Shown here piece by piece: positions 1 through 64,000 of a stretch of DNA of 64,000 nt (positions within the stretch are counted from its first letter, which is position 1; each line of letters opens with the position of its first letter). Made by a program: the position numbers and the translations under genes. The DNA lies in the IMG/VR virus record IMGVR_UViG_3300025162_000016, positions 186,001-250,000 of that record; one strand, written 5' to 3'. The notes beneath the pieces were generated by a model. It searched no databases. It was not told the DNA's origin and was given only the letters and a program-made list of their open reading frames with translations.

Positions 1-2
1 CC

Positions 3-1058
3 TCTAAGCAGGAACTTGGCGATTTACAGAAAAAGATGTTGGATTTGATTGAAAAACACGGTATTGAACTCGTATATGTACCAGTAACAATGTCGGGGAA
101 CGATGCTACACTTCGGATCGGCTGCGTAGTTGTAAAAAAACTTACTATGGAGTTGATTGAAGCCGGGAAGGAAGTTTTCCCCATGGTTAATGCTTGGAAA
201 GATGGAGATGGCAATATTAGACCTGATAACGCAATGGCGGAGGCGGTGCAAAAAGGAATTTTGTTGGGAAATAAATTGGGTCGGAAACTGATTATTCGTA
301 GAGAATCCAATCGAAATAAAGAAATTCGAAAACGTTATGGGAAAATTAATAAACGATTAATTTATTCGGCTGGATTTGATTCGGAAGATATTTTTGAGAA
401 AATAAATATCTCTAAATATTCCAAAGGAAGTTTACATATTACCGTTGATGCCAGTACATCAATGGTCGGTAAAAAATGGAATGATACAATAACGATGTGT
501 GTGGCTGTTTGTAAAGCAACCTCCATGGTGGATAACATTCATGTCACCGTTTCTTTTCGTGCCACTAAAACGGTTAGTGGAGTAGAGATGCCTTATGTAG
601 TTCAGGCATATGATTCTCAAGTAGATAAATTTTCCAAAGTAAAAAATTTGTTTCAATATCTTTGTCCCTGTGGATGCACTCCGGAGGGGCTGGCTTTTCA
701 TGCAATAATGAATTTGTTTACAAAGGCGGCACCCGATGAGGAAGATAGATATTTTCTTAATATCTCTGATGGCGAACCTTATTTTGCTATGAAATCTCCG
801 TTAACAGGTCAAATTTTCAATTATGGGGATGAAAACGGAGTAGAACATACCAAAAATCAAGTAAATAAAATCCGTAGGCAAGGAATACATATACTTAGTT
901 ATTATATTCAAGATGAAACATGTAATAGTTGGATCGGGGATGGTCATAACACCAAAAAGAACTTTCAACTCATGTATGGACGGGATGCTAGATTTTTAGA
1001 TATAAACAGTGTCACTGCATTAGCAACATCAATCAACGAACTTTTTTTGAAAGAGTAA
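3..1058 (+). CDS. VWA (MIDAS) domain protein, CobT-like, 5'-truncated by window edge
   Basis: Frame open from nt 3; MIDAS motifs DASTS, TPEG, ISDGEP. Confidence 0.8.
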   Translation, partial: SKQELGDLQKKMLDLIEKHGIELVYVPVTMSGNDATLRIGCVVVKKLTMELIEAGKEVFPMVNAWKDGDGNIRPDNAMAEAVQKGILLGNKLGRKLIIRRESNRNKEIRKRYGKINKRLIYSAGFDSEDIFEKINISKYSKGSLHITVDASTSMVGKKWNDTITMCVAVCKATSMVDNIHVTVSFRATKTVSGVEMPYVVQAYDSQVDKFSKVKNLFQYLCPCGCTPEGLAFHAIMNLFTKAAPDEEDRYFLNISDGEPYFAMKSPLTGQIFNYGDENGVEHTKNQVNKIRRQGIHILSYYIQDETCNSWIGDGHNTKKNFQLMYGRDARFLDINSVTALATSINELFLKE

Positions 1059-1067
1059 AAAAAAGTG

Positions 1068-1096
1068 TTGACATTTTATAGGGTCTGTGATATTGT
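1068..1096 (+). promoter_or_regulatory. sigma70-type promoter
   Basis: TTGACA-17nt-TATTGT with TG extended -10, upstream of ORF 1126. Confidence 0.75.
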
Positions 1097-1125
1097 TAGT
1101 TTGATAATTATAAACCGTAAAAATT

Positions 1126-1491
1126 ATGAATAAAAATAAAGAAAGAAAAAACACGACAAGTCTTAATGTAAACTGGCCAAAGACGCCGTATTTTACAATT
1201 GAAGACGTATTTGCAGCAAATAAGAATGCAAAACCTATTACTTTACGAGTTCGCCTTACTAAGGAAATTGAAAATGGTAGAGCTGGGGAAATCGGTTATA
1301 TAACTGGCCTTCAAGGAAGACCTCGGAAGGTATTTGCGTTTACGCCTATTTCTCAGGTAATGTTAGATTCCACTAAATCACGGCAAATTATTTTGGTTGA
1401 AGAGAACCGTCTCGCTAAATTGAAAATTGCGCCGATGGTTGCTGCTTTTGTACCAAAACCGACGGTTAAATCGGAACTGTTGCCAGTATAA
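1126..1491 (+). CDS. putative winged-helix DNA-binding protein
   Basis: Basic 121 aa; FTIEDV...TLRVRL...GRPRKVF resembles a wHTH with GRP wing. Confidence 0.5.
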   Translation: MNKNKERKNTTSLNVNWPKTPYFTIEDVFAANKNAKPITLRVRLTKEIENGRAGEIGYITGLQGRPRKVFAFTPISQVMLDSTKSRQIILVEENRLAKLKIAPMVAAFVPKPTVKSELLPV

Positions 1492-1521
1492 GAATTATTA
1501 TATCACCCCGCCATATACCAT

Positions 1522-1728
1522 ATGCCCGTTAAAAAAAGAAAAAATCCTAAAAAAGGAATGTCTATTCGGGTGTATGGTATATGGTCGAAGAAAAAAAATA
1601 AAATGATTTATACCAATCTATCAAAAGAAGATACTGAATTGGAATATGATATGGAAGGTTATAACGAATCTGCCCACATCATTGTTTGTTTGGATGCCCT
1701 ATATGATATTAGTAGTTTGGGACTTTAA
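1522..1728 (+). CDS. hypothetical protein
   Basis: 68 aa ORF co-oriented with neighbours. Confidence 0.6.
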   Translation: MPVKKRKNPKKGMSIRVYGIWSKKKNKMIYTNLSKEDTELEYDMEGYNESAHIIVCLDALYDISSLGL

Positions 1729-2032
1729 TATCAACCGCCTTGCCCGTAAGTGGAGTTCCAATTTTTTTTATCTCACCGTTCCCTTGCATGCGATAAACAT
1801 ATAAAGTAATTATTTTTTCTAAGTATGAGGAGCCATCGTTTTGATCTATGAGTGCGGAAAATAATTTTGGATTTTTAAAATTCCCTCGAACTGTTCCTTT
1901 TGATGCATAAATAATGGGATCTCCCCAATCGGAATCATATAATACTGCGTCCTTTCCAAGGAATACTAAATTAAACATAGTTCCATGAATGAAATCTTTT
2001 TTGGATGGATTTAATACTCGTTCTTTAAGCAT
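1709..2032 (-). CDS. hypothetical protein
   Basis: Start re-placed at MLKERV (2032), 3 nt after TATTTATA box. Confidence 0.6.
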   Translation of the reverse strand: MLKERVLNPSKKDFIHGTMFNLVFLGKDAVLYDSDWGDPIIYASKGTVRGNFKNPKLFSALIDQNDGSSYLEKIITLYVYRMQGNGEIKKIGTPLTGKAVDIKVPNY

Positions 2033-2072
2033 GTCTATAAATAGAATAAAATGAACAAAAAACATATAAAAG

Positions 2073-2101
2073 TTGACGTTTTAATGTAAATGTGATATAG
2101 T
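2073..2101 (+). promoter_or_regulatory. sigma70-type promoter
   Basis: TTGACG-17nt-TATAGT with TG extended -10. Confidence 0.75.
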
Positions 2102-2134
2102 TAGTAAATATGAACCAAATACAAAATATACAAT

Positions 2135-2305
2135 ATGGGGAGAACATTTAGAAAAAATGATTTTAGGCGTCCTAAAAAGGACAGGTCCGGTAATAAGAGT
2201 CGTAAACTTCGAGAGTACGAGGGAGAAAAGTTTAAATTTAGACCTCCGTCTAATCAAGATTCATTAGAAGTTCCAGAACCACCGGAATTTTCGGATGAAC
2301 CGTAA
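2135..2305 (+). CDS. small hypothetical protein (56 aa, not in ORF track)
   Basis: MGRTFRKNDFRRPKK...FSDEP*; fills gap between promoter and ORF 2308. Confidence 0.6.
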   Translation: MGRTFRKNDFRRPKKDRSGNKSRKLREYEGEKFKFRPPSNQDSLEVPEPPEFSDEP

Positions 2306-2307
2306 AT

Positions 2308-2595
2308 ATGGTTGTTGAATTATTTCTTACTATTAGTTTTATATCTATCATGGTTGTAGGTTATCTTCTGTGGGCATATCAACAGCGGTTTGAAAATTTA
2401 GTGGGGGATCATACTGCTTTGAAAGCAAAGGTTCGAGAGGGTGAACGTGCCATTGTAGAGAATTTTGGAATTATTGGAAAAAAGTTTACAAAGTTAGAAC
2501 ATGAAATCAAAGACGCAAAGAGAATCACTACCGGTAAAACCAAAGAAGCCGTTAAAGCCGCTACGCAACTCGAACGACGTAGAGAACTCAGCTAA
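2308..2595 (+). CDS. membrane-anchored coiled-coil protein
   Basis: N-terminal hydrophobic helix followed by charged helical region. Confidence 0.6.
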   Translation: MVVELFLTISFISIMVVGYLLWAYQQRFENLVGDHTALKAKVREGERAIVENFGIIGKKFTKLEHEIKDAKRITTGKTKEAVKAATQLERRRELS

Positions 2596-3046
2596 ACTCT
2601 CGTTGTTTGATCATGTGAAACATATTCGGGGTGTTCAAGCCCCGGATTATTTCAATAACCTTTCCGAAGAAAACCAGAAATCCTTTAATCATTTCATGCT
2701 TCTTCGGGCATTATCAATGGATGATGATTGTGTGGGTGAAATGGCCTTCTTATATCGTTATTTTGATAGAATACCTTCGCCACAATTTTATACTCTTTTA
2801 ATTTCATTGACCCCGAAAAACAATAGATGGGTTCCTTGGATTAAAACCAAAATTATTAAACATAGTCCAGATTTATTAAATCTGGTGTCTAAAAAGTTTG
2901 AAATCTCAAAAAGACAGGCCAATGAATATGTAAATGTGCTAGTTGCTACTAATGAAGGGTTAGAACAATTGGTTGGTTTATGTCAAGCAATGGGTCTGAA
3001 TGATAACGAAGTAGAACAGTTATTTAACAAAAAGGATTATAAGTGA
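2501..3046 (+). CDS. clamp loader small subunit, T4 gp62-like
   Basis: LFDH...SFNHFM..RALSM...FY..L...PK..RW..WIK pattern of gp62-like proteins. Confidence 0.65.
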   Translation: MKSKTQRESLPVKPKKPLKPLRNSNDVENSAKLSLFDHVKHIRGVQAPDYFNNLSEENQKSFNHFMLLRALSMDDDCVGEMAFLYRYFDRIPSPQFYTLLISLTPKNNRWVPWIKTKIIKHSPDLLNLVSKKFEISKRQANEYVNVLVATNEGLEQLVGLCQAMGLNDNEVEQLFNKKDYK

Positions 3047-3711
3047 AAGTATTGGCAGTTTCCGGTTTGGCTCGTGTGGGAAAAGATACCTTTTGTTCTA
3101 TTGCCATAAATATTTTAGCTAAGAATGGCATTAATGCAAAACGATATAGTTTCGCTGAACAACTAAAAAAAGAAGTGGCTCCATTTCTACATGATATGTG
3201 TAGAGTTAGTCCGTGGACCACTGACGAAGAAACAAAAAAAGATATTCGTGATTTCCTCGTATGGTATGGAACTACATTTTGGCGAAAACGTGATCCTAAA
3301 CGATGGATCAGAGGGGTAGATACCCAGATTAAAGTGGATGCGAATGATGTTGACATTGCTCATGATGTTGATGTTGCTATTATAACCGACGTGAGATATC
3401 CGAATGAAGCGGAATGGGTTCATTCGTTGGGAGGGTATCTTATTCATATATCAGCTTGGAGAATGGCTTCCTATGGCGAATGTCATGATATGGGTGGGGG
3501 TGACTTCAATGAGACAAAAAAGTTTTTTGAGGCTCCAAATGAACAGGAACGTATTAATGATCCTTTAGTAAAAGAAATGTCTGATTATAAATCAGAATGG
3601 AAATCTAAGGGATTAACACCGGGACAGGCAATTGAGGATATCGACTTTAAAATGGAAGTTCGGAAAGCATTGGATTCTTGTGCGTGGTTCACCGGCGCAT
3701 TGTTCCTATAG
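3043..3711 (+). CDS. deoxynucleoside monophosphate kinase, T4 gp1-like
   Basis: P-loop SGLARVGKDT, FAEQLK, IITDVRYPNE. Confidence 0.8.
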   Translation: MKVLAVSGLARVGKDTFCSIAINILAKNGINAKRYSFAEQLKKEVAPFLHDMCRVSPWTTDEETKKDIRDFLVWYGTTFWRKRDPKRWIRGVDTQIKVDANDVDIAHDVDVAIITDVRYPNEAEWVHSLGGYLIHISAWRMASYGECHDMGGGDFNETKKFFEAPNEQERINDPLVKEMSDYKSEWKSKGLTPGQAIEDIDFKMEVRKALDSCAWFTGALFL

Positions 3712-3979
3712 GTCTTCCACTGAGATAGAATGTAAGGTTTTGATCTGAAACATGACTTAAAAAATGTGGTTTGAATGAGTTAATTACAGTTCCTACTGCT
3801 TTCGTGTAAAGAGATTTACAATTTTCATAAATTTTTTGTCGATCGTTGTTTTTCCAGCAGTTACATTCTCGTTCGTATTCCATTACACAAATGGAAACTG
3901 CCTCGATATCTTTATGTAATCCTCTTAATTGATTTGAATTAACAAAGTTTCGAAATTCAGTGACATTTCGTATATCCAT
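3689..3979 (-). CDS. hypothetical protein
   Basis: 96 aa ORF closing the minus-strand run. Confidence 0.6.
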   Translation of the reverse strand: MDIRNVTEFRNFVNSNQLRGLHKDIEAVSICVMEYERECNCWKNNDRQKIYENCKSLYTKAVGTVINSFKPHFLSHVSDQNLTFYLSGRPIGTMRR

Positions 3980-3980
3980 A

Positions 3981-4409
3981 TTAATTTAGAAGCTTATGGA
4001 CAATACCAAAAAGGATAAGTCCTCCGAAAAAGGCTATAGGAAATATAATCAGATGCCCCGTCCATAATGTTAGACCAATACATAACCATACGGTTACACA
4101 TATTGGACAAGTGATGAGTCGGGTGAAAAAATTGTTATGATATTGACGAAGATATCCGTGATAAGTTAAAGTGACATCATCTTTCTTTTTTTCGTAATAA
4201 TCTTTATAATTAGATAAGAAATTAAGATGAAAAACTTGGCAATATTCTACGAATGCTTCTGTCCGGAAAAATATTAGTAATACAAATGCCAAAAGACAAG
4301 AACTATTTATAATAGTAAATATCATAGAGTTTTTAAGAAATTTGTCCCAATCATTTTCACAGATATATTTCACAATAATTAATGATATGCTGAATAGAAA
4401 AATATTCAT
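3981..4409 (-). CDS. membrane protein, DUF1360-like
   Basis: Hydrophobic helices and LITCPICVTVW motif; start may be at 4325. Confidence 0.55.
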   Translation of the reverse strand: MNIFLFSISLIIVKYICENDWDKFLKNSMIFTIINSSCLLAFVLLIFFRTEAFVEYCQVFHLNFLSNYKDYYEKKKDDVTLTYHGYLRQYHNNFFTRLITCPICVTVWLCIGLTLWTGHLIIFPIAFFGGLILFGIVHKLLN

Positions 4410-4415
4410 TAATCA

Positions 4416-4600
4416 TAAATAGTTTCAGTTATATCATGAACTACCCACCCGCTAAAGCAAGTGGGTTTCCCCGCTTGATTAGTTTCTGAGTTTCGTGGTT
4501 CACAGACTTGATTACTCTCTCTGTTTTACCAGATACCATCCTCGACGCCTCCCCACGTTTTTGTTTATCGTGCGATTTGATTCCCAAACCACACAAACCT
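4416..4600 (-). ncRNA. predicted TnpB omegaRNA (scaffold to 4436, then guide GATATAACTGAAACTATTTA)
   Basis: Known TnpB architecture: RNA overlaps the gene 3' end and right end; 5' boundary approximate. Confidence 0.6.
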
Positions 4601-5799
4601 TGTTTTAATATATTCAGGGACGCATTATAGTCCCTATCGTGATGAATGTTACAAATAGGACAATCCCATTCTCTATCACCCTTCTTTAATGATTGGTTTA
4701 TGTATCCACAATCATTACAGGTTTTAGAAGATGGAAACCATCTATCCACTTGGATGAACTTCCTATCGTTCCATTCACTCTTATATTTGAGTTGTCTAAC
4801 AATCTCATACCAAGATACTTCTTGTATTGACCTTGCTCTCCTATGGTCTTTCATCATATTGATTATACTTAAATCTTCCATACAGATTATTGCGTTGTTT
4901 TTGACAATATCATTAGTAAGTTTATGAGTATAATCCATTTTTACATTAGTTATCTTTTCGTATGTTTTTGCTAACTTAACTCTTGCTCGTTCTCTATTCT
5001 CACCTTTCTTTGTTTTCTTGGAATGCTGTCTTTGTTGGTATTCCAGTTTCTTTCGATATTTCTTTGCTATTCTTGGATTGGAAATCTTTTTACCATCGGA
5101 GAAAGTCATCAGGTCAATCAATCCTAAATCAATACCTACACTTTTATTTGTCTCCTTGACTTTAAGTGTGAAATCTTCCTCAACAATGAATGATACAAAA
5201 TACTTGTTAGTTTTGGTTTTGGAAATGGTGAGGAAACAAATCTCATAGTTTTCTCCAAATGGTCTATGTTGGTTTACCTTAATTGCTTTCAATTTAGGAA
5301 TAGTCAATAGTCCATTCTCAAAAGTAAAATGTTGAGGAATACAGAATGATTGTTTATCGTATTTGGATTTGAAAGATGGGAAGGACGCAATCTTTTTGAA
5401 GAACCTTTGGTATGCTACATCAAGTTGTCGTAATGATTGTTGGAGAGATTGACTATTGACTTCGTTCAACCATTCAGTATCTTTATCCTCTTTCAATGCC
5501 ACAAGAAGTTTAGCCGTATCGTTGTATCCTATTCCTTTTCCATTTTTGAGGTAATGGTCTTTTCGGGCATTAAGAAAGTAATTAAAGACGAAACGGGAAC
5601 AGCCAAAGGATTTAGCAAAGAAGGTCTTTTGTTCTTCGGTTGGAAGAACTGGAAACTTATATCCTCTGGTTATTCTTTTTGTTGTCATCAAGTATAAGTA
5701 TATCGAAGATTTACAAAAAGTTATTTTATTTGTAAATATCTTCATTTTCAATGGGTCGCATTCATCCCATCCCCTAAAGGAGATGGGTTTTATGCTCCC
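4436..5799 (-). mobile_element. non-autonomous IS200/IS605 (IS1341-like) element, TnpB only
   Basis: Subterminal hairpins CCCATCTCCTTTAGGGGATGGG (left end) and CCCACTTGCTTTAGCGGGTGGG-TAGTTCAT (right end); left boundary uncertain by 1-2 nt. Confidence 0.85.
4441..5688 (-). CDS. tnpB: TnpB RNA-guided endonuclease
   Basis: RuvC D/E/D (GIDLG, MEDL, DRDYNA), CNDC/CPIC zinc ribbon; start re-placed at MTTKR. Confidence 0.95.
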   Translation of the reverse strand: MTTKRITRGYKFPVLPTEEQKTFFAKSFGCSRFVFNYFLNARKDHYLKNGKGIGYNDTAKLLVALKEDKDTEWLNEVNSQSLQQSLRQLDVAYQRFFKKIASFPSFKSKYDKQSFCIPQHFTFENGLLTIPKLKAIKVNQHRPFGENYEICFLTISKTKTNKYFVSFIVEEDFTLKVKETNKSVGIDLGLIDLMTFSDGKKISNPRIAKKYRKKLEYQQRQHSKKTKKGENRERARVKLAKTYEKITNVKMDYTHKLTNDIVKNNAIICMEDLSIINMMKDHRRARSIQEVSWYEIVRQLKYKSEWNDRKFIQVDRWFPSSKTCNDCGYINQSLKKGDREWDCPICNIHHDRDYNASLNILKQGLCGLGIKSHDKQKRGEASRMVSGKTERVIKSVNHETQKLIKRGNPLALAGG

Positions 5800-6595
5800 T
5801 CAAAGATAAAATGCCATGGCTAAGGAGTTGTTTTCTACTATCATTCGAAACCTTCTAAATATCCGGAAATCATTTTCGGGCATGAAGAAGTTATGTTTTA
5901 ACATTATATCGATAAACCATACATTTCCTTTAGCATTTACATGTTGAGGTTGGGCTTCATTCACACTGAAAGTGCTATCGTGAATGAGTAGATTTGTACG
6001 TCCTGTCAGATTTTTTACCGTAGCATTTAAATCCGGAATATGTTCAAAACAATCCATCGCAAGAATGGCGTCGTAATGAGTTGCCGGTCCTTTTAAAAAA
6101 TCATCTACATCGATCATTTGGATTCCGGCAATTCCAAATTTTTTCATTAAAAATTCACAGAACTTATATTGATGACTAGTTTTAAAATCACAATATAGAA
6201 TATGTAGGTCTGGAAATTTCTCTTTAAGAAGAAAGCTCGTAATACCCAGTCCTCCCCCCATAATCCACCAGCGAAGTTATTTTGTAATTTTCTATTGCAT
6301 TATAAATGAAACCTAGTTTATCTGTAAACATTGAACAAGCATTCCATGGTAATAAATCAAAGATGTAAAAATCGGTTTCTTTATACCAATTTTCAATAGT
6401 TATATTATCGTGATTTTTTAATTTATTCCATTCTTCCGATAGTTTCTCAACCCCTTTCCGGACGTTGAGATTTCCCATCTTGTTGAATTGATAAAGCAAT
6501 GTTTTTACATCATCTTTAGAGTATTTCTCTTTGAAATATTCATGAACAAGATCGACGCAGGTATTTTCATTTGAAATAGTGTCAAGGATAGTCAT
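5800..6595 (-). pseudogene. class I SAM methyltransferase frameshifted in a G6 tract
   Basis: ORFs 6224-6595 and 5800-6261 join as VDYGGGLGITS if one G is removed at 6254-6259; later AMDCFEHIPD motif. Confidence 0.8.
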
Positions 6596-7845
6596 TCTAT
6601 GATTTGGTTGACATACCATGGCGAGTCGGCATGTATTAGTTTTTTTTCAATTTGATTGATATTACGAATATCAAAAGTAAAGATGTCGTATTCCATTATT
6701 CCGATTTCACCGGAATCTTTAATCAAAGGCGGGAATTGTTTAATGATATTCATTTGCGATTGATTAAAATGTGTAGCATCGAATCTCACGATGATATCAT
6801 TTGAATAATTCGACGTAGATGGAAGTATTCGTTTTGAAAGATCGAATTTTGTATGCGGTTGTTCCTGTTCAATATAGCGTTTAATATTGTCTGGCGATTC
6901 TAGAAATAAGGTATCACACCATGGTTCAATGAATTCAATCAGTTTGTATGGACAGTTTTTTACGACAAATCCGGTATCATATCGGGGGTTGACAATAGGT
7001 AGCATATTTGCATCATGTAAAACATCAGAATGCCATTTTCTCCACCATTCCCGAAATTTGTTTTGACGAAGTTTAGTATATTCATCCGAATCTTGGGCTC
7101 GTTTCCATATATTATTTGAACTCACCGGTATTTCTTGGATTATTTTAATACCGTCTTTAAATCGACTACCTCGACAAGTCATGTGATATACAAAAGACGA
7201 ATGTATTTGTATTAAATTATATCCTTTTAATAAAAATCTATTTCCAATGTCGCTATCCTCTAATTCCATGGGTGCGAAGACTCTTTTATCGTGTCCTCCT
7301 ATAGATAAAAAATCTTTTTTGTGAATTATCCAAGGAGCAAAAAATCCTTGTGTTTTTTTATTTGTTAATTCATTTTTTTTAATAAAATTTAAAAAAGCAT
7401 CCTCTTGGAACTGTTCCGGTTCCATTCCAAAATCGGCAATGTGTTTAGATGGATCTGGGGGATGAAGTGGCGGTTCTACTCTTGTTAGAGTGACTACCAT
7501 ATTTTCTTCCAAAATATTAAGGGCATTTTCCAATGCATTACTTCCCATATACATGTCGGCATGAAATATACCTACAATGGGTTTAGTTGATAAATCTATT
7601 CCTCGATCATATAAAACCGTGTGGCCAATTCGTTCTGGGCCATTATTTCTTGAGATTTTTAAGTTCGAATCGAGTTGTTGTTTTTCGTTCATCCATTTCC
7701 ACGTTCCATCGGTGGAAGCGTCGTCTAACATTATAATTTCAACATTATATTTAATATTTTTTCTAATGGAATTATATGCCCATTGTAAATATTTTAAATT
7801 ATTTCTACTGGGTAGTATTAAAGATATTTGGTCCAATTTATTCAT
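6592..7845 (-). CDS. GT2 glycosyltransferase
   Basis: ISLILPSRN, DDASTDGT, FHADM, LEDSD. Confidence 0.9.
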   Translation of the reverse strand: MNKLDQISLILPSRNNLKYLQWAYNSIRKNIKYNVEIIMLDDASTDGTWKWMNEKQQLDSNLKISRNNGPERIGHTVLYDRGIDLSTKPIVGIFHADMYMGSNALENALNILEENMVVTLTRVEPPLHPPDPSKHIADFGMEPEQFQEDAFLNFIKKNELTNKKTQGFFAPWIIHKKDFLSIGGHDKRVFAPMELEDSDIGNRFLLKGYNLIQIHSSFVYHMTCRGSRFKDGIKIIQEIPVSSNNIWKRAQDSDEYTKLRQNKFREWWRKWHSDVLHDANMLPIVNPRYDTGFVVKNCPYKLIEFIEPWCDTLFLESPDNIKRYIEQEQPHTKFDLSKRILPSTSNYSNDIIVRFDATHFNQSQMNIIKQFPPLIKDSGEIGIMEYDIFTFDIRNINQIEKKLIHADSPWYVNQIIE

Positions 7846-7859
7846 AAATTTTCTTTATA

Positions 7860-8759
7860 TCATTTGGGAAGGTTAAACAATCTACCAACCCATTTGAGTA
7901 AAAGCTCTCTTTCTAGATTTAATCTATCGTTAAACATATTGCATCTGTATCCGGTATAATCTCTTACAATATTATAATCTTTAAGAGGACTAGTGTTGTG
8001 ATGTCCTTTGAGTATGTTTGTTACATGGTATTGTGGAATTTTATGATATAATCTAGACCATTGGAGGCAATAATCATCGTGTCCTATTAACAAATCTGGA
8101 CAGTATAAATTATCCGGCATTTGGTCCGATAAGACGGATGCGGGGGATTCGATTGTATTTAATGGTTGTCCGGGTACTACAAAAGGTATAGTTATAATGG
8201 TTGGGTCTCCCCATTTTTCATTAAATGCGTAAAGTGTTTCCAATGAAATTGGATCTGCGAATCGCATAAATCCATCTTTTATATCTTCGTTTTTTATGTT
8301 TTGAATAGAACAATGTTCTATTGGTTCCCATCCTCCCCACATTTTTCTGGCGGCAAATGTTAAAATATATGGGCGAGTTTTACATTGTTTGTCAAATGTT
8401 TCCGATATATAAAAATATTCCAATGGAAGTAAACAATCTGCGTCTCCCCAATAATTGAGTCCATTTTTTATTGAAAACTCTCGTTTAACGCAAGGGGGTC
8501 CAAAAATCGGATCTTTGTCTGTTATATGAACAATCTCACAGTGTTTAACAAAGGGATGACTCATGAAATGAATCCATTGTTCTTCCGGATCATTGATCGG
8601 AGTGTCCATGTAATTTTTTGTTTGTCCGTTTAGAATTAGAATAAATTCGGTAGGGGCGGTTGAATATTTATATGCATTTTCTATAGACGTTAAAGTTTCA
8701 TTAACTACTTTTACGTCTTTCCAAGAAATTTGCATTGTAAATCTATTTTTATTTATCAT
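7860..8759 (-). CDS. putative GT-A glycosyltransferase
   Basis: WGDAD DxD-like motif, GHDD; cluster context. Confidence 0.55.
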   Translation of the reverse strand: MINKNRFTMQISWKDVKVVNETLTSIENAYKYSTAPTEFILILNGQTKNYMDTPINDPEEQWIHFMSHPFVKHCEIVHITDKDPIFGPPCVKREFSIKNGLNYWGDADCLLPLEYFYISETFDKQCKTRPYILTFAARKMWGGWEPIEHCSIQNIKNEDIKDGFMRFADPISLETLYAFNEKWGDPTIITIPFVVPGQPLNTIESPASVLSDQMPDNLYCPDLLIGHDDYCLQWSRLYHKIPQYHVTNILKGHHNTSPLKDYNIVRDYTGYRCNMFNDRLNLERELLLKWVGRLFNLPK

Positions 8760-11208
8760 GAAGTTGTCTTTGTAGTTTGATTTTAGTCATTTGTAAAATG
8801 TTATCCACTGCCGCTTGTCCGAATTTTTCTTTTATTCTAATTAAAAATTTAGGATTTGTATGATACGTTAAAAAGGCGTCATCTCGGAATTTCAATACTT
8901 CTTTATTACTCAAATGGTTGGTATGCATTGGAAACGTTTCATATGCATGAAAGGAAAATCCCAAATAGTCGGTTGGCATCGCATCTCCTTTATCCAGTGC
9001 TTCTTTATAGATTTGGCTTCCCGGTAATGGCATCACTGCATACGCATTCCATCCACGGGTGGCAAGCTCAAGGCTCAAATCCAATGTAGCTTTCATGCTT
9101 TCATAATCATCCCCTATATGTCCGAAAAGATAGTTTCCCAAGACTTCAATATCTGCTTCCTCTATCTTTTTTACTACATCCCGAATATCGACATCTAAGA
9201 ATTTTCCTTTAGAAATTTCCAGACGAATTTTTTGGCTTCCGCTTTCAATTCCGAGACATAACCATCGGAATCCCGCTTTACGAAGAAGTTTCAAAACGCC
9301 GGGGTCTTTGGATACAGTATCGATACGTGAATATGCCCATAAAAGGAGGTCTTTACTGTATTCTTTTTTGGCAAGTCCTTCACAGATAGGCACATAGTAT
9401 TTAGAATTGAGTAAAAACATTTCGTCGCATAAGCGAATAGTGCTAACTCCCATCTCATGGAGTTTATCAAACTGTTTCAATATAAATTCCGGAGACCAAT
9501 ACCGCATACCTTTGTAGTTTGATGCTACACCGATAGGGTCATTATCGTTTCGGTTGATGATATTAATCATGCAATTATGGGTCAAAACGTTGTTTGCATA
9601 AAAATTATTATGAGGTTCGCATTGTAAATTAAACGTTTCAGTATTTTCGTCTATAACTTTTATATCTTCAATTCTAACATAATGGGGGCAGTTTATAGCC
9701 TTTTCTAACATTATTTTTGTATATCTTTTACCCCCAAAACCTCTATCAAAATTAGTTTTTGAGTGACAACTGGCACAAAGAGTTATAAGATTTGAAGTTT
9801 GATTATTATACTTATTATAATCAATGTGGTGAACATCCAATTTTCCGGTCGTTTTTTTACATTCCTGACATGTATTATTATCACGTATTTTAACGGATTT
9901 TCTCACTCGTCTGTTTTTGCTTAGATAATATGGTTTAAATTTTACACATTTTCCACCGTCCCATTTGGGATTTTTTTCTTTTAAAAATCGTTCACTTGCT
10001 TTATCTTGATTTTTTCGTGAATACATCGGATTAGCATCAGATAACATTTTTTCTCGGGCCATTTTAGATGCCATTTCTCGTCCTTTTTCTGTACAAAGAT
10101 GTGGAATTGTTTTACCCGTAATGAATCGTTCTTTGCTTGTTTTGGAAGTTTTAGACCGGGTTTCATTGACAAACATGGGATTATAATGCTTCATTCTGAA
10201 TATATTTTTGTCGTTTGCATCAACTACAAGTATTTTATCTCCTATTTTAAGATTTTCTGCGTTTACCCACGTTCCATCGTTATAAAATGGATGCTCTCCG
10301 GTACATTTCACGATTTTATTATCGGTTAGTTTAATATGATATATTTTTTCGGAACGTAGATTGTTAGACACTATTACAACGGTTTCAGAAATTTCCAATT
10401 TATTTTCATCCCATGCTAAGAGTTTATCTCCGATTTTTACATCTTCGATTTTTTTATTCTTATCATGTGAAAGAGTTATTTTCGTGCCCGCAGATAAACA
10501 GAAATTACACCCAAATTTGCATCCAAATGATGAAAATAATGTAGCATAGGGTGTTCGGAGGTTAGCATCGTAGTTAGCGTGCCACATGGGAGCCCTATAA
10601 AGATCAAAGGGTTTTTCTTTCTTTGGTAACAAGTCCCACGCATAGCCGGGAAGATCAATGTCCATTCGTTCTTGAGGCACAATCTTTCCAGGTGCCGTTA
10701 AAAAAGGCTTTCCGTCTTTTCGAAATCCAATTCCGTTAATTTGTCCCAAGGTTGACGGGTCCGTTGTCGCTTGAATACCGGCGAGTGCCCACAATGCATA
10801 GACGCCTTCGTTAGTTAGAACAATATCAATGCTCGGCTCGTCTTGCAGAGCTTTGATGGGAAGAGCCTGCATATAGGAACCTACGAATATGTTCGGGATT
10901 TTGCAATCACTAGATTTGAGATATTTAGACAATTGTGTCGCCCCATACATACTCACTGTTCCGGCATTTACGTTTTGTCCATAGACAACGAAGCATAACC
11001 ATTTGGGATTTAGTTCTTTGATCCTTTGAAGTCCCTGTTCGTGAGATTGGTTCTCCGCATTCATGTCAAGAATGCCAACCTCATGTCCTACGGAACGACA
11101 CGACTCGGCAAGTAGTAAACCCCAAGTGGGTGGTTCAATAGAAGAATAGGTTGTTTTCAGTTCTTGATAAACCCGGTCATTTGATGGTATTACAAATAAG
11201 ATGTCCAT
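8749..11208 (-). CDS. cobalamin-binding radical SAM enzyme (class B methylase-like) with intein
   Basis: N-terminal B12-binding domain; CKFGCNF|C after splicing gives CxxxCxxC; DEMF, GIESG; start re-placed at MDILFV. Confidence 0.9.
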   Translation of the reverse strand: MDILFVIPSNDRVYQELKTTYSSIEPPTWGLLLAESCRSVGHEVGILDMNAENQSHEQGLQRIKELNPKWLCFVVYGQNVNAGTVSMYGATQLSKYLKSSDCKIPNIFVGSYMQALPIKALQDEPSIDIVLTNEGVYALWALAGIQATTDPSTLGQINGIGFRKDGKPFLTAPGKIVPQERMDIDLPGYAWDLLPKKEKPFDLYRAPMWHANYDANLRTPYATLFSSFGCKFGCNFCLSAGTKITLSHDKNKKIEDVKIGDKLLAWDENKLEISETVVIVSNNLRSEKIYHIKLTDNKIVKCTGEHPFYNDGTWVNAENLKIGDKILVVDANDKNIFRMKHYNPMFVNETRSKTSKTSKERFITGKTIPHLCTEKGREMASKMAREKMLSDANPMYSRKNQDKASERFLKEKNPKWDGGKCVKFKPYYLSKNRRVRKSVKIRDNNTCQECKKTTGKLDVHHIDYNKYNNQTSNLITLCASCHSKTNFDRGFGGKRYTKIMLEKAINCPHYVRIEDIKVIDENTETFNLQCEPHNNFYANNVLTHNCMINIINRNDNDPIGVASNYKGMRYWSPEFILKQFDKLHEMGVSTIRLCDEMFLLNSKYYVPICEGLAKKEYSKDLLLWAYSRIDTVSKDPGVLKLLRKAGFRWLCLGIESGSQKIRLEISKGKFLDVDIRDVVKKIEEADIEVLGNYLFGHIGDDYESMKATLDLSLELATRGWNAYAVMPLPGSQIYKEALDKGDAMPTDYLGFSFHAYETFPMHTNHLSNKEVLKFRDDAFLTYHTNPKFLIRIKEKFGQAAVDNILQMTKIKLQRQLHDK
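9574..10500 (-). mobile_element. intein with HNH homing endonuclease (309 aa)
   Basis: Starts CLSAGT, block B CTGEHPF, ends VLTHN|C; HNH core TCQEC..VHHID..N...NLITLC..CH. Confidence 0.92.
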
Positions 11209-11209
11209 G

Positions 11210-12184
11210 TTAATATGTTTGATTTTGATAAAGAGTAAGGAATTCCGTAATTTTTTCAATTGATAATCCATGTGCATCTAACATTTCATCTCTCGTGCCA
11301 TTTCCTAAAATATAGCCTTCTTCTAGACCAAAGCGTTTGAGTTTACATTGAAGATTTTTATCGGCAATGGTGTCTGCAATAACGGAGGAAAATCCTCCCC
11401 CGTTTAATGTTTGCTCTTCTAATGTTACAACCAACTCAGCGTGTTTTAAATAGTTATCTAGTACAACCGGAATGGGTTTGATTTGAAATACATCAAATAC
11501 GTTACAATCGATTGTTTTAGTAATTTTAAGTGCTCGACTTAATAGATATCCTGAAGTAACCAAACAAATTTTTGTGCGGCATCCTTCGTCTTTCAATGGA
11601 AACACTCCTTGATTGTTTTCCATATCAAATCCATTATACTGTGTTTCGGTGGTGGCATCATATGTTTTTTCATAAAACACATCCAAAGCGGTATCGTATG
11701 CTCGTTCAAGTCTTATATAAATCAATTTTCGGTTTTTATACGTATATTTTACCAATTGTTTGACTGCGGGATTGGTTGCGGGAGAATAAATTTCTATTCC
11801 GCATATGCTTCGCATATACGCCATATCATCTGTCGGATTGTGGGCGGCACCCGCTGGTGCATATCCTAGTCCGACTCCCACTCCTAGAATGGTAATAGGG
11901 TTTTGAGCAATTGCACATGAATATCTAATCTGCTCGAAGCATCGAGCCGACCAGCATGCCATATAATAAACATATACCTTTTTCCCACGGCTAGAGAACC
12001 CTGCCGCTACATTGATGGAGTTCTGTTCTGAAATGCCGGTTGCGAAAAATTGATTTGGAACTTCTTCTCTCCATTTGTCTAACGCCGGTGCTCCCATATC
12101 CGGAGAAATTAGAATTACATCTTTATCCTTTTTAGCTAGAGTTAGAAGCTCCATTAAAAATAAATCTCGTTGGGTAACACTCAT
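11210..12184 (-). CDS. transketolase C-terminal (pyrimidine-binding) subunit
   Basis: GISEQN, EQIR, YIRLER, TLEEQ; ATGA overlap with upstream gene. Confidence 0.9.
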   Translation of the reverse strand: MSVTQRDLFLMELLTLAKKDKDVILISPDMGAPALDKWREEVPNQFFATGISEQNSINVAAGFSSRGKKVYVYYMACWSARCFEQIRYSCAIAQNPITILGVGVGLGYAPAGAAHNPTDDMAYMRSICGIEIYSPATNPAVKQLVKYTYKNRKLIYIRLERAYDTALDVFYEKTYDATTETQYNGFDMENNQGVFPLKDEGCRTKICLVTSGYLLSRALKITKTIDCNVFDVFQIKPIPVVLDNYLKHAELVVTLEEQTLNGGGFSSVIADTIADKNLQCKLKRFGLEEGYILGNGTRDEMLDAHGLSIEKITEFLTLYQNQTY

Positions 12185-12966
12185 GACAGTTCGTCCTTTC
12201 CTTGTTGAATAAGCTCTGATTCTTTGGGAATAATAGTATGATATTGCCATACTCCCTCCATATAACTAACGCCTTTGCCTTTGATGGTGTTGGCTATAAC
12301 TATCTGTGGTTTTTTTGGTTTGTGTGCAAAAATATGTCGTATTTGTCTAAAATTATGACCATCAATTTCTTCTACTTCGTAGCCAAATGCTTTGAACTTT
12401 TCGGGTAGGGGGTTAAGTTTTACCATATCTTCGGTTGCGCCAAGGATACAAAGTTGATTTCGATCCACGATTAGCCGAATGTTATTCAAGTTGTGATGGG
12501 AAATAAACAGTAATGTCTCCCACACTGAGCCTTCATAGAGTTCCCCATCTCCGAGAATCACATAAATGTCTCGGTCTTTATCATATCCTCGTCCAGCAGC
12601 GAACCCAATACCATTTCCGAGTGATCCGCCCACGAATTGACAACCGGGAATTTTGTAATTACAATGCATGGGTAAAATGCCATTTTTTGTTCCATACTTT
12701 GCTAGTTCTTCCATTGGAAAGTATTTCAAATCCGCAAGAATAGGATACATTGTGGGTGCTCCATGTCCTTTACTGAAAACTATCTCATCATTGTCTGGAT
12801 CAAATAATGAGTATGAATCATAAAATAAGGACACTAATATGTCAACGGTTGACAGACAAGTAGCTAAGTGTCCTATTTTTGAACGGGTCTTGAAATCAAA
12901 AATTTCTCGTCGTACCCATTTCGCTTTTTCTCGTAATTCTTTTGAGGATTTTAGGATAGTTTTCAT
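12181..12966 (-). CDS. transketolase N-terminal (TPP-binding) subunit
   Basis: SKGHG, GSLGNG, GDGELYEG...DRN, TIKGKG. Confidence 0.92.
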   Translation of the reverse strand: MKTILKSSKELREKAKWVRREIFDFKTRSKIGHLATCLSTVDILVSLFYDSYSLFDPDNDEIVFSKGHGAPTMYPILADLKYFPMEELAKYGTKNGILPMHCNYKIPGCQFVGGSLGNGIGFAAGRGYDKDRDIYVILGDGELYEGSVWETLLFISHHNLNNIRLIVDRNQLCILGATEDMVKLNPLPEKFKAFGYEVEEIDGHNFRQIRHIFAHKPKKPQIVIANTIKGKGVSYMEGVWQYHTIIPKESELIQQGKDELS

Positions 12967-13496
12967 GTTTTTATTCCCGCATCACGGGCAGACAGAATTG
13001 GATTGTTATTAACTGGCCAAAATACATTGTATTCTGGATCATTCCACATGATATGATATTGGTCTTCTTGTTTAACATAACTGTTTGATAGTTTATAACT
13101 AAATATGCAAGTGTCAGATATACATAGGTGAGCGTTTACACAGCCAGCCGGAACAATTACTTGTTTTCTATTTTTATCGTTCAATTGGAAACTTTCAACC
13201 TTTTTATATGTTTTTGAATCCTTTCTAAGGTCGATGACCACTAACTGAATAATTCCATGGAGACATTGAAGGATTTTCCATGTTTTTGCGTCTCCGTGAA
13301 ACCCTCGTAATACGGTTTGCTGTGAGAATGAAAAAGAATCTACTATAAATGTGGTTTTCGGAAGCCCAAATTCATTGAAAATTCTATCATATTCATCCTG
13401 ATAGAACGTTTCAACGTTTTCGCCCCGAAAATCGTAGAAAACATCTGGCTCTATTGTCAGGAGTTTGTCTATTTTTTGGCTTTGGGTGATGTTCAT
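12963..13496 (-). CDS. rmlC: dTDP-4-dehydrorhamnose 3,5-epimerase family
   Basis: DFRG, VLRGFH, DLRKDSKTY, WNDP...WP, LSARD. Confidence 0.9.
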   Translation of the reverse strand: MNITQSQKIDKLLTIEPDVFYDFRGENVETFYQDEYDRIFNEFGLPKTTFIVDSFSFSQQTVLRGFHGDAKTWKILQCLHGIIQLVVIDLRKDSKTYKKVESFQLNDKNRKQVIVPAGCVNAHLCISDTCIFSYKLSNSYVKQEDQYHIMWNDPEYNVFWPVNNNPILSARDAGIKT

Positions 13497-14443
13497 ATTC
13501 CTACAAATGGACCATTAGAATATTTAAGAATAGGACACGCCATTAATACTTCATGAATAGCATCGTCCAGAGAAAAAGCTGGTTTCCATCCTAATGATTC
13601 TAGTTTCTCATTGGAAACGATGTAATTTCTCTGATCTGGATCTTTGTTAATCTGCGATTCGGTTATAAAAAAGTCCGGCACTTGTTTTTTTATTGCTAAA
13701 CACAGTTCCATTTTATTTATATTGCAACGGGAATCTCCTACATTATAAATCTGTCCTCGCATCTTTTTGATTGTTATTGCAAAATGAATGGCGGTTGCAA
13801 CTTCCCGAATGTGAATGAAGTTGCGTAAAAAATTAGATTCAAACAGCACTATAAATTTATCGTTATAGGCTCTCCATATAAAATCATTGACTAAAAGATC
13901 CAATCTCATTTTACGAGAAACTCCCATAACGGTAGCCAATCGCAATGAAATGTTGTTTCCCTTTTCCATAATAGCTTTTTCTGCCGCACATTTAGTTATA
14001 CCATATGATGATATAGGATTGAGTGGGGTTTTTTCCGTACAATGAACGGGGGCTCCTTCTATTTGCTCTCCTGTCCCATATCCGGAATTTGTGGTGACAC
14101 ACACAATTAATTGGTCTTTGCTGGATATATTCGCAAGAAATTCGGCACTTTCTTGATTTACTTGTTTTGTTTCGAACGGAAATCGATTGCACATTGGCAT
14201 ACCAACAATTGCGGCTAAGTTTATAATAATATCTGCATTAATAATAGCCTTTTTATATTGCTCTTTGTCTCGAACATCTCCGTAAATGAAATTGAAGTTT
14301 GGGCGACTACATTGTTCGATAATACCATGTTGGCGGTGTATTAGATTATCATATACGGTAACTCTATATCCTAGATTTAAAAGATAATCTGTAAGGACGC
14401 ATCCGATATATCCTGCTCCTCCAGTTAATAGAATTCTATTCAT
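13493..14443 (-). CDS. NAD-dependent nucleotide-sugar epimerase/dehydratase
   Basis: TGGAGYIG, YGITK, LRLATV. Confidence 0.92.
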   Translation of the reverse strand: MNRILLTGGAGYIGCVLTDYLLNLGYRVTVYDNLIHRQHGIIEQCSRPNFNFIYGDVRDKEQYKKAIINADIIINLAAIVGMPMCNRFPFETKQVNQESAEFLANISSKDQLIVCVTTNSGYGTGEQIEGAPVHCTEKTPLNPISSYGITKCAAEKAIMEKGNNISLRLATVMGVSRKMRLDLLVNDFIWRAYNDKFIVLFESNFLRNFIHIREVATAIHFAITIKKMRGQIYNVGDSRCNINKMELCLAIKKQVPDFFITESQINKDPDQRNYIVSNEKLESLGWKPAFSLDDAIHEVLMACPILKYSNGPFVGI

Positions 14444-14864
14444 ATGTGTTTGCTAATAATTTCGATGAACTATACACTTTTGGTAAAGGAATTGCAACAT
14501 ATTTTATTTTATTATCTCGACACGTTTTAATCTCCGCCGATTCTATATTTTTTCCTATTCTATCTCCACTATTGAAGAAAAGCAAGTCGTCATCTAGATA
14601 GATTTTACGAAGAAATAACAGTGTCTGGCACACGGTTCTATCCGTGTCTATAGAAATTTTTACCGTATTTACGTCTCGCAGATGACTCATTATGAATGCT
14701 CGATGGTCTTGATCCATGAATGGTTTAGACCCTTTGAGTTTTACTTGTAAATCATTATTGACGATAACGGTTAAATGATCGCAGAGAAGTCGTGATGCGA
14801 CAATATATTCGATGTGTCCTCGGTGAAGAGGTGAAAAATAACCCGAAACAATTCCTCTTCTCAT
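14436..14864 (-). CDS. cytidylyl/adenylyltransferase (HxGH family, RfaE/TagD-like)
   Basis: SGYFSPLHRGH, GDR, SSSKL. Confidence 0.88.
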   Translation of the reverse strand: MRRGIVSGYFSPLHRGHIEYIVASRLLCDHLTVIVNNDLQVKLKGSKPFMDQDHRAFIMSHLRDVNTVKISIDTDRTVCQTLLFLRKIYLDDDLLFFNSGDRIGKNIESAEIKTCRDNKIKYVAIPLPKVYSSSKLLANTYE

Positions 14865-14866
14865 AT

Positions 14867-15835
14867 TTATATATTTGTTTCCGCATGAATGACCGATGTT
14901 CCCTCATTTTCAAATTTAAAATCTAGTATGGAATCATTGAATTTGTCATAAAGTATTTTTTTAGTAATTGAGTTGCAAATTACAAGAATAAACCCACATC
15001 CTCCAGCGCCGAGCAGTTTCCAACCATACGCCCCGGTTCCTTTAATCTCTTCGATGATTTGATTTATTTTGTGGGTGCTGATGAGTGGAGATATTTGCTG
15101 TTTTTCTTCCCATGCCATTTTAAGCAATTTTCCGATTTGTTCAATATTTTCACTTAGGAAAAATTGATACGCCTCCCTTGCTATTTCCAATATAGCTTTT
15201 TTGTCTCGATTTTCATGAGATTTAGCAATAGTGTTTTGTTCTCTCTGATCATTTGTATAAATGAGAAGCATCGATTCTTGCAGTTCATTTTTGAATTCTT
15301 TAGTAATCGGTAAGGGCTTTACAAAAAATTTTCCATCTTTATGAATTTCAATAGTATTAAATCCTCCATACATTGGCCAAATTTGATCTTGAATACCACC
15401 GGGTTCGTTTAATAGATACCTTTCAATAAAGATGGCTTCATCCACCAATGCTTTTTTCGAGATTTCTGGGGTTTTAAATATTTTATCTAGTAAATGAAGC
15501 ATGCCGATACAAAATGAGGATGAACCACCTAATCCGGTTCGTGCGGGTATATCTGAGAAAGAAAAAAATTCAATGGCGGTATTGATTTTACGGTGTTTTA
15601 AAACTTCTCGAATTAAAGGATTTTGAATTTCATCCCAAATTTTAACACGTTGTAATTGTGAATAAGTAATAACACTCTCTCTGGACATGATAGAAGGTCG
15701 TTTCCTCATTGAAAGATACACATGTTTATCTATGGTTGTTCCGATAAGAAAGGAACCGTGATTTTCGTAGAAATCTTTATAATCCGTAGATCCCCCAAAA
15801 AGAGATATTCTAAATGGTGATTTTACTATGATCAT
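14867..15835 (-). CDS. hddA: GHMP sugar kinase, HddA-like (heptose 7-phosphate 1-kinase)
   Basis: SPFRISLFGGSTD, GLGGSSS, GGIQDQ, KLLGAGGCG. Confidence 0.85.
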   Translation of the reverse strand: MIIVKSPFRISLFGGSTDYKDFYENHGSFLIGTTIDKHVYLSMRKRPSIMSRESVITYSQLQRVKIWDEIQNPLIREVLKHRKINTAIEFFSFSDIPARTGLGGSSSFCIGMLHLLDKIFKTPEISKKALVDEAIFIERYLLNEPGGIQDQIWPMYGGFNTIEIHKDGKFFVKPLPITKEFKNELQESMLLIYTNDQREQNTIAKSHENRDKKAILEIAREAYQFFLSENIEQIGKLLKMAWEEKQQISPLISTHKINQIIEEIKGTGAYGWKLLGAGGCGFILVICNSITKKILYDKFNDSILDFKFENEGTSVIHAETNI

Positions 15836-17004
15836 ATTGCATTGAGTAATTGTGTCAGCCAAATGATATTTTTAATTTCCAATTCGGGATAGTTTCCGAT
15901 ATACCATCCGAAGAAATGACAATGATCGCAATTAGGGAATTTTTCGGCATAATGTGTTCCATATCGGCGGGTCAAATATGGTTGTCGAAGTTGATTCCCT
16001 CCCCCAGACATCCCCCTGCGAAATTCTACTTCATTCTCACGAAGAACCTTTTCTACTTGATTTCTGAGTAGTATGTCTTTATCTTTTAACATAAGCGTAA
16101 ACGCATAGTTACTATTTCCTTCCAAATTAAAATCCGTGACATATCGGGTTGGATTAAGATTGTTTAGGAAGGTGGCAATATTTTCACGTCTTTTTGCATT
16201 GTTTTCATCTAATCGAGGAAGTTGGTTTAATGCTAGAACCGCATTAATTTCGGTGGAACGAAAGTTATAGGCATCTTGCATAAAAATGAAATCCGGATTC
16301 AAATCCGGAAGACTTTTAATAGTATCACTTTTTAGTATCGCACTATCTGATTCTCGGAGCATACCATGAGAACGAAGTATTCTCGCTCTTTCATACGTCC
16401 ATTCATTATTAGTGCAAACCATACCTCCTTCAATGGAAGTCATATGATGGGCATAATAAAATGAAAAATTAGACACAGCTCCGAATGTTCCTACCTTTTT
16501 GCCATTGAAAGTTGCACCGGGCGATTCGCATACATCTTCGATGAGGTAAATGTTTTTAGTAGCATCTAATATTTTTTGAGTGAGTCCATTATATCCTAGA
16601 ATATGAGTAAGTAAAACAGCTAAAGTATTTGGGCCAATACATTTTAGAAGTTGATCTTCGTCGAGGGCAAGGGTTTTGGGGTTTATGTCGCAAAAAATAG
16701 GAGTAAGCCCAGCATGAAGAATGGCTGATATATCGGAAACCCAATTAAGGGGAGATACGATAACCTCTCGTCGGTTTTTTCTATCTGCTACTACCTGAAG
16801 TAATGCCAACGTGAGAATGTTTGCTGAACTGCCCGAATTGACAAAAACACTGTATTTTATACCAAGCCATTTGCTCCACGCTTCTTCAAATTCTCTTACT
16901 TTTTTGCTATTAGTAAGAATAGGGAGCGGTCTTTGCGAAAGAAACTTGACGAGAGCGTCGGCATCTCCGTCGGTAATATTATTGGACATTAATGGCCACT
17001 TCAT
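15832..17004 (-). CDS. DegT-family PLP enzyme, ColD/E1-like 3-dehydratase
   Basis: NSGSSAN, EDVCES, FSFYYAHHMTSIEGG (His in place of Schiff-base Lys). Confidence 0.85.
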   Translation of the reverse strand: MKWPLMSNNITDGDADALVKFLSQRPLPILTNSKKVREFEEAWSKWLGIKYSVFVNSGSSANILTLALLQVVADRKNRREVIVSPLNWVSDISAILHAGLTPIFCDINPKTLALDEDQLLKCIGPNTLAVLLTHILGYNGLTQKILDATKNIYLIEDVCESPGATFNGKKVGTFGAVSNFSFYYAHHMTSIEGGMVCTNNEWTYERARILRSHGMLRESDSAILKSDTIKSLPDLNPDFIFMQDAYNFRSTEINAVLALNQLPRLDENNAKRRENIATFLNNLNPTRYVTDFNLEGNSNYAFTLMLKDKDILLRNQVEKVLRENEVEFRRGMSGGGNQLRQPYLTRRYGTHYAEKFPNCDHCHFFGWYIGNYPELEIKNIIWLTQLLNAI

Positions 17005-18094
17005 AGGTAAATCTGTCTCCGTAAATTGTTTTTAGTTTTTCGATCACATTGGAATTATCTCTAATTATTACATTATACCCTCGTCTCGCTAATTCCTCTG
17101 CGAACTGAAGTTTTTGCGATTCTTCAATGATATCGGTGTTTGGTTTATAAGTTACTGATTCTATCAATACCGGTGTGATATTGTTTGTGCATTTGCTTAC
17201 AAACTCATTCACTTGATTAATTAGATGTGTTTGATTGCTTTTATCAGTTGCATAGCTGATATGCGGATAGACGCCATTCTCTTCACAAAACAAACCAAAC
17301 ATTTTATTATCTCGGGGGAAGCATGGTCCTCCAAACCCATACCCATATTTCAAATATTTAGGTCCAACACGAGAATCCGCCCCAATTGCTGAAAGTATTT
17401 TCTCAAAATCTAATCCCATTTTGCTAGCTACATCTCCCACCATATTCGCAAAAGCTATCTTGGTAGTAATATAACAGTTTAGGGCTATTTTAGTGATTTC
17501 TGCTTCTGTTAATCCCATTCTTTTCAAGTGGAAATCGGAATGACACATGTCGTAATAAATCTCCGAAACCAATTTCCCGCTTTCTTGCGAGGTTTCTCCT
17601 ATCAAAATCATATCTGGATTTAATTGATCTTGAATAATAGATCCTTGGGCGATAAACTCAGGATTATAAACCACTTCGTAATTCAGATTTTTTAATCTTT
17701 CATATACTGTTTGACTATACCCCGGTTCGACTGTACTGGATATGACGAGATGTTTTGTATTTGGTTGAACTCCTAAACTCACGAGTCCCGCAACGATTCT
17801 ATCGATGTATTGATGGTCGAATCTCCCTGATTTAAGTGACGGGGTATGAACCACTACAAATAGGATATCATTTTTTAAGGCAGTTTTAATATCCGTCGAT
17901 GCGGTAAATTTTTTACTATGGCGCAGTAGTTCATCAACATCTGGTTCCGGTGATTGGAATGTTTTATCATTGAGTTGACGAACATAGGATTCGATGACAT
18001 CAACACCGATTACTTCATAACCACATTGTTCTAAATTGAGGGCTAAACATAGTCCCAATCGCCCTGCTCCTATAATTGATACACTTTTATTCAT
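16979..18094 (-). CDS. ugd: UDP-glucose/GDP-mannose 6-dehydrogenase
   Basis: IIGAGRLG, SSTV.PG, NPEF, GFGGPCFPRD, YKPNTD. Confidence 0.9.
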   Translation of the reverse strand: MNKSVSIIGAGRLGLCLALNLEQCGYEVIGVDVIESYVRQLNDKTFQSPEPDVDELLRHSKKFTASTDIKTALKNDILFVVVHTPSLKSGRFDHQYIDRIVAGLVSLGVQPNTKHLVISSTVEPGYSQTVYERLKNLNYEVVYNPEFIAQGSIIQDQLNPDMILIGETSQESGKLVSEIYYDMCHSDFHLKRMGLTEAEITKIALNCYITTKIAFANMVGDVASKMGLDFEKILSAIGADSRVGPKYLKYGYGFGGPCFPRDNKMFGLFCEENGVYPHISYATDKSNQTHLINQVNEFVSKCTNNITPVLIESVTYKPNTDIIEESQKLQFAEELARRGYNVIIRDNSNVIEKLKTIYGDRFTYEVAINVQ

Positions 18095-18981
18095 GATTTT
18101 TTCGGAATATTTTCTAAGAATTCCCGTTTATTATCGTACAGCCAATCTACAGTTGTTTTATACCCCTTTGCTCGTTCTAAGTTATCTAATACGGCATCTA
18201 TTTTGGATTCATATAGTTCTTTGGTAAGCGTCGGTAGGATTTTTCCTAGTTCATCTAGGGTTTCAAACCGAACAATTCCAGCCGGATTGAAAAATTTTTC
18301 TAGACATTTACTACCACAAAATACGGGTATAGTTCCTACAACCATCGCATCGGTTACTTGTTCCGAAAACCAATCATCTATATTAGTATTTGGAATAATA
18401 ATAGAAAACCTATAAGGAGCTAACGCTATAATTTTACCCATTCCCGAGGGAAGATATGTGTCTAATATGTTGTTAAAACCACGTCCGAATACTTCAATTT
18501 TATCTCCAAATCTTTCCACCACGTCGTATCGCATTTTATGTCCGGTAATCCATCGTTTTTGAGACACTATAATTGATACGTTACGTTCTTTTTCATAATT
18601 TCCATAATCTTCTGGCGCAATACCTTGTACGCAGAAATAAATCCAATGAAATTTGTCTTTTCCTACCCAGTTTTCTATAAAACGATATGATGTAAAAACG
18701 TAATCAAAATGCTGGTGATTTTTTTCTAGCCATTTATAGGGATGAAACATGTTTGGATCGAACTGTCCAGCATTATCGTAAATAGTAGGGACTTCTTCCA
18801 TCAAAGCTATTTTGATTTTACCGTTATAATTGACATGTTCTGGAAGTCGCTTGTCTTCGAAAATATGAACATCGCCATTCTTATTTCCAGTATACCAATC
18901 CCATGCTTTTTTGGAGGGAGGAACCCAATGCTGAATTCCTTCCCATGTATCCATTCCTGTATGTGCGGTGATTATGTTCAT
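18091..18981 (-). CDS. GT10-like (alpha-1,3-fucosyltransferase-like) protein
   Basis: YRFSI.I.N...DWFSEQ..DA...GTIPVF.G, a degenerate GT10 motif. Confidence 0.7.
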   Translation of the reverse strand: MNIITAHTGMDTWEGIQHWVPPSKKAWDWYTGNKNGDVHIFEDKRLPEHVNYNGKIKIALMEEVPTIYDNAGQFDPNMFHPYKWLEKNHQHFDYVFTSYRFIENWVGKDKFHWIYFCVQGIAPEDYGNYEKERNVSIIVSQKRWITGHKMRYDVVERFGDKIEVFGRGFNNILDTYLPSGMGKIIALAPYRFSIIIPNTNIDDWFSEQVTDAMVVGTIPVFCGSKCLEKFFNPAGIVRFETLDELGKILPTLTKELYESKIDAVLDNLERAKGYKTTVDWLYDNKREFLENIPKKS

Positions 18982-19757
18982 TGTAACTTGGCTGTAATCA
19001 GTAAATGCCATCCCAAATGTTGCTCTAATGCTTTAAACATATCTGTTCCCATTGCTTGAAACCAAGGTTCCATTACATAGTTGTTTTTCTTATATTCCTC
19101 GACAATGTAAGGGAAAATATGTGTTTGTTTAAATCCAGTTATATGAAACCCTTTTAATAAATTTGTAACGGATTCGTAGTCATATGTAAATGCGAATGGG
19201 CATCCGGATTGTGCTTCAAATTGATCGAATCCTGAATCAATCATTATTTTCTTCCAAGAGTTTTGGGCATAAAGCATGATTTTTAATATGGACTCGGAAC
19301 TCATATATTTTCGAAGTTTAGAGACAATTTTCTCGGGTTCGGGAGAATGATGAATAACCCCAAATGAATAGATCAGGTCATAGGTTTTAAGAGGAAGAAA
19401 ATCACTAAGATGTTCTGCGTTTCCGGTGTAAAAATTTCCTTTTAATCCATATATTTCAAATCGTTTTTTAGTTGCTTCCAATGATACTTCTGAAAGTTCA
19501 ACCGCAGTATAATTAGCTCCTGCTCTTGCAAAGTTTACAGCGGTGGTTCCAAGACCACACCCTATTTCTAATACTTCTTTTCCTTTCCATTCCGGAAAAT
19601 TGCTAAAAGATACGATATGAGGTTCAACGAATAACTTTTTTTGTTCCACTTCGTCAAAATATTCTTTTGTATAAAGCGGCTTTTTAGAATGACCTATATT
19701 ACAAGGTCGTCGGTTCCAAAAAGTCTTAACATCATCTATAGTCATAACTGTTTCCAC
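18978..19757 (-). CDS. class I SAM methyltransferase
   Basis: VLEIGCGLG, YDLIYSFGVIHH. Confidence 0.9.
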   Translation of the reverse strand: METVMTIDDVKTFWNRRPCNIGHSKKPLYTKEYFDEVEQKKLFVEPHIVSFSNFPEWKGKEVLEIGCGLGTTAVNFARAGANYTAVELSEVSLEATKKRFEIYGLKGNFYTGNAEHLSDFLPLKTYDLIYSFGVIHHSPEPEKIVSKLRKYMSSESILKIMLYAQNSWKKIMIDSGFDQFEAQSGCPFAFTYDYESVTNLLKGFHITGFKQTHIFPYIVEEYKKNNYVMEPWFQAMGTDMFKALEQHLGWHLLITAKLQ

Positions 19758-21301
19758 TCGGGCAAAAGTAACTCGTTTATATTAAATCCGTGTTCTGTCA
19801 ATTTGGGTCCGAACCATAAGGATGGCGCATAAACTTGTTTGTCTGTTCTGTTATTTAAGTATGCTCCCCACCATCCAAAAGTGCTGTTGGAAATTATTAT
19901 ATTTTGACATAATGCCATCATATATAGTTCTAAATAATCCCGTTCCACTCCTTGACAAGAATCGAAATCACATGGCACGTCAAACTTGAGGTTTTGACGG
20001 CACCAAGGCATATCGTCAGAGAAAACGACAATTCGAGTAGGTTTAGCCTGATCAACGGCGGAATAAATATATTCCAGAGTCGGAACGGGGTGATATCCTA
20101 TACAACGAGCTTCTAACGCATCCCCACGCCTTACTTGAACCGCAGTGGCGTCTTTTAGCCACCCGAAACGTTCATGTAATTCTTTTTGTATTTCTTTTGT
20201 TGGTCCAAATAAGGATTGAAGGTATTCCCGGTGATGGTCGAAATATTTCCACGATTGAAAATGCCCTCGTAGTTTAATATTGGGTTCAAATGGGATTGGT
20301 TTATAATACATACTCTCCCAGATATATGTTGTGTTTACCGGAGGGTTATTATCTGTAGCGACTCGGATAAATACGTTATTTAAATAGTTGTGAATGTTTC
20401 TTCCTTGATTTGGTAAAATATGCTCACTTGGATTTACTAATAATTGGGCGTTGTTGTCTTTTGCTAATGCAGCAGCGGCAGCAACCTCAAACATTTGATT
20501 TCCGAGACCCCCGGCCAATACAGGATTTACAGTAACCAGTTCGGGATATTTAGGACGGCTACGAACTTCAATTTCTTGGATTTGACCCACATTATTGATT
20601 TTATTTTCAGTATATCCCCTGCTTCCTCCGTTTCCAGCAGAATAGTTCAAAATATATACCGGCTGATCTATTCTGAAAATCTTTTCGGGTGGGCACATTT
20701 CCAAACAGGGATACATTGTCATTAAATCTTCAATCATTATGTATTGATTGGTTTCTTTAGATGTCCAATCTTCTTTCTTTATCTTATTCCATAAAAATCC
20801 CCGATAAGTTCGGAAATGGGAATATCTCCACATATCCCGACGGTAAAGTTTATTTTGTTTTACGTCAGGGGGGGCTTCGGTGTTTTGTGGAAATGGTTCC
20901 GAGAAGGAAGTGTCTGTATCCCATACTGCCATTCCGCCATATGTAATCCAGCAATTGGTTTTATTGTAAACTTCGTTTAGATAATTTATTACCTCATCGT
21001 TTCCTAAGAAGTCATCCCCATCTAATATGCAAACAATGTCATTATCTCGTATAGTTTCATATTCGGATAGACGTTCGAGAAACCATGTTTTCATGTGCCG
21101 CTCGGGAGTTCCAAACAGATGAATACGGCTATCTTTGTCTGCATGTGTTTTAGCTAATTCATATGTTTTATCGGCGGAACCTGCATTGTAATAAACGACG
21201 ATCCAATTGTCGTGAGTTTGGCATATGACAGATTCTAGGTTTTGTTGAACCCATTTTTCATTGTTATAGCTACAAATTAAGATGACAAATCGATTTTCCA
21301 T
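19742..21301 (-). CDS. GT2-GT11 (alpha-1,2-fucosyl/colitosyltransferase-like) fusion
   Basis: GT2 LDGDD; GT11 GGLGNQMF, VRRGD, SNSTFGWWGAYL. Confidence 0.88.
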   Translation of the reverse strand: MENRFVILICSYNNEKWVQQNLESVICQTHDNWIVVYYNAGSADKTYELAKTHADKDSRIHLFGTPERHMKTWFLERLSEYETIRDNDIVCILDGDDFLGNDEVINYLNEVYNKTNCWITYGGMAVWDTDTSFSEPFPQNTEAPPDVKQNKLYRRDMWRYSHFRTYRGFLWNKIKKEDWTSKETNQYIMIEDLMTMYPCLEMCPPEKIFRIDQPVYILNYSAGNGGSRGYTENKINNVGQIQEIEVRSRPKYPELVTVNPVLAGGLGNQMFEVAAAAALAKDNNAQLLVNPSEHILPNQGRNIHNYLNNVFIRVATDNNPPVNTTYIWESMYYKPIPFEPNIKLRGHFQSWKYFDHHREYLQSLFGPTKEIQKELHERFGWLKDATAVQVRRGDALEARCIGYHPVPTLEYIYSAVDQAKPTRIVVFSDDMPWCRQNLKFDVPCDFDSCQGVERDYLELYMMALCQNIIISNSTFGWWGAYLNNRTDKQVYAPSLWFGPKLTEHGFNINELLLPEWKQL

Positions 21302-21308
21302 ACTATGC

Positions 21309-21614
21309 TTATTGCCCCATTGACTTATCGTAAGATGCTTCAGCTTTTGTATAATACGGCAAATTAAATTTGGCTCTGACTGTGGTTTCTATACTATCTC
21401 TCCATTTTATCAAATCCGATGATGAAAGTGTATCGGTTGATACGAATGAATTATATTTTCCCGGCACCCCATTATAATAGTCTGATATTTTAGTATAATC
21501 CAAATCTGCGGTGTGTAATTTTAACATGGCTCCTATTTTTAGGATACCAAGATTCACGACCACCCTTTCGTCTAATAAAAACGGGGATGGCGGTATAATT
21601 AATGCTATTTTCAT
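21309..21614 (-). pseudogene. internally deleted B12-radical SAM remnant
   Basis: B12-domain start MKIALIIPPSPFLLDER..LGIL.I joined directly to a radical-SAM-like C-terminal tail; no CxxxCxxC. Confidence 0.6.
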
Positions 21615-22201
21615 GAATTGTTTATTGGAGTAATTGCGGTATATCGGGTAAACCATGTAATAGAACCAGAAACAAACTGAACATCTTTCACTAAATCCGA
21701 TACTGCTTTGATTACTCCGCTGTGCCTTCCCTTAAAATAATCTTTTTCTATGTATTCGGGGTAATAGTCTGAACCATCGTAATCATGTCCTGCGAGAATA
21801 CCTCCCGGTTTAATTTTAGGAGCCCATGCAATAATATCTTTATAGACGGAAGAATATCGATGATCGGCATCGAGATATACAATATCAAGAGTTTTATCAG
21901 AAACTAAGTCTGCCATTTCCCAGCTTGTTCCATTTAGGAATATAGTTCTCGGATATTGTTTAAGTATATCAATAATGATGTTTTTTACTTTCGATTCAAC
22001 TCCTTCAAATCCCGGTCCACCGGACAAATCGTCTACTAGAATACCCACTCCATTATTGTCATGTACAATAGGTAACCAACTTTTTGCAGTATCTCCAAAT
22101 CCAATACCGATTTCAGCTACAATCATTCCTTCTGATTGGTTATCCTGAACCAGATTAAAAAGTTCCGTTGAGAGTATTGGCTTTTCGGTTTTTTCTTTCA
22201 T
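21611..22201 (-). CDS. SAM methyltransferase (Methyltransf_24-like)
   Basis: AEIGIGFG, VYLDADH.Y, PGGILAGHDY. Confidence 0.88.
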   Translation of the reverse strand: MKEKTEKPILSTELFNLVQDNQSEGMIVAEIGIGFGDTAKSWLPIVHDNNGVGILVDDLSGGPGFEGVESKVKNIIIDILKQYPRTIFLNGTSWEMADLVSDKTLDIVYLDADHRYSSVYKDIIAWAPKIKPGGILAGHDYDGSDYYPEYIEKDYFKGRHSGVIKAVSDLVKDVQFVSGSITWFTRYTAITPINNS

Positions 22202-22275
22202 AATTTATATAAGCTGAAATCCAAGGGGTTTATTTAAGTTATCTTTCCTTTCGTTGTAAATTGTGTTTTCATAAA

Positions 22276-23898
22276 TCATGCGGCGTATATCATTCCCCGC
22301 TCCTCTTGGCGTTCTGGTATTATATTTTTATGGATATCTAAAGTCTCCCCCGAACAAAACGTTCCCTCGACAAAATCGCCGGTTTCATTTTTTCTGTCCG
22401 TATAATAGAATTTAGTATATCCAATATTTTTCAGAACTAAGATGGGTTGATATGACCCTCCTCCGCTCATGTTAATGTTTAAAGTATCCGGTTCATATCC
22501 TACCGCTCCTACTACTTCCCATCCTTCTATTAAAAATTTCAATCGTTGATGTCCGTAAATTCTATGAACGTTCCATACTAATTGATCTTGTCCCATCGGA
22601 ACGGCGAGAAAAAGAAGTCCGTTTGGTTCTAGAATTTTTTTCATTTCTTGCATTGCTCTAATATCTCCATTTGGATTTAGTGGATCACCATACCTCCCTA
22701 ATCCATCGTGTTCAAACGAAGAAATGGAAAACGCTATATCAAATCGGTATCCTGATTTTACTAAATCGGTTAGTAGAATTTCTTTTATTAATGGATGTCC
22801 GTAATTGGGTAAGTTATATTCCACTGTCGTAGGCATTCCCCCATATGCTATTGCCATCGCTTCATACCACGGGCTGGTTGAACCCATGATTGCTACTCGT
22901 TTACCGACAATGGGAATGATATCAAGAGCCTCGTGGAGCCAAACATCGGTTGGTCCATATGTTCCGAAATCGGTCTTTTTCTGTTTGGCACATTCAATGT
23001 AGGCATCGATTTCTTTTAGAGAAAAATCTTTCAATTTAGCGCCTTTAGATTCATCCACATAATTATGAACCAATCTTATAGTTTTCCCCATTAAAAAAGA
23101 AGCTTGCCAGTCGGGCGATAAATCTTCCCATTTCGGTGGAACTAAGTTTTTATGAATCATATTCCAGTCGGAAAGTTGCTCATATAGAATAAACAAATCT
23201 CCATATTCTTTATAGAACAACATTTTAATATGTTTGTTGGCATTTGATTTTCCTATAAATCTATCGGTATTTTCTCCTATTTCGGATTCCGCCAATTTAC
23301 ATAATGTCTGAGCGGTATCTGGGGTTATAACATATGCAGCCGTTCCTCCAATATCTTCGAAGATTTGATCGGAATTCGTGTTTGGTAACGGACGTATTGA
23401 AAAGAAATGCTTATCAAATGGAACTATCTCTGACATCGTGAAATCTTTCATTTTCGTGTTTTGGGGATGTTGAGATAGCAGATAAAGAAAATGATTTCCA
23501 TTCGGAAGATTCAGAAATTCCTCAATAGCTTTTTTGACGGTTTCTACTTTGTTTTCCGGTAAAAGAGCGTCGTCTTCTAATATAAGCATAGGCTCATTCA
23601 ATTCCACGCATTGTTTCCAAAGCATGTAATTGGATAAGAAGTTTGCGGGGAAAGTACCGGCAAATTTGAACTGAACTCCTTTGAATTTAATGATATTATT
23701 GACCAACGTGTAATCATCCGGAGTTATAGCATCGAATAATTGAGTATCGTCAAAACTCTTAGATATAAGAGGAAACAGAACAGTATCTACGTATTCTTTC
23801 CTGCGAATATGTTTGGAATGTTTTGATGAAATACGTTCAACATAAGCCGCATTCGCTGGTGCGGGATTTCTTATTGAGATAATACGGGTATGCATCAT
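22276..23898 (-). CDS. GT25-like plus DUF268-like methyltransferase fusion
   Basis: LILEDDA and GTAAYVITP (GT25); SISSFEHDGLGRYGDPLNP.GD (DUF268-like). Confidence 0.8.
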   Translation of the reverse strand: MMHTRIISIRNPAPANAAYVERISSKHSKHIRRKEYVDTVLFPLISKSFDDTQLFDAITPDDYTLVNNIIKFKGVQFKFAGTFPANFLSNYMLWKQCVELNEPMLILEDDALLPENKVETVKKAIEEFLNLPNGNHFLYLLSQHPQNTKMKDFTMSEIVPFDKHFFSIRPLPNTNSDQIFEDIGGTAAYVITPDTAQTLCKLAESEIGENTDRFIGKSNANKHIKMLFYKEYGDLFILYEQLSDWNMIHKNLVPPKWEDLSPDWQASFLMGKTIRLVHNYVDESKGAKLKDFSLKEIDAYIECAKQKKTDFGTYGPTDVWLHEALDIIPIVGKRVAIMGSTSPWYEAMAIAYGGMPTTVEYNLPNYGHPLIKEILLTDLVKSGYRFDIAFSISSFEHDGLGRYGDPLNPNGDIRAMQEMKKILEPNGLLFLAVPMGQDQLVWNVHRIYGHQRLKFLIEGWEVVGAVGYEPDTLNINMSGGGSYQPILVLKNIGYTKFYYTDRKNETGDFVEGTFCSGETLDIHKNIIPERQEERGMIYAA

Positions 23899-24884
23899 AC
23901 TAATTGAATATCACTATACATCTTATTTTGCCAAATGTCAAGATTATAATATGTTTTATAAAAATGTTTGGCATTGGTTGAGCACCTTTCATAAAAACCA
24001 GTAGGTTCTTTTAAACGTCGTGCTAATTGACGAGCACCGTTGACATCCTCTGCTTCTACCGATAATTCGGGGAAACATTTCCGTTGGGTATCCACTCTAA
24101 TATTACCTATACACGGAATTCCAAAATAAGCGCAATTGAGACTAAAAGTACCTGCGGCTACAGTAGGCATTAGATGAACTGCATATTTGAATGTGGATAA
24201 CATTTTAATCCATTCGACCCATGTCAACCTTGGTATTACATATAAATTAGGAACCTGCTCTTCCCCCGGTTGAGTACAATGTGATGTATGAACATGAATG
24301 GGGCAATCAAATTCATTGGCTACTAAATAACTCTGAAATCCTCCATACCAACGACACATTCCACCGCCTATTATTGCTCTATTTTCAGGAGAGGGTATAA
24401 TTGATTGTATTGAATCTTCTATCATTAACGTTGGTATGGTGGAGACACATTTACCTGGAAACAATCCTTTGTACCAATTAGTGTCATATTCATTATGCGC
24501 AAAAATAATATCGACCTCTGCAATAGTATTATAAAAGTTAAATTGATCCGATATTGACATGTCGTTTACATACGAAGTTGGACCTTCTTGAATAAATGCT
24601 ACTTTTTTATTTTGTTTTTTAATATCTTCTACAAATGACATCGCATAAAGTTGAGAAAATCTATTTGGAATGTTATTCAATTTAATTCCCTCGACATTTA
24701 ATGATACTCCGCCTTTGGGCAGAATAAGCATAACCCAATCATATCCTGAAACTTGAGAATAGTTCATGATATTAAAGTGATCGGCATTAAGGGCAAACAT
24801 CCATGCCATCTCTGCTCGCATATTAGGATGGTTTATTGGGACTTTCCCAGTCCATCCCATTTCAGTTAAAAAACAAATTCGCAT
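23895..24884 (-). CDS. putative GT-B glycosyltransferase
   Basis: AAGTFSLNCAYFGIPCIG resembles GT-B nucleotide-binding helix; cluster context. Confidence 0.6.
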   Translation of the reverse strand: MRICFLTEMGWTGKVPINHPNMRAEMAWMFALNADHFNIMNYSQVSGYDWVMLILPKGGVSLNVEGIKLNNIPNRFSQLYAMSFVEDIKKQNKKVAFIQEGPTSYVNDMSISDQFNFYNTIAEVDIIFAHNEYDTNWYKGLFPGKCVSTIPTLMIEDSIQSIIPSPENRAIIGGGMCRWYGGFQSYLVANEFDCPIHVHTSHCTQPGEEQVPNLYVIPRLTWVEWIKMLSTFKYAVHLMPTVAAGTFSLNCAYFGIPCIGNIRVDTQRKCFPELSVEAEDVNGARQLARRLKEPTGFYERCSTNAKHFYKTYYNLDIWQNKMYSDIQLV

Positions 24885-24886
24885 GT

Positions 24887-25573
24887 TTATTTTGTTTTTT
24901 GCCCGAACACGGTATGTCCACGATTTTCATCAATCGTAAACCATTCATTATATCGAATATTTGTTTTTAATTGAGTTGCCATGGTTTTTTCGTGATATAA
25001 TGCCAAATTAAAATCAAATGGCAATGTGGTAAAGGAAGCGTGCCCTTCTATTTTCTCATGCAGTCGTCGTTCCCAATGAATTCGAGATGGATCGTTTTTA
25101 TAAATGCGTCCTTGAAAATCAGGAGCATTTACTATGGGTCTGTTATCACATTCTGGACATGGAGTAAGTCTCCACCCCCATGTTTTAGCATCTTGAATTG
25201 TTACTCCAATATAATCATTAATTCGGCTAACAAAAATCAATTCAATTGTTGGATTTAACTCAATAATGGATTTGATATTAATAATTAGATTTGGATTTGG
25301 TATCTCATCCCCGTCAATTTGAAATATCCATGGATTTTTACATTGCTCGTTTCCAAAATTTTTATGTTGGGAATAATTACGATCAAGTTTGTGCGGAATT
25401 AATTGTATAGAATCTTTCCATTTATTGAAAATTTCTATTGTATTCGGATTATCAGAGAAATCATCTAATATAATAACTTCATCTTCTATATCTTTATGAG
25501 CAATAACATTGGTTAAACACTTATCTAAAGTATCACTTTCATTGTGTGATGTTATTAAATAACTTATTTTCAT
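24887..25573 (-). CDS. GT2 glycosyltransferase (KdtX/LgtF-like)
   Basis: ISYLITSHNE, DDFSD, QIDGDE, PDFQGR, LHE. Confidence 0.88.
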   Translation of the reverse strand: MKISYLITSHNESDTLDKCLTNVIAHKDIEDEVIILDDFSDNPNTIEIFNKWKDSIQLIPHKLDRNYSQHKNFGNEQCKNPWIFQIDGDEIPNPNLIINIKSIIELNPTIELIFVSRINDYIGVTIQDAKTWGWRLTPCPECDNRPIVNAPDFQGRIYKNDPSRIHWERRLHEKIEGHASFTTLPFDFNLALYHEKTMATQLKTNIRYNEWFTIDENRGHTVFGQKTK

Positions 25574-28148
25574 AATTTTTATTTTCACTTATCGGCATTT
25601 TCGCAATTTCCGCTTGAGTTGGAGGATTTATTGGTGTAGACGCAGTTGGTAATTTTGGGAGATTTAGTTTTTTTAATTTTGGAAGTATAATTTGTTGCGG
25701 TAATACGAATTTAGGAACATATTTTTCCAAAAGCGAGTGAAATGCTTTATCCATTGCCTCAATTGAGAATTTCTCGGCATTTTCAGCACGAAGTAATTCC
25801 GCATTAGGTAATAGCGTATCGTAATTATTAAAAGCTTGTCGCATTTGTTCGGCGGCTTTACCATAATCGACTGTAAACCATTGCGATTCAGCTACAAACC
25901 ATTCATTTACTGCTTCGCCGGAAATCTGTTCTAGTTTACCTTCAAAGAAATTTGCATATTTCGGATTCATGAAATCCAGATGACCACTCCATTTTGGTGC
26001 AATCAATGGTTTTCCGCTTAATGTTGATAATAACATGGGATGACAATTGTGTACTACAAAATTTTCCGTACAGTAACTTTCATCTTCTTCGACTGATAAA
26101 TTATATACCATTCCTTCATATGGTAAGGACTCGATGGTTTTTAGTTTAAATACATGATATGCTACATTATCATATGAAACGGAAAATGATTTGGGAAGTC
26201 CTCCACGGGACAAATATTTATCATTTTGGTATTGAATATTACAAAAACTGTGATTTTTATTTAAAATATCAATAAGTGCGGTATTAGACTTATAATTTGA
26301 AGTTCGAATACGACTAACCGGTGCATTAAATTTATTGTTATCTTTTACATCATGACAAGAGTGTATATTTAATTTTAATAAACACTCTCGTACATCTCTA
26401 ATTAAACTGTCATTTACTAATTGAAGAGATATGTTTTTATTATTTTTTAAACTACCATCTCCCATGAAAATTGATGATATTAAATTTTCAACAAATATTT
26501 TTGATGAATTTTTTAATATCATGGGAATTCTTTTATAAATTGCCCCTGATCCAAATAAAGCCGTTAAGAATTCTCCGATAATTGCGGAATAAAAAATCAG
26601 CTTTAATGAATTTTTAGTTTTGTGAGGTTCGAGGGAGTAAGAATCAATTTCAAAGACAGTTTTGAAACATTCTATTAATTCTTTTGCTATTGTAAGTTCC
26701 TCGTTTTTATTTAAAGAAAATATGATTGCTCCGTTGGAAACGCATCCCTCGGATAGAAAATAACCACATATTTTTGCAAATTCTGGAGATAAAACAATAT
26801 TATTTTTTATTTTCTTTATAGTAGTTTCATTTGAATGAATATAGGTTAAGTTTTCGTCTCGCAATTCAATGTTTGGACACTGTATAAATTCAGATATGTT
26901 TATGGCCGGAGGTGTGGTCCAAGTGTGTTCTTCGGGCAATGCAAGATAATCCGATAGTTTTAATTCCTCTGTTGAAATCCATTGTAAAACATTATTTCTA
27001 TATACATAACATCTATGGTTGGGGGTAAATTGATATGAAATAGAATTGATTCCATTGTAAACCGATATTTTTTTCATTTCTCCACTATAATGTCTAGATA
27101 ATGATGCGGTTACTTTTTTCCATTGTCCCGTATGTGTAAGCACCATATCTTTATTAGTGACATTTTTTATATTTTTTAATCCGGTTTTGGTAACAATTGG
27201 AGTATCTTCTAAAGTACAATAACCCTCTCCATGAGTAAATGAAACGTGAACCTTCACTTTTTTATGATTATAAAGTGAATTCATTTCGATATCACTTAAT
27301 TCGCCATGTAGAAGATAGATGTTTGGCCAGTTGGTAATAGTAGAATTTTCTTTTTTTACCATATCTGTCACTTCTTTTATTTTAGTCAAACACTCATATC
27401 TATCTATGTTAGATAAAGTCGCTCCACTGGTTTTAAGAATAAGTGCAGGGGGATTTTTTACTCCTTTGAATGTCTCAAGGAAAGTTTTCATTAACCATCC
27501 GATAGATTTTCTATCTGAATTCATTGAACCACCCGTCCATTGACCCACGAACAGAAATGCGAAGTTTTCAGTAATCCCAGACATGGCAGTTTCCAATGAA
27601 TCAATCACCGCATTCGTTTTATGATATAAATTGGTGTTCGCTCCCCAAAATAAAACTTCAATGGGGGTCTTTACGATCAATGGTTCAGTTACACCGGTAG
27701 GAAGTTTTTTAGAATATTGTGCTCCTGCGAATACATCTTTACCATGTTGTGACATGACAATATTTAAATCCATTCGGTTAAGACCTTCTAACCATTCTGG
27801 TTTAGGAATGGTAGTTTCAATGGCGGCGGTAATTCCAATATTGTATTTACCAATTTTCATGATTCCTTGCGGAGTCTGTAAAAATTCATTGGGAATAGAT
27901 ACTTGAATAAATAATTCCGGCTGTCGAGTTAATGGTCCTTGAAGTAGTCTACTAAGAAGTTCTTTAGTTAACGGATCCTTGCCTTCCATTTCTAAGTTTC
28001 TCTGTGGGCATTGTCCCCAACGTGTAGGAACAACTCGAACGTCGTATTTATCGTATTTTAATAGACTTTTAGCTAATGCTAACGCCCAATCTCCATACCC
28101 ACTTCTCGTCATTAATGGCGAGGTAATTACACAAACAGGTTTATTCAT
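25539..28148 (-). CDS. GT4-like glycosyltransferase with intein
   Basis: SGYG, FLFVGQW..RKS, HGEGY|CHP. Confidence 0.88.
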   Translation of the reverse strand: MNKPVCVITSPLMTRSGYGDWALALAKSLLKYDKYDVRVVPTRWGQCPQRNLEMEGKDPLTKELLSRLLQGPLTRQPELFIQVSIPNEFLQTPQGIMKIGKYNIGITAAIETTIPKPEWLEGLNRMDLNIVMSQHGKDVFAGAQYSKKLPTGVTEPLIVKTPIEVLFWGANTNLYHKTNAVIDSLETAMSGITENFAFLFVGQWTGGSMNSDRKSIGWLMKTFLETFKGVKNPPALILKTSGATLSNIDRYECLTKIKEVTDMVKKENSTITNWPNIYLLHGELSDIEMNSLYNHKKVKVHVSFTHGEGYCTLEDTPIVTKTGLKNIKNVTNKDMVLTHTGQWKKVTASLSRHYSGEMKKISVYNGINSISYQFTPNHRCYVYRNNVLQWISTEELKLSDYLALPEEHTWTTPPAINISEFIQCPNIELRDENLTYIHSNETTIKKIKNNIVLSPEFAKICGYFLSEGCVSNGAIIFSLNKNEELTIAKELIECFKTVFEIDSYSLEPHKTKNSLKLIFYSAIIGEFLTALFGSGAIYKRIPMILKNSSKIFVENLISSIFMGDGSLKNNKNISLQLVNDSLIRDVRECLLKLNIHSCHDVKDNNKFNAPVSRIRTSNYKSNTALIDILNKNHSFCNIQYQNDKYLSRGGLPKSFSVSYDNVAYHVFKLKTIESLPYEGMVYNLSVEEDESYCTENFVVHNCHPMLLSTLSGKPLIAPKWSGHLDFMNPKYANFFEGKLEQISGEAVNEWFVAESQWFTVDYGKAAEQMRQAFNNYDTLLPNAELLRAENAEKFSIEAMDKAFHSLLEKYVPKFVLPQQIILPKLKKLNLPKLPTASTPINPPTQAEIAKMPISENKNYENKLFNNITQ
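26046..27218 (-). mobile_element. intein with LAGLIDADG homing endonuclease (391 aa)
   Basis: CTLEDT start, FTPNH, GYFLSEG and IFMGDGS motifs, VVHN|C end. Confidence 0.92.
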
Positions 28149-28279
28149 ATTTTTTAATCTAACTTTTATAGTTCCGGTGCCTAATATTTTATAGTTTATT
28201 CAAAACAAATCTAAATATATGTTTTATAATCAAAATTATATGCATCAAACTCTTTCATGTTATTGGTTTTTCTCTTTTT

Positions 28280-28534
28280 TTAATCTTCGTGACACTGACA
28301 ATAACACCGAGTCATTAACATAGATTCAGATGGTTCTATTCCAAAGTTTTCTTTAACATATTTATAAAAAGATTCCATGCATTCATCGCATAGGTTCATT
28401 TTAAGGTTAAGTGTATCAAAATGACTTCCATACCAACATAAGGTGTTTACTCGGGTAAAACATTCCCGATCGGGATGTTTATCACAGAAGAATTTGACTT
28501 CTTCATAAACTCTTTCTGTTATAACTTTTTTCAT
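28280..28534 (-). CDS. Cys-rich hypothetical protein
   Basis: FCDKH...LCDEC. Confidence 0.6.
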   Translation of the reverse strand: MKKVITERVYEEVKFFCDKHPDRECFTRVNTLCWYGSHFDTLNLKMNLCDECMESFYKYVKENFGIEPSESMLMTRCYCQCHED

Positions 28535-29139
28535 ATTTTTTGTAGAACAAAACGAAACTTTCCCGACCTTGTATCCGTATAATAATCGTCCATTTGGGTC
28601 TCGGCATTAATTGTAATAATTTCCTTTCCAGTATTAATATCGAGAATATACATGTAATGAGTTTTTCTGTCTTTAACCTGTTCTCTGAAAAGATATTTCC
28701 AAAAATTGAACCCCTTTTCGGTTTGATTTTCATCTGAGATTATTACAGATTCTCGTTTTAATATATAATCTTCAAAAAAATTTCGTGCTAAACCGTTATC
28801 TCCCTTAAAATTCCATATATGCTTGTTTTCTATTCCTTTAATAGGAGAGGTGATGCGGGTAAAAGAATACTCCATTACAATAAATGGTTTATCTCTCTCC
28901 ATTAAATAATACGTTATATCGTTTCCTTCTATTTTAGAAAATAACCGATATGTAAAACTACCGATTTTATAATTTTCGAGTTCTGTCCCGTTTTTTTCTA
29001 CCCATACCGCATCTCGGGCATTTAAAATTACATCATCACACTGATAATTCCCCCGATAATATTTGTTGGGCAATTCCATTAGGTTATACGTCTCCAATAT
29101 ATATTCTTTATAATCAAAATTATAGGGGTCGAATGTCAT
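28531..29139 (-). CDS. hypothetical protein
   Basis: 202 aa; ISD.NQT.KG..FW motif; ATGA overlaps on both sides. Confidence 0.65.
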   Translation of the reverse strand: MTFDPYNFDYKEYILETYNLMELPNKYYRGNYQCDDVILNARDAVWVEKNGTELENYKIGSFTYRLFSKIEGNDITYYLMERDKPFIVMEYSFTRITSPIKGIENKHIWNFKGDNGLARNFFEDYILKRESVIISDENQTEKGFNFWKYLFREQVKDRKTHYMYILDINTGKEIITINAETQMDDYYTDTRSGKFRFVLQKI

Positions 29140-29717
29140 TGTTGAGATCGTGCTTTAATTTGTTCACTATATGGAATAGAAACATGAACTCCTCCCGTCT
29201 TTAAATAAGTTTGTAAAATACTAGGAGTTGGTTCGGTTTTTTGCGAATCAAACTTAATCTGTTCTTCTGTAAAAATTTCGGTTAAAGGTTTTCCTTTTTT
29301 ATCGGAACTTCCAAATCCACCGGCTCCCCGTTGAGTTTGTGGAAGATCATCCACTAATTCCCATTCCGCTTTATTATAAAACTCAAATATAATTTGGGCT
29401 ATCTTATCTCCAATTTTGATTTCTTTTTCGGTTTTTCCAAAATTGATTAATATAACTCCTATTTCTCCTCTATAATCCTCATCAATAACCCCCCCTAGCA
29501 CATCAATGCCATCTTTATATGCTAGTCCACTTCTGGGTGCAATTCTTCCGTATTGTCCTGCCGGAATGCTAATAGATATTCCCGTCTTAAATAGTTTTCT
29601 ATCCATTGGCATTAAAATATAATCTTCTATAGAATATAAATCATACCCCGCCGAGTGGATACTTCCGCTTATAGGTATAATTGCCGAGTCAATTAGTTTT
29701 TTAATGTATATTTTCAT
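29136..29717 (-). CDS. dut: trimeric dUTPase
   Basis: AGYDL, PRSG, GVIDEDYRG, AQ, RGAGGFGSS. Confidence 0.97.
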   Translation of the reverse strand: MKIYIKKLIDSAIIPISGSIHSAGYDLYSIEDYILMPMDRKLFKTGISISIPAGQYGRIAPRSGLAYKDGIDVLGGVIDEDYRGEIGVILINFGKTEKEIKIGDKIAQIIFEFYNKAEWELVDDLPQTQRGAGGFGSSDKKGKPLTEIFTEEQIKFDSQKTEPTPSILQTYLKTGGVHVSIPYSEQIKARSQQ

Positions 29718-29838
29718 GAAACATATGGTAACTCTATTTTAGCATATTTACAAGATATTATAACGCAAACTCGTCATTTTGTTACGGTAATTACTGTCAT
29801 AGGAACAAGTTGTCCATCGCTATAAATAAACCAGTATG

Positions 29839-32481
29839 TCATAGTTTTTCTAATTTCTTTTTTGTTTCTTCGAGTTTAGTTTCAATCGCAACCTGATCGA
29901 TTGTAGGAACCTCAAATCCCATGTTTTTATCTAACATAAAATTGCCTACATGATCTTTTACCGAATACAATCCAAACGATTTAGATGGTTTCCAATTATG
30001 GAATACATATTCCATTGCATCCACATATTGCTTACACATATTAGTGGCATTTATCCCGCCTTCATTGCACGCCCAACGTCTACCTTCGGCCCCACATTTT
30101 TCTCGCATTGATTTAGACATTTTATACCAATACATATATGCATCCGCAATATCTTCCCATTTCGTTAGATCATCGAAAATATACGGAGTAGGAATACTAC
30201 CTTGAATCATTCTAGTAACTGGCCACAAAGGATATGCCCAAACCCCATGATTTTTATATTTTCCCTCGCTATTAGAACCAAATCCCTGACTAAATTTAAT
30301 CGGATTTCCTTCATCGTCGGTTTGACCAATTTGATCTTGAAGACCACCCGTAACTGATACTATTACCGGAGTCTCACACATGATACTTTCAGCACATGAT
30401 AGTCCATAGCCTTCATTCGAATTATGCAAAATAAATGATTTCATGGTATAAGAATTGTCTTCTTCTACCTCAATATTATATACTTTTCCGGTATAAAGAT
30501 ACTTCTCGATTTTATTTATCGACATCAAATAATATCCGTCTTTAAACCAACTTCTGGATGAATCATTATCATCACTGGTATGAGTAAAATATATTTGATG
30601 ATGAGTATTTCCGGGTTTATATCCAGATGTTCCTTCCGCTAAGCGGATTTTTTTATTCAATCTTACCAGTGCGGTTATTAACTGTTGTTGAAGAACATTG
30701 GAAACAGTAACGATTTTAGTATAGTTACTATCGTTCGTATGACCATCGTATCCATCGGAATCTATAAGGCCATTTATGAATGAATTTAGGATAGTTTCAT
30801 CTTTATTAAACAATATTTCCGATGGAATTTTTTTGGTGTTAGAACTGTTTCCACATATTGTTTTGAAAAAGTTTTCCATTATACCTATAAATGGATGGGA
30901 GAAAAATAAATTAGTGCATTTTTTGTTTTTTTGACCATGGGGTTTAATGGAATAACTTCCACCGAATATATTCACAAAGATATTTCCTATCTTATTGATT
31001 TCATCGTTACCATAATCAGAATTAAAACATATATTATTGTTTGATCCATCTCCGCACCATCTTCCTAAGAGATATGCTAAATCGTTGGTCAGTGGAATTT
31101 TTCTATTTAATACATTTTTACTGTGGGGAAGAAATATTTCAGAATCATTGGACAAATACTTTCTGCTTTTGTATTCGGGAATGAATTTTTCCAAATCAAA
31201 AACCACATTTTCGGTCATATTTTCTGTGAGTTTTGGATACATTACTAAATCTCCCGGTGATAATTCTCCGGATGGAATCCATTCCATATATTGTTGAATT
31301 GACTCGTTTTCGTTCAACAATTTATTTTTCATTTTACTTTTCTTTACCGCCCACACTTTATGTTCGGAGGTAAGTTCCAATGGTTCATTTAAGTTAAATG
31401 GAGTAATTTTAACCATTTCACAGTCAACATTATCATATTCAAATGTTTTTAGTACTGGACGAAATCTTCCTTTATGCGTCAAAACGGTTTCTCCAATTTT
31501 TATTTCTTCAATATTTTTGGGTCCGATTTTAGTTGTTACTTTATAACCCGGTGGAATACAAGATGCATTCACAGTGACATCTGCCATGCTATAAAGATAT
31601 GCCATTTCTTCTGGCGGCATTTTTGCGGGAGAAAAAATTATATCATAATCCGGACATAACGCTTCTTTTACTGCAATTAAATTCGTCCCCGCCTCTTGCA
31701 TTATTTCGGTGTGAAGTAACAAACAACATTTTGCCGCTTCTTCTTTGGGAAGATTATCACAGAAAGTGCGGTAACCTAATATAATGTTGCTAGTGCGTTT
31801 TCGTTGAACATTTCTACTATTGTAAAAAATAACGAAATCGTATTTTTTTCCATTAAAAACCGCTTTTCTGCGATCTCTATATTCTTGTGTAGTAGAATCT
31901 TTTTTATGAAACATATCTTCATTGATTCCATGCGGAACATAATGAAGAAGTGTTTTTCCATTCATTGGTTCATTGATGGTACAACAATTCTTAGGATCAA
32001 GAACCCATTTATTAATATTTTCTGTTTGTCTACTAATGGATAGTAATGCATCGCAGCTTTCATAGAACGCTCGATTATACATTGGATACGGAATGTCATC
32101 CCAGATGTTATAATATGTAATCGGGAGTTTTTTACGTAAACTATGTTCCAATGAGAAAAGCCATCCAAAAAATCTTGGATCGGTAATCATGCAAATGGCA
32201 TCGGGGCGTTCTTGATTAATAATAGAATGTAAAATATTTTCATTGCCATATCCATCGACCGGATAAAGTTTTATATATGCATCATTTATTTTTCTAAGTT
32301 GATTTGTTGCTTGTGATAAATCTAAAACCTTTCCGGTGTCTGGATTTTTAATTGCCCCGGCAATACAACAAAAATCATATTTATGCGCACACCCCAGAAT
32401 CATTTCTCGCCCCATAGTTGCAACCCCCGAATGCATTCTTATATCATCTCCAATCCAAAGTATTTTTTTCTTATTGCTCAT
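29839..32481 (-). CDS. GT4-like glycosyltransferase with intein
   Basis: HSGVAT, VPHGI, SRN..RK, AS|SNEGYGLSCAES (ExxxxxxxE). Confidence 0.9.
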   Translation of the reverse strand: MSNKKKILWIGDDIRMHSGVATMGREMILGCAHKYDFCCIAGAIKNPDTGKVLDLSQATNQLRKINDAYIKLYPVDGYGNENILHSIINQERPDAICMITDPRFFGWLFSLEHSLRKKLPITYYNIWDDIPYPMYNRAFYESCDALLSISRQTENINKWVLDPKNCCTINEPMNGKTLLHYVPHGINEDMFHKKDSTTQEYRDRRKAVFNGKKYDFVIFYNSRNVQRKRTSNIILGYRTFCDNLPKEEAAKCCLLLHTEIMQEAGTNLIAVKEALCPDYDIIFSPAKMPPEEMAYLYSMADVTVNASCIPPGYKVTTKIGPKNIEEIKIGETVLTHKGRFRPVLKTFEYDNVDCEMVKITPFNLNEPLELTSEHKVWAVKKSKMKNKLLNENESIQQYMEWIPSGELSPGDLVMYPKLTENMTENVVFDLEKFIPEYKSRKYLSNDSEIFLPHSKNVLNRKIPLTNDLAYLLGRWCGDGSNNNICFNSDYGNDEINKIGNIFVNIFGGSYSIKPHGQKNKKCTNLFFSHPFIGIMENFFKTICGNSSNTKKIPSEILFNKDETILNSFINGLIDSDGYDGHTNDSNYTKIVTVSNVLQQQLITALVRLNKKIRLAEGTSGYKPGNTHHQIYFTHTSDDNDSSRSWFKDGYYLMSINKIEKYLYTGKVYNIEVEEDNSYTMKSFILHNSNEGYGLSCAESIMCETPVIVSVTGGLQDQIGQTDDEGNPIKFSQGFGSNSEGKYKNHGVWAYPLWPVTRMIQGSIPTPYIFDDLTKWEDIADAYMYWYKMSKSMREKCGAEGRRWACNEGGINATNMCKQYVDAMEYVFHNWKPSKSFGLYSVKDHVGNFMLDKNMGFEVPTIDQVAIETKLEETKKKLEKL
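30421..31560 (-). mobile_element. intein with LAGLIDADG homing endonuclease (380 aa)
   Basis: CIPPG start, LTSEH, LLGRWCGDG and INGLIDSDG motifs, ILHN|S end. Confidence 0.92.
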
Positions 32482-33376
32482 TTATCAGTTCTCCTTTTCT
32501 ATTAAAAACCATTTTTTGAAATTTAAATCCTGCATCTAGAATTGATTGTTTTTTAAGATAAAGATTTTTATCAATTCTATTGGTCCATGTGGATTTTACT
32601 TCTACTATTAAATTATCCAATTTTATAAAAATATCCGGAAAATATCTATGTTTTATATTATCTGGCGTATGATACCAGAAAGCTGGCATCTTTGATCTTG
32701 ATACTTCAATATCCGTTTCCTTGTATATTTTTAAAAGTGCATTTATAGCCATTGGCTCGTATCCCTGGATTTTAACTTCCTTCCCAGACGGTAAAATGAA
32801 TTTTTTCATTTTAAACTTTTGCTGCCGTGTATGTATTTCGGAAACCTGTGAAACACTTTCTACTCCATATTTTTTTAAATTAGTATTTTTACATTTCTCT
32901 CGATTTGTATAATTTTTAGTTCCGTGGTTTTTGATACAAGTGGCGTTTTTCTTTTCTAAGACGGATGGTATTTGTAATACATGAGATACTCCGTATTTTT
33001 TAATATTATTAATTTTTCGTGTTTCTTTGGCGGATTTTATTTGGCCATTCCATTTTACTCCATGTTTTTTATAATTAGATTCATTTATTTTTTGTAATCT
33101 GTACGGATGTTTAGATGCGCATTTATCGGAACAAAAAACTGAGTACCCTTTTAATAAACCTTTAAACCCCCTTCCTTCTAATAGTTTATTGCAATTTAAA
33201 CAAAATTGTTCCCCATAAATGTGTTTATATATTTTTTCAGAAATATTACGTCCCAAATAAGCATCGTTAATAAATTTATATGTTGCCGGATGATATGCTT
33301 TAAGTGTACGATAATATAAACGAGTATTTTGTTTGGCTATTGATAATATTTTCTCGTTGGATAATATATCATTCAT
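32471..33376 (-). CDS. free-standing putative homing endonuclease (PD-(D/E)XK/TnsA-like) with KKYGV repeats
   Basis: CxxC/CxxxC, four N.KK(Y/H)G repeats, HRYFPDIF...IVEVKS. Confidence 0.75.
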   Translation of the reverse strand: MNDILSNEKILSIAKQNTRLYYRTLKAYHPATYKFINDAYLGRNISEKIYKHIYGEQFCLNCNKLLEGRGFKGLLKGYSVFCSDKCASKHPYRLQKINESNYKKHGVKWNGQIKSAKETRKINNIKKYGVSHVLQIPSVLEKKNATCIKNHGTKNYTNREKCKNTNLKKYGVESVSQVSEIHTRQQKFKMKKFILPSGKEVKIQGYEPMAINALLKIYKETDIEVSRSKMPAFWYHTPDNIKHRYFPDIFIKLDNLIVEVKSTWTNRIDKNLYLKKQSILDAGFKFQKMVFNRKGELINEQ

Positions 33377-33545
33377 AGGATTTGGCGTTTAATGATCCGC
33401 TGATTGTGGTTCTAATGAAAGATAAACAAGTGTTTGTTATCCATTTTCCAATTATTAGATTTCGTGGGAAACAATAATCATGAATTATTTTGTATTCTTT
33501 TTCAGAAACGTTGACCATGTGCCGTTTGATATGTGATTTTTTCAT
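33369..33545 (-). CDS. small putative RHH-like regulator (58 aa, not in ORF track)
   Basis: MKKSHIKRHMVNVSEKEYKIIHDYC...; starts 3 nt after TATTTATT box, overlaps endonuclease start. Confidence 0.6.
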   Translation of the reverse strand: MKKSHIKRHMVNVSEKEYKIIHDYCFPRNLIIGKWITNTCLSFIRTTISGSLNAKSYE

Positions 33546-33606
33546 GACAATAAATAGTGTTTACATTTGTAAAATCATTTTTATTTTTGTAAAATCTTAT
33601 TTATAT

Positions 33607-34056
33607 TTAATAACTGATTTCTACATTTAGAACAGTGAACGTAATTGTAACAATATTTGGATTTCCTGTGCTGCTCCAATCTAATGTTCCAAATTCAACT
33701 CTACCCGCACCTACTTCAATAGTCCATGTGGTATCGATAGTTCCTACGGGATTTAACTCATTTACGATGATGGTGTTGGTTGGATTGGCTAATACTTTCA
33801 GAATTTTTTGTTCCAACTGAGATGCGAGTGGATTATACAGCGTTAGATCTAATTTGGAATTTTTCCATCCATCTGGACCAGATGAATTAGAATAAACAGG
33901 TAAAGTTACGGATTTTATTACATGAGAAGGAATTCCGGTAAGTGTTGCGATAAATCGCTTTCCTATTTTTGGTTCAAATTCGGTTTGTTCAAATCCGATG
34001 GATTTCAGTTTTTGCTGTAAGTCGGATGCATTTGTATTTTCTGTTGGTTTATTCAT
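33607..34056 (-). CDS. tail tube (T4 gp19)-like protein
   Basis: FEPK..RF, LTLYNP, W.I, FG.LDWS pattern. Confidence 0.6.
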   Translation of the reverse strand: MNKPTENTNASDLQQKLKSIGFEQTEFEPKIGKRFIATLTGIPSHVIKSVTLPVYSNSSGPDGWKNSKLDLTLYNPLASQLEQKILKVLANPTNTIIVNELNPVGTIDTTWTIEVGAGRVEFGTLDWSSTGNPNIVTITFTVLNVEISY

Positions 34057-34061
34057 AAAAA

Positions 34062-34283
34062 TTAAAATTCGCAGGAGCCTGTAACTACAACCGGGATGTT
34101 GACAGTCGTAACGGTGGGGGTATAATTAATGACTTGATCTCGAAATTCAGAATTGGACACGAAGAGATTGACACATTTCTCTACAAGGGATTGTAGAGAG
34201 ATTTTATGACGAATACCGAGAACCTTGAAGTCGTTATATAAGGTTTCGGGAATCTTAACCGTGGTAGCTACTTTATCTTTCAT
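34062..34283 (-). CDS. ribbon-helix-helix DNA-binding protein
   Basis: TTVKIPETLYNDFK...ISLQSLVE. Confidence 0.7.
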   Translation of the reverse strand: MKDKVATTVKIPETLYNDFKVLGIRHKISLQSLVEKCVNLFVSNSEFRDQVINYTPTVTTVNIPVVVTGSCEF

Positions 34284-34286
34284 ATT

Positions 34287-34339
34287 TTATATCCATTACG
34301 TATGTCCTTATATACGGACATAATCATTAATGGATATAA
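34287..34339. repeat. nested inverted repeat upstream of RHH gene
   Basis: TTATATCCATTA/TAATGGATATAA enclosing TATGTCC/GGACATA. Confidence 0.85.
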
Positions 34340-34386
34340 GTATGAAGAAAAAACCGAAAGATAATTATTTTATCGAAAAAAATATT

Positions 34387-35265
34387 TTAGTCAATAATAT
34401 CTGTAATAGCATCACACGTTTTTCCTCGATGTAAGCAATATCGACAATTACTTTTGTTCTTACCGGGAATTTTGGGATATTTTATATCCTCATTATATCT
34501 GCCATCTGGATGAAAACAATCGGAAAGGAATTTATTAAAATGATCTATCACTCGATTTACTTCATTTTGGTCTGCGGGTGGTTTAAAAATTTGAATGCGG
34601 GACTGTTTATATTTGGAGTTTTCGTAGAGTTTACGTTTTAGGATAAAAAATTCTACATCTATTTTTGTCACCGGAACCTCGTGTTTTCGACTATAAAGAG
34701 CTTTATATAATACTAATTGTGAAGTTTTAGCTAAATCCGCTTGTTGAGAGGCATTCCAACCCATTCGAGCGGTTTTAAAATCAAAAATTTTAATTCGACC
34801 GGTTTTTTTCTCTTTTAATACCAAATCGATATACCCATAATAGTTTGTATTATTGAGTAATGGCATATTGAGTTCATCTTCCACTCCTAAAAATTCATAT
34901 TTATCGGCGGGAAAGTGTTGTAGTCGAACCGATGCTTGCATGAATTCATTGATGAAATTGACTCCATCTTCAACGAATTCTTGAATTTCGGTCTGAGTTG
35001 CAATTATTTTGTTATCAGCGACTTCCTGAATGAATGTATCTATGAAAAAATTTCGGAGATTGAGTGTCGTCGCTTTCACCAGTCCTTCCGTATATAGAGT
35101 TTTAACATAAAGTTGAAGAGCTTCATGGATAGCATTCCCATAGGTTAGGTTTAAATTAACTTCCCGAGTTCGTAATCCTTTAATATAATCCAGGTTCCAG
35201 TGGTTGGGGCATGAAAACCATTTACTATATTGACTATAGGATACTACTTTTTTCTTTTCGCTCAT
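34387..35265 (-). CDS. PD-(D/E)XK exonuclease, Cas4/RecB-like
   Basis: SYSQ...CP, GNAIH, GYIDL, DFKT, QL.LY, CRYC...C. Confidence 0.9.
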   Translation of the reverse strand: MSEKKKVVSYSQYSKWFSCPNHWNLDYIKGLRTREVNLNLTYGNAIHEALQLYVKTLYTEGLVKATTLNLRNFFIDTFIQEVADNKIIATQTEIQEFVEDGVNFINEFMQASVRLQHFPADKYEFLGVEDELNMPLLNNTNYYGYIDLVLKEKKTGRIKIFDFKTARMGWNASQQADLAKTSQLVLYKALYSRKHEVPVTKIDVEFFILKRKLYENSKYKQSRIQIFKPPADQNEVNRVIDHFNKFLSDCFHPDGRYNEDIKYPKIPGKNKSNCRYCLHRGKTCDAITDIID

Positions 35266-35330
35266 ATTGTGATATGATATCACCATTCGTTTAAAAAACA
35301 ACTTATTTTATTTTATTACTATTTATTGAA

Positions 35331-36080
35331 GTGAAACAAATTATCTTTTTTCTAATGTTCCTTGTGCTTGGGATAACTATTCTCAATGCAGAAGAGTTTA
35401 CTACCGGTGGGGTATATGTTCAAGTTGCAACTACAAATTCAATTTGTAATTTAATTGGTAGAACCACTAATCATGTAGAACCTCTTATAATCGGCAAAAC
35501 ATATCGACTTGAAACCGACCTCATGGAGATTAAAACAAAAATCGGAGAAACCATTATATTGGCATTATCCACCGGATTGCAAGTAAAAGTATCCCCAAAT
35601 TCATTTTTCTCGGTAGATACCTTTAATCAATTAGTTGTAAATAATGAAAGTCAGCCTGCTTTACTTAAATCGGAATATGCTATTACGGCATTATCTCTTT
35701 TAGACGGTGATATAGAGGTAATTTGCCCAAAAATCGACACTAATTCTCAATGTATTCTACAAACTCCATTGGTTAACTTGACATTAACAAAATGTAAACT
35801 TTCAATTAGATCTAATTTAAAATATGTTATTTTAAATGCTATTGAAGGTGGGGTAACTGTAGTAGATTCGAAGAATAAACAGACCTTTATCGATAAAGGT
35901 AATTTGGGATTGATTATTCAGTATCCTGGTAGAGAAGGTGAAATAATGGTGACTCAGAAAGCTATTTCTCCGGATGAACTGCAAAAAACAACTAAATCTA
36001 TTGATGAACTTGAGAATTATGCGAAAGAAGTGTTGTTTGTGGTAATGGATAAAAAGGTTATTGGGATTCGGTTAAAATAA
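35331..36080 (+). CDS. exported FecR-like domain protein
   Basis: Signal peptide; beta-rich, with L.L.DG, TPL and IEGGVTV motifs. Confidence 0.55.
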   Translation: MKQIIFFLMFLVLGITILNAEEFTTGGVYVQVATTNSICNLIGRTTNHVEPLIIGKTYRLETDLMEIKTKIGETIILALSTGLQVKVSPNSFFSVDTFNQLVVNNESQPALLKSEYAITALSLLDGDIEVICPKIDTNSQCILQTPLVNLTLTKCKLSIRSNLKYVILNAIEGGVTVVDSKNKQTFIDKGNLGLIIQYPGREGEIMVTQKAISPDELQKTTKSIDELENYAKEVLFVVMDKKVIGIRLK

Positions 36081-36728
36081 GTTGCTATGCGGGGATATTC
36101 TGATATTGTGGGAAGATATGGAAATATTAGAATCGACGGATTGTGGAAAACATGATGTTAAAAACATTAAATTTTCACGAGTTTGGGCAATGCCGAACTC
36201 TGATACGTTTAAAGTCAAGCCCATTGGCGAGTTTGTTAAAAAATATCTTGACAAATCGAAAGTAAGTGTAGATTCTTTTGCTCGGAATAATTCATGGTGT
36301 TCCTATACGAATGATATTAATCCTACCACAATTGCCCAATATCATTTAGATGCGGAAGCATTTCATTTGGAATTAGTTAAAAAGGAGATTAAATGTGATT
36401 TATGGGTGTTTGATCCGCCATACTCTCCACGGCAATTAAAAGAATGTTACAATAGTTTTGGCAGAAAAATGCAATTGGAGGATGGACAAACGGCAAGACT
36501 TCGTAAAATATGGAAAGCCACTATGGTTCCGGTGTTAGCATTGGATGCGGTGGTTTTATCTTTTGGATGGAACACGGTTGGAATGGGTAAGAAATTGGGG
36601 TTATCAACTGATGGATTAAATGTTACAATTCTTACAAAATTCTAAAATAATTTATAACTTCAACACAATAAATAATAAAATATTTACTTTTTTATGATTT
36701 TCTACTTTTTACTTTATACTTATATCAT

Positions 36729-36887
36729 ATGGGAAGAAAACGAAAAAATATAACTTATGCACAATTACTTGCGGGTGGACGCTTGCGATCCCGCAAATAT
36801 TATAGTGAAAATAAAGAAGAATGTAAACGAAAAGCATTGGAGAGATATTATTCTATAAAAAATGCTTCTATTACTCCCAAATCATAA
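36729..36887 (+). CDS. small basic protein inside IS (52 aa, not in ORF track)
   Basis: MGRKRKN...RKYYSENKEECKRKALERYY; stop abuts tnpB ATG; TACTTATA box 4 nt upstream. Confidence 0.7.
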   Translation: MGRKRKNITYAQLLAGGRLRSRKYYSENKEECKRKALERYYSIKNASITPKS

Positions 36888-38120
36888 ATGCCTAAATTTC
36901 TAAAAGGATATAAAATTGAATTGGCCCCAAATAAGTGTCAGATGACATTGTTTAGAAAGCATTTTGGAGCCAGCAGATTCGCATTTAATTGGGCGTTACA
37001 AAAGAAAAAAGAAGCATTTGATAGGAAAGAAAAGATTCCGAACAATATTGAATTGCATAGAGAGTTGAATAAACTTAAGGGAACGGATGCCTTACCTTGG
37101 GCTTACGATGTTAGTAAAGTCGCATTTCAGTCGGGTTTAATTAACTGTGATAGAGCATTTCAGAATTTCTTTAATCGTTGTAAGAAAAAAGTCAAAGGGA
37201 AGAAGGGATTCCCAAAATTTAAGTCAAAGAAGAATGAGACACAATCATTCAAATTAGATGGTTCGATATACTTGACAGATAAATCTCACATTAAATTACC
37301 TCGTATTGGTAAAGTCAAGTTAAAAGAATTGGATTACATTCCAATCGATACTGAAATCAAATCAGTAACAATTAGTCGTAAAAGCAGTAAATGGTTCGTA
37401 TCTTGTTTGGTAGAATCTGATATTAAGATGCTCCCACAGACAGATAAGAAAGTTGGAATTGATTTAGGAATTAAGACCTTAGCAACCTGTTCTAATGGGA
37501 CTAAATATGAGAATCCCAACGCATTAAAATTCAATTTACGAAAATTAAAGAGAAAACAACGTCAGTTAAGTAGAAAAAAGAAAGGAAGTCAAAATTATAA
37601 AAAATCAAAGTTAAAACTTTCTAAGTTACATAATAGAATTTCTAACATAAGGAAAGATTCGTCGCACAAAGCGACTTCAAAAATAATTAACGAAAACCAA
37701 GTAATTGTTATTGAAGGATTGAAGATTTCCAATATGTTAAAAAATCACTGTCTTGCTCAGGCAATTAGTGATATGTCTGCCCATGAATTTCGCAGACAGT
37801 TAGAATATAAGGCAAAATGGTATGGTCGTGAAATCATTATTGCCGATACTTACTTTCCATCTAGCAAGACTTGTTCGTGTTGTGGATGGAAGAATGATAA
37901 TCTCACATTGAAAGATAGAATTTTCAAATGTGAGATTTGTAAGAATGAGATGGATAGAGACTTGAATGCCTCTAAAAATCTTGAGAAACTTTCTACCGTC
38001 AGTTCGACGGGAATTTACGCCTTGGGAGATGGGAGTTCGGTTTGTCCAGCAATGGATAAATCTAGCCCGTCGTTGAAAAAGGAATCTAACGGAAAATTTA
38101 CATACACCCTAAAAAGATGA
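36888..38120 (+). CDS. tnpB: TnpB RNA-guided endonuclease (IS607-type)
   Basis: GIDLG, IEGL, DRDLNA; CSCC/CEIC zinc ribbon. Confidence 0.95.
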   Translation: MPKFLKGYKIELAPNKCQMTLFRKHFGASRFAFNWALQKKKEAFDRKEKIPNNIELHRELNKLKGTDALPWAYDVSKVAFQSGLINCDRAFQNFFNRCKKKVKGKKGFPKFKSKKNETQSFKLDGSIYLTDKSHIKLPRIGKVKLKELDYIPIDTEIKSVTISRKSSKWFVSCLVESDIKMLPQTDKKVGIDLGIKTLATCSNGTKYENPNALKFNLRKLKRKQRQLSRKKKGSQNYKKSKLKLSKLHNRISNIRKDSSHKATSKIINENQVIVIEGLKISNMLKNHCLAQAISDMSAHEFRRQLEYKAKWYGREIIIADTYFPSSKTCSCCGWKNDNLTLKDRIFKCEICKNEMDRDLNASKNLEKLSTVSSTGIYALGDGSSVCPAMDKSSPSLKKESNGKFTYTLKR

Positions 38121-38170
38121 ATGTAAATTTTTGTAAGTTTAGAAGAACGGTTTGCAATCGTTGAAATAAT
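37990..38170 (+). ncRNA. predicted TnpB omegaRNA (scaffold to 38150, guide TTTGCAATCGTTGAAATAAT)
   Basis: GC-rich hairpins CCGTCAGTTCGACGG and GATGGG...CCCGTC overlapping tnpB 3' end. Confidence 0.65.
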
Positions 38171-38227
38171 GATGGTTTGTCACGGAGCGGATCATAATGA
38201 CACTATTTGTATGGCAGAAAAAAGAAT

Positions 38228-38692
38228 ATGACATTTGAGGAAGTAAAAGAACTTGGTATCATTTATCATCACAAATTCGTGGTGTTGCAACAGATGAATA
38301 TTATCATTCAGGAATTGATTAAACGGGCGCAAGATCATGATAATAGTAAATTTTCGGAAGAAGAGTTTCCCTTCCTTGTTAAGGCAATGGATGATTTACA
38401 CAAGGTTCAATTTGGAACTCCGGAATATGCGGAAGTGAGAGAAAAGTGGTCTGGTTTATTTAATTCCCATTATAAAAAGAATAGCCATCACCCAGAATTC
38501 TATCCAAATGGGATTGAGGATATGAATCTTTTAGATTTAGTGGAGCTATTATGTGATTGGAAAGCGGCATCTATGCGGAAAGAGAATGGTGGAACAATTT
38601 CAAATTCTATTCGAGTAGGCACAGAAAGATATGGATTAAGTTCTCAGTTAGTAAAAATACTTGAAAATACCGCACGGGCATGTAAGATGTAG
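38228..38692 (+). CDS. HD-like protein (DUF5662-like)
   Basis: HDNSK, HY..N.HHPE, ELLCDW; ATGA overlap with the restored methyltransferase stop. Confidence 0.75.
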   Translation: MTFEEVKELGIIYHHKFVVLQQMNIIIQELIKRAQDHDNSKFSEEEFPFLVKAMDDLHKVQFGTPEYAEVREKWSGLFNSHYKKNSHHPEFYPNGIEDMNLLDLVELLCDWKAASMRKENGGTISNSIRVGTERYGLSSQLVKILENTARACKM

Positions 38693-38744
38693 TCGTAACA
38701 ATTTGAAGTTTAAAATTTAAAATTTAAATCATAATAGGATATTT

Positions 38745-41396
38745 GTGTACGTTAATATTTGGGTAGACAGAAGAAACGAAATTGTCCATGTATGGGACGA
38801 CGAGAAGGGATGCGTTAATTTTCCGCTTGAAGCGATCCGATTTGCTTATAAAAAGAATCCAGCCGGTGAATATGTTTCTTTATACGGAGATCGTCTCGAA
38901 GAGGTTATGTATTATGATGATAATGATCATTCTCTCCTCGAATCAGATGTTCCAATAGAATTAAAAACTTTAAGTAAATTGTATGAGGATAGTGATGAAG
39001 TTTCAGAGACTACTGCTATTGGGGTAATTGATATTGAAGTTGATTCTACCGGAGGATTTCCGAATATTGAAACGGGAGACAAGGCCATTACTGCGATTGC
39101 GTTGTACGACACGTCTACTGAGACATTTTGGTCATTTGTGCTTGATCCCGATAAAAAAATTGTTTCTCGCACTGAGCGCACCAAACTAAATTCATCTGAT
39201 ACTAAAGATTATGAATGGAATATTAACTCTTATAAATACGAAGACGTTTTATTAAGAGCATTTTTGAGTAAATGGGAAGAATGTAATTTTAGCATTGTCT
39301 CTGGATGGAACTGTAATGGGTTTGATTTGCCCTATATTTATAATCGAATTCGTGCTGTGTTAGGTAAGAAGGCGGGGTATCGACTATCGACAATTGGAAT
39401 GTGTTATTTACACAAATTTTCCAAAACAATGCGAATTGCGGGAATGTCTTGTCTTGATTACCTTGATCTTTATAAAAAGTTTATTGGTAAAGATCAGCCA
39501 ACATTTGCATTAAATTATATTGGACAGGAAGAAGTAGGAATTGGAAAAATACCATATCGTGGCAGTTTAGTTACTTTGTATAAAGAGGATTTGGATCGAT
39601 ATGTTGAATATAATTTAAATGACGTTAAAATTGTAGTAGCATTGGAGAAAAAATTAGATTTCATTTATCTTGCACGGTCGGTATGTCACAAAGGACATGT
39701 TCCTTATGAATGGTATATATATTCTTCTCGTTGGATTGACGGGGCGTTATTAACTTATTTACATCGTAAAAAATTAATAGCTCCTAATAAACCAGTTGGA
39801 GGGAAAGAAGAATATGAAGCGATGAAAGAGGAAGGTGCAGAAGGGTTTGAAGGCGCATATGTAAAAGATCCGGTGCCGGGGCTCTATGATTGGGTGTATT
39901 CCGCAGATGTCACTTCTTTGTATCCCAGCACTATTATGTCCCTAAATATTTCTAGTGAGACTAAATTTGGGAAGATAGAAAATTGGGATACGGAAAAATT
40001 CGTTAATGGAAAAATAGGGGCGGTATCTATAGGAGAAACGCATTATACTGAAGAAGAATTTAAAGAATTAATTAAAGATGGAAAATATAGTATAAGTTCT
40101 AACGGCATTCTTTATTCTCAGGATATTATGGGAATTGTTCCTTCCATTCTTAATATATGGTTTTCGGAGCGTGTGGAATTTAAAGCACTGGCGGAAAAAT
40201 ACAAAAACGAAGGTGATAAAGTCAAAGAACTATTTTATGATAGACGACAAAAGCGGCAAAAAATCTTCATGAATAGCGTCTACGGCACACTAGGACTTCC
40301 GATCTTCCGATTCTATGATAAGGATAATGCCGAGGCAACCACGGTCTCCGGGCAGCATGTTATCAAGATGACCGAACGGTTTGTTAATATGAAATATGCC
40401 GATAAATTTGCTGATAAAGGCGAGATAACTAACGATGATTTTGTCATATATATTGATACCGATAGCGTTTACATGTCAGCTAAACCCTTGCTTAATTTAG
40501 ATAAAAAATCTACGGAAGTAACTGATGATACTATTCAGTATGTTATTGATTTGTCCGTGGAAATGTCTAAAGGAATTAACGAATTTTATGAGTTTGCAAT
40601 TCCTGCCATGTTCAACTTGAATAAACATCGAATAAAAATCACGCCGGATGTTATTACTACAACTACATTGTGGATCAAGAAAAAACGATATGCCATGATG
40701 AAAGTGTATGATATGGAAAAACAACGTAAAGTATTAGATAAAGACGGGACTTTAGGGAAATTGGAAGTTAAAGGTATTGATGTAGTGAGAACTTCATTTC
40801 CGGCTCGATTTCGTAAATTTTCAGGAGAACTTTTGAACATGATCCTGCGTAAGGTTTCAAAAAACACGATTGATGATAGAATTCTTGTAATGGAACGAGA
40901 AATTAAAACATTGCCGGTGGATGAAATTGCAAAAAACACTTCTGTAAATTTTATTAGTCGTAAAGGAGATGCAAATTACAATCCTCCGGATAGAAAGATG
41001 TTTACTGTTCCTACCTCTAAAACTCCTCCTCAAGTAGGAGCCGCTATGATGTATAATGACATGTTAAAGAAATTCGGTTTACAAAAACAATATGAGCCAA
41101 TTCATAACGGTCAAAAAATTAAATGGGTGTATTTGAAGGAGAATCCACATGCTTTAGATTATTTGGCTATTAAAGCAGATGGGACTGATCCTGATGAAAT
41201 CCTAGAAATTATTAATACTTATGTAGATCGTAAACAGATGTATGAACGAGAATTGAAAACAAAAATTGCCAAGTTCTATGCGGTGTTGAAATGGATATAT
41301 CCCTCATTTACTGCTAGACTTGCAGATTCTTTTTTCAAATCAAAAACGGTTTCCGTTCCAGTCGTTCCTAAATTGGATGACGAGGAAGAAGAATAA
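38745..41396 (+). CDS. polB: family B DNA polymerase (T4 gp43-like)
   Basis: DIE, GWN...FD, YN..D exonuclease motifs; DVTSLYPS, K...NSVYG, YIDTDS. Confidence 0.97.
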   Translation: MYVNIWVDRRNEIVHVWDDEKGCVNFPLEAIRFAYKKNPAGEYVSLYGDRLEEVMYYDDNDHSLLESDVPIELKTLSKLYEDSDEVSETTAIGVIDIEVDSTGGFPNIETGDKAITAIALYDTSTETFWSFVLDPDKKIVSRTERTKLNSSDTKDYEWNINSYKYEDVLLRAFLSKWEECNFSIVSGWNCNGFDLPYIYNRIRAVLGKKAGYRLSTIGMCYLHKFSKTMRIAGMSCLDYLDLYKKFIGKDQPTFALNYIGQEEVGIGKIPYRGSLVTLYKEDLDRYVEYNLNDVKIVVALEKKLDFIYLARSVCHKGHVPYEWYIYSSRWIDGALLTYLHRKKLIAPNKPVGGKEEYEAMKEEGAEGFEGAYVKDPVPGLYDWVYSADVTSLYPSTIMSLNISSETKFGKIENWDTEKFVNGKIGAVSIGETHYTEEEFKELIKDGKYSISSNGILYSQDIMGIVPSILNIWFSERVEFKALAEKYKNEGDKVKELFYDRRQKRQKIFMNSVYGTLGLPIFRFYDKDNAEATTVSGQHVIKMTERFVNMKYADKFADKGEITNDDFVIYIDTDSVYMSAKPLLNLDKKSTEVTDDTIQYVIDLSVEMSKGINEFYEFAIPAMFNLNKHRIKITPDVITTTTLWIKKKRYAMMKVYDMEKQRKVLDKDGTLGKLEVKGIDVVRTSFPARFRKFSGELLNMILRKVSKNTIDDRILVMEREIKTLPVDEIAKNTSVNFISRKGDANYNPPDRKMFTVPTSKTPPQVGAAMMYNDMLKKFGLQKQYEPIHNGQKIKWVYLKENPHALDYLAIKADGTDPDEILEIINTYVDRKQMYERELKTKIAKFYAVLKWIYPSFTARLADSFFKSKTVSVPVVPKLDDEEEE

Positions 41397-41400
41397 CAAT

Positions 41401-41754
41401 ATGCAATATCCTCAAATAGAAAAAAGAAAAACCAATAGAGGAGATCGTTTCTTTGTAAAAGGAGAACCCGCATTTAGTGGTTCTCAATTGCATGGATTTA
41501 AAACTGAAGATTCTTTAATGCGGTGCTATACATGGTGGTTTCATAATATTTATTTAAAAAAACAAAAAGGAAAAGAGGCTAAAGCGGAATGGGAAAATGG
41601 TGGGCGGGATGAATTTTATAAAAAAGACACTACGGTTAAAGGAAAAAAAGATTTTGGTTGTAAACCCAAACAAATGTCATCCCTTCCCGTTCCTAAAATC
41701 GAATCCATTATTGCAGAATATGATGCAAAAGATATTCCTAGTTGGCTAGACTAA
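41401..41754 (+). CDS. hypothetical protein
   Basis: Start at MQYPQ, just after polB stop. Confidence 0.6.
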   Translation: MQYPQIEKRKTNRGDRFFVKGEPAFSGSQLHGFKTEDSLMRCYTWWFHNIYLKKQKGKEAKAEWENGGRDEFYKKDTTVKGKKDFGCKPKQMSSLPVPKIESIIAEYDAKDIPSWLD

Positions 41755-41814
41755 AAAATATAAAAACTTGCAATTAAACCAGACTTGATATAGCGTTATA
41801 ACCTACGAGAAGTT

Positions 41815-42561
41815 ATGCAGAAAAATTTATTGGAAAATTTCATAAAACGATATAGCCTTGGAGGTATATGTGAATGTGCTCATTGGTATAGTGATGCCGA
41901 AAAGAAAACTCTTACTGCCCGAGCCCACACCGACGAGAAAACCGTTATTTTAAAAATCATTTTAAAAAAATGGGAGGGAATGGAAACTTGTCAAATGGCA
42001 TTGCCAAGTTCCACTAAAATTAAAGCAATGCTTAATCCGATTGGAGATGAGGTAGTGGTTACTCTAAATAAAATTAGAGATAGAATTGCCAATTTTACCG
42101 TGGCAGATGTTGATTGTGAAGCGACTTGCACGGTGGCTGAATATGATGCGTTTCCCGAAACCCTGGATACTGATACCGCCGAAATTCCCTTGGAATTTGA
42201 TGTTGAAGTGAAGTTTACTGAGGAGTTTGTCAATAGATTAATGAAATCAATTGCGGCTTTGACTGAAGCTAAAGATTTTGTTCTGATGAACAATAAAAAG
42301 GGAAAGTTGGATATGGTCATCAATTATGAGGATACTAATACGAATCGTATACGTATTCCGGTAGAGACCATTAACGGTAAAGATAAAATTGATACTCCGA
42401 CCGCATTATCAACAGCGGTATTAAAAGCGATTATCAATTCAAATGATAAAGCGGACGGCGCTGTTTTAAAAGTTTCCAGCCGTGGTATTGGAGTTATAAA
42501 TTTTGAAGATGAGACTTTTAAATCGACCTATTTTCTATTTTCACCACGAGTAATTGAATAA
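41815..42561 (+). CDS. DNA sliding clamp (gp45/PCNA-like)
   Basis: About 250 aa, two-domain alpha/beta pattern, between polB and clamp loader. Confidence 0.75.
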   Translation: MQKNLLENFIKRYSLGGICECAHWYSDAEKKTLTARAHTDEKTVILKIILKKWEGMETCQMALPSSTKIKAMLNPIGDEVVVTLNKIRDRIANFTVADVDCEATCTVAEYDAFPETLDTDTAEIPLEFDVEVKFTEEFVNRLMKSIAALTEAKDFVLMNNKKGKLDMVINYEDTNTNRIRIPVETINGKDKIDTPTALSTAVLKAIINSNDKADGAVLKVSSRGIGVINFEDETFKSTYFLFSPRVIE

Positions 42562-42568
42562 TTAAAAC

Positions 42569-43516
42569 ATGAACGAACCTCTAATTAAAGAACGTCGGAC
42601 AATCCAATATATTTGGACAGAAAAATACAGGCCAAAATCATTGGATACATTTATTGGTAATGATTCCGTGAAGAAAAAGATTCGAGGATTCATTGATCAA
42701 AAAGATCTACCGCACCTGCTTTTCCACGGAACCGCAGGAACTGGTAAAACCTCGTTGGCAAAGATGATTGTTAAATGTATTCCCTGTGATCATATTTATA
42801 TTAATGCATCGGACGAACGAACCATTGACACTATTCGTGATAAAATTGTTGGATTTGCGTCTACGGTATCGTTTGAGCCACTAAGAATTATCATTCTGGA
42901 TGAGGCGGATTTTTTACCCGCATTGTCGCAGGGGGCACTCCGTAATGTAATGGAAACTTATTCTATTCATTCCAGATTTATTCTAACTTGTAATTATATT
43001 GAACGTATTACTCAGCCAATTGTTTCTCGTTGCGGTGGAGGAATTAAAGTTGAACCATTATCAATGGAAGCAGTTGCCGAACATTTGTCTCTTATTCTTG
43101 AGACTGAGAAGATTAAATATACTATAGAGGATATTGGGTTTATTGTAAAAAGTTATTATCCGGATGTTCGTAAAATTATCAATTTTGCCCAACAAAATAC
43201 GGAAAAGGGTAAATTAGCGATAGCGGTTGAGAATTGTATTGAAACAGACTATCTGGAACAATTATTAACATTACTTAAAACGCCAAAGAAAGCGGGAGTG
43301 TTTGGACAAATTCGCCAGTTGGTTGCAGATGCTCAATTTTCTAATTATGACGAGGTTTATCGATATCTTTTTGATAAAGTAAATGAATTCGCCAAAGACA
43401 AAGAGCCGCAGGTTATTCTCGAATTGGCGGATGCTGTTTATCAGTCCGCCTTAGTGTTCGAAAAAGAAATAACGTTCGTTGCAATGATTCAGAAGATACT
43501 TAAATGTCTGGTTTAA
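42569..43516 (+). CDS. clamp loader AAA+ subunit (gp44/RFC small)
   Basis: WTEKYRP, GTAGTGKT, NASD, LDEAD, SRC. Confidence 0.95.
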   Translation: MNEPLIKERRTIQYIWTEKYRPKSLDTFIGNDSVKKKIRGFIDQKDLPHLLFHGTAGTGKTSLAKMIVKCIPCDHIYINASDERTIDTIRDKIVGFASTVSFEPLRIIILDEADFLPALSQGALRNVMETYSIHSRFILTCNYIERITQPIVSRCGGGIKVEPLSMEAVAEHLSLILETEKIKYTIEDIGFIVKSYYPDVRKIINFAQQNTEKGKLAIAVENCIETDYLEQLLTLLKTPKKAGVFGQIRQLVADAQFSNYDEVYRYLFDKVNEFAKDKEPQVILELADAVYQSALVFEKEITFVAMIQKILKCLV

Positions 43517-43525
43517 CAAAAAAAT

Positions 43526-43747
43526 ATGAAATGCGAAAAATGTGGAAAAACCGTAATCGGAACAGAAAAATGGTATGATTTTTCCCCTAAGCGGGATTTG
43601 TGTTGGGGTGGACATCCGTTAAAAGCGTCCGAGCTTCCTGAAATGGAAGAAACCTCGGTGGATGATAACGATTATATAATCATATGCGACATATCTGAAA
43701 AGGTCAGTAAAAAAATAAAAGTTGGAAGTTTGCGAAAAGTATTATGA
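43526..43747 (+). CDS. hypothetical protein
   Basis: 73 aa, N-terminal CEKC. Confidence 0.55.
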   Translation: MKCEKCGKTVIGTEKWYDFSPKRDLCWGGHPLKASELPEMEETSVDDNDYIIICDISEKVSKKIKVGSLRKVL

Positions 43748-43833
43748 ATTTTGCCATTTGTAACTATAGAGTTTTTGGATTTCGATTTGTAACTCGTTGA
43801 TAATGCGGAATTTACGAAATATGATATTTGATG

Positions 43834-43926
43834 TTGACAAACCGAGGATAATAGAATATACTGCCGCTCGCAAATTAATATACAGGTGAAGTGCTGGAAC
43901 AGGCCAGTTACTATATCTCCCTGTAT
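43834..43926 (+). promoter_or_regulatory. sigma70 promoter followed by structured 5' leader
   Basis: TTGACA-17nt-TATACT; stem ATACAGG/CCTGTAT with inner CTGG/CCAG. Confidence 0.65.
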
Positions 43927-43960
43927 CAACAAAGAACAAAGAACAAAGAATAAAAAAATT

Positions 43961-44257
43961 ATGGCAAATAATAACGGTCCAATGTGGAAAAATGAACAAG
44001 ACCGTCAAATCCTTGCAGAGGTTTACAGATCGTTTGCAACCGCATTTGATGGTAATAATAATCCTACCGCTTATCAATCGTGGTTTCGTGGTGCGGGTAT
44101 AGTTGAAAATCATCCAATGAAGATGGCAAGAACTCTGGTTATTAATTGTAACTATAGGCCGCTTTTGTTGATGAAAGAGATTCTATCGGTTGCATCGAAA
44201 CTTAACATTGAAGTTTTCCTTCAAGAGGTAGATGAAATGGGTAACCCGAAATCTTAA
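43961..44257 (+). CDS. hypothetical protein
   Basis: Start MANNNG after A-rich leader. Confidence 0.65.
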   Translation: MANNNGPMWKNEQDRQILAEVYRSFATAFDGNNNPTAYQSWFRGAGIVENHPMKMARTLVINCNYRPLLLMKEILSVASKLNIEVFLQEVDEMGNPKS

Positions 44258-44315
44258 TTCGGCAATCGTTTTCCCTAAAGGGATAAGGAGTTAACCTGCT
44301 ACTCTGATATAAGTT

Positions 44316-44618
44316 ATGGAACATTCTGAAATACAGTTATGGTTATTGATTCTTACACTTATTTTCCCCAGGTTGGGATTGATTATTGCTTGGTTTGGGG
44401 GGCAAATCCCATATAATACGATACCATTTGTGGGAGATATGTTAATGGCGGTTTTTTTACCTAGATTGTTAATGATAATTTACATTGTTACCAATCTAGG
44501 TACCGGTAGCGGGTGGTTTTGGATACATCTATTTGTGTTCATAATATCTTTCGGTTTCACTTGGGTAAGAATTTCTTATGCCATGCTGCAAGATAAGAAT
44601 ATTTGGAGTACCGGCTAG
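44316..44618 (+). CDS. small multi-TM membrane protein
   Basis: Three hydrophobic helices with repeated (F/L)PRL. Confidence 0.7.
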   Translation: MEHSEIQLWLLILTLIFPRLGLIIAWFGGQIPYNTIPFVGDMLMAVFLPRLLMIIYIVTNLGTGSGWFWIHLFVFIISFGFTWVRISYAMLQDKNIWSTG

Positions 44619-44654
44619 TAACTATTATAGATGACGTTGATATTATAACAGGGA

Positions 44655-45803
44655 ATGGACGATAATTTTAAATTGGCGGATATAAAAATACGAGATCCTC
44701 TTAGAGAACGAGGGGTATTATATGTTGGTCAATATGGAACTAGTGGATATGCTACTGCGGCAAAAGGGTATATATGTGACTTTTTGATGCGGGGTATTCC
44801 AATTAGTTGGAATCCATTGAAACTTGATGATTCGGAATTATCCGATGATAATTTTTATAACATATTGGCTAAGACTGTTATAGGCAAGGCAATTTCAGAT
44901 GTACGTACTATTATTTTGCATTGCACTGCGGATTTGTGGCCAACTTACAAATCTGAAAATGCCGATAAATTTCTCAATAGAAATATTATAGGATATACCG
45001 TATGGGAGACAAATGTCTTGCCGAGATATTGGCCAAAATTTATTAACGAATCGGTGAATGAAGTGTGGTGTCCTTCTCATTATAATTACGAAACTTTTGT
45101 TAATTCTGGGGTAACCATTCCGATTAGAGTAGTTCCTCATATATTTTTAAAAATTGATCTTCCAAAACGGGAGCAGGTTTTATTAACGGATTGTGTGGGA
45201 AATTCGATTGTAGATGATCCCCATGTAGTTACTTTTTATAACAATTCGATTGTAGATGATCCTCATGCATTTACTTTTTATAATATAAGTGAATTAAATG
45301 AAAGAAAAAACGTTATAAGTTTGGTAGAGACGTTTTGTAAAGCATTTACTAAATCGGATTCAGTTAGATTGCTTCTTAAAGTTCATTATAAAAATTACAC
45401 GACGGAAAATTTAACTTATTGTATTAATAAGATTTTTGCGGTTCTTAAGGATTTCCCGAATCATGCCTCGGTGATATTGATAACTGGAAATTTAACCGAA
45501 CTTGAACTTCTTTCATTACATTCAATTGGAGATTGCTATGTATCTCTTACCAGATCAGAGGCATTTGGGTTAACTATTTTTGATGCTATGAATTATGGTA
45601 AGAAAGTTATAGTTACTGGATATGGCGGACAGGTTGATTATTTGGGAAATAACTATTCTGGTCTGGTGAGTTACAAATTGGTAGATGTTCAGAATATGGA
45701 TAGTTTTACTCATGGATATTATATGCAGGGTAAACAACAATGGGCAGCACCAAATATTGATCATGCAGTAGAGTTAATGCGAAAAGTTGTAAATATCATT
45801 TAA
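44655..45803 (+). CDS. GT4 glycosyltransferase
   Basis: SGYA, TVWET, RKN, RSEAFGL..FDAM. Confidence 0.9.
   Translation: MDDNFKLADIKIRDPLRERGVLYVGQYGTSGYATAAKGYICDFLMRGIPISWNPLKLDDSELSDDNFYNILAKTVIGKAISDVRTIILHCTADLWPTYKSENADKFLNRNIIGYTVWETNVLPRYWPKFINESVNEVWCPSHYNYETFVNSGVTIPIRVVPHIFLKIDLPKREQVLLTDCVGNSIVDDPHVVTFYNNSIVDDPHAFTFYNISELNERKNVISLVETFCKAFTKSDSVRLLLKVHYKNYTTENLTYCINKIFAVLKDFPNHASVILITGNLTELELLSLHSIGDCYVSLTRSEAFGLTIFDAMNYGKKVIVTGYGGQVDYLGNNYSGLVSYKLVDVQNMDSFTHGYYMQGKQQWAAPNIDHAVELMRKVVNII
45201..45284 (+). repeat. in-frame 42-bp tandem duplication
   Basis: NSIVDDPHVVTFYN / NSIVDDPHAFTFYN. Confidence 0.95.
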
Positions 45804-45814
45804 AAAAAATATAT

Positions 45815-46834
45815 ATGGATACTATTGTTGCTGTTACCGCACAAATTCCCTATCTGAATAAAGATGGAAAAATTGTGGCGTTCGGGGGAGGAGTTCCTAG
45901 AGCCATGATTAATCTGTTTAATTGCATATCAGATGTTTATAAGATTTACATTATGTATGTTCCTCAATATACTCCTAACAATGGAACAATGTTTCAATAC
46001 GAAAATATGACTTATATACCCGAAATTTCATTTTTTAAGTTTGAGGAAGTGTATGATAAATATTTTATTGGGATTGATTTCATTTTTATGATAGATATAT
46101 TTATACATGGGGAAAGTTCTTTTCAATGGAGATCATTGCCTCATAAAAAAATAGGAATGATTCAAACATGGAATACTGATCCTTTAGATATTGGAATGAA
46201 TGGAATAATTTGCAATGGGATCGAAGAGAGAATTAATATGTCTCCGCTATTATTTCCTGTTGGTTGTTTATATGATTCAAATGTGTTTTATCCCACAAAT
46301 CAGCCCAGAAAAAACTTTGCGTTGTATACTGGCCGATTGGATGTGGATAAAAACGTTCAATATTTGATTGATAATTGGAAAAAAATTTATGAGAAATTTG
46401 GAACTATATTGAAACTAATAGGTCCGTGTAATGTACAGAAAGTTAAAGTTCCTGAGTGTGATTATATAATCAATTTACCTCCGGTTGAAGATGCTATCCT
46501 CAGAGCGTATTATAATACATGTAAATGTTTTATAATGCCGTCAAAATGTGAAAGTTTTTGCTGTTCACTAGTTGAGGCGCTCGCCTGTAATGCTCCTTGT
46601 GTTGTTGATGGTGCAGTTGGATCAATAAAAAATTTCAATGGAATGGCAAAATATGTTTATGGCAATGGATATATTTGTCAAAATCTTTTATTACAAAATA
46701 TTGAAAACGTTTTATCGTCGTCTGTCGTTTCAGTAGAATCATCCGAGTTTGTAAAAAAACAATTTTCAATATCAGAAAATAAAATAGCTATCAAAAATTT
46801 TATAAAATTATGCCAGGATCCTCCGATATATTAA
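45815..46834 (+). CDS. GT4 glycosyltransferase
   Basis: GGGV, YTGRL..KN, PSKCESFCCSLVEALAC. Confidence 0.88.
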   Translation: MDTIVAVTAQIPYLNKDGKIVAFGGGVPRAMINLFNCISDVYKIYIMYVPQYTPNNGTMFQYENMTYIPEISFFKFEEVYDKYFIGIDFIFMIDIFIHGESSFQWRSLPHKKIGMIQTWNTDPLDIGMNGIICNGIEERINMSPLLFPVGCLYDSNVFYPTNQPRKNFALYTGRLDVDKNVQYLIDNWKKIYEKFGTILKLIGPCNVQKVKVPECDYIINLPPVEDAILRAYYNTCKCFIMPSKCESFCCSLVEALACNAPCVVDGAVGSIKNFNGMAKYVYGNGYICQNLLLQNIENVLSSSVVSVESSEFVKKQFSISENKIAIKNFIKLCQDPPIY

Positions 46835-47337
46835 ACGAAGATATTATCTCTATCGTAACAAGAATAAATCCATCCACTGTATTTGATGTAGGGGTGGGGG
46901 CGGGAAAATATGGGGAAATGTTAAAGAAAATATGTCCGTCAGTTTCTCTTACTGGGTGTGAAATAGATGCTTCATATTTAACAGAATTTAAAACACGACA
47001 TTCTTTTTATAAAAAGATTGTGGTTAAATCCATTATAGAAATAATAGATACAGAAGAGTTTGACGTTGATTTAGTTATTATGGGAGACGTACTTGAACAT
47101 TTAAAATACAGTCAAATTTTCGATGTGTTGGATTATTTTCAGTATCGAAGCAAATATATACTTTGTCTGTACCCAACTTGTCTTCGACAAGGAATATGGA
47201 ATGGACATTCATCTGAGCGTCATTTATCTGAAGTGAGGCTTAGAGATATCGTAGAAAGATATAATATATTGGAATATAAAAAGTTACAGGAGGTTGGATT
47301 CTCGATGAATTTATTATTAATACGGGCTTACTTATAA
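46810..47337 (+). CDS. class I SAM methyltransferase
   Basis: VFDVGVGAG, GDVLEHL. Confidence 0.88.
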   Translation: MPGSSDILNEDIISIVTRINPSTVFDVGVGAGKYGEMLKKICPSVSLTGCEIDASYLTEFKTRHSFYKKIVVKSIIEIIDTEEFDVDLVIMGDVLEHLKYSQIFDVLDYFQYRSKYILCLYPTCLRQGIWNGHSSERHLSEVRLRDIVERYNILEYKKLQEVGFSMNLLLIRAYL

Positions 47338-47338
47338 T

Positions 47339-48060
47339 ATGATTACTCGATTTACCATATATATGGAGAAAGATGTTCCGGAACAAACTTTCTTCGAAAA
47401 TTGATGTTTGATAATTTTGATTTAGTTCCGACGTATCTTCCGGACGGACATTTTGGATGGAAACATTTTTTTGGCTCTTTTGAAAATAGAAATGCTATTA
47501 GGAAATCAGAAGATTGTGCTATTTTATCTATAGTAAGAAATCCAATTGATTATTTAGTATCGTTTTATTATAATCCACATCATCAACCAAAAGAACGTTT
47601 GACAAATTTTATAACATTTTTATCCTCGCCGTTTTATTCTGTAGATGGTAATAATATAGACAGGAAAATTGATATAAATATAGAAAACGAAAGTCGTTAT
47701 CAAGACATTTTTGAAATGAGAAGTGTAAAAAGTAGATTTTTATATTCAACTATTCCCACGCTAACGAAAAATTGGTATTTTATGAAATATGAAGATTTAA
47801 AATCTGCTCCTGAAAATTTACTTGAAAATATAACTCGGAAATTTGAGTTAATTCCTAAAACACGCCGGTTTATGGTTGAGCAAAGAAGAGTGGGCCCTCC
47901 ATCTGAACGAAATGAGTTTGAATTTTCTAATGCTCCTTTAATGGAAAATTATTCCATTGATTCTTCTGACGCTAAAGAAATTATAAAAAATCGGTTAGAT
48001 TTTGAAATTGAAAAGTTAATAGGATATGATAAAAATACCATTATTATGCGACTTACATGA
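47339..48060 (+). pseudogene. sulfotransferase-like protein frameshifted at (AT)4
   Basis: Removing one AT at 47357-47364 gives MITRFTIYGERCSGTNFL (5'-PSB-like loop) in frame with VRNP.D.L.S and KYEDL. Confidence 0.72.
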
Positions 48061-48071
48061 TATTTATACGT

Positions 48072-48692
48072 ATGAAAGAAAAAAAGTCAACTAAAGAGAA
48101 TACGTATGACATGGGTATTGCAGGTAATACCGGGGCCATTGCAACTACCGCTGGATGGGGAACCTTTGCCTCTCCCAATGTAAGTCAGAATTCGGCTAAT
48201 TTTGTGAGTGGTAAAAATCAAGCAGACATTACCGCCACTAATACGGATGCATTAAACAATAAAATGATCGGGGCAAAAAGTAATACTCTAGCAGGAGCCC
48301 CTGCCTCTCCGAGTGCATTAGATGCGACTGTAAACCAAATTTATAGTAAAGAAATTACGCCTTCTGTTGATGAAGTCATGACCGGTCTCAAATATGAGAT
48401 GCAGAATATGATTAAAAAGGATAAGGCGAGAGCCAAAGATGTTGTGCTCGCAAATTTAAAACAAGATCCGCATTATTATGGAAAATTAGGAATGTGGAAT
48501 ATATCGGATAAAAATATGATGAATGTTCAACCCGCAAATCAAAGTAAAACCCCCGCTGAACTTCAAATGGAAGAGCGCATTAATGTGCTTAATCAGATGA
48601 TTAAAGCAAAGGGTAAAAGAACCGAAACCCCACAGTCTATTAAAGATGCCATTGCAGAGACAAAAGCAAAGAGAGATGCTCGATATTCCTAA
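48072..48692 (+). CDS. hypothetical protein with DUF5661-like segment
   Basis: GLKYEM...A...VL.NL..DPHYY; start 3 nt after TATTTATA. Confidence 0.6.
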   Translation: MKEKKSTKENTYDMGIAGNTGAIATTAGWGTFASPNVSQNSANFVSGKNQADITATNTDALNNKMIGAKSNTLAGAPASPSALDATVNQIYSKEITPSVDEVMTGLKYEMQNMIKKDKARAKDVVLANLKQDPHYYGKLGMWNISDKNMMNVQPANQSKTPAELQMEERINVLNQMIKAKGKRTETPQSIKDAIAETKAKRDARYS

Positions 48693-48701
48693 GAAAAATA
48701 G

Positions 48702-48730
48702 TTGACCATCGGTGCATAATACGATATATT
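48702..48730 (+). promoter_or_regulatory. sigma70 promoter, probably leaderless
   Basis: TTGACC-17nt-TATATT, ATG 6 nt downstream. Confidence 0.6.
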
Positions 48731-48736
48731 GCGGTA

Positions 48737-49825
48737 ATGTTACCACGCACATTTTATATCACCCTTAAAGAAACTCCTTTAAGATATCGTAGTTTTATTG
48801 AATCCGCTAACCTTGCAGGAATATCCGCAGAACCTTTTTTCGGAATTTTCGGTAAAAAATACGGATTATCCGCCAAATATCCCAATATTTTAGAATCTTC
48901 TAATGATAAGATGTTTTTAACCGATGGTGCCATCGGATGCACATTATCACATTTGACTCTTTGGAAAACCCTTTCAATTCTACCCGAGAACGAATTTTTT
49001 ATTTTAGAAGATGACGCCCTTTTTGTGGACAGATTTAAAGAAAAATTCCAATCTATATATGAAAAACTCCCACCCAATTGGGAGTTTGTTTATGTGGGAT
49101 GGATTCCATTTGGACATGATGTTTCGCCAATTATAGTTGATGAAGGAATTAGTATTCGTTTACCTAGTGCGACTCATGCTTATATGGTAAAAAAATCGGC
49201 GTTAGAAAAATTGATAGATGCAGTAGTTCCGATACAATCTCCGCTTGATTTAACTCTCATTCATAAGTTGCTGCCGTCTATTAACTATTTCGTATGTGAT
49301 CCATCATTGGTATCACAAAAGAGTTATCTAAATACTAATGATGCCATATGGACTTCTCTTGTATATGATTGGAAAAACGATCTGTATGGATGTAAAAAGA
49401 AATTATTAAAAGAAATTTCTCTTACGGATGGGTGGCATAATGCAGAGCGTAATGATACGGAAATATGGAGATGGAGTAAAGATATGTTCCTTATTAATAT
49501 CCCTAAGAATATTGATTCTATAACATTATCTTTTAGTACGCCTATAAATAATAATCTTAATCTTTCTATTGGTGACAATCAAACGGAAATCCCTCTTGTT
49601 ATTGGTCATAATGAATTAGAGATATTGACAAATGGAGGAACTCAAATAATTGGTAGGGTAGAAATACCGTTTATACCATCTCAAAAATCTGAGAAAAATA
49701 CCGATACTAGAACATTAGGAATATGTTTAAAACAGATTATTATAAAAATGGGGGCAACTATTATTCCAATTGAACTTTCGGAATTAGGTTCAATTCCGAC
49801 TTTACCTATATCGTTTAAATTGTGA
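48737..49825 (+). CDS. GT25 glycosyltransferase with C-terminal beta domain
   Basis: GCTLSH..LW, ILEDDA, THAYMV. Confidence 0.88.
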   Translation: MLPRTFYITLKETPLRYRSFIESANLAGISAEPFFGIFGKKYGLSAKYPNILESSNDKMFLTDGAIGCTLSHLTLWKTLSILPENEFFILEDDALFVDRFKEKFQSIYEKLPPNWEFVYVGWIPFGHDVSPIIVDEGISIRLPSATHAYMVKKSALEKLIDAVVPIQSPLDLTLIHKLLPSINYFVCDPSLVSQKSYLNTNDAIWTSLVYDWKNDLYGCKKKLLKEISLTDGWHNAERNDTEIWRWSKDMFLINIPKNIDSITLSFSTPINNNLNLSIGDNQTEIPLVIGHNELEILTNGGTQIIGRVEIPFIPSQKSEKNTDTRTLGICLKQIIIKMGATIIPIELSELGSIPTLPISFKL

Positions 49826-50466
49826 TACCGAAAACTATTCATCAAATTTGGATCGGGAATGATCCAATTCCAGATACATGCAACGCATTTATTGAACAGT
49901 GGAAAGCAATGTATTCGGATTACAATCATATTCTTTGGGACGATAGTAGGGTTAAAATTACAAATATTATTCCGGATGATAAACAAAAATATTTCACGTC
50001 GGCATATCCAATAGCATTGCGAGCTGATATTTTGAGATATGAGATTGTTCGTCGGTTTGGCGGGATTTATATTGATGTAGATACCGAACCGCTTAAACGG
50101 ATGGAAGATTATATGTTGAATTGTAGGTTTTTTGGTGGGAAACAATCAGAGCATCAAATCGCCATCGGTATTTTTGGTGCGGAACCACGAAATGAATTAA
50201 TAAATGACGTATGTGCTACCGTGGTCTCAAATATAGAAGATAAACTTGCATCTGGATGCGGGTTGGAATGGGTAGATCAATTGACGGGTCCGATGTATTT
50301 CACTCGTAGGTCTATTCCATATCGATCCGACCCTAGTTATTATTTTTATAATATGATTTATTTCTATCCTTATTCGTGGCTTGAACCGCATCGTCGTCAT
50401 GAGAATTTCAAAATAACGTCTCCGGATGCATATTCCGTTCATCATTGGCAAAAAAAATGGCTGTGA
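49822..50466 (+). CDS. GT32 (DxD) glycosyltransferase
   Basis: IPKTIHQIW, ADILRY, GGIYIDVD, TGP. Confidence 0.92.
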   Translation: MIPKTIHQIWIGNDPIPDTCNAFIEQWKAMYSDYNHILWDDSRVKITNIIPDDKQKYFTSAYPIALRADILRYEIVRRFGGIYIDVDTEPLKRMEDYMLNCRFFGGKQSEHQIAIGIFGAEPRNELINDVCATVVSNIEDKLASGCGLEWVDQLTGPMYFTRRSIPYRSDPSYYFYNMIYFYPYSWLEPHRRHENFKITSPDAYSVHHWQKKWL

Positions 50467-51062
50467 ATTATAATTTTATAGAAATCGGAACATCTGATTT
50501 TGATAGTTTAATTGAAACCGTGGATGATATCGCAACGGGTATAGTAGTAGAGCCGGTTAATTTTTATTTATATAAACTTCCGCATAAACCGAGAATACAC
50601 AAGTTGTGTGCGGCTATTGGAGAAAAGAACTCTCATGCGTTTATTCATTATTTAAATCCAAATATAATTGAGAAATATCAATTACCGGCATGGAGTAAAG
50701 GTTGTAATATGATTGGAAAAAATCATCCTACTGTTATAGATCTTCTTCTAAAAATGAATATTTCACCGGAAGAATATTTTTTAAAAGAGTCGGTTGCCAC
50801 CTATACTCTCAATACGGTTTTTGATATGTTTCAAGTCAATTCTGTAGAAGTTGTTAAAATAGATGCCGAAGGGGACGATTGTATGATTATGCGACAACTT
50901 CATAGTATAATTTGTCAAAATCGTATTTACAAACCTCGTAAAATTTATTTTGAAACAAATGAATTGGGGATAAAAAAGGATATTGAAGATATTAGAACGA
51001 TGTTCATGAATATTGGTTATAAAGTGACAGTTGGAAGTGAGGATAGTTACCTGTTCTATTGA
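50457..51062 (+). CDS. FkbM-family methyltransferase
   Basis: FIEIG, VEPV, KIDAEGDD. Confidence 0.85.
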   Translation: MAVNYNFIEIGTSDFDSLIETVDDIATGIVVEPVNFYLYKLPHKPRIHKLCAAIGEKNSHAFIHYLNPNIIEKYQLPAWSKGCNMIGKNHPTVIDLLLKMNISPEEYFLKESVATYTLNTVFDMFQVNSVEVVKIDAEGDDCMIMRQLHSIICQNRIYKPRKIYFETNELGIKKDIEDIRTMFMNIGYKVTVGSEDSYLFY

Positions 51063-51307
51063 AATTTATTCTCGCTAAATTTAGGTTTTTAAAACACTCG
51101 GGACTATAAACTCCGTGCTGGAATATTTCTATTCTCATCTTTTTGTTAGTCAATTAACCTATGTTTATTAACATTCTTCACCGGAAAAATATATTAAAAC
51201 AAGCGATTTATTGACAGAATTTCACTTCGGTTGCAGTTTTAATGTTGACGCAGTGGACACCACCTACTCGTCAACCCACAACTGTTTATTTTATTAGAAC
51301 TGAAGTT

Positions 51308-51335
51308 ACTATAGCAGAATTTCTATAAATGTCAA
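51308..51335 (-). promoter_or_regulatory. sigma70 promoter facing an ORF-poor structured region
   Basis: TTGACA-16nt-TATAGT with TG extension on minus strand. Confidence 0.6.
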
Positions 51336-51469
51336 CATTTTTCTATAAAATGTTTGCTCTTTTCTGATACTATGTTAGAATTGTTACACGGATAAGTTCA
51401 TATGGATTTAATAGTTGGGTTATATCATTTCTAATCGCTTTTTGTCATGTGAATAGATATTTATATGAC

Positions 51470-52666
51470 ATGAGCGATTATCGATCTTATTTTTTAAAAT
51501 CATTGGGTCTTAGAGAAGACCAGTTACCAGGAGGAATTGGGGATGATACCTCTTCTATTCAAGTAAGTCCCGAACAGTTGGCTATGGGTATTAAGTTGGA
51601 AATGGAGCATACCTATGATCCGACGCTGGCAAGAGAGATTGCCTTGGATCATCTTACAGAAGATCCCGAGTATTATTCTCATTTAAAATCTGCCGGTATG
51701 GCGGATGAATTATCGAATGAAAAATCATCGCAGCCGGGACCAACGATGAGAAACCGACTTCTGGGTCCATCTCAAATTTCACATCCTTCTGTAATTGCGG
51801 TGGCTGTTCGTGGAACTAAAACCGGTCTCCTTCCTGCCGGTGGATATGTTGAAGATTCAGAGAAATCTAAATTTGGTGGGTGGGAAAAGATGAAAGTATT
51901 ACCACAAGGTGGTGTAGTAGGAGATCTAGAAAAAGCCCGTTTAGGTGGGCTTGAACGAGTTAAAAATATTAAGCCCAATTCTCAAGGTGCAATTTCGGAT
52001 ACTCCCGCCTCGGATGAGATTAAATCAAAAGGTGGGCATTTTACTCCTAATAATCAAAGAATAACCGGTGATGATTGTCCCGTGACTAGTGAAAAAGGTA
52101 ATGATGCTATTCACCCAATGCAGGTTCAGCAATTAGGTAATCCGCCGATTGAGGATGATGGAACAACTCGCAATGGTAAAGACTCTCCGGCGGCTGCTAT
52201 CGCAGGTGTGGAAGGCGGTTCTGCGCCAGATTCTATAGATGGTTCGCATCCAATGGACAAATTTATTGCCGGGGATGCGGAAGAAGAAAATTTATCAATG
52301 GGTGGGGAACCCGATGAGGTTAATATACCCGACGAATCCGGTGAAGAAAAGGAAACGGGTCCGTGGGGTATAGAACTGGATCGCCCGAAAGAAGAAGAAG
52401 AGGAAAAAGGAGAAGGAGAAGATGTTGCTATTGATATTAAAGAGAACGAAGAATGTGAGTGTGGAAATTCGGATATGAAACGCCGGTTTCAACAGTTAGC
52501 TAACATTAAAACGCCGGAAACCAAAGTAAAAGTAAAAGTTAGTGTTCAGCCAGAAAAACTTAAACAACTTAGAGAACTTGTAGGGAGATTAAATGCTCAA
52601 GGTAAAGTTACTCCAATCTTGTCTAAAGCTCAGAAATATCTTAAAGAATTTGATGGTTCAAAATGA
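51470..52666 (+). CDS. DUF5661-domain acidic, low-complexity protein
   Basis: MGIKLEMEHT...AREIALDHLTEDPEYY; start 4 nt after TATTTATA. Confidence 0.75.
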   Translation: MSDYRSYFLKSLGLREDQLPGGIGDDTSSIQVSPEQLAMGIKLEMEHTYDPTLAREIALDHLTEDPEYYSHLKSAGMADELSNEKSSQPGPTMRNRLLGPSQISHPSVIAVAVRGTKTGLLPAGGYVEDSEKSKFGGWEKMKVLPQGGVVGDLEKARLGGLERVKNIKPNSQGAISDTPASDEIKSKGGHFTPNNQRITGDDCPVTSEKGNDAIHPMQVQQLGNPPIEDDGTTRNGKDSPAAAIAGVEGGSAPDSIDGSHPMDKFIAGDAEEENLSMGGEPDEVNIPDESGEEKETGPWGIELDRPKEEEEEKGEGEDVAIDIKENEECECGNSDMKRRFQQLANIKTPETKVKVKVSVQPEKLKQLRELVGRLNAQGKVTPILSKAQKYLKEFDGSK

Positions 52667-53631
52667 ATATTGGAGTAACAATAGATATGGAGTTAAAACC
52701 GAGGTTTACGAGTTTGTATGGTTCAATGTCTAAACGGCTTGGAATTAAAAAGGCTCCTCAAATTATTTTAACTCAAAGTATTTCTAATGCGAATAAACCA
52801 TTTGGTAAAACGGCGTATTATGATCCTCAGAAAAAACTTGTAAAGGTTTATATTACTAAACGGCACCCGACTGATATTTTACGTAGTTTCGCTCATGAAC
52901 TGATTCATCATTGGCAAAATGAACATGATGCTCTTCCGCCACAGCAAACTGGACAAGAACACTATGCTCAGAAAGACCCAGTTTTACGGCAACGAGAAAT
53001 GGAGGCGTATTTATTGGGCAACATATTATTCCGTGATTGGCAAGATGAAAATAGATATGGGGCTATTAATGAAAACATTGAAATGAATAACAAAGAAACT
53101 ATTCGGGCAATTATTCGAAAAATTCTTTTTGAATTTGTTAAACCACGAGTAATTAGTAATAAAACGATTACTAAATCCGAACTTCGAAAACTCATTAAGG
53201 AGCGAATTGAAGAAATGGGTAAAAAGAAAAACTCTGTTGCTAAAAAAGGGAATCCTTCACCAAACCAAAATTACGCTCAATGGTTGCAGCAAATGTTTAC
53301 TCATAGTGATACGCAGAATAAAAAAGCTCAGAAGTACTATGCTATTGGATTTGGGGGTGATTATTATTGTTGGTATTGGGATACTACCACGCAACAGGTA
53401 GTTACCGCTCACGGTGGAAGTCACGCCAAGACTTTTGGAAATAAAATTCCTTACATGACATTTAGAGGTCGCTATGATGTCAATACTAAAGAGTTAAGTA
53501 TGACTATTCCGGAATATGGCAAGATGAAGATTACTAAAGATCCACGGCGAGATGCTCCTCCTGAGTTACTGGCGGCATTAAAAAAGACTTTTCCTGGTCA
53601 TAAATTATTTTATTTTCCATTTACTGTATGA
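52663..53631 (+). CDS. zincin-like (HExxH) protein with extra C-terminal domain
   Basis: SFAHELIHH...REMEAY. Confidence 0.7.
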   Translation: MNIGVTIDMELKPRFTSLYGSMSKRLGIKKAPQIILTQSISNANKPFGKTAYYDPQKKLVKVYITKRHPTDILRSFAHELIHHWQNEHDALPPQQTGQEHYAQKDPVLRQREMEAYLLGNILFRDWQDENRYGAINENIEMNNKETIRAIIRKILFEFVKPRVISNKTITKSELRKLIKERIEEMGKKKNSVAKKGNPSPNQNYAQWLQQMFTHSDTQNKKAQKYYAIGFGGDYYCWYWDTTTQQVVTAHGGSHAKTFGNKIPYMTFRGRYDVNTKELSMTIPEYGKMKITKDPRRDAPPELLAALKKTFPGHKLFYFPFTV

Positions 53632-53885
53632 ATGAAGACCCCTATATTTTATTGTTTAGACGAAAGACTATTAATGCTGGTGAAGTTGCAGAACCGGTGC
53701 AACACTGGTCCGAGATAGACATAAAAAAACTCGAAGAATTCTGTAATAATCATAACATAGTGGGATTTAACTGCGGAAATGTTCCTCCCTTAGTAGCACT
53801 TAGGTTATTGAAAAATAAATTAGGTTTTTGTGATGAAGGAAATGCAACTGGCAATCCGACAAAAAAACAACTTATATACGGATAA
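53628..53885 (+). CDS. hypothetical protein
   Basis: ATGA overlap. Confidence 0.6.
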   Translation: MNEDPYILLFRRKTINAGEVAEPVQHWSEIDIKKLEEFCNNHNIVGFNCGNVPPLVALRLLKNKLGFCDEGNATGNPTKKQLIYG

Positions 53886-53933
53886 TTAGTGAGTAAATTG
53901 AAATTTTAATGAAATGCAAATATATTTATATCT

Positions 53934-54641
53934 ATGACCAAACATGAACTTAGAAATCTCGTTGTTGAAGAAATGCGATCATATCTTCTTGAAAGCAAAA
54001 AAAGAAATACTGTGAAGCGATCGGAACTTAAAGGACTTATTAAAGAAGTTGTACGCCAATGTGTAAAAGAAGCGGGTCCGCAATATAAAGTGAGAGGTAA
54101 AAAATCTCAACTGGAGCAGCCGGGATTGCGCAATAAAGCTCGTGAGATGCAATGTGACCCTACTATCAACGAAGAATTTCCGGTAGGTGAAGATGAATTT
54201 CCGGCTACAGATGCTCCTGAAAGTGAGATTGGTGGAGATGAGCATACTGAATATAACGAGCAAGATGAGATTCGTTTAATTAAAGCCATGGGTCAAGCCA
54301 TTATTAAGCTTTTGCAGATGCATCGTGGTATGGATGAACCCGAAAGCGGCGAAGAAAGTAGTGAAGTTGATTCCGAAATAGAAGGTGTTGACGGAGAATC
54401 GGTGCCAGACGTTCCCGAAGAACCTATTGAGGATGAAGAATCTGCTGCACCGTTCCCTCCAAAAAAGAAAGCGGCACCAAAAAAAGATGAAGCGGAAACA
54501 GAACCGGATGAACCGGAAGAAGATGAATTAGATGAGGCTAAAACTCAAAATCGTTCGTATACTACTGCCAAAGATGGTCCGCAGAATCCTAAAAACGTTC
54601 GTGATTCGAAGGTTCCAATGACTGAACGCAAACGACGATAA
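53934..54641 (+). CDS. acidic low-complexity protein (scaffold/internal-head-like)
   Basis: Repeated EL..L(I/V).E helices, E/D-rich; TATTTATA box upstream. Confidence 0.6.
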   Translation: MTKHELRNLVVEEMRSYLLESKKRNTVKRSELKGLIKEVVRQCVKEAGPQYKVRGKKSQLEQPGLRNKAREMQCDPTINEEFPVGEDEFPATDAPESEIGGDEHTEYNEQDEIRLIKAMGQAIIKLLQMHRGMDEPESGEESSEVDSEIEGVDGESVPDVPEEPIEDEESAAPFPPKKKAAPKKDEAETEPDEPEEDELDEAKTQNRSYTTAKDGPQNPKNVRDSKVPMTERKRR

Positions 54642-54676
54642 AACGTAAATAAAATAAGTTGTTTTTTACAGAAAAT

Positions 54677-54715
54677 GCGCTATAATGACTTCATAATGTT
54701 GTTATGGCGTTTTTT
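54677..54715 (+). terminator. probable intrinsic terminator
   Basis: GCGCTATAATGAC/GTTGTTATGGCGT stem with G-U pairs, then T-run. Confidence 0.55.
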
Positions 54716-54750
54716 CTGCCTAGTTATAAAGAACGGATACACATACAAAT

Positions 54751-55047
54751 ATGCAAATATACATTACAGATACGACATTGAAGCCGGTTCAGGATAAGGT
54801 TTTTACCGATTATAACTTGGCGGTTAAATACTTAGAAGGCATTTCACAGAGAGCATTTGGTCAATCTCGAAAAGATTACATGATATTATTAGAATCATGC
54901 GGGCATGGCGATGATGACAGAGGTTCCGTTACATTTGTTCGAGCCATGGCTGAACGAATTGAAATTGGAATTATTAGAGATGGGAGAAAAATGCGATGTG
55001 ATATAACCGCTGCCTTTGCTTTTAATAAACCAGAGTATGGATCTTGA
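54751..55047 (+). CDS. hypothetical protein
   Basis: 98 aa ORF. Confidence 0.65.
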   Translation: MQIYITDTTLKPVQDKVFTDYNLAVKYLEGISQRAFGQSRKDYMILLESCGHGDDDRGSVTFVRAMAERIEIGIIRDGRKMRCDITAAFAFNKPEYGS

Positions 55048-56686
55048 AATAGAGTGGGAATTACCATATAAAATTAAAGTAGGTGCTATAGATCAATGGC
55101 GTCGAATATGGCTCATTCCCATTTCTACTAGAAATGCTTTTTTTGAATTCTGGAGAGAGGTTAAATTTCAATTGTTATCTGAAGGGTTTCGAGTTTATAA
55201 AGAAGAAGACGAATGGTTTCTGTCTGAAACTAAACTTTCTAAACTCCAATTTAAACCTATTGGTATCACTCGTAAACAAGATGCCCCGGAATTATCAGAT
55301 TATCTATTGCCGGTATATGATATTAAGGATGATACAGGATTGCGTCCATGGCAAGCAATTGCAGCGGGGCGTTTAGTTTCGGCTATTAACCAATGGGGGT
55401 CTGCTATTGATGGTTCAGATACCGGCACTGGGAAAACATTTTCTGCATGTGCCGTCGCTAGAGATATGGATATGCAGATAGTAGTAGTATGTCCTAAAGC
55501 AGTTATTTCACAATGGAATGATGTAATTAAAAATCATTTTCATATGCAGGATCGTCTAATTTCTGTTACCAACTACGAACAGCTTAAAATCGGAAAAACA
55601 AGTTCAGAATTGGCATCTTTTGTCATTCCTCGTGATACTCGTAAAAAAACATTCCAGTGGAAGGTGCCTAAAAACACTCTTATTATATGGGATGAATCGC
55701 AAAAACTCAAGAATTGGAAAACTAAAAATGCCAAGACTTGTATTGCGGCATATAAACAAGGATATAAACAGTTGTTTTGTTCTGCTACTAATGCCACTAA
55801 TCCGCTTGAACTTCGAACGGTAGGTAATAGTTTAAAATTATTTAAAGGTGGACAACAGGGGTGGTATCAATGGTTACATGAACATGGTTGTAAAAAGGGA
55901 ATGTGGGGAATGGAGTTTACTTCCGATAATAAGCTTCGTCAAAAAGTTCTTAAAAAACTTCATAAGGATATATTCATGGATCGGGGAGTGCGATTACGAC
56001 GAGATACCATTCCGGATTTTCCAAAATGTGATTTGTATGCGGTTCTTCTTGATATGGAGAAGGATGATACTAATCAAATCAATGCGATTTATGCAGAGAT
56101 GGAAAAAGAATTGAAGGCACTTGATAAGGTGGCTAATGCCAACAAGATGAATCATCTCGTTATTGAGCTTCGGCATCGACAGCGAATTGAATTGACAAAG
56201 GTTCCCCTGTTTATCAATATGATCGAAGAAGCTAAAGATGAAGGTTTCTCAATAGTGCTTTTTGTTAATTTTACTGCTACAATTACAGCGATATCTGATA
56301 GATTAGGTATTTCATGTATTTTCGATGGTAAAGTAGGGGATGCTGTCCGAGAATTAAATAAACAGCGGTTTCAAAATAACGAGGAACAAGTTATTCTAGT
56401 TAATGTCCAATCTGGAGGTGGCGGGTTAAGTTTGCACGATTTGCAGGGTGGACATCCTCGGTTAGCACTTATCTCTCCATCTTATTCGCCGGTTAATATG
56501 AGACAAGTAATAGGGCGAATATGGCGAGATGATGCAAAGACAAAAGGAATCCAAAAATTAGTGTGCGTCAAAGGAACCGTGGAAGAAAATGTGTATCACA
56601 ATGTAATGAAAAAATTAAACAATTTGGATCTTTTAAACGATGGAGATCTTCGGTTATCTCCACAATATGAAGAAGTTAAACAATAA
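55037..56686 (+). CDS. SF2 (SNF2-like) helicase/ATPase
   Basis: DTGTGKT, DESQ, SAT, G.GLSL, Q.IGRI.R. Confidence 0.92.
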   Translation: MDLEIEWELPYKIKVGAIDQWRRIWLIPISTRNAFFEFWREVKFQLLSEGFRVYKEEDEWFLSETKLSKLQFKPIGITRKQDAPELSDYLLPVYDIKDDTGLRPWQAIAAGRLVSAINQWGSAIDGSDTGTGKTFSACAVARDMDMQIVVVCPKAVISQWNDVIKNHFHMQDRLISVTNYEQLKIGKTSSELASFVIPRDTRKKTFQWKVPKNTLIIWDESQKLKNWKTKNAKTCIAAYKQGYKQLFCSATNATNPLELRTVGNSLKLFKGGQQGWYQWLHEHGCKKGMWGMEFTSDNKLRQKVLKKLHKDIFMDRGVRLRRDTIPDFPKCDLYAVLLDMEKDDTNQINAIYAEMEKELKALDKVANANKMNHLVIELRHRQRIELTKVPLFINMIEEAKDEGFSIVLFVNFTATITAISDRLGISCIFDGKVGDAVRELNKQRFQNNEEQVILVNVQSGGGGLSLHDLQGGHPRLALISPSYSPVNMRQVIGRIWRDDAKTKGIQKLVCVKGTVEENVYHNVMKKLNNLDLLNDGDLRLSPQYEEVKQ

Positions 56687-56697
56687 TTTTACGTTTT

Positions 56698-57072
56698 ATG
56701 AATATGTCGAAAGTCATGAAGTCCTCTACCATTAAAAAAATAATTGTAAAAATAAATGGAAAACGAAGTATCGTAACAGTTGATGCTGCCGTGTTCGATG
56801 ATATTTTTATTGAAGCAGCAACTCGGGTTATTGAAAAACATCGAGAAAATATGTCTTTTTTTCATAAGATATTAATTATCGGCGAATGTTATGAAGTTGA
56901 ACATGAATCCGATCCAGAGAAACATTTTCAAATTAATTTATATCATATCCTACTCAATGCGGGGTTGTATTCAGTAGCAGAACTTCTTAGAGAGAAGACA
57001 AAGAATTTGCATAATGTTGACATACAACTTGAACCTGCTCGTGCCAATGTCAGAAAATCTACTAACTCCTGA
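56698..57072 (+). CDS. hypothetical protein
   Basis: 124 aa ORF. Confidence 0.65.
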   Translation: MNMSKVMKSSTIKKIIVKINGKRSIVTVDAAVFDDIFIEAATRVIEKHRENMSFFHKILIIGECYEVEHESDPEKHFQINLYHILLNAGLYSVAELLREKTKNLHNVDIQLEPARANVRKSTNS

Positions 57073-57838
57073 TATCAGTGGTTCTATAGTTGAGCAATTT
57101 GGATTACGTAGTCCAGTTGATACTTCAATGAAGGGCGATGAACGAGTTATTGCTGTTTTAGCTAAAAAGGTGGATGATTTAGCTAAAGAACTGTATGAAG
57201 TAAAAAAGGAGAAGCTATTAAAAGAAACACATCTACCCCTCGAAGTATTAGAACACTTAGGATTGCCACCTAATCCTCCTACTCCACTTAAACGAGGCAG
57301 GGGATATCGTCCTTTGATGGCGCATGAAATTATTGAAGCTAAAGCTATTATCCGAGGGAAAAAAGGATTTGTTAATGAAGCAATGGTAGCTCGTTATTTA
57401 AGGATATCTTTCATCACGTATAAAAAATATGCGAGACGTTATAATTTATGGGAGCCCAATCCAAATCTAAAAGGAAAAAAAGGACTTTATGATCCAGAAA
57501 GAGGTCGCTATCCTTTAAGTGAAATTTTATTAGGAAAATATCCTGAGTATCCGGTATTCAGAGTAAAAGATAAACTTATTCGAAGTAAAATAAAAGAACC
57601 CAAATGTGAACTTTGCGGTTTTCATGAAAAAAGAATACTCGATGGAAAAATACCCCTACTTTTAAATTTCATGGATGGGAATGAAAAAAATCATGCGTTG
57701 GAGAATATGAAATTATATTGTCTTAATTGCACTTTCACCAGTGGTAGAGGTTACATTCGGAGTGGTCAACATTATTTCGATACAGATTGGTTGCAAGACG
57801 GAAAAAAAAGTTCAGCGGAGGAATCAAATCGATGGTGA
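57047..57838 (+). CDS. HTH plus degenerate HNH zinc-finger protein
   Basis: VARYLRIS..TYKKY; CELC...DGN..N..LEN...CLNC without the catalytic His. Confidence 0.6.
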   Translation: MSENLLTPDISGSIVEQFGLRSPVDTSMKGDERVIAVLAKKVDDLAKELYEVKKEKLLKETHLPLEVLEHLGLPPNPPTPLKRGRGYRPLMAHEIIEAKAIIRGKKGFVNEAMVARYLRISFITYKKYARRYNLWEPNPNLKGKKGLYDPERGRYPLSEILLGKYPEYPVFRVKDKLIRSKIKEPKCELCGFHEKRILDGKIPLLLNFMDGNEKNHALENMKLYCLNCTFTSGRGYIRSGQHYFDTDWLQDGKKSSAEESNRW

Positions 57839-57850
57839 TATTTATAATAT

Positions 57851-58297
57851 ATGAAAGACCAACCAATGCATATTCTTACACAAGAAGGAATTCTTTCTTC
57901 GTTTTCGATCTCTCAAAAGTTGACGGAGAAAGAAGTGAACGTTCTTCTTTCAAAGGCCAAACGTAAATGTAAAAATAAAGAGAATCCATTGGATATTGTT
58001 CAAAACAATGTTTTGGAAGAGATCGTGAATGCTACCAAAAATGGAACCCTTCCCGGTATTATTGTAGACGAAAAAGAAGAAGAACCATTACTTCCCATCA
58101 AATCCATTGATTTCCTCAATCATATGGTAATGGTTATTTCTCAGAAATTTAAAAATAAAAAATTAGATAAATTATCTCTTTGCTATTTTATAAATTTCTT
58201 GGTGGGTAATCTTAACTTATCCGAAGAAGATTTTGAAGACTTTCATCGCCGTGTTCAAGAAGCTAAAGGGGGCGATGATAATGATGATTACGAATAA
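57851..58297 (+). CDS. hypothetical protein
   Basis: TATTTATA box 4 nt upstream. Confidence 0.65.
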   Translation: MKDQPMHILTQEGILSSFSISQKLTEKEVNVLLSKAKRKCKNKENPLDIVQNNVLEEIVNATKNGTLPGIIVDEKEEEPLLPIKSIDFLNHMVMVISQKFKNKKLDKLSLCYFINFLVGNLNLSEEDFEDFHRRVQEAKGGDDNDDYE

Positions 58298-58345
58298 AAT
58301 AACTTGATTGTTTTTAAAAATTGTGTTATTTTTTAGCAAAATTAT

Positions 58346-59404
58346 ATGAGTAACAACATTGCTGTCATAACTGGTGCCGGGGGAATGGACGCAAAGACAT
58401 TAACCCATTTTTTGTTAAATAAAGGATATAAAGTAATTTTAACATATAGAAGGAATTCGTTTTTTGATGTCCAACACATTAAATCATTATTTAAAACAGA
58501 TTTAGAAGAAAATTTTAATTCTCAGTTAGAATGTGAGGTTTGTGATGTTTCTTGTCAAAATAGTGTTATAGAATGTATTAAAGAAATTATTAAAAAACAT
58601 GGTAGAATAGATGAGTTATATCATTTAGCGGCAATGACTCATGTTGGAAATAGTTTTAAACAAAAGGAACTATCAATTATAGTTAATGGACAAAGTCATT
58701 ATTATTTTTTGGAAGCTCTTAAAAATAATAGTCCAACTACAAAATTTTATGGGGCAATGACGAGTGAGTTAGTAGGTGGAGTGAATCAAATAGCATATGA
58801 TGAAGATATGAAATGGAATCCCAAGTCCCCATATGCTATTGGAAAAGCATTAGGGGCAAGATGGATAGAATTCTATAAAGAATCGGAAGATAGTCATCTG
58901 TTTTGTTGCTATGGTATTCTTAGCAATCACTCGAATACATATCGAAGTTTAGATTTTGCTGTTCGCAAAATAACAAATACGGCTGCAAGAATTTTTCTCG
59001 GCAAATCTTCCCAACTACAACTGGCACATTTAAATTGGGCAAGAGATGAACATTGGAGTGATTTTGGGTGTGAAATGATGTGGAAAATGTTGCAGTTAAA
59101 ATCACCGGAAAATTTTGTAATAGGAAACGGCGAATGCCATTGGGGCGAAGAATATGTAGAAGAAGCGTTTTCTTATTTTAATCTTGATTGGAAAACGTAT
59201 GTAAAGTTTGATACTAATTTAAACAGACCGAATGAAGTTGTTAAATTGGTTTCTAATAGTAATAAAGCCAAAGAAATGTTAGGATGGAAATCAAATAGAT
59301 TAACATTTAAAAAACATATTGAATTACTTTGTAAATTTGACTATGATCTGGAATCTGGAAATGTCCCGGTTCGCCCTGATGTTTTTGAATTATATCCAGA
59401 ATGA
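58346..59404 (+). CDS. gmd: GDP-mannose 4,6-dehydratase
   Basis: ITG..G.D, HLAAMTHV..SF, TSEL, PKSPYA.GK, RKIT, RP.EV. Confidence 0.88.
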   Translation: MSNNIAVITGAGGMDAKTLTHFLLNKGYKVILTYRRNSFFDVQHIKSLFKTDLEENFNSQLECEVCDVSCQNSVIECIKEIIKKHGRIDELYHLAAMTHVGNSFKQKELSIIVNGQSHYYFLEALKNNSPTTKFYGAMTSELVGGVNQIAYDEDMKWNPKSPYAIGKALGARWIEFYKESEDSHLFCCYGILSNHSNTYRSLDFAVRKITNTAARIFLGKSSQLQLAHLNWARDEHWSDFGCEMMWKMLQLKSPENFVIGNGECHWGEEYVEEAFSYFNLDWKTYVKFDTNLNRPNEVVKLVSNSNKAKEMLGWKSNRLTFKKHIELLCKFDYDLESGNVPVRPDVFELYPE

Positions 59405-59423
59405 ATTAATTCATATTTCTTAG

Positions 59424-60745
59424 AGGAAGGAAACCCCAACGGCTTTAGCCTTGGGGAGGAATTCCGACCACTTCCAATATCCTACTATAGTTTAATCCTA
59501 ATGTCAATAAATTCTTTCAGTGTATGAAAATATTTGATGTTTTGAGATTTTTGAACCATACTTATATTGGATGAGTAAATTAACTTACAACACAAGAATA
59601 ATCTTTGAGAATCAACTCGACAATAATAAAATTGTTGCAATGATGGATTCTCAACTATTTGCATGGAACGAGTGTTCTAAAATTAAATTCTCATCAGTAA
59701 CTAAAAATTCCATTGTCGAACTGCATTCTAAATTCTATAAATCTTTCCGAGAGAATAACCCCGATATTCCATCTCAAGTTGTAATTTCTGCCGAACAATC
59801 AGTTCTATCTTCTTACCGATCAATTAAATCAAATAAACATAAAATTAAAACTGCCATTGTTAAGAAAAATCCATCTATTCGATTAGATAAAAGAACATAT
59901 TCCTATAAAAATGGAGTTTTTAGTATAATTTCACTAGAAAAAAGAGTTAAATGTAAACCATTCTTATTTCCAAAACTACAAGAATTAATATCTAAATATT
60001 CTTTTTGCGATCCATTATTATTTATACGAAAAGATGAAGTCTGGATTTCTCTTACTTTTAACATTCCCGTTTTATTACCCACCAAGATACTAGCCATTGG
60101 AGTTGATTTAGGTTGCATAAATTTAGCAGCAACTAGCGAAGGTAAATTATATAAAGATAAATCGTTTAACGCTAGAAAACGACAGTTGAGACATTTAAAA
60201 TCATCATTAAAATCCAAAGGTACTAAATCCTCTCGTAAACATTTAATTAAATTACATCACAAAGAACATAATATAAATAAAAATTTATCGCATCATTTAG
60301 CAAATATAATCATTAAAGATACCACTGCGGATGTGATTGTCCTAGAAAACTTAAAGTCATTAAAAGTAAAAAAACATAAGTATCAGAATAAAAATAGAAT
60401 TTCTCAAGTTCCTATGTTTGAATTGAGAAGAATACTTACCTATAAGGCACTCCTGTCTAATAAACAGGTGATAACAGTTAGTCCATCGTTCACTTCGCAA
60501 ATTGACCATAGAACCGGAAAATTGGATGGTCAAAGAATTGGTGGTAGGTATATCGGAAAAGATGGTCAGATATTACATGCGGATATAAATGCTGCATGTA
60601 ATATAGGATTACGTTCCAAACACCCATGCTCAATAAGAAATTATTATGTATGGCAGGCGACAGTCAATTCGCCAATCGTATGTAAATCTTCTGCTAGTAG
60701 AGAAGTATTACAAGCCCCTATCCCTTTAGGGTAGGGGTTGTTGAC
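59424..60745 (+). mobile_element. non-autonomous IS200/IS605 element inserted after TTAG
   Basis: Left-end hairpin CCCCAACGGCTTTAGCCTTGGGG; right-end hairpin CCCCTATCCCTTTAGGGTAGGGG-TTGTTGAC; removal restores a stop for the HNH gene. Confidence 0.9.
59571..60734 (+). CDS. tnpB: TnpB RNA-guided endonuclease lacking zinc-ribbon cysteines
   Basis: GVDLG, VLENL, HADINAA; TSQIDHRTG replaces CxxC. Confidence 0.92.
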   Translation: MSKLTYNTRIIFENQLDNNKIVAMMDSQLFAWNECSKIKFSSVTKNSIVELHSKFYKSFRENNPDIPSQVVISAEQSVLSSYRSIKSNKHKIKTAIVKKNPSIRLDKRTYSYKNGVFSIISLEKRVKCKPFLFPKLQELISKYSFCDPLLFIRKDEVWISLTFNIPVLLPTKILAIGVDLGCINLAATSEGKLYKDKSFNARKRQLRHLKSSLKSKGTKSSRKHLIKLHHKEHNINKNLSHHLANIIIKDTTADVIVLENLKSLKVKKHKYQNKNRISQVPMFELRRILTYKALLSNKQVITVSPSFTSQIDHRTGKLDGQRIGGRYIGKDGQILHADINAACNIGLRSKHPCSIRNYYVWQATVNSPIVCKSSASREVLQAPIPLG

Positions 60746-60765
60746 TCCTCTATTTTGAGAAATAA
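60640..60765 (+). ncRNA. predicted TnpB omegaRNA (scaffold to 60745, guide TCCTCTATTTTGAGAAATAA)
   Basis: Overlaps tnpB 3' end and right-end hairpin; 5' boundary approximate. Confidence 0.6.
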
Positions 60766-61374
60766 ATTCCAATCTATATGTTTTGCTTCGTGAATTAGTT
60801 TATATCGAGGAATTGGGTTTGGTTTTTCCGGTAACCTAATTAATTTCAAACCGGCTTCTTCCGGTGTTTTGTTAGACTTAATTGTATTGAGATTTTTATC
60901 AGAACAAACGAGATTTTCCCACGAATTATCTCCTCCACGAGATTTTGGACGAACATGATCAATAGAAATCTGATCCTTTTTTAACTTGCGGCCCGTATAT
61001 TGACACCGATTGCCATCTCGAATACGAATTTGTTCAGTGGAAGGATTTTTACCAAATTTCACCTCGGGCACCTTGCCATAATTTTTTACAATTAAAATCG
61101 TCGGAATTCTGATTTCCATGCGAATTGTCTTAATTGAAAAATCCCATTCCCGAATCGGTAGCGTAATCCATTCTTCCCATTCCACTGGTCGAATTTGTAA
61201 TGGTTGACTAAAATCAACCAATCCCTCCTCGCTTATAACATAATCAATATCTAATGCATAACTGTTTTTCCCACCCGCAAGATCCACCAGTGCCTTCCCA
61301 ACATTAAATTGATCTATTACCTGCCAATGCCTATTTAATTTTAAACAAAGTAATTTATTTTCTATTCCCTTCAT
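60718..61374 (-). CDS. HNH endonuclease (McrA-like)
   Basis: RD...CQY, IDHVRPKSRGG..SWENLV, N..K..KTPEEA. Confidence 0.9.
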   Translation of the reverse strand: MKGIENKLLCLKLNRHWQVIDQFNVGKALVDLAGGKNSYALDIDYVISEEGLVDFSQPLQIRPVEWEEWITLPIREWDFSIKTIRMEIRIPTILIVKNYGKVPEVKFGKNPSTEQIRIRDGNRCQYTGRKLKKDQISIDHVRPKSRGGDNSWENLVCSDKNLNTIKSNKTPEEAGLKLIRLPEKPNPIPRYKLIHEAKHIDWNLFLKIEESTTPTLKG

Positions 61375-61437
61375 AAATCATAAATATACGGAAAAAACTC
61401 AAGAGATTGTTTGTAGTTTTTTATATTTATATGAAAT

Positions 61438-61710
61438 ATGATTAAACTCAAAGATATTCTAGGTGGAAATGTTGACTCGATTAAATGGATAGTTGGTATC
61501 GTGGATAATTATGGAAAAATTCATCACAAGGTAGTGCAACTGAACGATCCTATTGATAGTCATAACCAAATTTGGCCGCTTGCTCATCATGGAAAATGGA
61601 GATGGATGCCAAGTAAACCAACTCAAATGAACACATACAACGAACAATTAGATGAAGATGCTATCGATGCTATTTGGCAGCTTATTGATCGTTATAGATT
61701 ATTTTTATAA
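61438..61710 (+). CDS. hypothetical protein
   Basis: MIKLKDIL N-terminus; TATTTATA box 6 nt upstream. Confidence 0.65.
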   Translation: MIKLKDILGGNVDSIKWIVGIVDNYGKIHHKVVQLNDPIDSHNQIWPLAHHGKWRWMPSKPTQMNTYNEQLDEDAIDAIWQLIDRYRLFL

Positions 61711-61714
61711 TTTT

Positions 61715-62272
61715 TCACCACAAATTATCGATTAATCCCCATTCTTTAGCTTGATTAGCATCGAAATAGCGATCTCCTACTTTTTCACATTGCGATTTCC
61801 AAAATGTCTTGGATTTTTTTGTATGATTCTCCATTAAGCTGTTCCAACGTTCCTCAACTTCTCCAAAATGAGCGAGATCATTTTTAACCTCATCCATTTT
61901 TCCACCAATATCCCCGTAGCTTTGATGAACCATAAAATATGTGTTTGGAGTAGCATAACGATGTCCTTTTTTTCCACAGGCGACTAATAACGGCGCTGCT
62001 GACATACATTTCCCCATTGCTATGGTATATATTGGAGCTTTGCATTTCTGTATAGTGTCGTAAAGTGCAAACATGTCATATTGACATCCCCCATAAGAGC
62101 CAACAAAAAGTTCAATTGGGCTCTTAGATGATTCTGTTTCCATCAGATATATCGCCTTAACCACTAATCCGATTGGCATATTTTCTACATCGTCAAATAA
62201 AAATACTCTACGGTTATTGCGATCAACGCCGTGAGAAAATAAAATATCGGTCCAATCTATAGTTGTTTTCAT
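61715..62272 (-). CDS. clpP: ClpP-family protease subunit
   Basis: S.GG, GKCMSAA (Ser), MVHQ (His), DRYF.A.QA.EWGLID. Confidence 0.92.
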   Translation of the reverse strand: MKTTIDWTDILFSHGVDRNNRRVFLFDDVENMPIGLVVKAIYLMETESSKSPIELFVGSYGGCQYDMFALYDTIQKCKAPIYTIAMGKCMSAAPLLVACGKKGHRYATPNTYFMVHQSYGDIGGKMDEVKNDLAHFGEVEERWNSLMENHTKKSKTFWKSQCEKVGDRYFDANQAKEWGLIDNLW

Positions 62273-62295
62273 GACTATAAATAGAATAGATATTT

Positions 62296-63102
62296 TTAAA
62301 CAATGTCAGCTAATTTGTTAATAGATAATGTTGAACCGTCCCATATTGCATAATGCATGTTTTTCCAAACGTCCAAACACAAATTATATGTTGTATTGGT
62401 CGTTTTTGTTTGTTTTTTCGTTGGAGTCCAATTAGAAGATAATTCAAAGTATGGCTGTGAATCATTAGAATCCTGAATCAACCAAGATGCTGATCCGTGT
62501 TGTTGGGGACTATGACCATAAATCTGAGAAAGCCCGGTAATAGGGAGCATCTCTTTATTATGATCACACCACGTAATCCCCCCTACTCGTTGAAATCCTC
62601 CACGGGAATGTCCCGCACAAAAAATCCAACTATTTTGCCGGTGACCTTCAATAATTTCATTATCAAGATAATTAGATATTTCTTTTAGAAATGCCGGACG
62701 ATTTGTATGAAGATTGGCTATATTTTCCGGCAGATTAGATTTATGTAATCCACCATGACTCAATAACCATGTGTTATCGAGGATATGATAGAATTTAAAT
62801 TTATTCCAAACGGTATGATCTATTCTATCCCGAACGATAAAATGTTTCCATTGAGTATATCCAGAACATCTCCAATGTTCTGCTGGGAATGCGTAGTGGC
62901 AATCATGATTTCCAAATAAATGGATTCGATTAGGTTGTTTCACCGAATTCTCTAACCAATCACACATTTCGTTAACCGATTCCGGGTCGTCATTGAAGTC
63001 ATCGAAAAAATCCCCGAGGAAAATAATGTCATCTGCCCCAACGAAATCAATGATTTTTTGAGCCGCCTCCCATTGTAAATGTAAATCCGGCAGAATTAGC
63101 AC
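62296..63102 (-). CDS. calcineurin-like metallophosphoesterase
   Basis: DLH, GDFFD, GNHD, SHGG, GHS. Confidence 0.92.
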   Translation of the reverse strand: MLILPDLHLQWEAAQKIIDFVGADDIIFLGDFFDDFNDDPESVNEMCDWLENSVKQPNRIHLFGNHDCHYAFPAEHWRCSGYTQWKHFIVRDRIDHTVWNKFKFYHILDNTWLLSHGGLHKSNLPENIANLHTNRPAFLKEISNYLDNEIIEGHRQNSWIFCAGHSRGGFQRVGGITWCDHNKEMLPITGLSQIYGHSPQQHGSASWLIQDSNDSQPYFELSSNWTPTKKQTKTTNTTYNLCLDVWKNMHYAIWDGSTLSINKLADIV

Positions 63103-63119
63103 ATTATTTTTATCGTTCT

Positions 63120-63467
63120 TTACAATGTTATAATTCTACTTTTTTCTTTCCTCTCCCACCCATATGCATTCATTTGGGTTTCAGGAATTACTTCAAGCGA
63201 TTCATCTATCCCCATAAGAATAAAACAAACGTTTTTCTCTCTGAAATGTTGACTCAAAGGACGCAATGCTTTACTAATTTGTTGTCCCGCTGCCATTCTT
63301 TTAGCCGTTTCAGGCTGATCAATTTTAATGATAATAACGCTATTGGGCAATATATCATCAATATTGATTTTTACTACTTCTGCCTCCTTTGGCAATACTG
63401 CTTCTGTAGGTGACGGAGTTATAAATTCCGGTAAAATCGGTAGGTTTATTATATTATTTTCGCTCAT
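63120..63467 (-). CDS. hypothetical protein
   Basis: ORF in minus-strand run. Confidence 0.6.
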   Translation of the reverse strand: MSENNIINLPILPEFITPSPTEAVLPKEAEVVKINIDDILPNSVIIIKIDQPETAKRMAAGQQISKALRPLSQHFREKNVCFILMGIDESLEVIPETQMNAYGWERKEKSRIITL

Positions 63468-63636
63468 ATTTTTTAGGTTCAATTAATTTCGGACAAGAAT
63501 TGCTTTTATGATTAGTCCAGTGTTCGCACATGGCACACCATTTGTTATGCCAATTTATATCGCTATAATTGGTGTTCCAGTTTTTTGGATTATAACCAAT
63601 AATAGGCTTCATTCCTTTACCCGCAGATGTTTTCAT
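63454..63636 (-). CDS. small zinc-knuckle-like protein
   Basis: CAMC...H....C; ATGA overlap. Confidence 0.5.
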   Translation of the reverse strand: MKTSAGKGMKPIIGYNPKNWNTNYSDINWHNKWCAMCEHWTNHKSNSCPKLIEPKKYERK

Positions 63637-64000
63637 TTAATCGTGGTTATTTCGTCAAATTCCGGTGATTGTGGTTTTTCGTAATTACCAATCATTCTAT
63701 CGATTACGTCAACGGGAACATTACGCCCTCCCTCATCCGCTCGTTTAGAATTTCTTTCCAACAATATCTCACGAGGAAATTCGAATGTGATTGCTCGTAA
63801 GTGGGCAAGTTTCTTTTTTGCAATATTAACAAAATCTTTGCGAGCTTTTTTAGAACAAAAACAGGCATCGACGACCACGTTTTCACCATTATTTAACCTT
63901 GATTCCATTTCCTCTTTTAAAAGTGCAAAGGCTTGAGCGGATACAGATTGATCGTCTTCGTTTCTTCCAAGTCTGGCTCGATTGCGGTCTGAGGATAAAT
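63633..64000 (-). CDS. AAA_33/polynucleotide-kinase-like P-loop kinase, 5'-truncated
   Basis: Frame open to window end (LSSDRNR); VVVDA, RNSKR, RNVP..VI.RM. Confidence 0.8.
   Translation of the reverse strand, partial: LSSDRNRARLGRNEDDQSVSAQAFALLKEEMESRLNNGENVVVDACFCSKKARKDFVNIAKKKLAHLRAITFEFPREILLERNSKRADEGGRNVPVDVIDRMIGNYEKPQSPEFDEITTIK

What the first reader, a model, noticed from the sequence alone, without database searches (positions are those of the whole stretch)
8749..14864. Split transketolase, B12 radical SAM, RmlC and epimerase: branched or higher-carbon sugar module
Seen: tightly coupled genes. Known: TPP enzymes add two-carbon branches to NDP-4-keto sugars (YerE, yersiniose), and class B radical SAM enzymes methylate unactivated carbons. 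Inference: this makes a chain-extended, C-methylated sugar rather than serving pentose-phosphate metabolism. With HddA and the nucleotidyltransferase, NDP-heptose supply is an alternative.
Basis: inference. Interest (0 to 1): 0.6.

Follow-up and report, generated by a model that had tools for sequence, protein, structure and literature searches.

The report
Phage heptose-branching sugar gene module
A 369-kb freshwater phage carries a tightly packed gene set, shared with hundreds of bacteria and other phages, that most likely activates a seven-carbon sugar and remodels it with a thiamine enzyme and a radical enzyme into an unusual, still uncharacterised sugar.

Summary
The genes are real and translationally coupled on the minus strand. 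They form one conserved module, not pentose-phosphate genes. The window lies in a 368,758-bp phage genome with terminal repeats.

The module encodes:
- an HddA-like kinase and a small nucleotidyltransferase;
- an SDR whose best solved relative is 6VO6 (2e-94), which I recall as the GDP-heptose C4-dehydrogenase Cj1427;
- an epimerase closest to GDP-4-keto-heptose 3-epimerases;
- a neighbouring "DegT" gene that is really a ColD-type 3-dehydratase (His replaces the catalytic Lys);
- the split transketolase;
- a radical SAM enzyme with a B12-type N-terminal domain.

In loci with 8 kb on both sides of the radical SAM gene, 82 of 85 carry a thiamine enzyme. It is either this transketolase type or an E1-type pair. 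The module transketolases form their own clade and all lack two acceptor-binding residues. So the substrate is most likely NDP-heptose, not a 6-deoxyhexose, and the thiamine enzyme most likely adds two carbons to a 3-deoxy-4-keto-heptose.

C-methylation is unproven, because the closest solved relative of the radical enzyme is the diol dehydratase AprD4.

A near-identical intein-free allele occurs in another metagenome.

The parts
14867..15862 (-). GHMP kinase, HddA-like (heptose phosphate kinase type)
   Evidence: Pfam GHMP_kinases_N and _C. The best NCBIfam hit is HddA at 130 bits, below the equivalog cut-off. The best solved relatives are heptose-7-phosphate kinases 4USM, 4N3O and 3K85. In related phage loci a PfkB kinase takes its place.
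14436..14864 (-). Small nucleotidyltransferase (cytidylyltransferase fold, HldE/RfaE domain II-like)
   Evidence: PF01467. TIGR02199 rfaE_dom_II scores 45.7 bits, below its cut-off. The best solved relative is 3GLV, 'LPS core biosynthesis protein'. Cellular loci use an HddC-type NTP_transferase instead.
13493..14443 (-). SDR, probable NDP-heptose C4-dehydrogenase (Cj1427-like)
   Evidence: PDB 6VO6/6VO8 at E 2e-94, 319 bits, against 58 bits or less for dTDP-glucose 4,6-dehydratase and 4-epimerases. That 6VO6 is Cj1427 is from my memory. The chemistry of Cj1427 is described in PMC10680097.
12963..13496 (-). RmlC-fold C3 (or C3/C5) epimerase of a 4-keto-heptose nucleotide
   Evidence: PF00908. 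The rmlC equivalog scores 122.9 bits, below its 155.75 cut-off. The best solved relatives are GDP-D-glycero-4-keto-D-lyxo-heptose 3-epimerases 8DAK and 8DCL.
12181..12966 (-). Split transketolase-type ThDP enzyme, PP-domain subunit
   Evidence: PF00456 and PF13292. Thousands of homologues of 253-260 aa at 57-73% identity. It falls in the module clade, apart from housekeeping transketolases.
11210..12184 (-). Split transketolase-type ThDP enzyme, Pyr plus C-terminal subunit (true start 12184)
   Evidence: PF02779 and PF02780. The start was set by alignment and the ATGA overlap. The best solved relative is the split transketolase 6YAJ at 74 bits, barely above DXS at 70 bits. H461 is Gly and D469 is Ala in this protein, and these changes hold across all module members.
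8749..11208 (-). Radical SAM enzyme with B12-type domain, as a precursor. Exteins are 10501-11208 and 8749-9573, giving 510 aa after splicing.
   Evidence: Pfam B12-binding and Radical_SAM. Alignment to intein-free homologues of 509-510 aa at 58-80% identity. AF2 model of the L002 homologue has pLDDT 91. Foldseek ranks AprD4 first, then TsrM, MgmA, OxsB, CysS and TokK.
9574..10500 (-). HNH-type intein (309 aa) inserted before the third Cys of the CxxxCxxC iron-sulfur motif
   Evidence: Pfam Intein_splicing, PT-HINT and HNH. The sequence reads ...GCKFGCNF|CLSAGT...TGEH...VLTHN|CMINI. It is absent from all 160 homologous loci. A contig in run X7 skips exactly 927 nt here.
15832..17004 (-). ColD-type PMP-dependent 3-dehydratase (DegT family).
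   Evidence: The best solved relative is ColD 2GMS at 157 bits. His aligns with ColD His188 and with the catalytic Lys of perosamine synthase. 55 of 59 family members in the loci have this His.
16979..18094 (-). NDP-sugar 6-dehydrogenase (accessory, not core)
   Evidence: TIGR03026 scores 245.9 bits, above its cut-off. It is present in L002 and in only 7 of 80 viral loci.
7860..8759 (-). Unknown 299-aa protein, overlapping the radical SAM stop by 11 nt
   Evidence: No Pfam, NCBIfam or PHROG match. No homologue in the fetched loci.
18091..28148 (-). Glycan assembly genes upstream in the same strand run: GT10-like, methyltransferases, GT2+GT11, GT25+DUF268, GT2, and an intein-bearing protein (PHROG family phrog_36001, function unknown; possibly glycosyltransferase-related)
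   Evidence: Pfam. Partly syntenic in L002 and L003.

Best explanation
This is a phage-borne copy of a widespread, uncharacterised nucleotide-heptose tailoring module. The proposed order of steps is inferred from enzyme families and known chemistry.

1. The HddA-like kinase and the small nucleotidyltransferase activate a heptose. They depend on host GmhA and GmhB, which the phage lacks.
2. The Cj1427-like SDR oxidises C4.
3. The RmlC-fold enzyme epimerises C3 (or C3 and C5).
4. The ColD-type enzyme removes the 3-hydroxyl, giving an NDP-3-deoxy-4-keto-heptose.
5. The split transketolase-type ThDP enzyme adds a two-carbon unit to that carbonyl, giving a C4-branched nine-carbon sugar. This parallels YerE, the two-subunit E1-like alphaKADH2 enzymes, and the split transketolases proposed for miharamycin.
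6. The radical SAM enzyme with the B12-type domain, active only after its intein splices out, performs a further radical step. This may be C-methylation, or an AprD4-like dehydration or rearrangement.

The neighbouring glycosyltransferases would then build the product into a glycan during infection.

Shown: the gene families, their conservation as a unit, the heptose-type nearest relatives, the His-for-Lys change, the altered transketolase site, and the intein. Inferred: the order of steps, the point of carbon-carbon bond formation, the donor, the nucleotide, and the radical chemistry.
For: Conserved module:
- The same genes surround the radical SAM homologue in phage-like contigs, in 80 bacterial loci of 286 relatives and in 80 viral loci of 194 relatives.
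- With 8 kb on both sides, a ThDP enzyme lies within 8 kb in 40 of 40 bacterial and 42 of 45 viral loci. Of these, 33 are the transketolase type and 49 the E1 type (E1 identity from Pfam).

Heptose substrate:
- The SDR matches 6VO6 at 2e-94.
- The epimerase's best matches are GDP-4-keto-heptose 3-epimerases.
- The kinase's best matches are heptose-phosphate kinases.
- Methylomonas and SAR11 loci add GmhA-like SIS and HddC-GmhB genes.

3-Dehydratase: His stands at the catalytic Lys position, as in ColD. Cj1427 plus a C3-dehydratase make GDP-D-glycero-3-deoxy-4-keto-heptose in vitro (PMC10680097).

Transketolase specialisation:
- It forms a separate clade (SH-aLRT 96).
- Gly replaces H461 and Ala or Ser replaces D469 in all 31 module members, while the ThDP and catalytic residues are kept.

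No second SDR that could reduce C4 lies in this phage's module. That fits C4 being consumed by addition.

Precedents for ThDP branching of 3-deoxy-4-keto sugars: PMC9306805 and PMC12247030.
Against: - No enzyme was assayed and no product is known for any carrier.
- The transketolase keeps both phosphate-binding arginines (R358; R520 in 25 of 31), so a sugar-phosphate substrate is not excluded.
- The phage nucleotidyltransferase is of the ADP-heptose (HldE domain II) fold, whereas the tailoring enzymes resemble GDP-sugar enzymes.
- The phage lacks GmhA and GmhB.
- The radical enzyme's nearest relatives are not methylases, so its role is open.
- An AprD4-like product could instead supply an aldehyde acceptor elsewhere on the sugar.
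- The identity of 6VO6 as Cj1427 rests on my memory, not on a tool result.
- Housekeeping split transketolases were thinly sampled in the tree (two, of unknown context).
Confidence: 0.5

Rival explanations
1. Chain extension rather than branching. The radical SAM enzyme acts like AprD4 on the C6-C7 diol of the heptose side chain and makes an aldehyde or ketone. The ThDP enzyme then extends the chain by two carbons to a linear nonose. The C4-oxidation, epimerisation and 3-dehydration steps tailor the ring separately.
For: AprD4, a sugar 1,2-diol dehydratase, is the closest solved relative by sequence and by fold (TM 0.71-0.74). The SDR resembles a C4-dehydrogenase rather than a 4,6-dehydratase, so the C6-C7 diol would persist. 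Transketolase and DXS-type enzymes normally prefer aldehyde acceptors (established knowledge).
Against: Similarity to AprD4 is low (16% identity, 52 bits), and cobalamin-dependent methylases follow closely in the fold ranking. A 4-keto group left unreduced would need a C4-reductase, which this phage's module lacks. Known E1-type sugar enzymes act on ring ketones (PMC12247030).
Confidence: 0.2
2. The split transketolase is an ordinary transketolase that boosts sedoheptulose-7-phosphate supply for NDP-heptose synthesis.
For: All ThDP-binding and catalytic residues, R358 and usually R520, are kept. The pathway does start from a heptose.
Against: In 49 of 82 well-flanked loci that carry a thiamine enzyme, the same position is filled by E1-type 2-oxoacid enzymes, which cannot make sedoheptulose-7-phosphate. 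Carriers such as Methylomonas already have two full-length transketolases. The module clade is separate. H461 and D469 are lost in all members. The phage lacks the GmhA needed to use sedoheptulose-7-phosphate.
Confidence: 0.1
3. One reading: a two-carbon branch and a C-methyl group are put on an NDP-4-keto-6-deoxyhexose, like yersiniose but on a hexose.
For: RmlC-fold and SDR enzymes occur in 6-deoxyhexose pathways. YerE provides the chemical precedent (PMC9306805).
Against: The SDR scores 319 bits to 6VO6 against 58 bits to dTDP-glucose 4,6-dehydratase. The epimerase and kinase are closest to heptose enzymes. Cellular loci carry GmhA and HddC-GmhB. No glucose-1-phosphate nucleotidyltransferase lies in the module.
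Confidence: 0.05

Closest known systems
Campylobacter jejuni capsular GDP-heptose modification pathway (HddA, Cj1427 C4-dehydrogenase, C3 and C3/C5 epimerases, PLP-dependent C3-dehydratase; PMC10680097)
   Same: The same enzyme families are the best matches for the kinase, SDR, epimerase and dehydratase. The predicted intermediate, NDP-D-glycero-3-deoxy-4-keto-heptose, has been made in vitro with the Campylobacter enzymes.
   Different: The Campylobacter pathways end with a C4-reductase and have no ThDP or radical SAM enzyme. Here there is no C4-reductase in the module, but a ThDP enzyme and a radical SAM enzyme are always present. The phage uses a cytidylyltransferase-fold nucleotidyltransferase instead of HddC.
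ThDP-dependent branching of NDP-deoxy-keto sugars: YerE and ErwE (decarboxylase superfamily), two-subunit alphaKADH2 (aldgamycin, kibdelomycin), and split-gene transketolases proposed for miharamycin and amipurimycin (PMC9306805, PMC12247030)
   Same: A 3-dehydratase makes a 3-deoxy-4-keto sugar next to a ThDP enzyme. The enzymes are two-subunit transketolase-type or E1-type, as in the antibiotic clusters.
   Different: - The known split-transketolase candidates number 13, all from Streptomyces, and none is characterised. Here there are hundreds of loci in Gram-negative bacteria, SAR11 and phages.
- The substrate is a heptose.
- Many loci use a miniature E1 pair of about 200 plus 180 aa.
- The ThDP enzyme is always paired with a B12-type radical SAM enzyme.
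- It is not a YerE-family protein.
AprD4 (radical SAM 1,2-diol dehydratase of apramycin) and class B cobalamin radical SAM enzymes (TsrM, OxsB, TokK, CysS, MgmA)
   Same: An N-terminal Rossmann B12-type domain plus a radical SAM barrel. The CxxxCxxC motif is present. AprD4 also acts on an amino sugar.
   Different: Only 11-16% identity. No NCBIfam equivalog cut-off is approached; the best is HpnJ at 93 bits against 578. Cofactor and reaction are unknown.
Split transketolase of Carboxydothermus hydrogenoformans (PDB 6YAJ/6YAK)
   Same: The same two-gene architecture, and the best solved match for the C-terminal subunit.
   Different: Only 74 bits, barely above DXS. The acceptor-site His and Asp present in 6YAJ (HAGLTVGEDG) are Gly and Ala here (GVGLGYAPAG).

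Membership tests
Canonical transketolase (EC 2.2.1.1) | ThDP/Mg site (GDG...N), cofactor-activating Glu, and catalytic His26, His66, His261 and His473 | tested here: met
   All are conserved in the window protein. Residue numbers follow E. coli transketolase from memory and were placed through motifs in the Methylomonas full-length transketolase.
Canonical transketolase (EC 2.2.1.1) | Acceptor and phosphate site residues His461 and Asp469 | tested here: not met
   Gly replaces His461 in 31 of 31 module members. Ala or Ser replaces Asp469 in 31 of 31. Every comparison sequence in the alignment keeps both residues: the three full-length transketolases, the two 620-aa forms and L099 (634 aa, labelled DXS-like by me, identity not confirmed).
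Canonical transketolase (EC 2.2.1.1) | Groups with housekeeping transketolases in a tree | tested here: not met
   31 of 32 module N-subunits form one clade (SH-aLRT 96). That clade excludes the full-length transketolases of Methylomonas, Methylobacter and Kuenenia. Only two other split subunits were sampled.
Class B (cobalamin-dependent) radical SAM methyltransferase | CxxxCxxC cluster motif plus an N-terminal B12-type Rossmann domain | tested here: met
   The motif C253-x3-C257-x2-C569 is restored after intein removal. The fold of a homologue matches AprD4, TsrM, OxsB and TokK over both domains.
Class B (cobalamin-dependent) radical SAM methyltransferase | Binds cobalamin and transfers a methyl group | not testable with these tools
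   The nearest relatives (AprD4, HpnJ, BchE) are not methylases. No sequence motif decides this.
RmlC (dTDP-4-dehydrorhamnose 3,5-epimerase) | Reaches the equivalog score TIGR01221 | tested here: not met
   122.9 bits against a cut-off of 155.75. The fold family PF00908 is met. The best solved matches are GDP-4-keto-heptose 3-epimerases.
ColD/E1-type PMP-dependent 3-dehydratase | His in place of the Schiff-base Lys of DegT aminotransferases | tested here: met
   The query FSFYYAHH aligns with ColD FSSFYSHH (His188) and with perosamine synthase FSFFGNK. 55 of 59 relatives have His.
HddA (D-glycero-D-manno-heptose 7-phosphate kinase) | Reaches the equivalog score NF049969 | tested here: not met
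   130 bits against a cut-off of 600. It is still the best family, and the best solved matches are heptose-phosphate kinases.
Cj1427-type GDP-heptose C4-dehydrogenase | Close sequence kinship to the solved enzyme | tested here: inconclusive
   6VO6 at E 2e-94 over the full length. The depositor's title is generic, and the link to Cj1427 is from my memory. The paper is not held.
Intein | Cys1, block B TxxH, terminal HN, +1 Cys; in-frame and absent from orthologues | tested here: met
   Blocks seen directly in the sequence. There is a precise gap in three orthologues. No intein in 160 loci. A natural allele lacks exactly 927 nt.
YerE-type sugar-branching ThDP enzyme | Decarboxylase-superfamily fold (TPP_enzyme_N, _M and _C) in one chain | tested here: not met
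   Pfam finds the transketolase and DXS families only. The resemblance is in the proposed chemistry, not in ancestry.

The most novel reading that the evidence does not exclude
The ThDP enzyme and the AprD4/B12-type radical SAM enzyme together define an undescribed route from NDP-heptose to a sugar of nine or more carbons. The product could be branched, chain-extended or even carbocyclic. It would be common in SAR11 hypervariable regions, methanotrophs, Verrucomicrobia and aquatic phages, and would represent a new monosaccharide class in abundant aquatic microbes and their viruses.
Probability: 0.4. Interest if true: 0.7.

Novelty: new variant of a known kind. Interest (0 to 1): 0.55.

Why it matters
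ThDP-dependent branching of nucleotide sugars is known from a few O-antigens and antibiotics. Split transketolases in that role are so far only proposed, for 13 Streptomyces clusters.

Here the same logic appears on a heptose scaffold. It is obligatorily paired with a radical SAM enzyme, in at least 286 bacterial species genomes and 194 viral contigs. These include SAR11, among the most abundant bacteria in the sea.

The product would be a surface sugar that phages themselves encode, so it probably bears on phage-host recognition.

Cultured carriers (Methylomonas, Methylobacter) make the chemistry directly testable.

The intein in the iron-sulfur motif, with a natural intein-free allele, gives a clean natural pair for studying intein invasion of a phage metabolic gene.

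Tried and rejected
- **Near-identical phage records.** Megablast against phages found none.
- **Literature.** Full-text searches combining transketolase, radical SAM, heptose, cobalamin and O-antigen found no description of the module.
- **Erwiniose as a C-methylated, branched heptose.** Rejected: PMC9306805 shows it is a 3,6-dideoxyhexose joined to a C4 keto acid by ErwE.
- **Bradyrhizose (bicyclic C10 sugar) as the product.** No support. An 8.0-Mb genome of the same order as L066 carries the module. It has no photosynthetic reaction-centre genes and no match to the ORS285 gdh primers. The paper does not list the cluster's genes. This was not tested in a true photosynthetic Bradyrhizobium.
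- **A broken methyltransferase at 5800-6619.** I looked for homology to the methyltransferase that follows the module in L002 and found none.
- **GmhA and GmhB in the phage.** Not found.
- **The paper that would confirm 6VO6 = Cj1427, and the amipurimycin paper.** Neither is held.
- **The large representative-protein search.** Not used, because the word search and the family scans sufficed.

Full report
**Setting**

The window is bases 186001-250000 of a 368,758-bp viral record with direct terminal repeats. Replication genes are of the T4 kind.
- There is a clamp-loader A subunit, a dNMP kinase and a dUTPase.
- The family B polymerase's best phage match is Microcystis phage Mel-JY01, at 40% identity.
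- Five runs from two freshwater or lake metagenome studies hold the stretch in full.
- The finding lies inside a minus-strand run of glycan genes from about 5800 to 28148.

**Observation**

- Two starts need correction. The radical SAM protein begins at 11208, one base after the TK-C stop. TK-C begins at 12184, in an ATGA overlap with the TK-N stop.
- The 842-codon radical SAM ORF is long because it holds a 309-residue intein with an HNH nuclease domain (Pfam).
- The intein is inserted as ...GCKFGCNF | CLSAGT ... VLTHN | CMINI. That is exactly before the third cysteine of the CxxxCxxC cluster motif, and this cysteine also serves as the +1 splice nucleophile.
- Three orthologues of 509-510 residues align without it.
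- None of 160 related loci has it.
- A 356-nt contig from an independent study joins 9570 directly to 10498. It skips 927 nt (309 codons) and has only 2-3 other differences on each side. A near-identical intein-free allele therefore exists in nature.

**The genes form one conserved module**

- The TK-N subunit has thousands of relatives of 253-260 residues at 57-73% identity.
- Around them, phage-like contigs carry the same set: SDR, radical SAM, TK-N, TK-C, RmlC-fold epimerase, DegT-family protein, a kinase and a small cytidylyltransferase-fold enzyme.
- A scan of one genome per species with the radical SAM alignment found 286 relatives. These include many SAR11 single-cell genomes, Methylomonas, Methylobacter, Verrucomicrobia, Kuenenia and Nitrospira.
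- IMG/VR holds 194 more.
- I clustered the neighbouring ORFs and annotated them with Pfam. Loci without the split transketolase carry another two-subunit thiamine enzyme instead. It is either a miniature E1_dh-type alpha of about 200 aa with a Transket_pyr-type beta of about 180 aa, or a full E1 alpha/beta pair.
- Taking only loci with at least 8 kb on both sides of the radical SAM gene, a thiamine enzyme lies within 8 kb in 40 of 40 bacterial and 42 of 45 viral loci. Of these, 33 are the transketolase type and 49 the E1 type.
- Other roles are also filled by unrelated proteins. The kinase is GHMP or PfkB. The nucleotidyltransferase is HddC-type in cells and cytidylyltransferase-fold in phages.
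- Such replacement of one protein by an unrelated one in a fixed context argues that each role is needed by one pathway.

**The substrate is a heptose**

- The SDR matches PDB 6VO6 at 2e-94, against 58 bits or less for hexose 4,6-dehydratases and 4-epimerases. [quoted passage not shown] The tools could not confirm the link.
- The epimerase's best solved relatives are GDP-D-glycero-4-keto-D-lyxo-heptose 3-epimerases.
- The kinase's best solved relatives are heptose-phosphate kinases.
- Methylomonas sp. TEB has the order radical SAM, GHMP kinase, TK-N, TK-C, DegT, HddC-type transferase, GmhA-like SIS protein, SDR, then an ABC-2 exporter gene.
- SAR11 loci carry an HddC-GmhB fusion.
- The phage itself has no GmhA or GmhB, so it must draw on the host.

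**The neighbouring "aminotransferase" is a dehydratase**

- The DegT-family gene at 15832-17004 is closest to ColD.
- It has His where aminotransferases have the Schiff-base Lys. ColD His188 mutant structures mark the position.
- 55 of 59 relatives in the loci share the His.
- In Campylobacter, Cj1427 plus the C3-dehydratase give GDP-D-glycero-3-deoxy-4-keto-heptose in vitro (PMC10680097).
- A 3-deoxy-4-keto sugar is exactly the kind of acceptor used by YerE and ErwE (PMC9306805).

**The transketolase**

- In a tree, 31 of 32 module N-subunits form one clade (SH-aLRT 96). That clade excludes the full-length transketolases of the same Methylomonas, Methylobacter and Kuenenia genomes.
- The cofactor and catalytic residues are kept.
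- The residue equivalent to His461 is Gly in all 31 members compared. Asp469 is Ala or Ser in all 31. Every comparison sequence in the alignment keeps both.
- His100 is kept only in the phage clade.
- R358 is always kept, and R520 usually.
- The acceptor pocket is thus remodelled and widened, while a phosphate or diphosphate contact may remain.
- Replacement by E1-type enzymes argues against a role in making sedoheptulose-7-phosphate.
- A 2025 review lists split-gene transketolases as proposed but untested branching enzymes, known from 13 Streptomyces clusters. It lists two-subunit E1-like enzymes as proven C2-branching enzymes that use pyruvate (PMC12247030).

**The radical SAM enzyme**

- Family scans give only weak hits: HpnJ 93 bits, BchE 86, AprD4 53, PhpK 49. 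All are far below their cut-offs.
- The only solved relatives by sequence are AprD4 and MgmA.
- A confident model of the L002 orthologue (pLDDT 91) matches AprD4 best, followed closely by the cobalamin enzymes TsrM, MgmA, OxsB, CysS and TokK.
- The architecture is therefore class-B-like, but methyl transfer is not established. An AprD4-like dehydration or another radical rearrangement is equally open.

**Reading**

- The best-supported scheme runs in order: heptose activation, C4 oxidation, epimerisation, 3-deoxygenation, two-carbon addition by the thiamine enzyme, a radical tailoring step, then use of the product by the adjacent glycosyltransferases.
- This phage has no second SDR in the module to reduce C4. 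That fits addition at C4.
- The main rival puts the new carbon-carbon bond on the side chain, after an AprD4-like step.
- No product is known for any carrier, and four literature searches combining the key terms found no description of the module.

**Verdict**

- The substrate class needs correcting, and C-methylation is unsupported.
- This is a new, widespread variant of known sugar-branching chemistry, carried by a phage.
- It comes with a newly seen intein insertion in the iron-sulfur motif.

Noticed in passing
window 25539-28148 (-): A second intein, of the LAGLIDADG type (CTLEDT...FVVHN|C), interrupts an 869-aa protein that matches PHROG family phrog_36001 (function unknown). The 880-aa protein at 29839-32481 matches the same family and also a glycosyltransferase PHROG. 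So two genes of this glycan run carry inteins.
   Followed up: partly
window 4441-5751 (-), 36888-38120 (+), 59571-60734 (+): Three IS605-family TnpB/OrfB-like transposase genes lie in the 64-kb window. One directly flanks the glycan run, next to two short methyltransferase-like ORFs (5800-6261 and 6224-6619) that may be remnants.
   Followed up: partly
whole record G000 (window = 186001-250000): The host record is a complete 368,758-bp phage genome with terminal repeats. It has T4-like replication genes, and its polymerase is only 40% identical to the nearest deposited phage (Microcystis phage Mel-JY01). It recurs in lake metagenomes of two studies.
   Followed up: partly
loci L101-L180 against L007-L086: Phage and cellular copies of the module differ systematically. 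Phages use a PfkB or GHMP kinase with a small cytidylyltransferase-fold transferase, nearly always keep the RmlC-fold epimerase, and lack GmhA and GmhB. Cells use a GHMP kinase with an HddC-type transferase, often fused to GmhB, and often carry GmhA.
   Followed up: yes
L021:6676-7813 and relatives: A miniature two-subunit thiamine enzyme: an E1_dh-type PP domain of about 200 aa plus a Transket_pyr-type Pyr domain of about 180 aa, with no third domain. It is the commonest thiamine partner in the module. None of the papers I read mentions it.
   Followed up: partly
G007 (genome of L010): One Rhodospirillaceae MAG carries three paralogues of the radical SAM gene on different contigs, at 870, 664 and 391 bits.
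   Followed up: no
window 22276-23898 (-): A fusion of a GT25 glycosyltransferase with a DUF268 domain. Nearby are GT10-like and GT2+GT11 (fucosyltransferase-type) genes, which hints at a fucosylated or methylated glycan.
   Followed up: no
window 32471-33376 (-): A free-standing homing-endonuclease-like gene lies among the replication genes, adding to the load of selfish elements in this region.
   Followed up: no

What the first reader, a model, noticed from the sequence alone, without database searches (positions are those of the whole stretch)
26046..31560. Two GT4 paralogs each invaded by LAGLIDADG inteins flanking the catalytic Glu
Seen: insertions at AS|SNEGY (2 residues before the Glu) and GEGY|CHP (3 after it). 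The second enzyme has Leu where the second Glu of ExxxxxxxE is expected. Known: inteins favour conserved motifs of essential, mostly replication, proteins. Inference: these GTs are conserved core functions, supporting glycosylation being central to this phage group.
Basis: partly seen in the sequence, partly recalled or inferred. Interest (0 to 1): 0.6.

Follow-up and report, generated by a model that had tools for sequence, protein, structure and literature searches.

The report
Homing inteins in two phage glycosyltransferases
Two neighbouring sugar-transferase genes of a 369-kb freshwater phage are each interrupted, right at the catalytic motif, by a self-splicing mobile protein element (an intein with its own DNA-cutting enzyme). 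The same two elements turn up sporadically at exactly the same two sites in related phages.

Summary
Window 29839-32481(-) (GT-A, 880 aa) holds a 380-aa intein at VNAS|C...HN|SNEGYG. Window 25539-28148(-) (GT-B, 869 aa) holds a 391-aa intein at HGEGY|C...HN|CHPMLL.

Both inteins keep Cys1, TxxH, the terminal His-Asn, a +1 Ser or Cys and two LAGLIDADG motifs.

The two hosts are ancient paralogs (hhalign probability 97.5%, 13% identity). Both are GT-B-fold, GT4-like enzymes, closest to chlorovirus B736L (3OY2). They form a conserved GT-A/GT-B/GT2 module. It is intein-free in about 100 related loci examined, including Flavobacterium phage immuto and Microcystis phage Mel-JY01.

The inteins belong to two site-specific lineages, with at least 7 alleles at the GT-A site and at least 10 at the GT-B site. 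They are scattered on the extein tree as if at random. They are more alike than their exteins, also at third codon positions, and have dN/dS of about 0.1. This fits active homing.

The GT-B site always changes an otherwise invariant Gly to Cys. The Leu in place of the second Glu is a clade trait shared with intein-free orthologs.

The "core function" inference is only partly supported. This is a new host family for an ordinary kind of element.

The parts
29839..32481 (-). GT-A precursor gene (880 aa): GT4-like glycosyltransferase interrupted by an intein
   Evidence: ORF and translation. Pfam Glycos_transf_1 scores 26.3 bits on the precursor and 42.1 bits on the intein-free ortholog G010. The family profile hits 3OY2 at E 6.5e-16.
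31561..32481 (-). GT-A N-extein (307 aa)
   Evidence: 40-76% identical to the N-parts of intein-free homologs.
30421..31560 (-). GT-A intein (380 aa): Cys1, TSEH (block B), VYNIEVEEDNSY (block F), terminal His-Asn
   Evidence: Boundaries. 25% identical to the GT-B intein, E 4e-19. 82% identical to the intein at the same site in G001. dN/dS 0.08.
31042..31080 (-). LAGLIDADG motif 1 of the GT-A intein (LAYLLGRWCGDGS)
   Evidence: The motif is conserved in all 7 alleles.
30748..30789 (-). LAGLIDADG motif 2 of the GT-A intein (LNSFINGLIDSDGY)
29839..30420 (-). GT-A C-extein (193 aa plus stop). It starts with the +1 Ser and the intact SNEGYGLSCAE (E-x7-E).
   Evidence: The +1 Ser is conserved in 68/69 homologs and both Glu residues in 69/69.
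25539..28148 (-). GT-B precursor gene (869 aa): divergent GT-B-fold glycosyltransferase interrupted by an intein
   Evidence: The AF2 model of the precursor (pLDDT 82) matches LAGLIDADG inteins and 3OY2.
27219..28148 (-). GT-B N-extein (310 aa), ending in THGEGY
   Evidence: 40-71% identical to intein-free homologs.
26046..27218 (-). GT-B intein (391 aa): Cys1, TPNH (block B), VYNLSVEEDESY (block F), terminal His-Asn
   Evidence: Pfam Intein_splicing 47.1 bits and LAGLIDADG_3 33.8 bits, both above the cut-offs. 71-72% identical to the inteins of G001 and P0001. dN/dS 0.11.
26742..26774 (-). LAGLIDADG motif 1 of the GT-B intein (KICGYFLSEGC)
   Evidence: The E-G is conserved in all 10 alleles.
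26451..26483 (-). LAGLIDADG motif 2 of the GT-B intein (LISSIFMGDGS)
25539..26045 (-). GT-B C-extein (168 aa plus stop). It starts with the +1 Cys (CHPMLLS), where intein-free homologs have G(R)PLLE.
   Evidence: The Gly-to-Cys change is the one deviation shared by all 10 intein-bearing alleles.
28280..29717 (-). Genes lying between the two GTs: dUTPase (29136-29717), a 202-aa ORF (28531-29139) and an 84-aa ORF (28280-28534). In most relatives the two GTs abut.
   Evidence: A dUTPase-like ORF also separates the GTs in G001 and G010.
24887..25588 (-). GT2-family glycosyltransferase, third member of the conserved GT-A/GT-B/GT2 module
   Evidence: Pfam Glycos_transf_2, E 1.3e-14. Same order in immuto and Mel-JY01.
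32471..33376 (-). DUF7487 protein directly upstream of GT-A. It belongs to a multi-copy family and is a possible free-standing mobile endonuclease gene.
   Evidence: Pfam PF24308, E 1.5e-35. At least 10 places in the genome. Same position in G001.

Best explanation
Two anciently duplicated GT4-like (GT-B fold, retaining-type) glycosyltransferase genes form a conserved tandem module in a clade of aquatic phages with T4-like PolB. In this 369-kb freshwater jumbo phage each has been invaded by a canonical class-1 intein carrying a LAGLIDADG homing endonuclease.

The two inteins belong to two separate, site-specific intein lineages. One always sits before the conserved Ser of S-N-E-G (GT-A). The other always sits between the aromatic residue and the Gly of E-G-(F/Y)-G (GT-B). 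The two sites are five residues apart on the loop that carries the first Glu of EX7E.

Inferred mechanism, not shown here:
- After translation each intein excises itself and ligates the exteins. That yields a roughly 500-aa GT-A with an unchanged motif and a roughly 478-aa GT-B whose invariant Gly is replaced by the obligatory +1 Cys.
- At the DNA level the endonuclease cuts intein-less alleles in co-infecting relatives, and repair copies the intein in (homing).

The inteins are selfish passengers, not part of the enzymes' function. The Leu at the second Glu position of GT-B is an older trait of the clade.
For: Anatomy:
- The inserts are in frame with Cys1, TxxH, His-Asn and a +1 Ser or Cys, and each has two LAGLIDADG motifs with acidic residues.
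- Pfam Intein_splicing and LAGLIDADG_3 match.
- The precursor model matches TliVMA, PI-PkoII, PI-SceI and PI-PfuI, with E from 3e-19 to 3e-11.

Hosts:
- The family profiles are homologous.
- Both are closest to 3OY2, B736L.
- The intein-free ortholog of GT-B folds at pLDDT 91.8 as GT-B. 3OY2 is the best hit at E 1e-17, followed by OtsA, HepE, BshA and MshA.
- The insertion point lies between strand 298-302 and helix 312-318 of that model.

Intein-free orthologs:
- 26 GT-A loci and 80 loci with the GT pair.
- Phages immuto and Mel-JY01.
- The closest PolB relative, G010, with PolB 76%, GT-A 76% and GT-B 71% identical.

Same-site alleles elsewhere:
- GT-A: G001, P0116, P0117, P0118, P0133, P0204.
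- GT-B: G001, P0001, P0003-6, P0009, P0012, P0049, every one with a +1 Cys.

Mobility:
- On the extein tree the intein label needs 9 changes for 10 rows, at least 6 of them forced by starred branches. The shuffled mean is 9.3.
- The inteins group by site at 100/100 support.
- Intein versus extein identity to G001 is 82% versus 60-65% for GT-A and 71% versus 52-62% for GT-B (64% over the conserved part of the GT-B C-extein). Third codon positions are 57-60% versus 41-50%.
- P0005's extein is close to the window's but its intein is only 40% identical.
- Intein GC is 0.29-0.31 against 0.36 for the exteins and the genome.

Functionality:
- dN/dS is 0.08-0.11 for the inteins, including the endonuclease part.
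- The window's GT-B keeps 57 of 60 near-invariant family positions.

Not an assembly artefact: the identical 5.8-kb stretch lies in long contigs from 5 samples of 2 studies.
Against: - Nothing here shows splicing or DNA cleavage. Both are inferred from conserved residues and purifying selection.
- dS values are near saturation (1.4-2.3, and not computable for the GT-B N-extein). The argument that the inteins are younger than the exteins therefore rests on modest differences.
- The GT-A intein falls below the Pfam cut-offs (24.9 and 14.3 bits).
- No intein-less variant of this phage was seen in the metagenome contigs, although contigs hide rare variants.
- Cys in place of an invariant Gly, together with His for Arg and Leu for Glu, could mean that GT-B has altered or reduced activity in this phage.
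Confidence: 0.85

Rival explanations
1. GT-B in this clade is a non-catalytic or re-specialised partner of GT-A (a pseudo-glycosyltransferase, like GtfB beside GtfA). Its donor-binding motif is then free to decay, which is why it tolerates the Gly-to-Cys change and the intein.
For: - The clade holding the window, G001, G010, G004, L036, L037, P0001 and P0005 has G/C-H-P-x-L-L in place of G-R-P-L-L-E. It has lost the Arg kept in 67/70 homologs and the second Glu kept in 68/70.
- GT-A and GT-B are nearly always adjacent.
- Pfam GT models do not recognise GT-B.
Against: - The first Glu and 57 of 60 near-invariant positions are kept.
- Distant intein-bearing alleles retain C-R-P-L-L-E, so the intein does not need a decayed motif.
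- No binding or activity data exist, and no complex was modelled.
Confidence: 0.2
2. The inteins have been domesticated as post-translational switches. Conditional splicing (redox via the Cys1/+1 Cys pair, temperature, or substrate) would time glycan synthesis during infection.
For: - Both inteins sit in the catalytic loop, so the unspliced precursors should be inactive.
- The GT-B intein has Cys1 and a +1 Cys.
- Both inteins are retained together in a second phage, G001.
Against: - The distribution is sporadic and looks random on the extein tree.
- The nearest relative, G010, lacks both inteins.
- The endonuclease domain is under purifying selection. That fits a mobile selfish element better than a fixed regulator.
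Confidence: 0.07
3. The interrupted genes are dead. The inteins no longer splice, and glycosylation is done by the other GTs of the genome.
For: - The genome encodes many other GT domains.
- GT-B departs from its family at three motif positions.
Against: - Both frames are open over 869 and 880 codons.
- All splicing residues are intact.
- Extein dN/dS is 0.13-0.20 and intein dN/dS is 0.08-0.11 against G001.
Confidence: 0.05

Closest known systems
Canonical class-1 inteins with LAGLIDADG homing endonucleases (PI-SceI in yeast VMA1, PI-PfuI, PI-PkoII, TliVMA/PhoVMA)
   Same: Same architecture: a HINT splicing domain split by a two-motif LAGLIDADG endonuclease. Cys1, TxxH, His-Asn and a +1 nucleophile are present, and insertion is in a conserved active-site loop. 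The modelled GT-B precursor matches these structures, with E from 3e-19 to 3e-11.
   Different: The host protein is a sugar-nucleotide glycosyltransferase rather than an ATPase, polymerase, helicase or RNR. Sequence identity to solved inteins is only 9-16%. phmmer finds only a marginal hit to PI-PkoII for intein B and none for intein A.
Phage-borne inteins (terminase large subunit, portal, RNR, helicase, RecA and others), as surveyed by Novikova et al. 2016 (PMC4760082)
   Same: Sporadic, allele-specific distribution among related phages. The same genome also has inteins in the portal, RNR, RecA/UvsX and prohead protease.
   Different: That survey's text does not mention glycosyl-anything as an intein host. 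My literature searches found no report of an intein in a glycosyltransferase.
Chlorovirus NY-2A B736L (PDB 3OY2/3OY7), a GT-B retaining glycosyltransferase whose best ligand is GDP-mannose (PMC4691112; listed as GT4 in PMC6024577)
   Same: It is the best solved relative of both extein families by profile (E 6.5e-16 for GT-A, 0.006 for GT-B) and by fold (E 1e-17, TM 0.61/0.71). It shares the ...N-x-S-S-G-E-G-F-G-L-x-x-x-E... motif.
   Different: About 13% identity. B736L has no intein. It comes from a eukaryotic giant virus, and its acceptor is also unknown.
Intein-free orthologous pair: Flavobacterium phage vB_FspM_immuto gp181/gp180 and Microcystis phage Mel-JY01 WWT39373-5
   Same: Same tandem GT-A/GT-B/(small ORF)/GT2 order, 40-45% identity, and the same motifs.
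   Different: No inteins. GT-B keeps E-G-F/Y-G-R-P-x-x-E. GT-A is split into two ORFs in Mel-JY01.

Membership tests
Intein (class 1, HINT superfamily) | An in-frame insert that is absent from orthologs and whose removal restores a contiguous conserved host motif | tested here: met
   About 100 intein-free homologs have contiguous (A/S)SNEG(F/W)G and GEG(F/Y)G.
Intein (class 1, HINT superfamily) | Catalytic residues: Cys/Ser1, block B TxxH, C-terminal (His)-Asn, and a +1 Cys/Ser/Thr | tested here: met
   Intein A has C308, TSEH, HN and S688. Intein B has C311, TPNH, HN and C702.
Intein (class 1, HINT superfamily) | Match to the HINT / intein splicing domain model or fold | tested here: met
   Intein B scores 47.1 bits on PF14890, above the 35.8 cut-off, and its model matches solved inteins. 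Intein A scores only 24.9 bits, below the cut-off, but is homologous to intein B over its full length at E 4e-19.
Intein (class 1, HINT superfamily) | Actual protein splicing | not testable with these tools
   This needs expression plus SDS-PAGE or mass spectrometry. It is supported only indirectly, by intein dN/dS of 0.08-0.11 and by conserved exteins.
LAGLIDADG homing endonuclease | Two LAGLIDADG motifs, each with a conserved acidic residue, in an alpha-beta-beta-alpha-beta-beta-alpha core | tested here: met
   The motifs are at A 468-480 and 565-578, and at B 459-469 and 556-566. PF14528 scores 33.8 bits for B, above 22.5, but only 14.3 bits for A. The B model has high-confidence helices and strands over residues 450-632 and matches I-DmoI and PI-SceI.
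LAGLIDADG homing endonuclease | Evolutionary signature of homing: one site, sporadic occurrence, intein phylogeny decoupled from the host gene | tested here: met
LAGLIDADG homing endonuclease | Site-specific cleavage of the intein-less allele | not testable with these tools
   This needs an in-vitro cleavage assay.
GT4-like retaining GT-B glycosyltransferase (Pfam Glycos_transf_1) | Match to PF00534 / PF13692 | tested here: met
   This holds for GT-A. The precursor scores 26.3 bits against a 26.4 cut-off. The intein-free ortholog G010 scores 42.1 bits (PF00534) and 33.0 bits (PF13692), and most homologs are annotated with both families.
GT4-like retaining GT-B glycosyltransferase (Pfam Glycos_transf_1) | Match to PF00534 / PF13692 (GT-B protein) | tested here: not met
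   Neither the GT-B exteins nor the ortholog G010 hits any Pfam GT model. Only more distant homologs carry PF00534. I therefore call GT-B 'GT4-like' and not a demonstrated GT4 member.
GT4-like retaining GT-B glycosyltransferase (Pfam Glycos_transf_1) | GT-B fold of two Rossmann-like domains | tested here: met
   The model of the GT-B ortholog has pLDDT 91.8. Foldseek finds 3OY2 at E 1e-17, followed by OtsA, HepE, BshA, MshA and glycogen synthase. The GT-A family profile hits 3OY2 at E 6.5e-16.
GT4-like retaining GT-B glycosyltransferase (Pfam Glycos_transf_1) | E-x7-E motif | tested here: inconclusive
   GT-A has E690...E698 intact. GT-B has only the first Glu, with Leu at the ninth position. 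That is a clade trait, since 68/70 other homologs have Glu there.
GT4-like retaining GT-B glycosyltransferase (Pfam Glycos_transf_1) | Glycosyl transfer from a nucleotide sugar; donor and acceptor identity | not testable with these tools
   This needs an enzyme assay.

The most novel reading that the evidence does not exclude
These are the first described intein alleles in glycosyltransferases. Two independent, site-specific LAGLIDADG intein lineages have colonised the sugar-nucleotide-binding EX7E loop of two paralogous phage GT4-like enzymes. One of them can exist only by replacing an invariant catalytic-loop Gly with Cys. They would then be natural conditional knock-ins in which phage glycan synthesis depends on protein splicing, and a system for asking how homing endonuclease specificity tracks a duplicated target motif.
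Probability: 0.45. Interest if true: 0.5.

Novelty: new member of a known kind. Interest (0 to 1): 0.42.

Why it matters
Inteins are known mostly from ATP- or nucleotide-handling replication, repair and packaging proteins. Two intein lineages at the donor-binding loop of glycosyltransferases would widen the known host range of inteins.

The GT-B allele is a natural case in which a mobile element forces a substitution (Gly to Cys) at an otherwise invariant active-site position. That is directly testable for its fitness or activity cost.

The data also mark a widely conserved but unstudied GT-A/GT-B/GT2 module, set beside a roughly 26-kb sugar-biosynthesis cluster, in a large clade of aquatic phages that includes jumbo phages of 237-400 kb. 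The glycosylation target of this module is unknown.

The inteins themselves are new, compact Cys1/+1 Ser and Cys1/+1 Cys splicing elements. They could be of practical use if they prove active.

Tried and rejected
- Megablast of the whole region against the phage collection gave no match.
- BLASTP between the two sets of exteins showed nothing significant. Only the profile-profile comparison showed paralogy.
- The pattern search with the GT-B N-extein alone found only the phage itself. An alignment-based search was needed.
- The pattern search with the GT-B intein found only the phage itself in IMG/VR. The intein-bearing relative G001 was reached through the GT-A intein.
- A single-sequence PolB scan found only 2 loci. 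The alignment-based scan gave 80, but 10 of the 30 chosen contigs are not held and were not searched.
- phmmer of intein A against PDB sequences found no hit.
- I looked for intein-less variants in the source metagenomes. Contigs show only the intein-bearing form, which is no evidence of absence. Run X6 holds near-identical short contigs that lie inside both inteins (189 and 255 nt), but with so few pieces this is not significant.
- Spliced extein sequences were built only inside scripts for alignments and trees. They were not handed to the fold or look-up tools, which accept only unaltered sequences. The structure jobs used the natural intein-free ortholog G010 and the unaltered precursor instead.
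- The large exhaustive protein search and the complex predictor were not used. No claim here rests on absence of relatives or on binding.
Full report
**Context.** The window is bases 186001-250000 of a 368,758-bp IMG/VR virus record with direct terminal repeats, 100% complete by CheckV and 35.8% GC. Its family-B DNA polymerase is T4-like. The closest isolate is Microcystis phage Mel-JY01 at 40% identity, and other isolates reach at most 31%. The identical 5.8-kb stretch lies in long contigs of freshwater and lake-water metagenomes from five samples of two studies. The sequence is therefore not an assembly accident, and the phage is a freshwater jumbo phage.

**Observation.** Two long minus-strand ORFs cover the finding.
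- GT-A is window 29839-32481, 880 aa.
- GT-B is window 25539-28148, 869 aa.
- In GT-A a 380-residue insert (residues 308-687, window 30421-31560) separates ...VTVNAS from SNEGYGLSCAE.
- In GT-B a 391-residue insert (residues 311-701, window 26046-27218) separates ...THGEGY from CHPMLLS.

Both inserts have these features:
- They begin with Cys.
- They contain a TxxH block B (TSEH in A, TPNH in B).
- They have a VYN(I/L)xVEED block F.
- They end in His-Asn.
- They are followed by a nucleophile, Ser688 in GT-A and Cys702 in GT-B.
- Each has two LAGLIDADG motifs with the acidic residue kept: LLGRWCGDG and INGLIDSDG in A, GYFLSEG and IFMGDG in B.

Pfam places intein B above threshold for Intein_splicing (47.1 bits) and LAGLIDADG_3 (33.8 bits). 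Intein A is below threshold (24.9 bits), but it aligns with intein B end to end at 25% identity, E 4e-19. An AlphaFold2 model of the unaltered GT-B precursor (pLDDT 82) matches solved endonuclease-bearing inteins. TliVMA 7QSU scores E 3e-19, followed by PI-PkoII, PhoVMA, PI-SceI and PI-PfuI. The same model separately matches the glycosyltransferase 3OY2.

**The host proteins.** Extein BLASTP shows no similarity between the two proteins. Profiles built from 31 and 27 intein-free homologs align over 382 columns with probability 97.5%, E 6e-12 and 13% identity. The two proteins are therefore ancient paralogs, not recent ones.

Both profiles find the same best solved relative, chlorovirus NY-2A B736L (3OY2), at E 6.5e-16 for GT-A and 0.006 for GT-B. 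B736L is a retaining GT-B enzyme whose best ligand is GDP-mannose (PMC4691112). It is listed as GT4 in PMC6024577.

GT-A orthologs pass Pfam Glycos_transf_1 and Glyco_trans_1_4. GT-B is invisible to Pfam. Its natural intein-free ortholog from contig G010 is 71% identical. It folds with pLDDT 91.8 into a GT-B fold whose best match is again 3OY2 (E 1e-17), followed by OtsA, HepE, BshA, MshA and glycogen synthase. In that model the insertion point lies between strand 298-302 and helix 312-318. This is the loop that carries the first Glu of EX7E.

**Occupancy in homologs.**
- In IMG/VR, 26 complete or partial GT-A homologs (38-46% identical) all have a contiguous (A/S)SNEG(F/W)G.
- The 80 best GT-B loci, out of at least 507, are all intein-free. 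In 79 of them an intein-free GT-A lies directly upstream.
- The same GT-A/GT-B/GT2 order occurs in Flavobacterium phage vB_FspM_immuto (gp181, gp180, gp178) and in Mel-JY01.

Column statistics:
- The +1 Ser of GT-A is conserved in 68/69 homologs, and both Glu residues in 69/69.
- In the GT-B family the residue at the +1 position is Gly in 70/70.
- The next residue is Arg in 67/70.
- The second Glu is present in 68/70.

**Intein-bearing alleles elsewhere.** They exist, and always at the same two sites.
- Contig IMGVR_UViG_3300022555_000090 (G001, a 49-kb fragment of a genome estimated at about 350 kb) has both: GT-A with NAS|CIPPGY...VCN|SNEG and GT-B with GEGW|CTLEDT...VHN|CHPALLQ.
- The 5.8-billion-protein word search added P0116, P0117, P0118 and P0133 (C-terminal halves of split GT-A genes) and P0204 for the GT-A site.
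- It added P0001, P0003, P0004, P0005, P0006, P0009, P0012 and P0049 for the GT-B site.
- Every GT-B-site allele has Cys in place of the invariant Gly. This is the only deviation from the 60 near-invariant family columns that all of them share.
- The distant GT-B alleles read C-R-P-L-L-E, so the second Glu is compatible with the intein.

It is a clade trait unrelated to the intein.

**Intein versus extein history.**
- On a tree of 52 GT-B exteins the ten intein-bearing rows need 9 changes, at least 6 of them forced by well-supported branches. The mean for shuffled labels is 9.3.
- The window's sister is the intein-free G010 (support 99), and G001's sister is the intein-free P0010.
- G010 is also the closest PolB relative found (76%), and it has neither intein.
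- The 17 inteins split cleanly by insertion site (100/100). Inside the GT-B group the inteins of the window, G001 and P0001 cluster at 71-72% identity. P0005 has an extein of the same clade, yet its intein is only 40% identical.
- Between the window and G001 the inteins are more alike than the exteins. For GT-A the figures are 82% against 60-65%. For GT-B they are 71% against 62% for the N-extein and 52% for the whole C-extein (64% over its conserved part).
- The same holds at third codon positions, 57-60% against 41-50%.
- NG86 dS is lower in the inteins (1.4-1.6) than in the exteins (1.6 to saturated). dN/dS is 0.08-0.11 for the inteins, including the endonuclease part.
- Intein GC is 0.29-0.31 against 0.36 for the exteins and the genome.

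Together this is the classical signature of actively homing inteins that move among co-infecting relatives and are repeatedly gained or lost. All dS values are close to saturation, so the dating argument is only moderately strong.

**Is the pair 'core'?** I selected relatives by PolB alone and searched the 20 held contigs of at least 45 kb with both family profiles.
- 14 have GT-A, and 13 of those have GT-B next to it. In the fourteenth the contig ends just after GT-A.
- Both CheckV-complete genomes have both genes (G004 at 296 kb, G012 at 237 kb).
- The pair lies 2-20 kb from PolB.
- Six fragments lack the pair. One of them, G009, has 64 kb and 28 kb of flank around PolB.
- Many close GT-A homologs sit on contigs of 260-400 kb.

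The pair is therefore widespread and syntenic in this clade, which fits 'conserved'. Universality is not shown, and the acceptor is unknown.

It holds about a dozen inteins, in these hosts:
- a papain-like protease inside the terminal repeat;
- a 1378-aa protein beside the portal;
- the T4-like portal;
- the prohead protease;
- RecA/UvsX;
- ribonucleotide reductase (three inteins);
- a B12-binding radical-SAM enzyme (window 8749-11277).

Glycosylation is certainly prominent. Window 5800-32481 is a co-directional cluster with GT2, GT11 and GT25 domains, a split transketolase, an RmlC-like epimerase, a dehydratase/epimerase, a GHMP kinase, a cytidylyltransferase, a DegT aminotransferase, a UDP-glucose dehydrogenase and several methyltransferases. 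Two more GT4 genes follow PolB.

**Mechanism.** Shown here:
- the anatomy of the inserts;
- the homology of the hosts and of the inteins;
- site specificity;
- sporadic distribution;
- purifying selection.

Inferred:
- Each precursor splices to give a functional enzyme.
- GT-B carries E-G-Y-C-H-P after splicing.
- The LAGLIDADG domains cut intein-less alleles.
- Repair copies in the intein together with the +1 Cys codon.

Alternatives are given as rivals: GT-B as a non-catalytic partner in this clade, regulatory domestication of the inteins, and dead genes.

**Novelty.** Full-text searches for intein together with glycosyltransferase or glycosyl transferase found no report of an intein in such an enzyme. 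The main survey of intein hosts does not mention glycosyl-anything. The library is incomplete and InBase could not be consulted, so 'first' is probable and not certain. The element itself is an ordinary LAGLIDADG intein. What is new is the host family, the two neighbouring sites in paralogs, and the forced Gly-to-Cys change.

Noticed in passing
window 8749-11277 (-): An 842-aa B12-binding radical-SAM enzyme is interrupted by an intein that carries an HNH endonuclease rather than a LAGLIDADG one (Pfam Intein_splicing, PT-HINT, HNH, Radical_SAM, B12-binding). It lies inside the sugar-biosynthesis cluster.
   Followed up: partly
G000:C1 741-2456 (repeated in the DTR at about 362.4-364.1 kb), 62570-66703, 66664-69720, 71424-72500, 169481-171115, 174209-180322: The genome carries about a dozen inteins. 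The hosts are a papain-like cysteine protease inside the terminal repeat, a 1378-aa protein next to the portal (two LAGLIDADG inteins), the T4-like portal (two), the prohead protease, RecA/UvsX, and the RNR large subunit (three, in a 2038-aa ORF).
   Followed up: partly
window 32471-33376 (-); G000 genome-wide: A DUF7487 (PF24308) protein sits directly upstream of GT-A, overlapping its start, and holds the same position in G001. The family matches at least 10 places in the genome. This suggests a multi-copy, possibly mobile gene family.
   Followed up: partly
L087:2556-5181; L035:7995-9486; G002, G003, G004, G006, G007, G018; P0116-P0133: In many relatives GT-A is split at about residue 165 (between the two Rossmann halves) into two ORFs. 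In L087 a 313-aa TnsA-like PD-(D/E)XK endonuclease ORF occupies the split. In G018 a gap of about 1 kb does. The GT-A locus seems to be a hotspot for several kinds of mobile endonuclease.
   Followed up: partly
L119:2008-4713 (G001 GT-A); P0117; P0133: Some GT-A-site inteins end in Cys-Asn (G001, P0117) or Lys-Asn (P0133) instead of His-Asn, so they lack the penultimate His. In G001 the last 8 intein residues differ completely from the window's, although the inteins are 82% identical overall.
   Followed up: no
window 4441-5751 (-), 36888-38120 (+), 59571-60734 (+): Three transposase-like ORFs (phrog_506, annotated 'transposase'; my reading: TnpB / IS200-IS605 type). One lies between the glycan cluster and PolB.
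   Followed up: no
window 5800-32481 (-) and 44655-46834 (+): A glycan-biosynthesis cluster of about 26 kb. It holds GT2, a GT2+GT11 fusion, GT25+DUF268, a split transketolase, an RmlC-like epimerase, an epimerase/dehydratase, a GHMP kinase, a cytidylyltransferase, a DegT aminotransferase, a UDP-Glc/GDP-Man dehydrogenase and methyltransferases. Two further GT4 genes follow PolB. The product and the acceptor are unknown.
   Followed up: partly
window 26920-27108 and 31194-31448 (run X6): In a third study's metagenome, the only long near-identical contigs on this stretch (189 nt with 1 difference, 255 nt with 0) both fall inside the two inteins. The exteins are not covered. This could mean the same inteins in another phage, or simply low coverage. 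It is not significant as it stands.
   Followed up: no
window 26046-27218 and 30421-31560: Both inteins are more AT-rich (GC 0.29 and 0.31) than their exteins and the genome (0.36).
   Followed up: yes

What the first reader, a model, noticed from the sequence alone, without database searches (positions are those of the whole stretch)
36118..38231. IS607-type TnpB element cleanly splits a DNA methyltransferase-like gene
Seen: removing 36601-38150 restores the frame (KKLG|FAIVEIM…EKRI*) and an ATGA overlap with the next gene; both halves are otherwise intact. The target is TGGGG and the predicted guide is the methyltransferase 3' coding sequence. Known: IS607 recombines at GG cores and excises precisely. 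Inference: a recent insertion, reversible by TnpA in trans, with TnpB cutting intact alleles.
Basis: partly seen in the sequence, partly recalled or inferred. Interest (0 to 1): 0.6.

Follow-up and report, generated by a model that had tools for sequence, protein, structure and literature searches.

The report
TnpB transposon splits jumbo-phage methyltransferase-like gene
A 1,550-base mobile element that has lost its own transposase but keeps an intact RNA-guided nuclease (TnpB) splits a small methyltransferase-like gene of a 369-kb lake phage; sister phages carry the unbroken gene, so this is a clear natural case of a known element type, not a new one.

Summary
Window 36601-38150 is a discrete 1,550-bp insertion after TGGGG (36596-36600) and ending in GG (38149-38150). 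Sister-phage contigs 99.6% identical in both flanks carry the exact empty site and an uninterrupted 187-aa gene with the same ATGA overlap to the next gene. About 1,500 homologues keep the C-terminal CHG..HND motif.

The IS607 call is supported indirectly. This copy has no tnpA. Its closest relatives (TnpB 86-90% identical, same ends) are full elements with a small ORF, a MerR+resolvase serine TnpA and tnpB, inserted at GGG| and ending in GAACGG.

TnpB has its catalytic residues and zinc finger, and is under purifying selection. A conserved, covarying RNA fold overlaps its 3' end, as an omega-RNA would.

The same tnpA-less element (98.2% identical) sits at a second locus, in the phage's diversity-generating retroelement (DGR), in a sister strain. 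That site is empty here, so the element moved after losing tnpA.

Not shown: cleavage, homing, the TAM, or an in-genome cognate TnpA; the three resident serine TnpAs are only 32-38% identical. Every intact allele seen differs from the predicted guide at position 4.

It is a new member of a known kind, of moderate interest.

The parts
36118..36600 (+). N-terminal 161 codons of the split methyltransferase-like gene (DPPY motif). In this genome the frame runs on 14 codons into the element and stops at 36643-36645.
   Evidence: PHROG 11619 'DNA methyltransferase', E 2.5e-23. 1,527 homologues of about 170-200 aa. 99% identical to the intact alleles P0001 and P0121.
36596..36600 (+). Target motif and predicted TAM (TGGGG). 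The GG at 36599-36600 is the presumed crossover core.
   Evidence: Sequence. Left flanks of five independent insertions of the subfamily all end in GGG: TTGGGG, GAGGGG, ATGGGG, AAAGGG, TGAGGG. Published IS607 target and TAM is 5'-TGGG (10.1101/2023.11.20.567912).
36601..38150 (+). Non-autonomous (tnpA-less) IS607-family element of 1,550 bp. With GG at both junctions the boundary could equally be written two bases to the left.
   Evidence: Absent from near-identical strains. The same 1,550-bp element, 98.2% identical, sits at another locus in L134.
36601..36653 (+). Left end, conserved with the full element L019 (TTRWCAACTG ... AATGTTAYAATTCTTACAAAATT). CTTACAAAATT is an inverted copy of AATTTTTGTAAG near the right end and is a possible TnpA binding site.
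   Evidence: inverted repeat I3. The binding role is inferred.
36654..36728 (+). AT-rich, promoter-like stretch that stands where relatives carry the small ORF and tnpA.
   Evidence: No similarity to L018 or L019 here. About 70% identical to the own genome at 18.6 kb, where it lies upstream of a zinc-finger repeat ORF. Sigma-70-type matches are not above chance.
36729..36887 (+). 52-codon ORF abutting tnpB. Whether it codes for a protein is doubtful.
   Evidence: No Pfam, PHROG or NCBIfam match. One paralogue in the genome, 44% identical, E 1e-6. Between the two element copies it has 0 synonymous and 2 nonsynonymous changes. Atlas search uninformative.
36888..38120 (+). tnpB, 410 aa, an RNA-guided nuclease with intact RuvC and zinc-finger motifs.
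   Evidence: Pfam HTH_OrfB_IS605, OrfB_IS605 and Cas12f1-like_TNB. Full-length alignment to ISDra2 TnpB 8H1J/8EXA, E 4e-67. D192, E276, D356/D358, CSCC329 and CEIC348 present. dN/dS 0.05-0.11 against relatives. 23 synonymous and 2 nonsynonymous changes against the second tnpA-less copy.
37891..38150 (+). Predicted omega-RNA scaffold, a structured RNA over the tnpB 3' end and the right end. Its 5' limit is approximate. The last hairpin is at 38093-38131.
   Evidence: MFE -68.7 kcal/mol, z -4.0, 0 of 200 shuffles as good. A 6-sequence consensus has 74 pairs, 7 of them with compensatory double changes. No Rfam family matches.
38151..38166 (+). Predicted guide template, TTTGCAATCGTTGAAA, the first 16 nt after the right end. 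The length is assumed from other TnpBs.
   Evidence: By position only. At least 10 different sequences follow GAACGG in relatives. The only exact match in the genome is this junction, which is preceded by CGG rather than GGG. Intact alleles read TTTTCAATCG..., a mismatch at position 4.
38151..38231 (+). C-terminal 26 codons plus stop of the split gene (FAIVEIMMVCHGADHNDTICMAEKRI*).
   Evidence: It carries the most conserved motif of the family.
38228..38692 (+). Downstream DUF5662 gene, whose ATG overlaps the split gene's stop (ATGA).
   Evidence: Pfam DUF5662, E 3.4e-31. Same arrangement in the empty-site strain L133.

Best explanation
Window 36601-38150 is a non-autonomous IS607-family insertion sequence in a 369-kb freshwater jumbo phage. 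It went in at a GG core just after TGGGG, inside a small conserved gene for a class-I methyltransferase-fold protein with a DPPY motif. The insertion separates the last 26 codons, which carry the family's most conserved motif, so the gene is most likely inactivated.

The element has lost the small ORF and the serine recombinase tnpA that its closest relatives carry. In their place is a 230-bp AT-rich segment with a doubtful 52-codon ORF, similar to one other place in the same phage. The element keeps both ends, an intact tnpB and a structured RNA over the right end.

Inferred mechanism: transcription through the right end gives an omega-RNA whose guide is the first ~16 nt of the methyltransferase-like gene's 3' fragment. 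TnpB with this RNA would recognise GGG(G) followed by that sequence. That combination exists only in an uninterrupted allele. At the occupied site the guide match follows CGG, so the element would not cut itself. A cut allele in a co-infecting or replicating sister genome would be repaired from the occupied copy, which copies the element in (homing). New sites would be reached only when a cognate serine TnpA acts in trans.

Shown: the insertion and its boundaries, the natural empty sites, the IS607-type relatives, the intact and selected tnpB, the conserved RNA fold, and movement after tnpA loss. Inferred: the guide and TAM, cleavage, homing, and loss of methyltransferase function.
For: - **Boundaries and empty sites:**
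- **Full relatives:** a small ORF, a MerR+Resolvase TnpA and tnpB, with matching ends.
- **Target and ends:** GGG at 5 of 5 left flanks, and GAACGG followed by at least 10 unrelated flanks.
- **No target-site duplication:** empty site ...TTGGGG|TTTTCAATCG..., occupied junctions ...TTGGGG|TTATCAAC... and ...GAACGG|TTTGCAATCG....
- **TnpB:** domains and catalytic residues present; dN/dS 0.05-0.11.
- **Second locus:** the same tnpA-less element sits in the phage's DGR in sister strain L134, with the exact empty site in this genome at 117320. The two copies differ in tnpB by 23 synonymous and 2 nonsynonymous changes.
- **RNA:** structured and covarying 3' region.
- **Polymorphism:** the occupied ORF is on 22 contigs and the intact ORF on at least 39.
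- **Literature:** IS607 TnpA needs GG, prefers TGGG and excises without a scar, and TnpB cuts the donor joint and drives homing (10.1101/2023.11.20.567912; review PMC13565253).
Against: - There is no RNA data, and no run on record as RNA holds the stretch. So the omega-RNA, its ends and the guide length are predictions.
- No cleavage or TAM assay exists.
- All intact alleles found differ from the predicted guide at position 4. The element may therefore be unable to home into the alleles that now exist, or the change arose after insertion.
- TnpB scores higher against the IS200/IS605 model (368.5 bits) than against the IS607 model (294.8 bits), both below their cut-offs. Of its 35-48% relatives that have a transposase gene nearby, nearly all have a Y1 one. 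A G-rich TAM would be unusual for that clade.
- No cognate tnpA is in this genome.
- No empty-joint contig was seen in the four runs laid, but contigs drop rare variants.
Confidence: 0.7

Rival explanations
1. It is an inert passenger. The element is a stranded, non-functional relic at this locus. TnpB and its RNA are not made or do nothing here, and occupancy simply drifts with the phage lineage.
For: There is no tnpA in the element and no cognate tnpA in the genome. There is no expression data. The gene appears dispensable, since it is also broken at another site in L016. Known empty alleles mismatch the guide.
Against: TnpB has 23 synonymous against 2 conservative changes between the two tnpA-less copies, and dN/dS is 0.05-0.11 against relatives. 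The catalytic residues are intact. The same element has reached a second locus with exact, scarless junctions. The RNA fold is conserved with covariation.
Confidence: 0.15
2. It is a partly domesticated phage weapon or gene drive. By swapping tnpA for a phage-type upstream module, the phage lineage now expresses TnpB on its own schedule. TnpB would then act mainly as an RNA-guided homing or exclusion nuclease against co-infecting sister phages that carry the intact allele.
For: The segment that replaces tnpA resembles another intergenic region plus short ORF of the same phage, upstream of a zinc-finger repeat ORF. The element is co-oriented with the surrounding operon. The genome holds 13 tnpB-like genes. 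Only guide-mismatched empty alleles are seen: one of just 2 mismatches in 2,321 nt of right flank falls at guide position 4.
Against: The similarity of the upstream module is modest (about 70% DNA, 44% protein over 41 aa) and there is only one other copy. Promoter-like matches are not above chance. The 52-codon ORF shows no sign of constraint. There is no co-infection or expression data. The position-4 difference could be a chance linked polymorphism (roughly p 0.01-0.04 by my estimate from the counts).
Confidence: 0.1
3. It is an IS200/IS605-type element moved by a Y1 (HUH) transposase, as the TnpB family scores suggest.
For: NCBIfam scores IS200_TnpB above IS607_TnpB. The best solved homologue is ISDra2 TnpB. 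Of the 35-48% relatives with a transposase gene nearby, nearly all sit next to Y1 TnpA. One Y1 gene exists in the genome.
Against: Every relative at 85% or more that has a transposase carries a MerR+Resolvase TnpA directly upstream of tnpB. Insertion is at G-rich GGG| sites with ends in GG, not after an AT-rich tetra- or pentanucleotide.
Confidence: 0.03
4. It is an IStron-like element. It splices out of the mRNA, so the methyltransferase-like protein is still made.
For: The element has the same orientation as the host gene and its boundaries are exact. IS607-family IStrons exist.
Against: Rfam at E up to 1 finds no group I or group II intron, or anything else, in 35800-38800. Only 128 nt lie between the left end and the first ORF, and that stretch is AT-rich. 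Relatives sit in non-coding places and in a tRNA gene.
Confidence: 0.02

Closest known systems
IS607-family elements with TnpA_S and TnpB (Clostridium botulinum CboIStron and its intron-less IS607 neighbours; Zedaveinyte et al., 10.1101/2023.11.20.567912)
   Same: GG core. G-rich TGGG-type target that doubles as the TAM. No inverted repeats and no target-site duplication. Scarless empty site. The omega-RNA overlaps the right end with its guide taken from the flank. Copies without TnpA coexist with full copies.
   Different: There is no group I intron. This copy has no tnpA and carries an unrelated 230-bp segment instead. The host is a jumbo phage, not a plasmid or chromosome. The TnpB is closer to IS605-type TnpBs by sequence.
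ISDra2 TnpB of Deinococcus radiodurans (IS200/IS605; PDB 8H1J, 8EXA)
   Same: The closest natural solved homologue: full-length alignment at E 4e-67, the same domain order, RuvC acidic residues and zinc finger.
   Different: ISDra2 moves by a Y1 TnpA and has the AT-rich TAM TTGAT (my own knowledge). Here the partner transposase in relatives is a serine recombinase and the flank motif is GGG.
IS607 TnpBs guided by RAGATH-18-derived RNAs (Cell Res 2024, PMC11061315; TAMs AGGAG or GAGGG as given in PMC13565253)
   Same: IS607 context and a G-rich TAM. GAGGG is the actual left flank of L018, and L134's flank ends GAGGGG.
   Different: No RAGATH-18 or any other Rfam match at the right end. The RNA scaffold here is a different, uncurated one.
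Phage homing endonuclease genes, intron-borne or free-standing (e.g. T4 Seg and Mob)
   Same: A selfish nuclease gene, polymorphic among near-identical phages, placed in a conserved gene. It is expected to spread in co-infections by cutting the empty allele, and resistant target variants are expected.
   Different: Target recognition would be by an RNA guide plus a TAM, not by protein. The host gene is not repaired by splicing. Homing here is untested.

Membership tests
IS607 family insertion sequence | Serine recombinase TnpA (MerR-type HTH plus resolvase catalytic domain) encoded in the element | tested here: not met
   This copy has none. Relatives L018, L019, L065 and L136, with TnpB 86-90% identical, have a serine TnpA directly upstream of tnpB, confirmed as MerR+Resolvase in L019 and L136. 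It is therefore a non-autonomous derivative of an IS607-type element.
IS607 family insertion sequence | Inserted at or after a GG dinucleotide, and the element terminates in GG | tested here: met
   TGGGG|element...GAACGG|. The same holds in L018, L019, L134, L136 and more than 10 right-end copies.
IS607 family insertion sequence | No terminal inverted repeats of the usual kind and no target-site duplication | tested here: met
   Comparison of empty and occupied sites at two loci shows no duplicated target beyond the shared GG. Only a short subterminal inverted motif is present.
IS607 family insertion sequence | Precise (scarless) presence and absence | tested here: met
   Natural empty alleles equal the two flanks joined, at the methyltransferase-like gene (L015, L133) and at the DGR locus (own genome against L134). 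Excision itself was not observed.
TnpB / OMEGA RNA-guided nuclease | HTH, RuvC (D-E-D) and zinc-finger architecture | tested here: met
   Pfam; NCBIfam guided_TnpB at 318 bits against a cut-off of 100; alignment to ISDra2 TnpB and motif positions.
TnpB / OMEGA RNA-guided nuclease | Structured omega-RNA over the tnpB 3' end and right end, with the guide read from the flank | tested here: inconclusive
   The fold has z -4.0 and 7 covarying pairs in 6 sequences, and the flanks are variable. There is no RNA data and no Rfam family.
TnpB / OMEGA RNA-guided nuclease | A TAM next to the left end is required for cleavage | not testable with these tools
   Only the flank consensus GGG (5 of 5) is available.
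IS200/IS605 family | Y1 (HUH) TnpA, and insertion 3' of an AT-rich tetra- or pentanucleotide | tested here: not met
   Close relatives carry a serine TnpA and the targets are GGG. Only distant TnpB relatives sit next to Y1 TnpA.
IStron (group I intron fused to IS605/IS607) | Group I intron at the 5' part of the element | tested here: not met
   Rfam cmscan at E up to 1 gave no match in 35800-38800.
Class-I SAM-dependent methyltransferase (the split gene) | Rossmann-like methyltransferase fold with a (D/N)PP(Y/F) motif and a SAM-binding glycine loop | tested here: inconclusive
   The AF2 model of the intact allele has pLDDT 89. Foldseek hits are RsmD/YhhF, TrmN and RlmI-type methyltransferases at E about 1e-5 and TM 0.42-0.54. 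DPPY is invariant. The usual GxGxG loop is replaced by the conserved D-x-F-A-R-N. No Pfam match. The DNA substrate rests on labels only.

The most novel reading that the evidence does not exclude
A jumbo-phage lineage carries a transposase-free, RNA-guided gene drive. An IS607 element swapped tnpA for a phage-type upstream module. It now persists through TnpB and omega-RNA cleavage of intact alleles during co-infection. That would have swept the guide-matching (GCA) alleles and left only guide-mismatched (TCA) empty alleles in the lakes. The same cassette has also been seeded into the phage's diversity-generating retroelement.
Probability: 0.25. Interest if true: 0.7.

Novelty: new member of a known kind. 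Interest (0 to 1): 0.45.

Why it matters
TnpB homing has been shown in bacteria with engineered constructs. Natural populations that hold occupied and exactly empty sites in otherwise 99.6%-identical genomes are what is needed to see whether these nucleases really drive their elements in the wild.

This locus offers:
- two polymorphic sites for one tnpA-less element;
- a predicted guide and TAM;
- a candidate resistant allele, with a single mismatch at guide position 4;
- full-length relatives with the cognate serine recombinase in the same lake series.

It also shows a 369-kb phage carrying 13 tnpB-like genes, and a TnpB of IS605-like sequence working with IS607-type ends. For annotation, the gene at 36118-36645 should be marked as the 5' part of a gene interrupted by a mobile element, not as a separate short gene.

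Tried and rejected
- **Rfam on 35800-38800:** no match, so there is no intron, no RAGATH-18 and no curated omega-RNA family.
- **Phage GenBank collection, blastn:** only weak TnpB-level hits (Lak phages, Staphylococcus phages) and no close phage.
- **Reads:** only Logan contigs were available and no RNA runs. No contig with the empty joint was seen in runs X1, X2, X4 or X5. That does not show absence, because contigs drop minor variants.
- **Right-end pattern in 185,579 prokaryote genomes:** no match. The best bacterial TnpBs are no more than about 60% identical, so no host could be named.
- **The 52-codon ORF:** no Pfam, PHROG or NCBIfam match, and an uninformative Atlas search. I treat it as doubtful.
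- **Promoter and terminator scan:** nothing above chance.
- **Gene neighbourhoods of two distant homologues of the split gene:** no conserved partner, so no functional clue.
  - I did not build or search a joined (spliced) protein or DNA model of the split gene. Natural intact alleles made it unnecessary.
  - I did not type out the 273-column structure string for the count of structure pairs, nor build a covariance model.
  - Complex prediction and the large representative search were not needed.
Full report
**Setting.** The window is bases 186001-250000 of a 368,758-bp virus record with direct terminal repeats. It is about 34% G+C and comes from lake and freshwater metagenomes. The locus lies in a + strand block: a 249-aa ORF, the split gene, a DUF5662 gene, then a family-B DNA polymerase.

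**The observation.**
- The sequence shows an ATG at 36118 and a reading frame that follows its homologues up to ...GMGKKLG at 36600.
- It then runs 14 unrelated codons to a stop at 36643-36645.
- At 38151 the frame FAIVEIMMVCHGADHNDTICMAEKRI* resumes. Its TGA at 38229-38231 overlaps the ATG at 38228 of the DUF5662 gene.
- I did not build a joined model.
- That search found 1,527 homologues of about 170-200 aa. The sequences read and the 38 aligned all continue with F.i.EI..VCHGA.HN.T.C.AE.
- In the 38-sequence alignment this short C-terminal piece holds much of the family's invariant and near-invariant positions.

**Natural intact alleles.**
- The 90% cluster around P0001 holds intact proteins of 187-194 aa. 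One of them, P0121, is on at least 39 contigs.
- Its 179-kb contig (L133) is 99.63% identical to the window over 2,990 nt to the left of the site and 99.61% over 2,321 nt to the right. It has the same gene order and the same ATGA overlap.
- The empty site reads AAATTGGGG|TTTTCAATCGTTG. The occupied junctions read AAATTGGGG|TTATCAACTG and AGAAGAACGG|TTTGCAATCGTTG.
- The insertion is thus exactly 1,550 bp, with no target duplication beyond the shared GG.
- The occupied form is also in a second IMG/VR contig (L017), in contigs of four laid runs from two studies, and as the truncated ORF on 22 contigs. Both alleles are common, and the insertion is real and recent.
- The genome has no second copy of the gene.

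**What the element is.**
- It carries a 410-aa TnpB with HTH_OrfB_IS605, OrfB_IS605 and Cas12f1-like_TNB domains.
- TnpB aligns over its full length to ISDra2 TnpB at E 4e-67. The RuvC acidic residues (D192, E276, D356/D358) and both CxxC pairs are present.
- There is no transposase gene in the element.
- By sequence TnpB looks more like the IS200/IS605 type (NCBIfam 368.5 against 294.8 bits). Of its 35-48% relatives that have a transposase gene nearby, nearly all have a Y1 one.
- The close relatives decide the family. L018 (90% aa), L019 (87%), L065 (86%) and L136 (same 90% cluster) are full elements, as far as their contigs reach. They run: left end, a small ORF of 57-64 aa, a 209-212-aa MerR-HTH plus Resolvase TnpA, tnpB, right end.
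- L019 shares the left-end sequence with the window, and the right ends of L019, L065 and L136 closely match it.
- All five left flanks end in GGG: TTGGGG, GAGGGG, ATGGGG, AAAGGG, TGAGGG. Every right end ends in GAACGG and is followed by at least ten unrelated sequences.
- These are the published hallmarks of IS607: a GG core, a TGGG-type target that is also the TnpB TAM, no inverted repeats, no target duplication and scarless joints (10.1101/2023.11.20.567912; PMC13565253).

**What replaced tnpA.**
- Window 36654-36887 has no similarity to the relatives.
- It resembles one other place in the same phage, at genome ~18.5-18.7 kb. The AT-rich stretch is about 70% identical and the short MGRK... 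ORF is 44% identical. There it lies upstream of a zinc-finger repeat ORF.
- The 52-codon ORF has no family match. It shows 0 synonymous and 2 nonsynonymous differences between the two element copies, so I doubt that it codes for a protein.

**The element moved after losing tnpA.**
- Contig L134 carries the same 1,550-bp element (98.2% identical, 28 substitutions, no indels). Its flanks match this phage at genome 116511-117320 (99.0%) and 117318-118866 (96.4%).
- That places it between the bAvd and reverse-transcriptase genes of a diversity-generating retroelement.
- The junctions are GAGAGGGG|TTATCAACTG and GAAGAACGG|TGTTAATATTC. This genome has the exact empty site GAGAGGGG|TGTTAATATTC.
- Between the two copies tnpB differs by 23 synonymous and 2 conservative nonsynonymous changes. 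Against the full elements dN/dS is 0.05-0.11. TnpB has therefore stayed under purifying selection in the tnpA-less lineage.
- The genome's own three serine TnpAs are only 32-38% identical to the cognate type and have a different N-terminal domain. Movement most likely needed a cognate TnpA from a full element elsewhere. L136 comes from the same sample series as L133 and L134.

**The guide RNA.**
- The last ~260 nt (37891-38150) fold far better than shuffles: -68.7 kcal/mol, z -4.0, 0 of 200 shuffles as good.
- In six relatives 7 of 74 consensus pairs show compensatory double changes. These include stems beyond the tnpB stop codon.
- Rfam has no matching family.
- By analogy with characterised TnpBs, the guide would be the flank TTTGCAATCGTTGAAA (38151-38166) and the TAM the GGG(G) before the left end.
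- In the occupied genome the only match to the guide is preceded by CGG, which would spare the element's own site.
- All of this is inference. No RNA run holds the locus.

**A pattern worth testing.**
- Every intact allele found has TCA (Ser) where the occupied allele has GCA (Ala). That is position 4 of the predicted guide.
- It is one of only two mismatches in 2,321 nt of right flank. By my estimate that is roughly p 0.01-0.04 for a chance hit in a 16-nt window.
- Either guide-matching alleles have been converted and mismatched ones persist, or the change arose after insertion in a dead gene fragment.

**The split gene.**
- PHROG 11619 and one NCBI record call the family a DNA or adenine methylase. 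Pfam has nothing.
- An AlphaFold model of the intact allele (pLDDT 89) matches class-I SAM methyltransferases of the RsmD/YhhF, TrmN and RlmI kind, at E about 1e-5 and TM 0.42-0.54.
- DPPY is invariant, but the glycine-rich SAM loop is replaced by a conserved D-x-F-A-R-N.
- 'Methyltransferase-like' is fair. The substrate is unknown.
- The gene is probably dispensable. A third haplotype (L016) has it broken at another position by a different insertion.

**Rivals.**
- An inert relic is disfavoured by the selection on tnpB and by the second locus.
- An IS605-type element is disfavoured by the relatives' TnpA and the G-rich targets.
- An IStron is disfavoured by the absence of any intron model.
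- Partial domestication as a phage-phage weapon is possible but rests on weak similarity of the upstream module.

**Verdict.** This is a new, well-documented member of a known kind (IS607-derived TnpB element) in an unusual host, a jumbo phage. It comes with natural empty sites that make homing directly testable.

Noticed in passing
whole genome G000; in the window 4441-5751 (-) and 59571-60734 (+): The 369-kb phage holds 13 tnpB-like ORFs in three sequence clades, three serine TnpAs of about 200 aa (one abutting a tnpB at genome 76127-77946) and one Y1 TnpA (genome 321904-322191). Two further tnpB genes lie in this window.
   Followed up: partly
genome G000 117320 (outside the window); L134:809-2359: The same tnpA-less element sits between the bAvd and reverse-transcriptase genes of the phage's diversity-generating retroelement in a sister strain. 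The site is exactly empty in this genome. The insertion lies about 300 nt after a repeat also present at genome 114914 and 116375 (a likely template or variable repeat) and might disable the retroelement.
   Followed up: partly
window about 36445/36446; L016:3207-3311: In a 99.6%-identical contig the same methyltransferase-like gene is broken at a different place, after ...CAATTAAAAGAAT, by unrelated AT-rich DNA that opens a new ORF (MFSKKRNFTKKIYS...). The contig ends 100 nt later, so the inserted element is unknown.
   Followed up: partly
window 32503-33577: A DUF7487 gene (301 aa, - strand, 32471-33376) with its surroundings is absent from contig L016, which joins genome 218502 to 219578. 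It looks like another presence/absence selfish gene.
   Followed up: no
window 40469/40470; L133:5296-5564: The empty-site strain's DNA polymerase B gene stops matching the window after 40469, and its product has a weak Intein_splicing hit. It may be an intein or insertion that this genome lacks.
   Followed up: no
window 36654-36887 and genome G000 18525-18740 (-): The AT-rich stretch plus the short MGRK... ORF occurs twice in the genome. The second copy lies directly upstream of a 303-aa zinc-finger repeat (DUF4379) ORF with a ...DYWHGNP... C-terminus. It may be a shared expression module for selfish genes.
   Followed up: partly
L019:1166-3314; L065:1480: Related full elements also hit genes precisely. 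L019 splits a DUF7487 / Vsr-like gene in frame (..YMPLKRV|AIECNGIYWHS). L065's right end abuts GTTCAAATCCCAC...CCA, which reads like the T-arm and 3' end of a tRNA gene.
   Followed up: partly
L057, L062, L063, L066, L068, L069, L071; run X1 record 4 at window 37929: Derivatives made of RNA-coding parts only. A solo ~130-nt right-end remnant with a shortened hairpin sits at one site in seven contigs. One contig has an L018-type left end fused directly to the last ~220 nt of the element, like a MITE.
   Followed up: no
L018:2197-2382; L019:1239-1433; L136:607-780: A conserved small ORF of 57-64 aa (MY.YMK..PKMI.RVTKTEFETDDG...EEFQRIYDEWFRLFQQKGL) precedes the serine tnpA in all full elements and has no Pfam match. 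It may be an uncharacterised accessory protein of this IS607 subfamily.
   Followed up: no
L015:822-903: The last ~80 nt of the 903-bp Logan contig with the empty site are GC-rich and unrelated to the phage, probably an assembly chimera. The empty site itself is confirmed independently by L133.
   Followed up: yes
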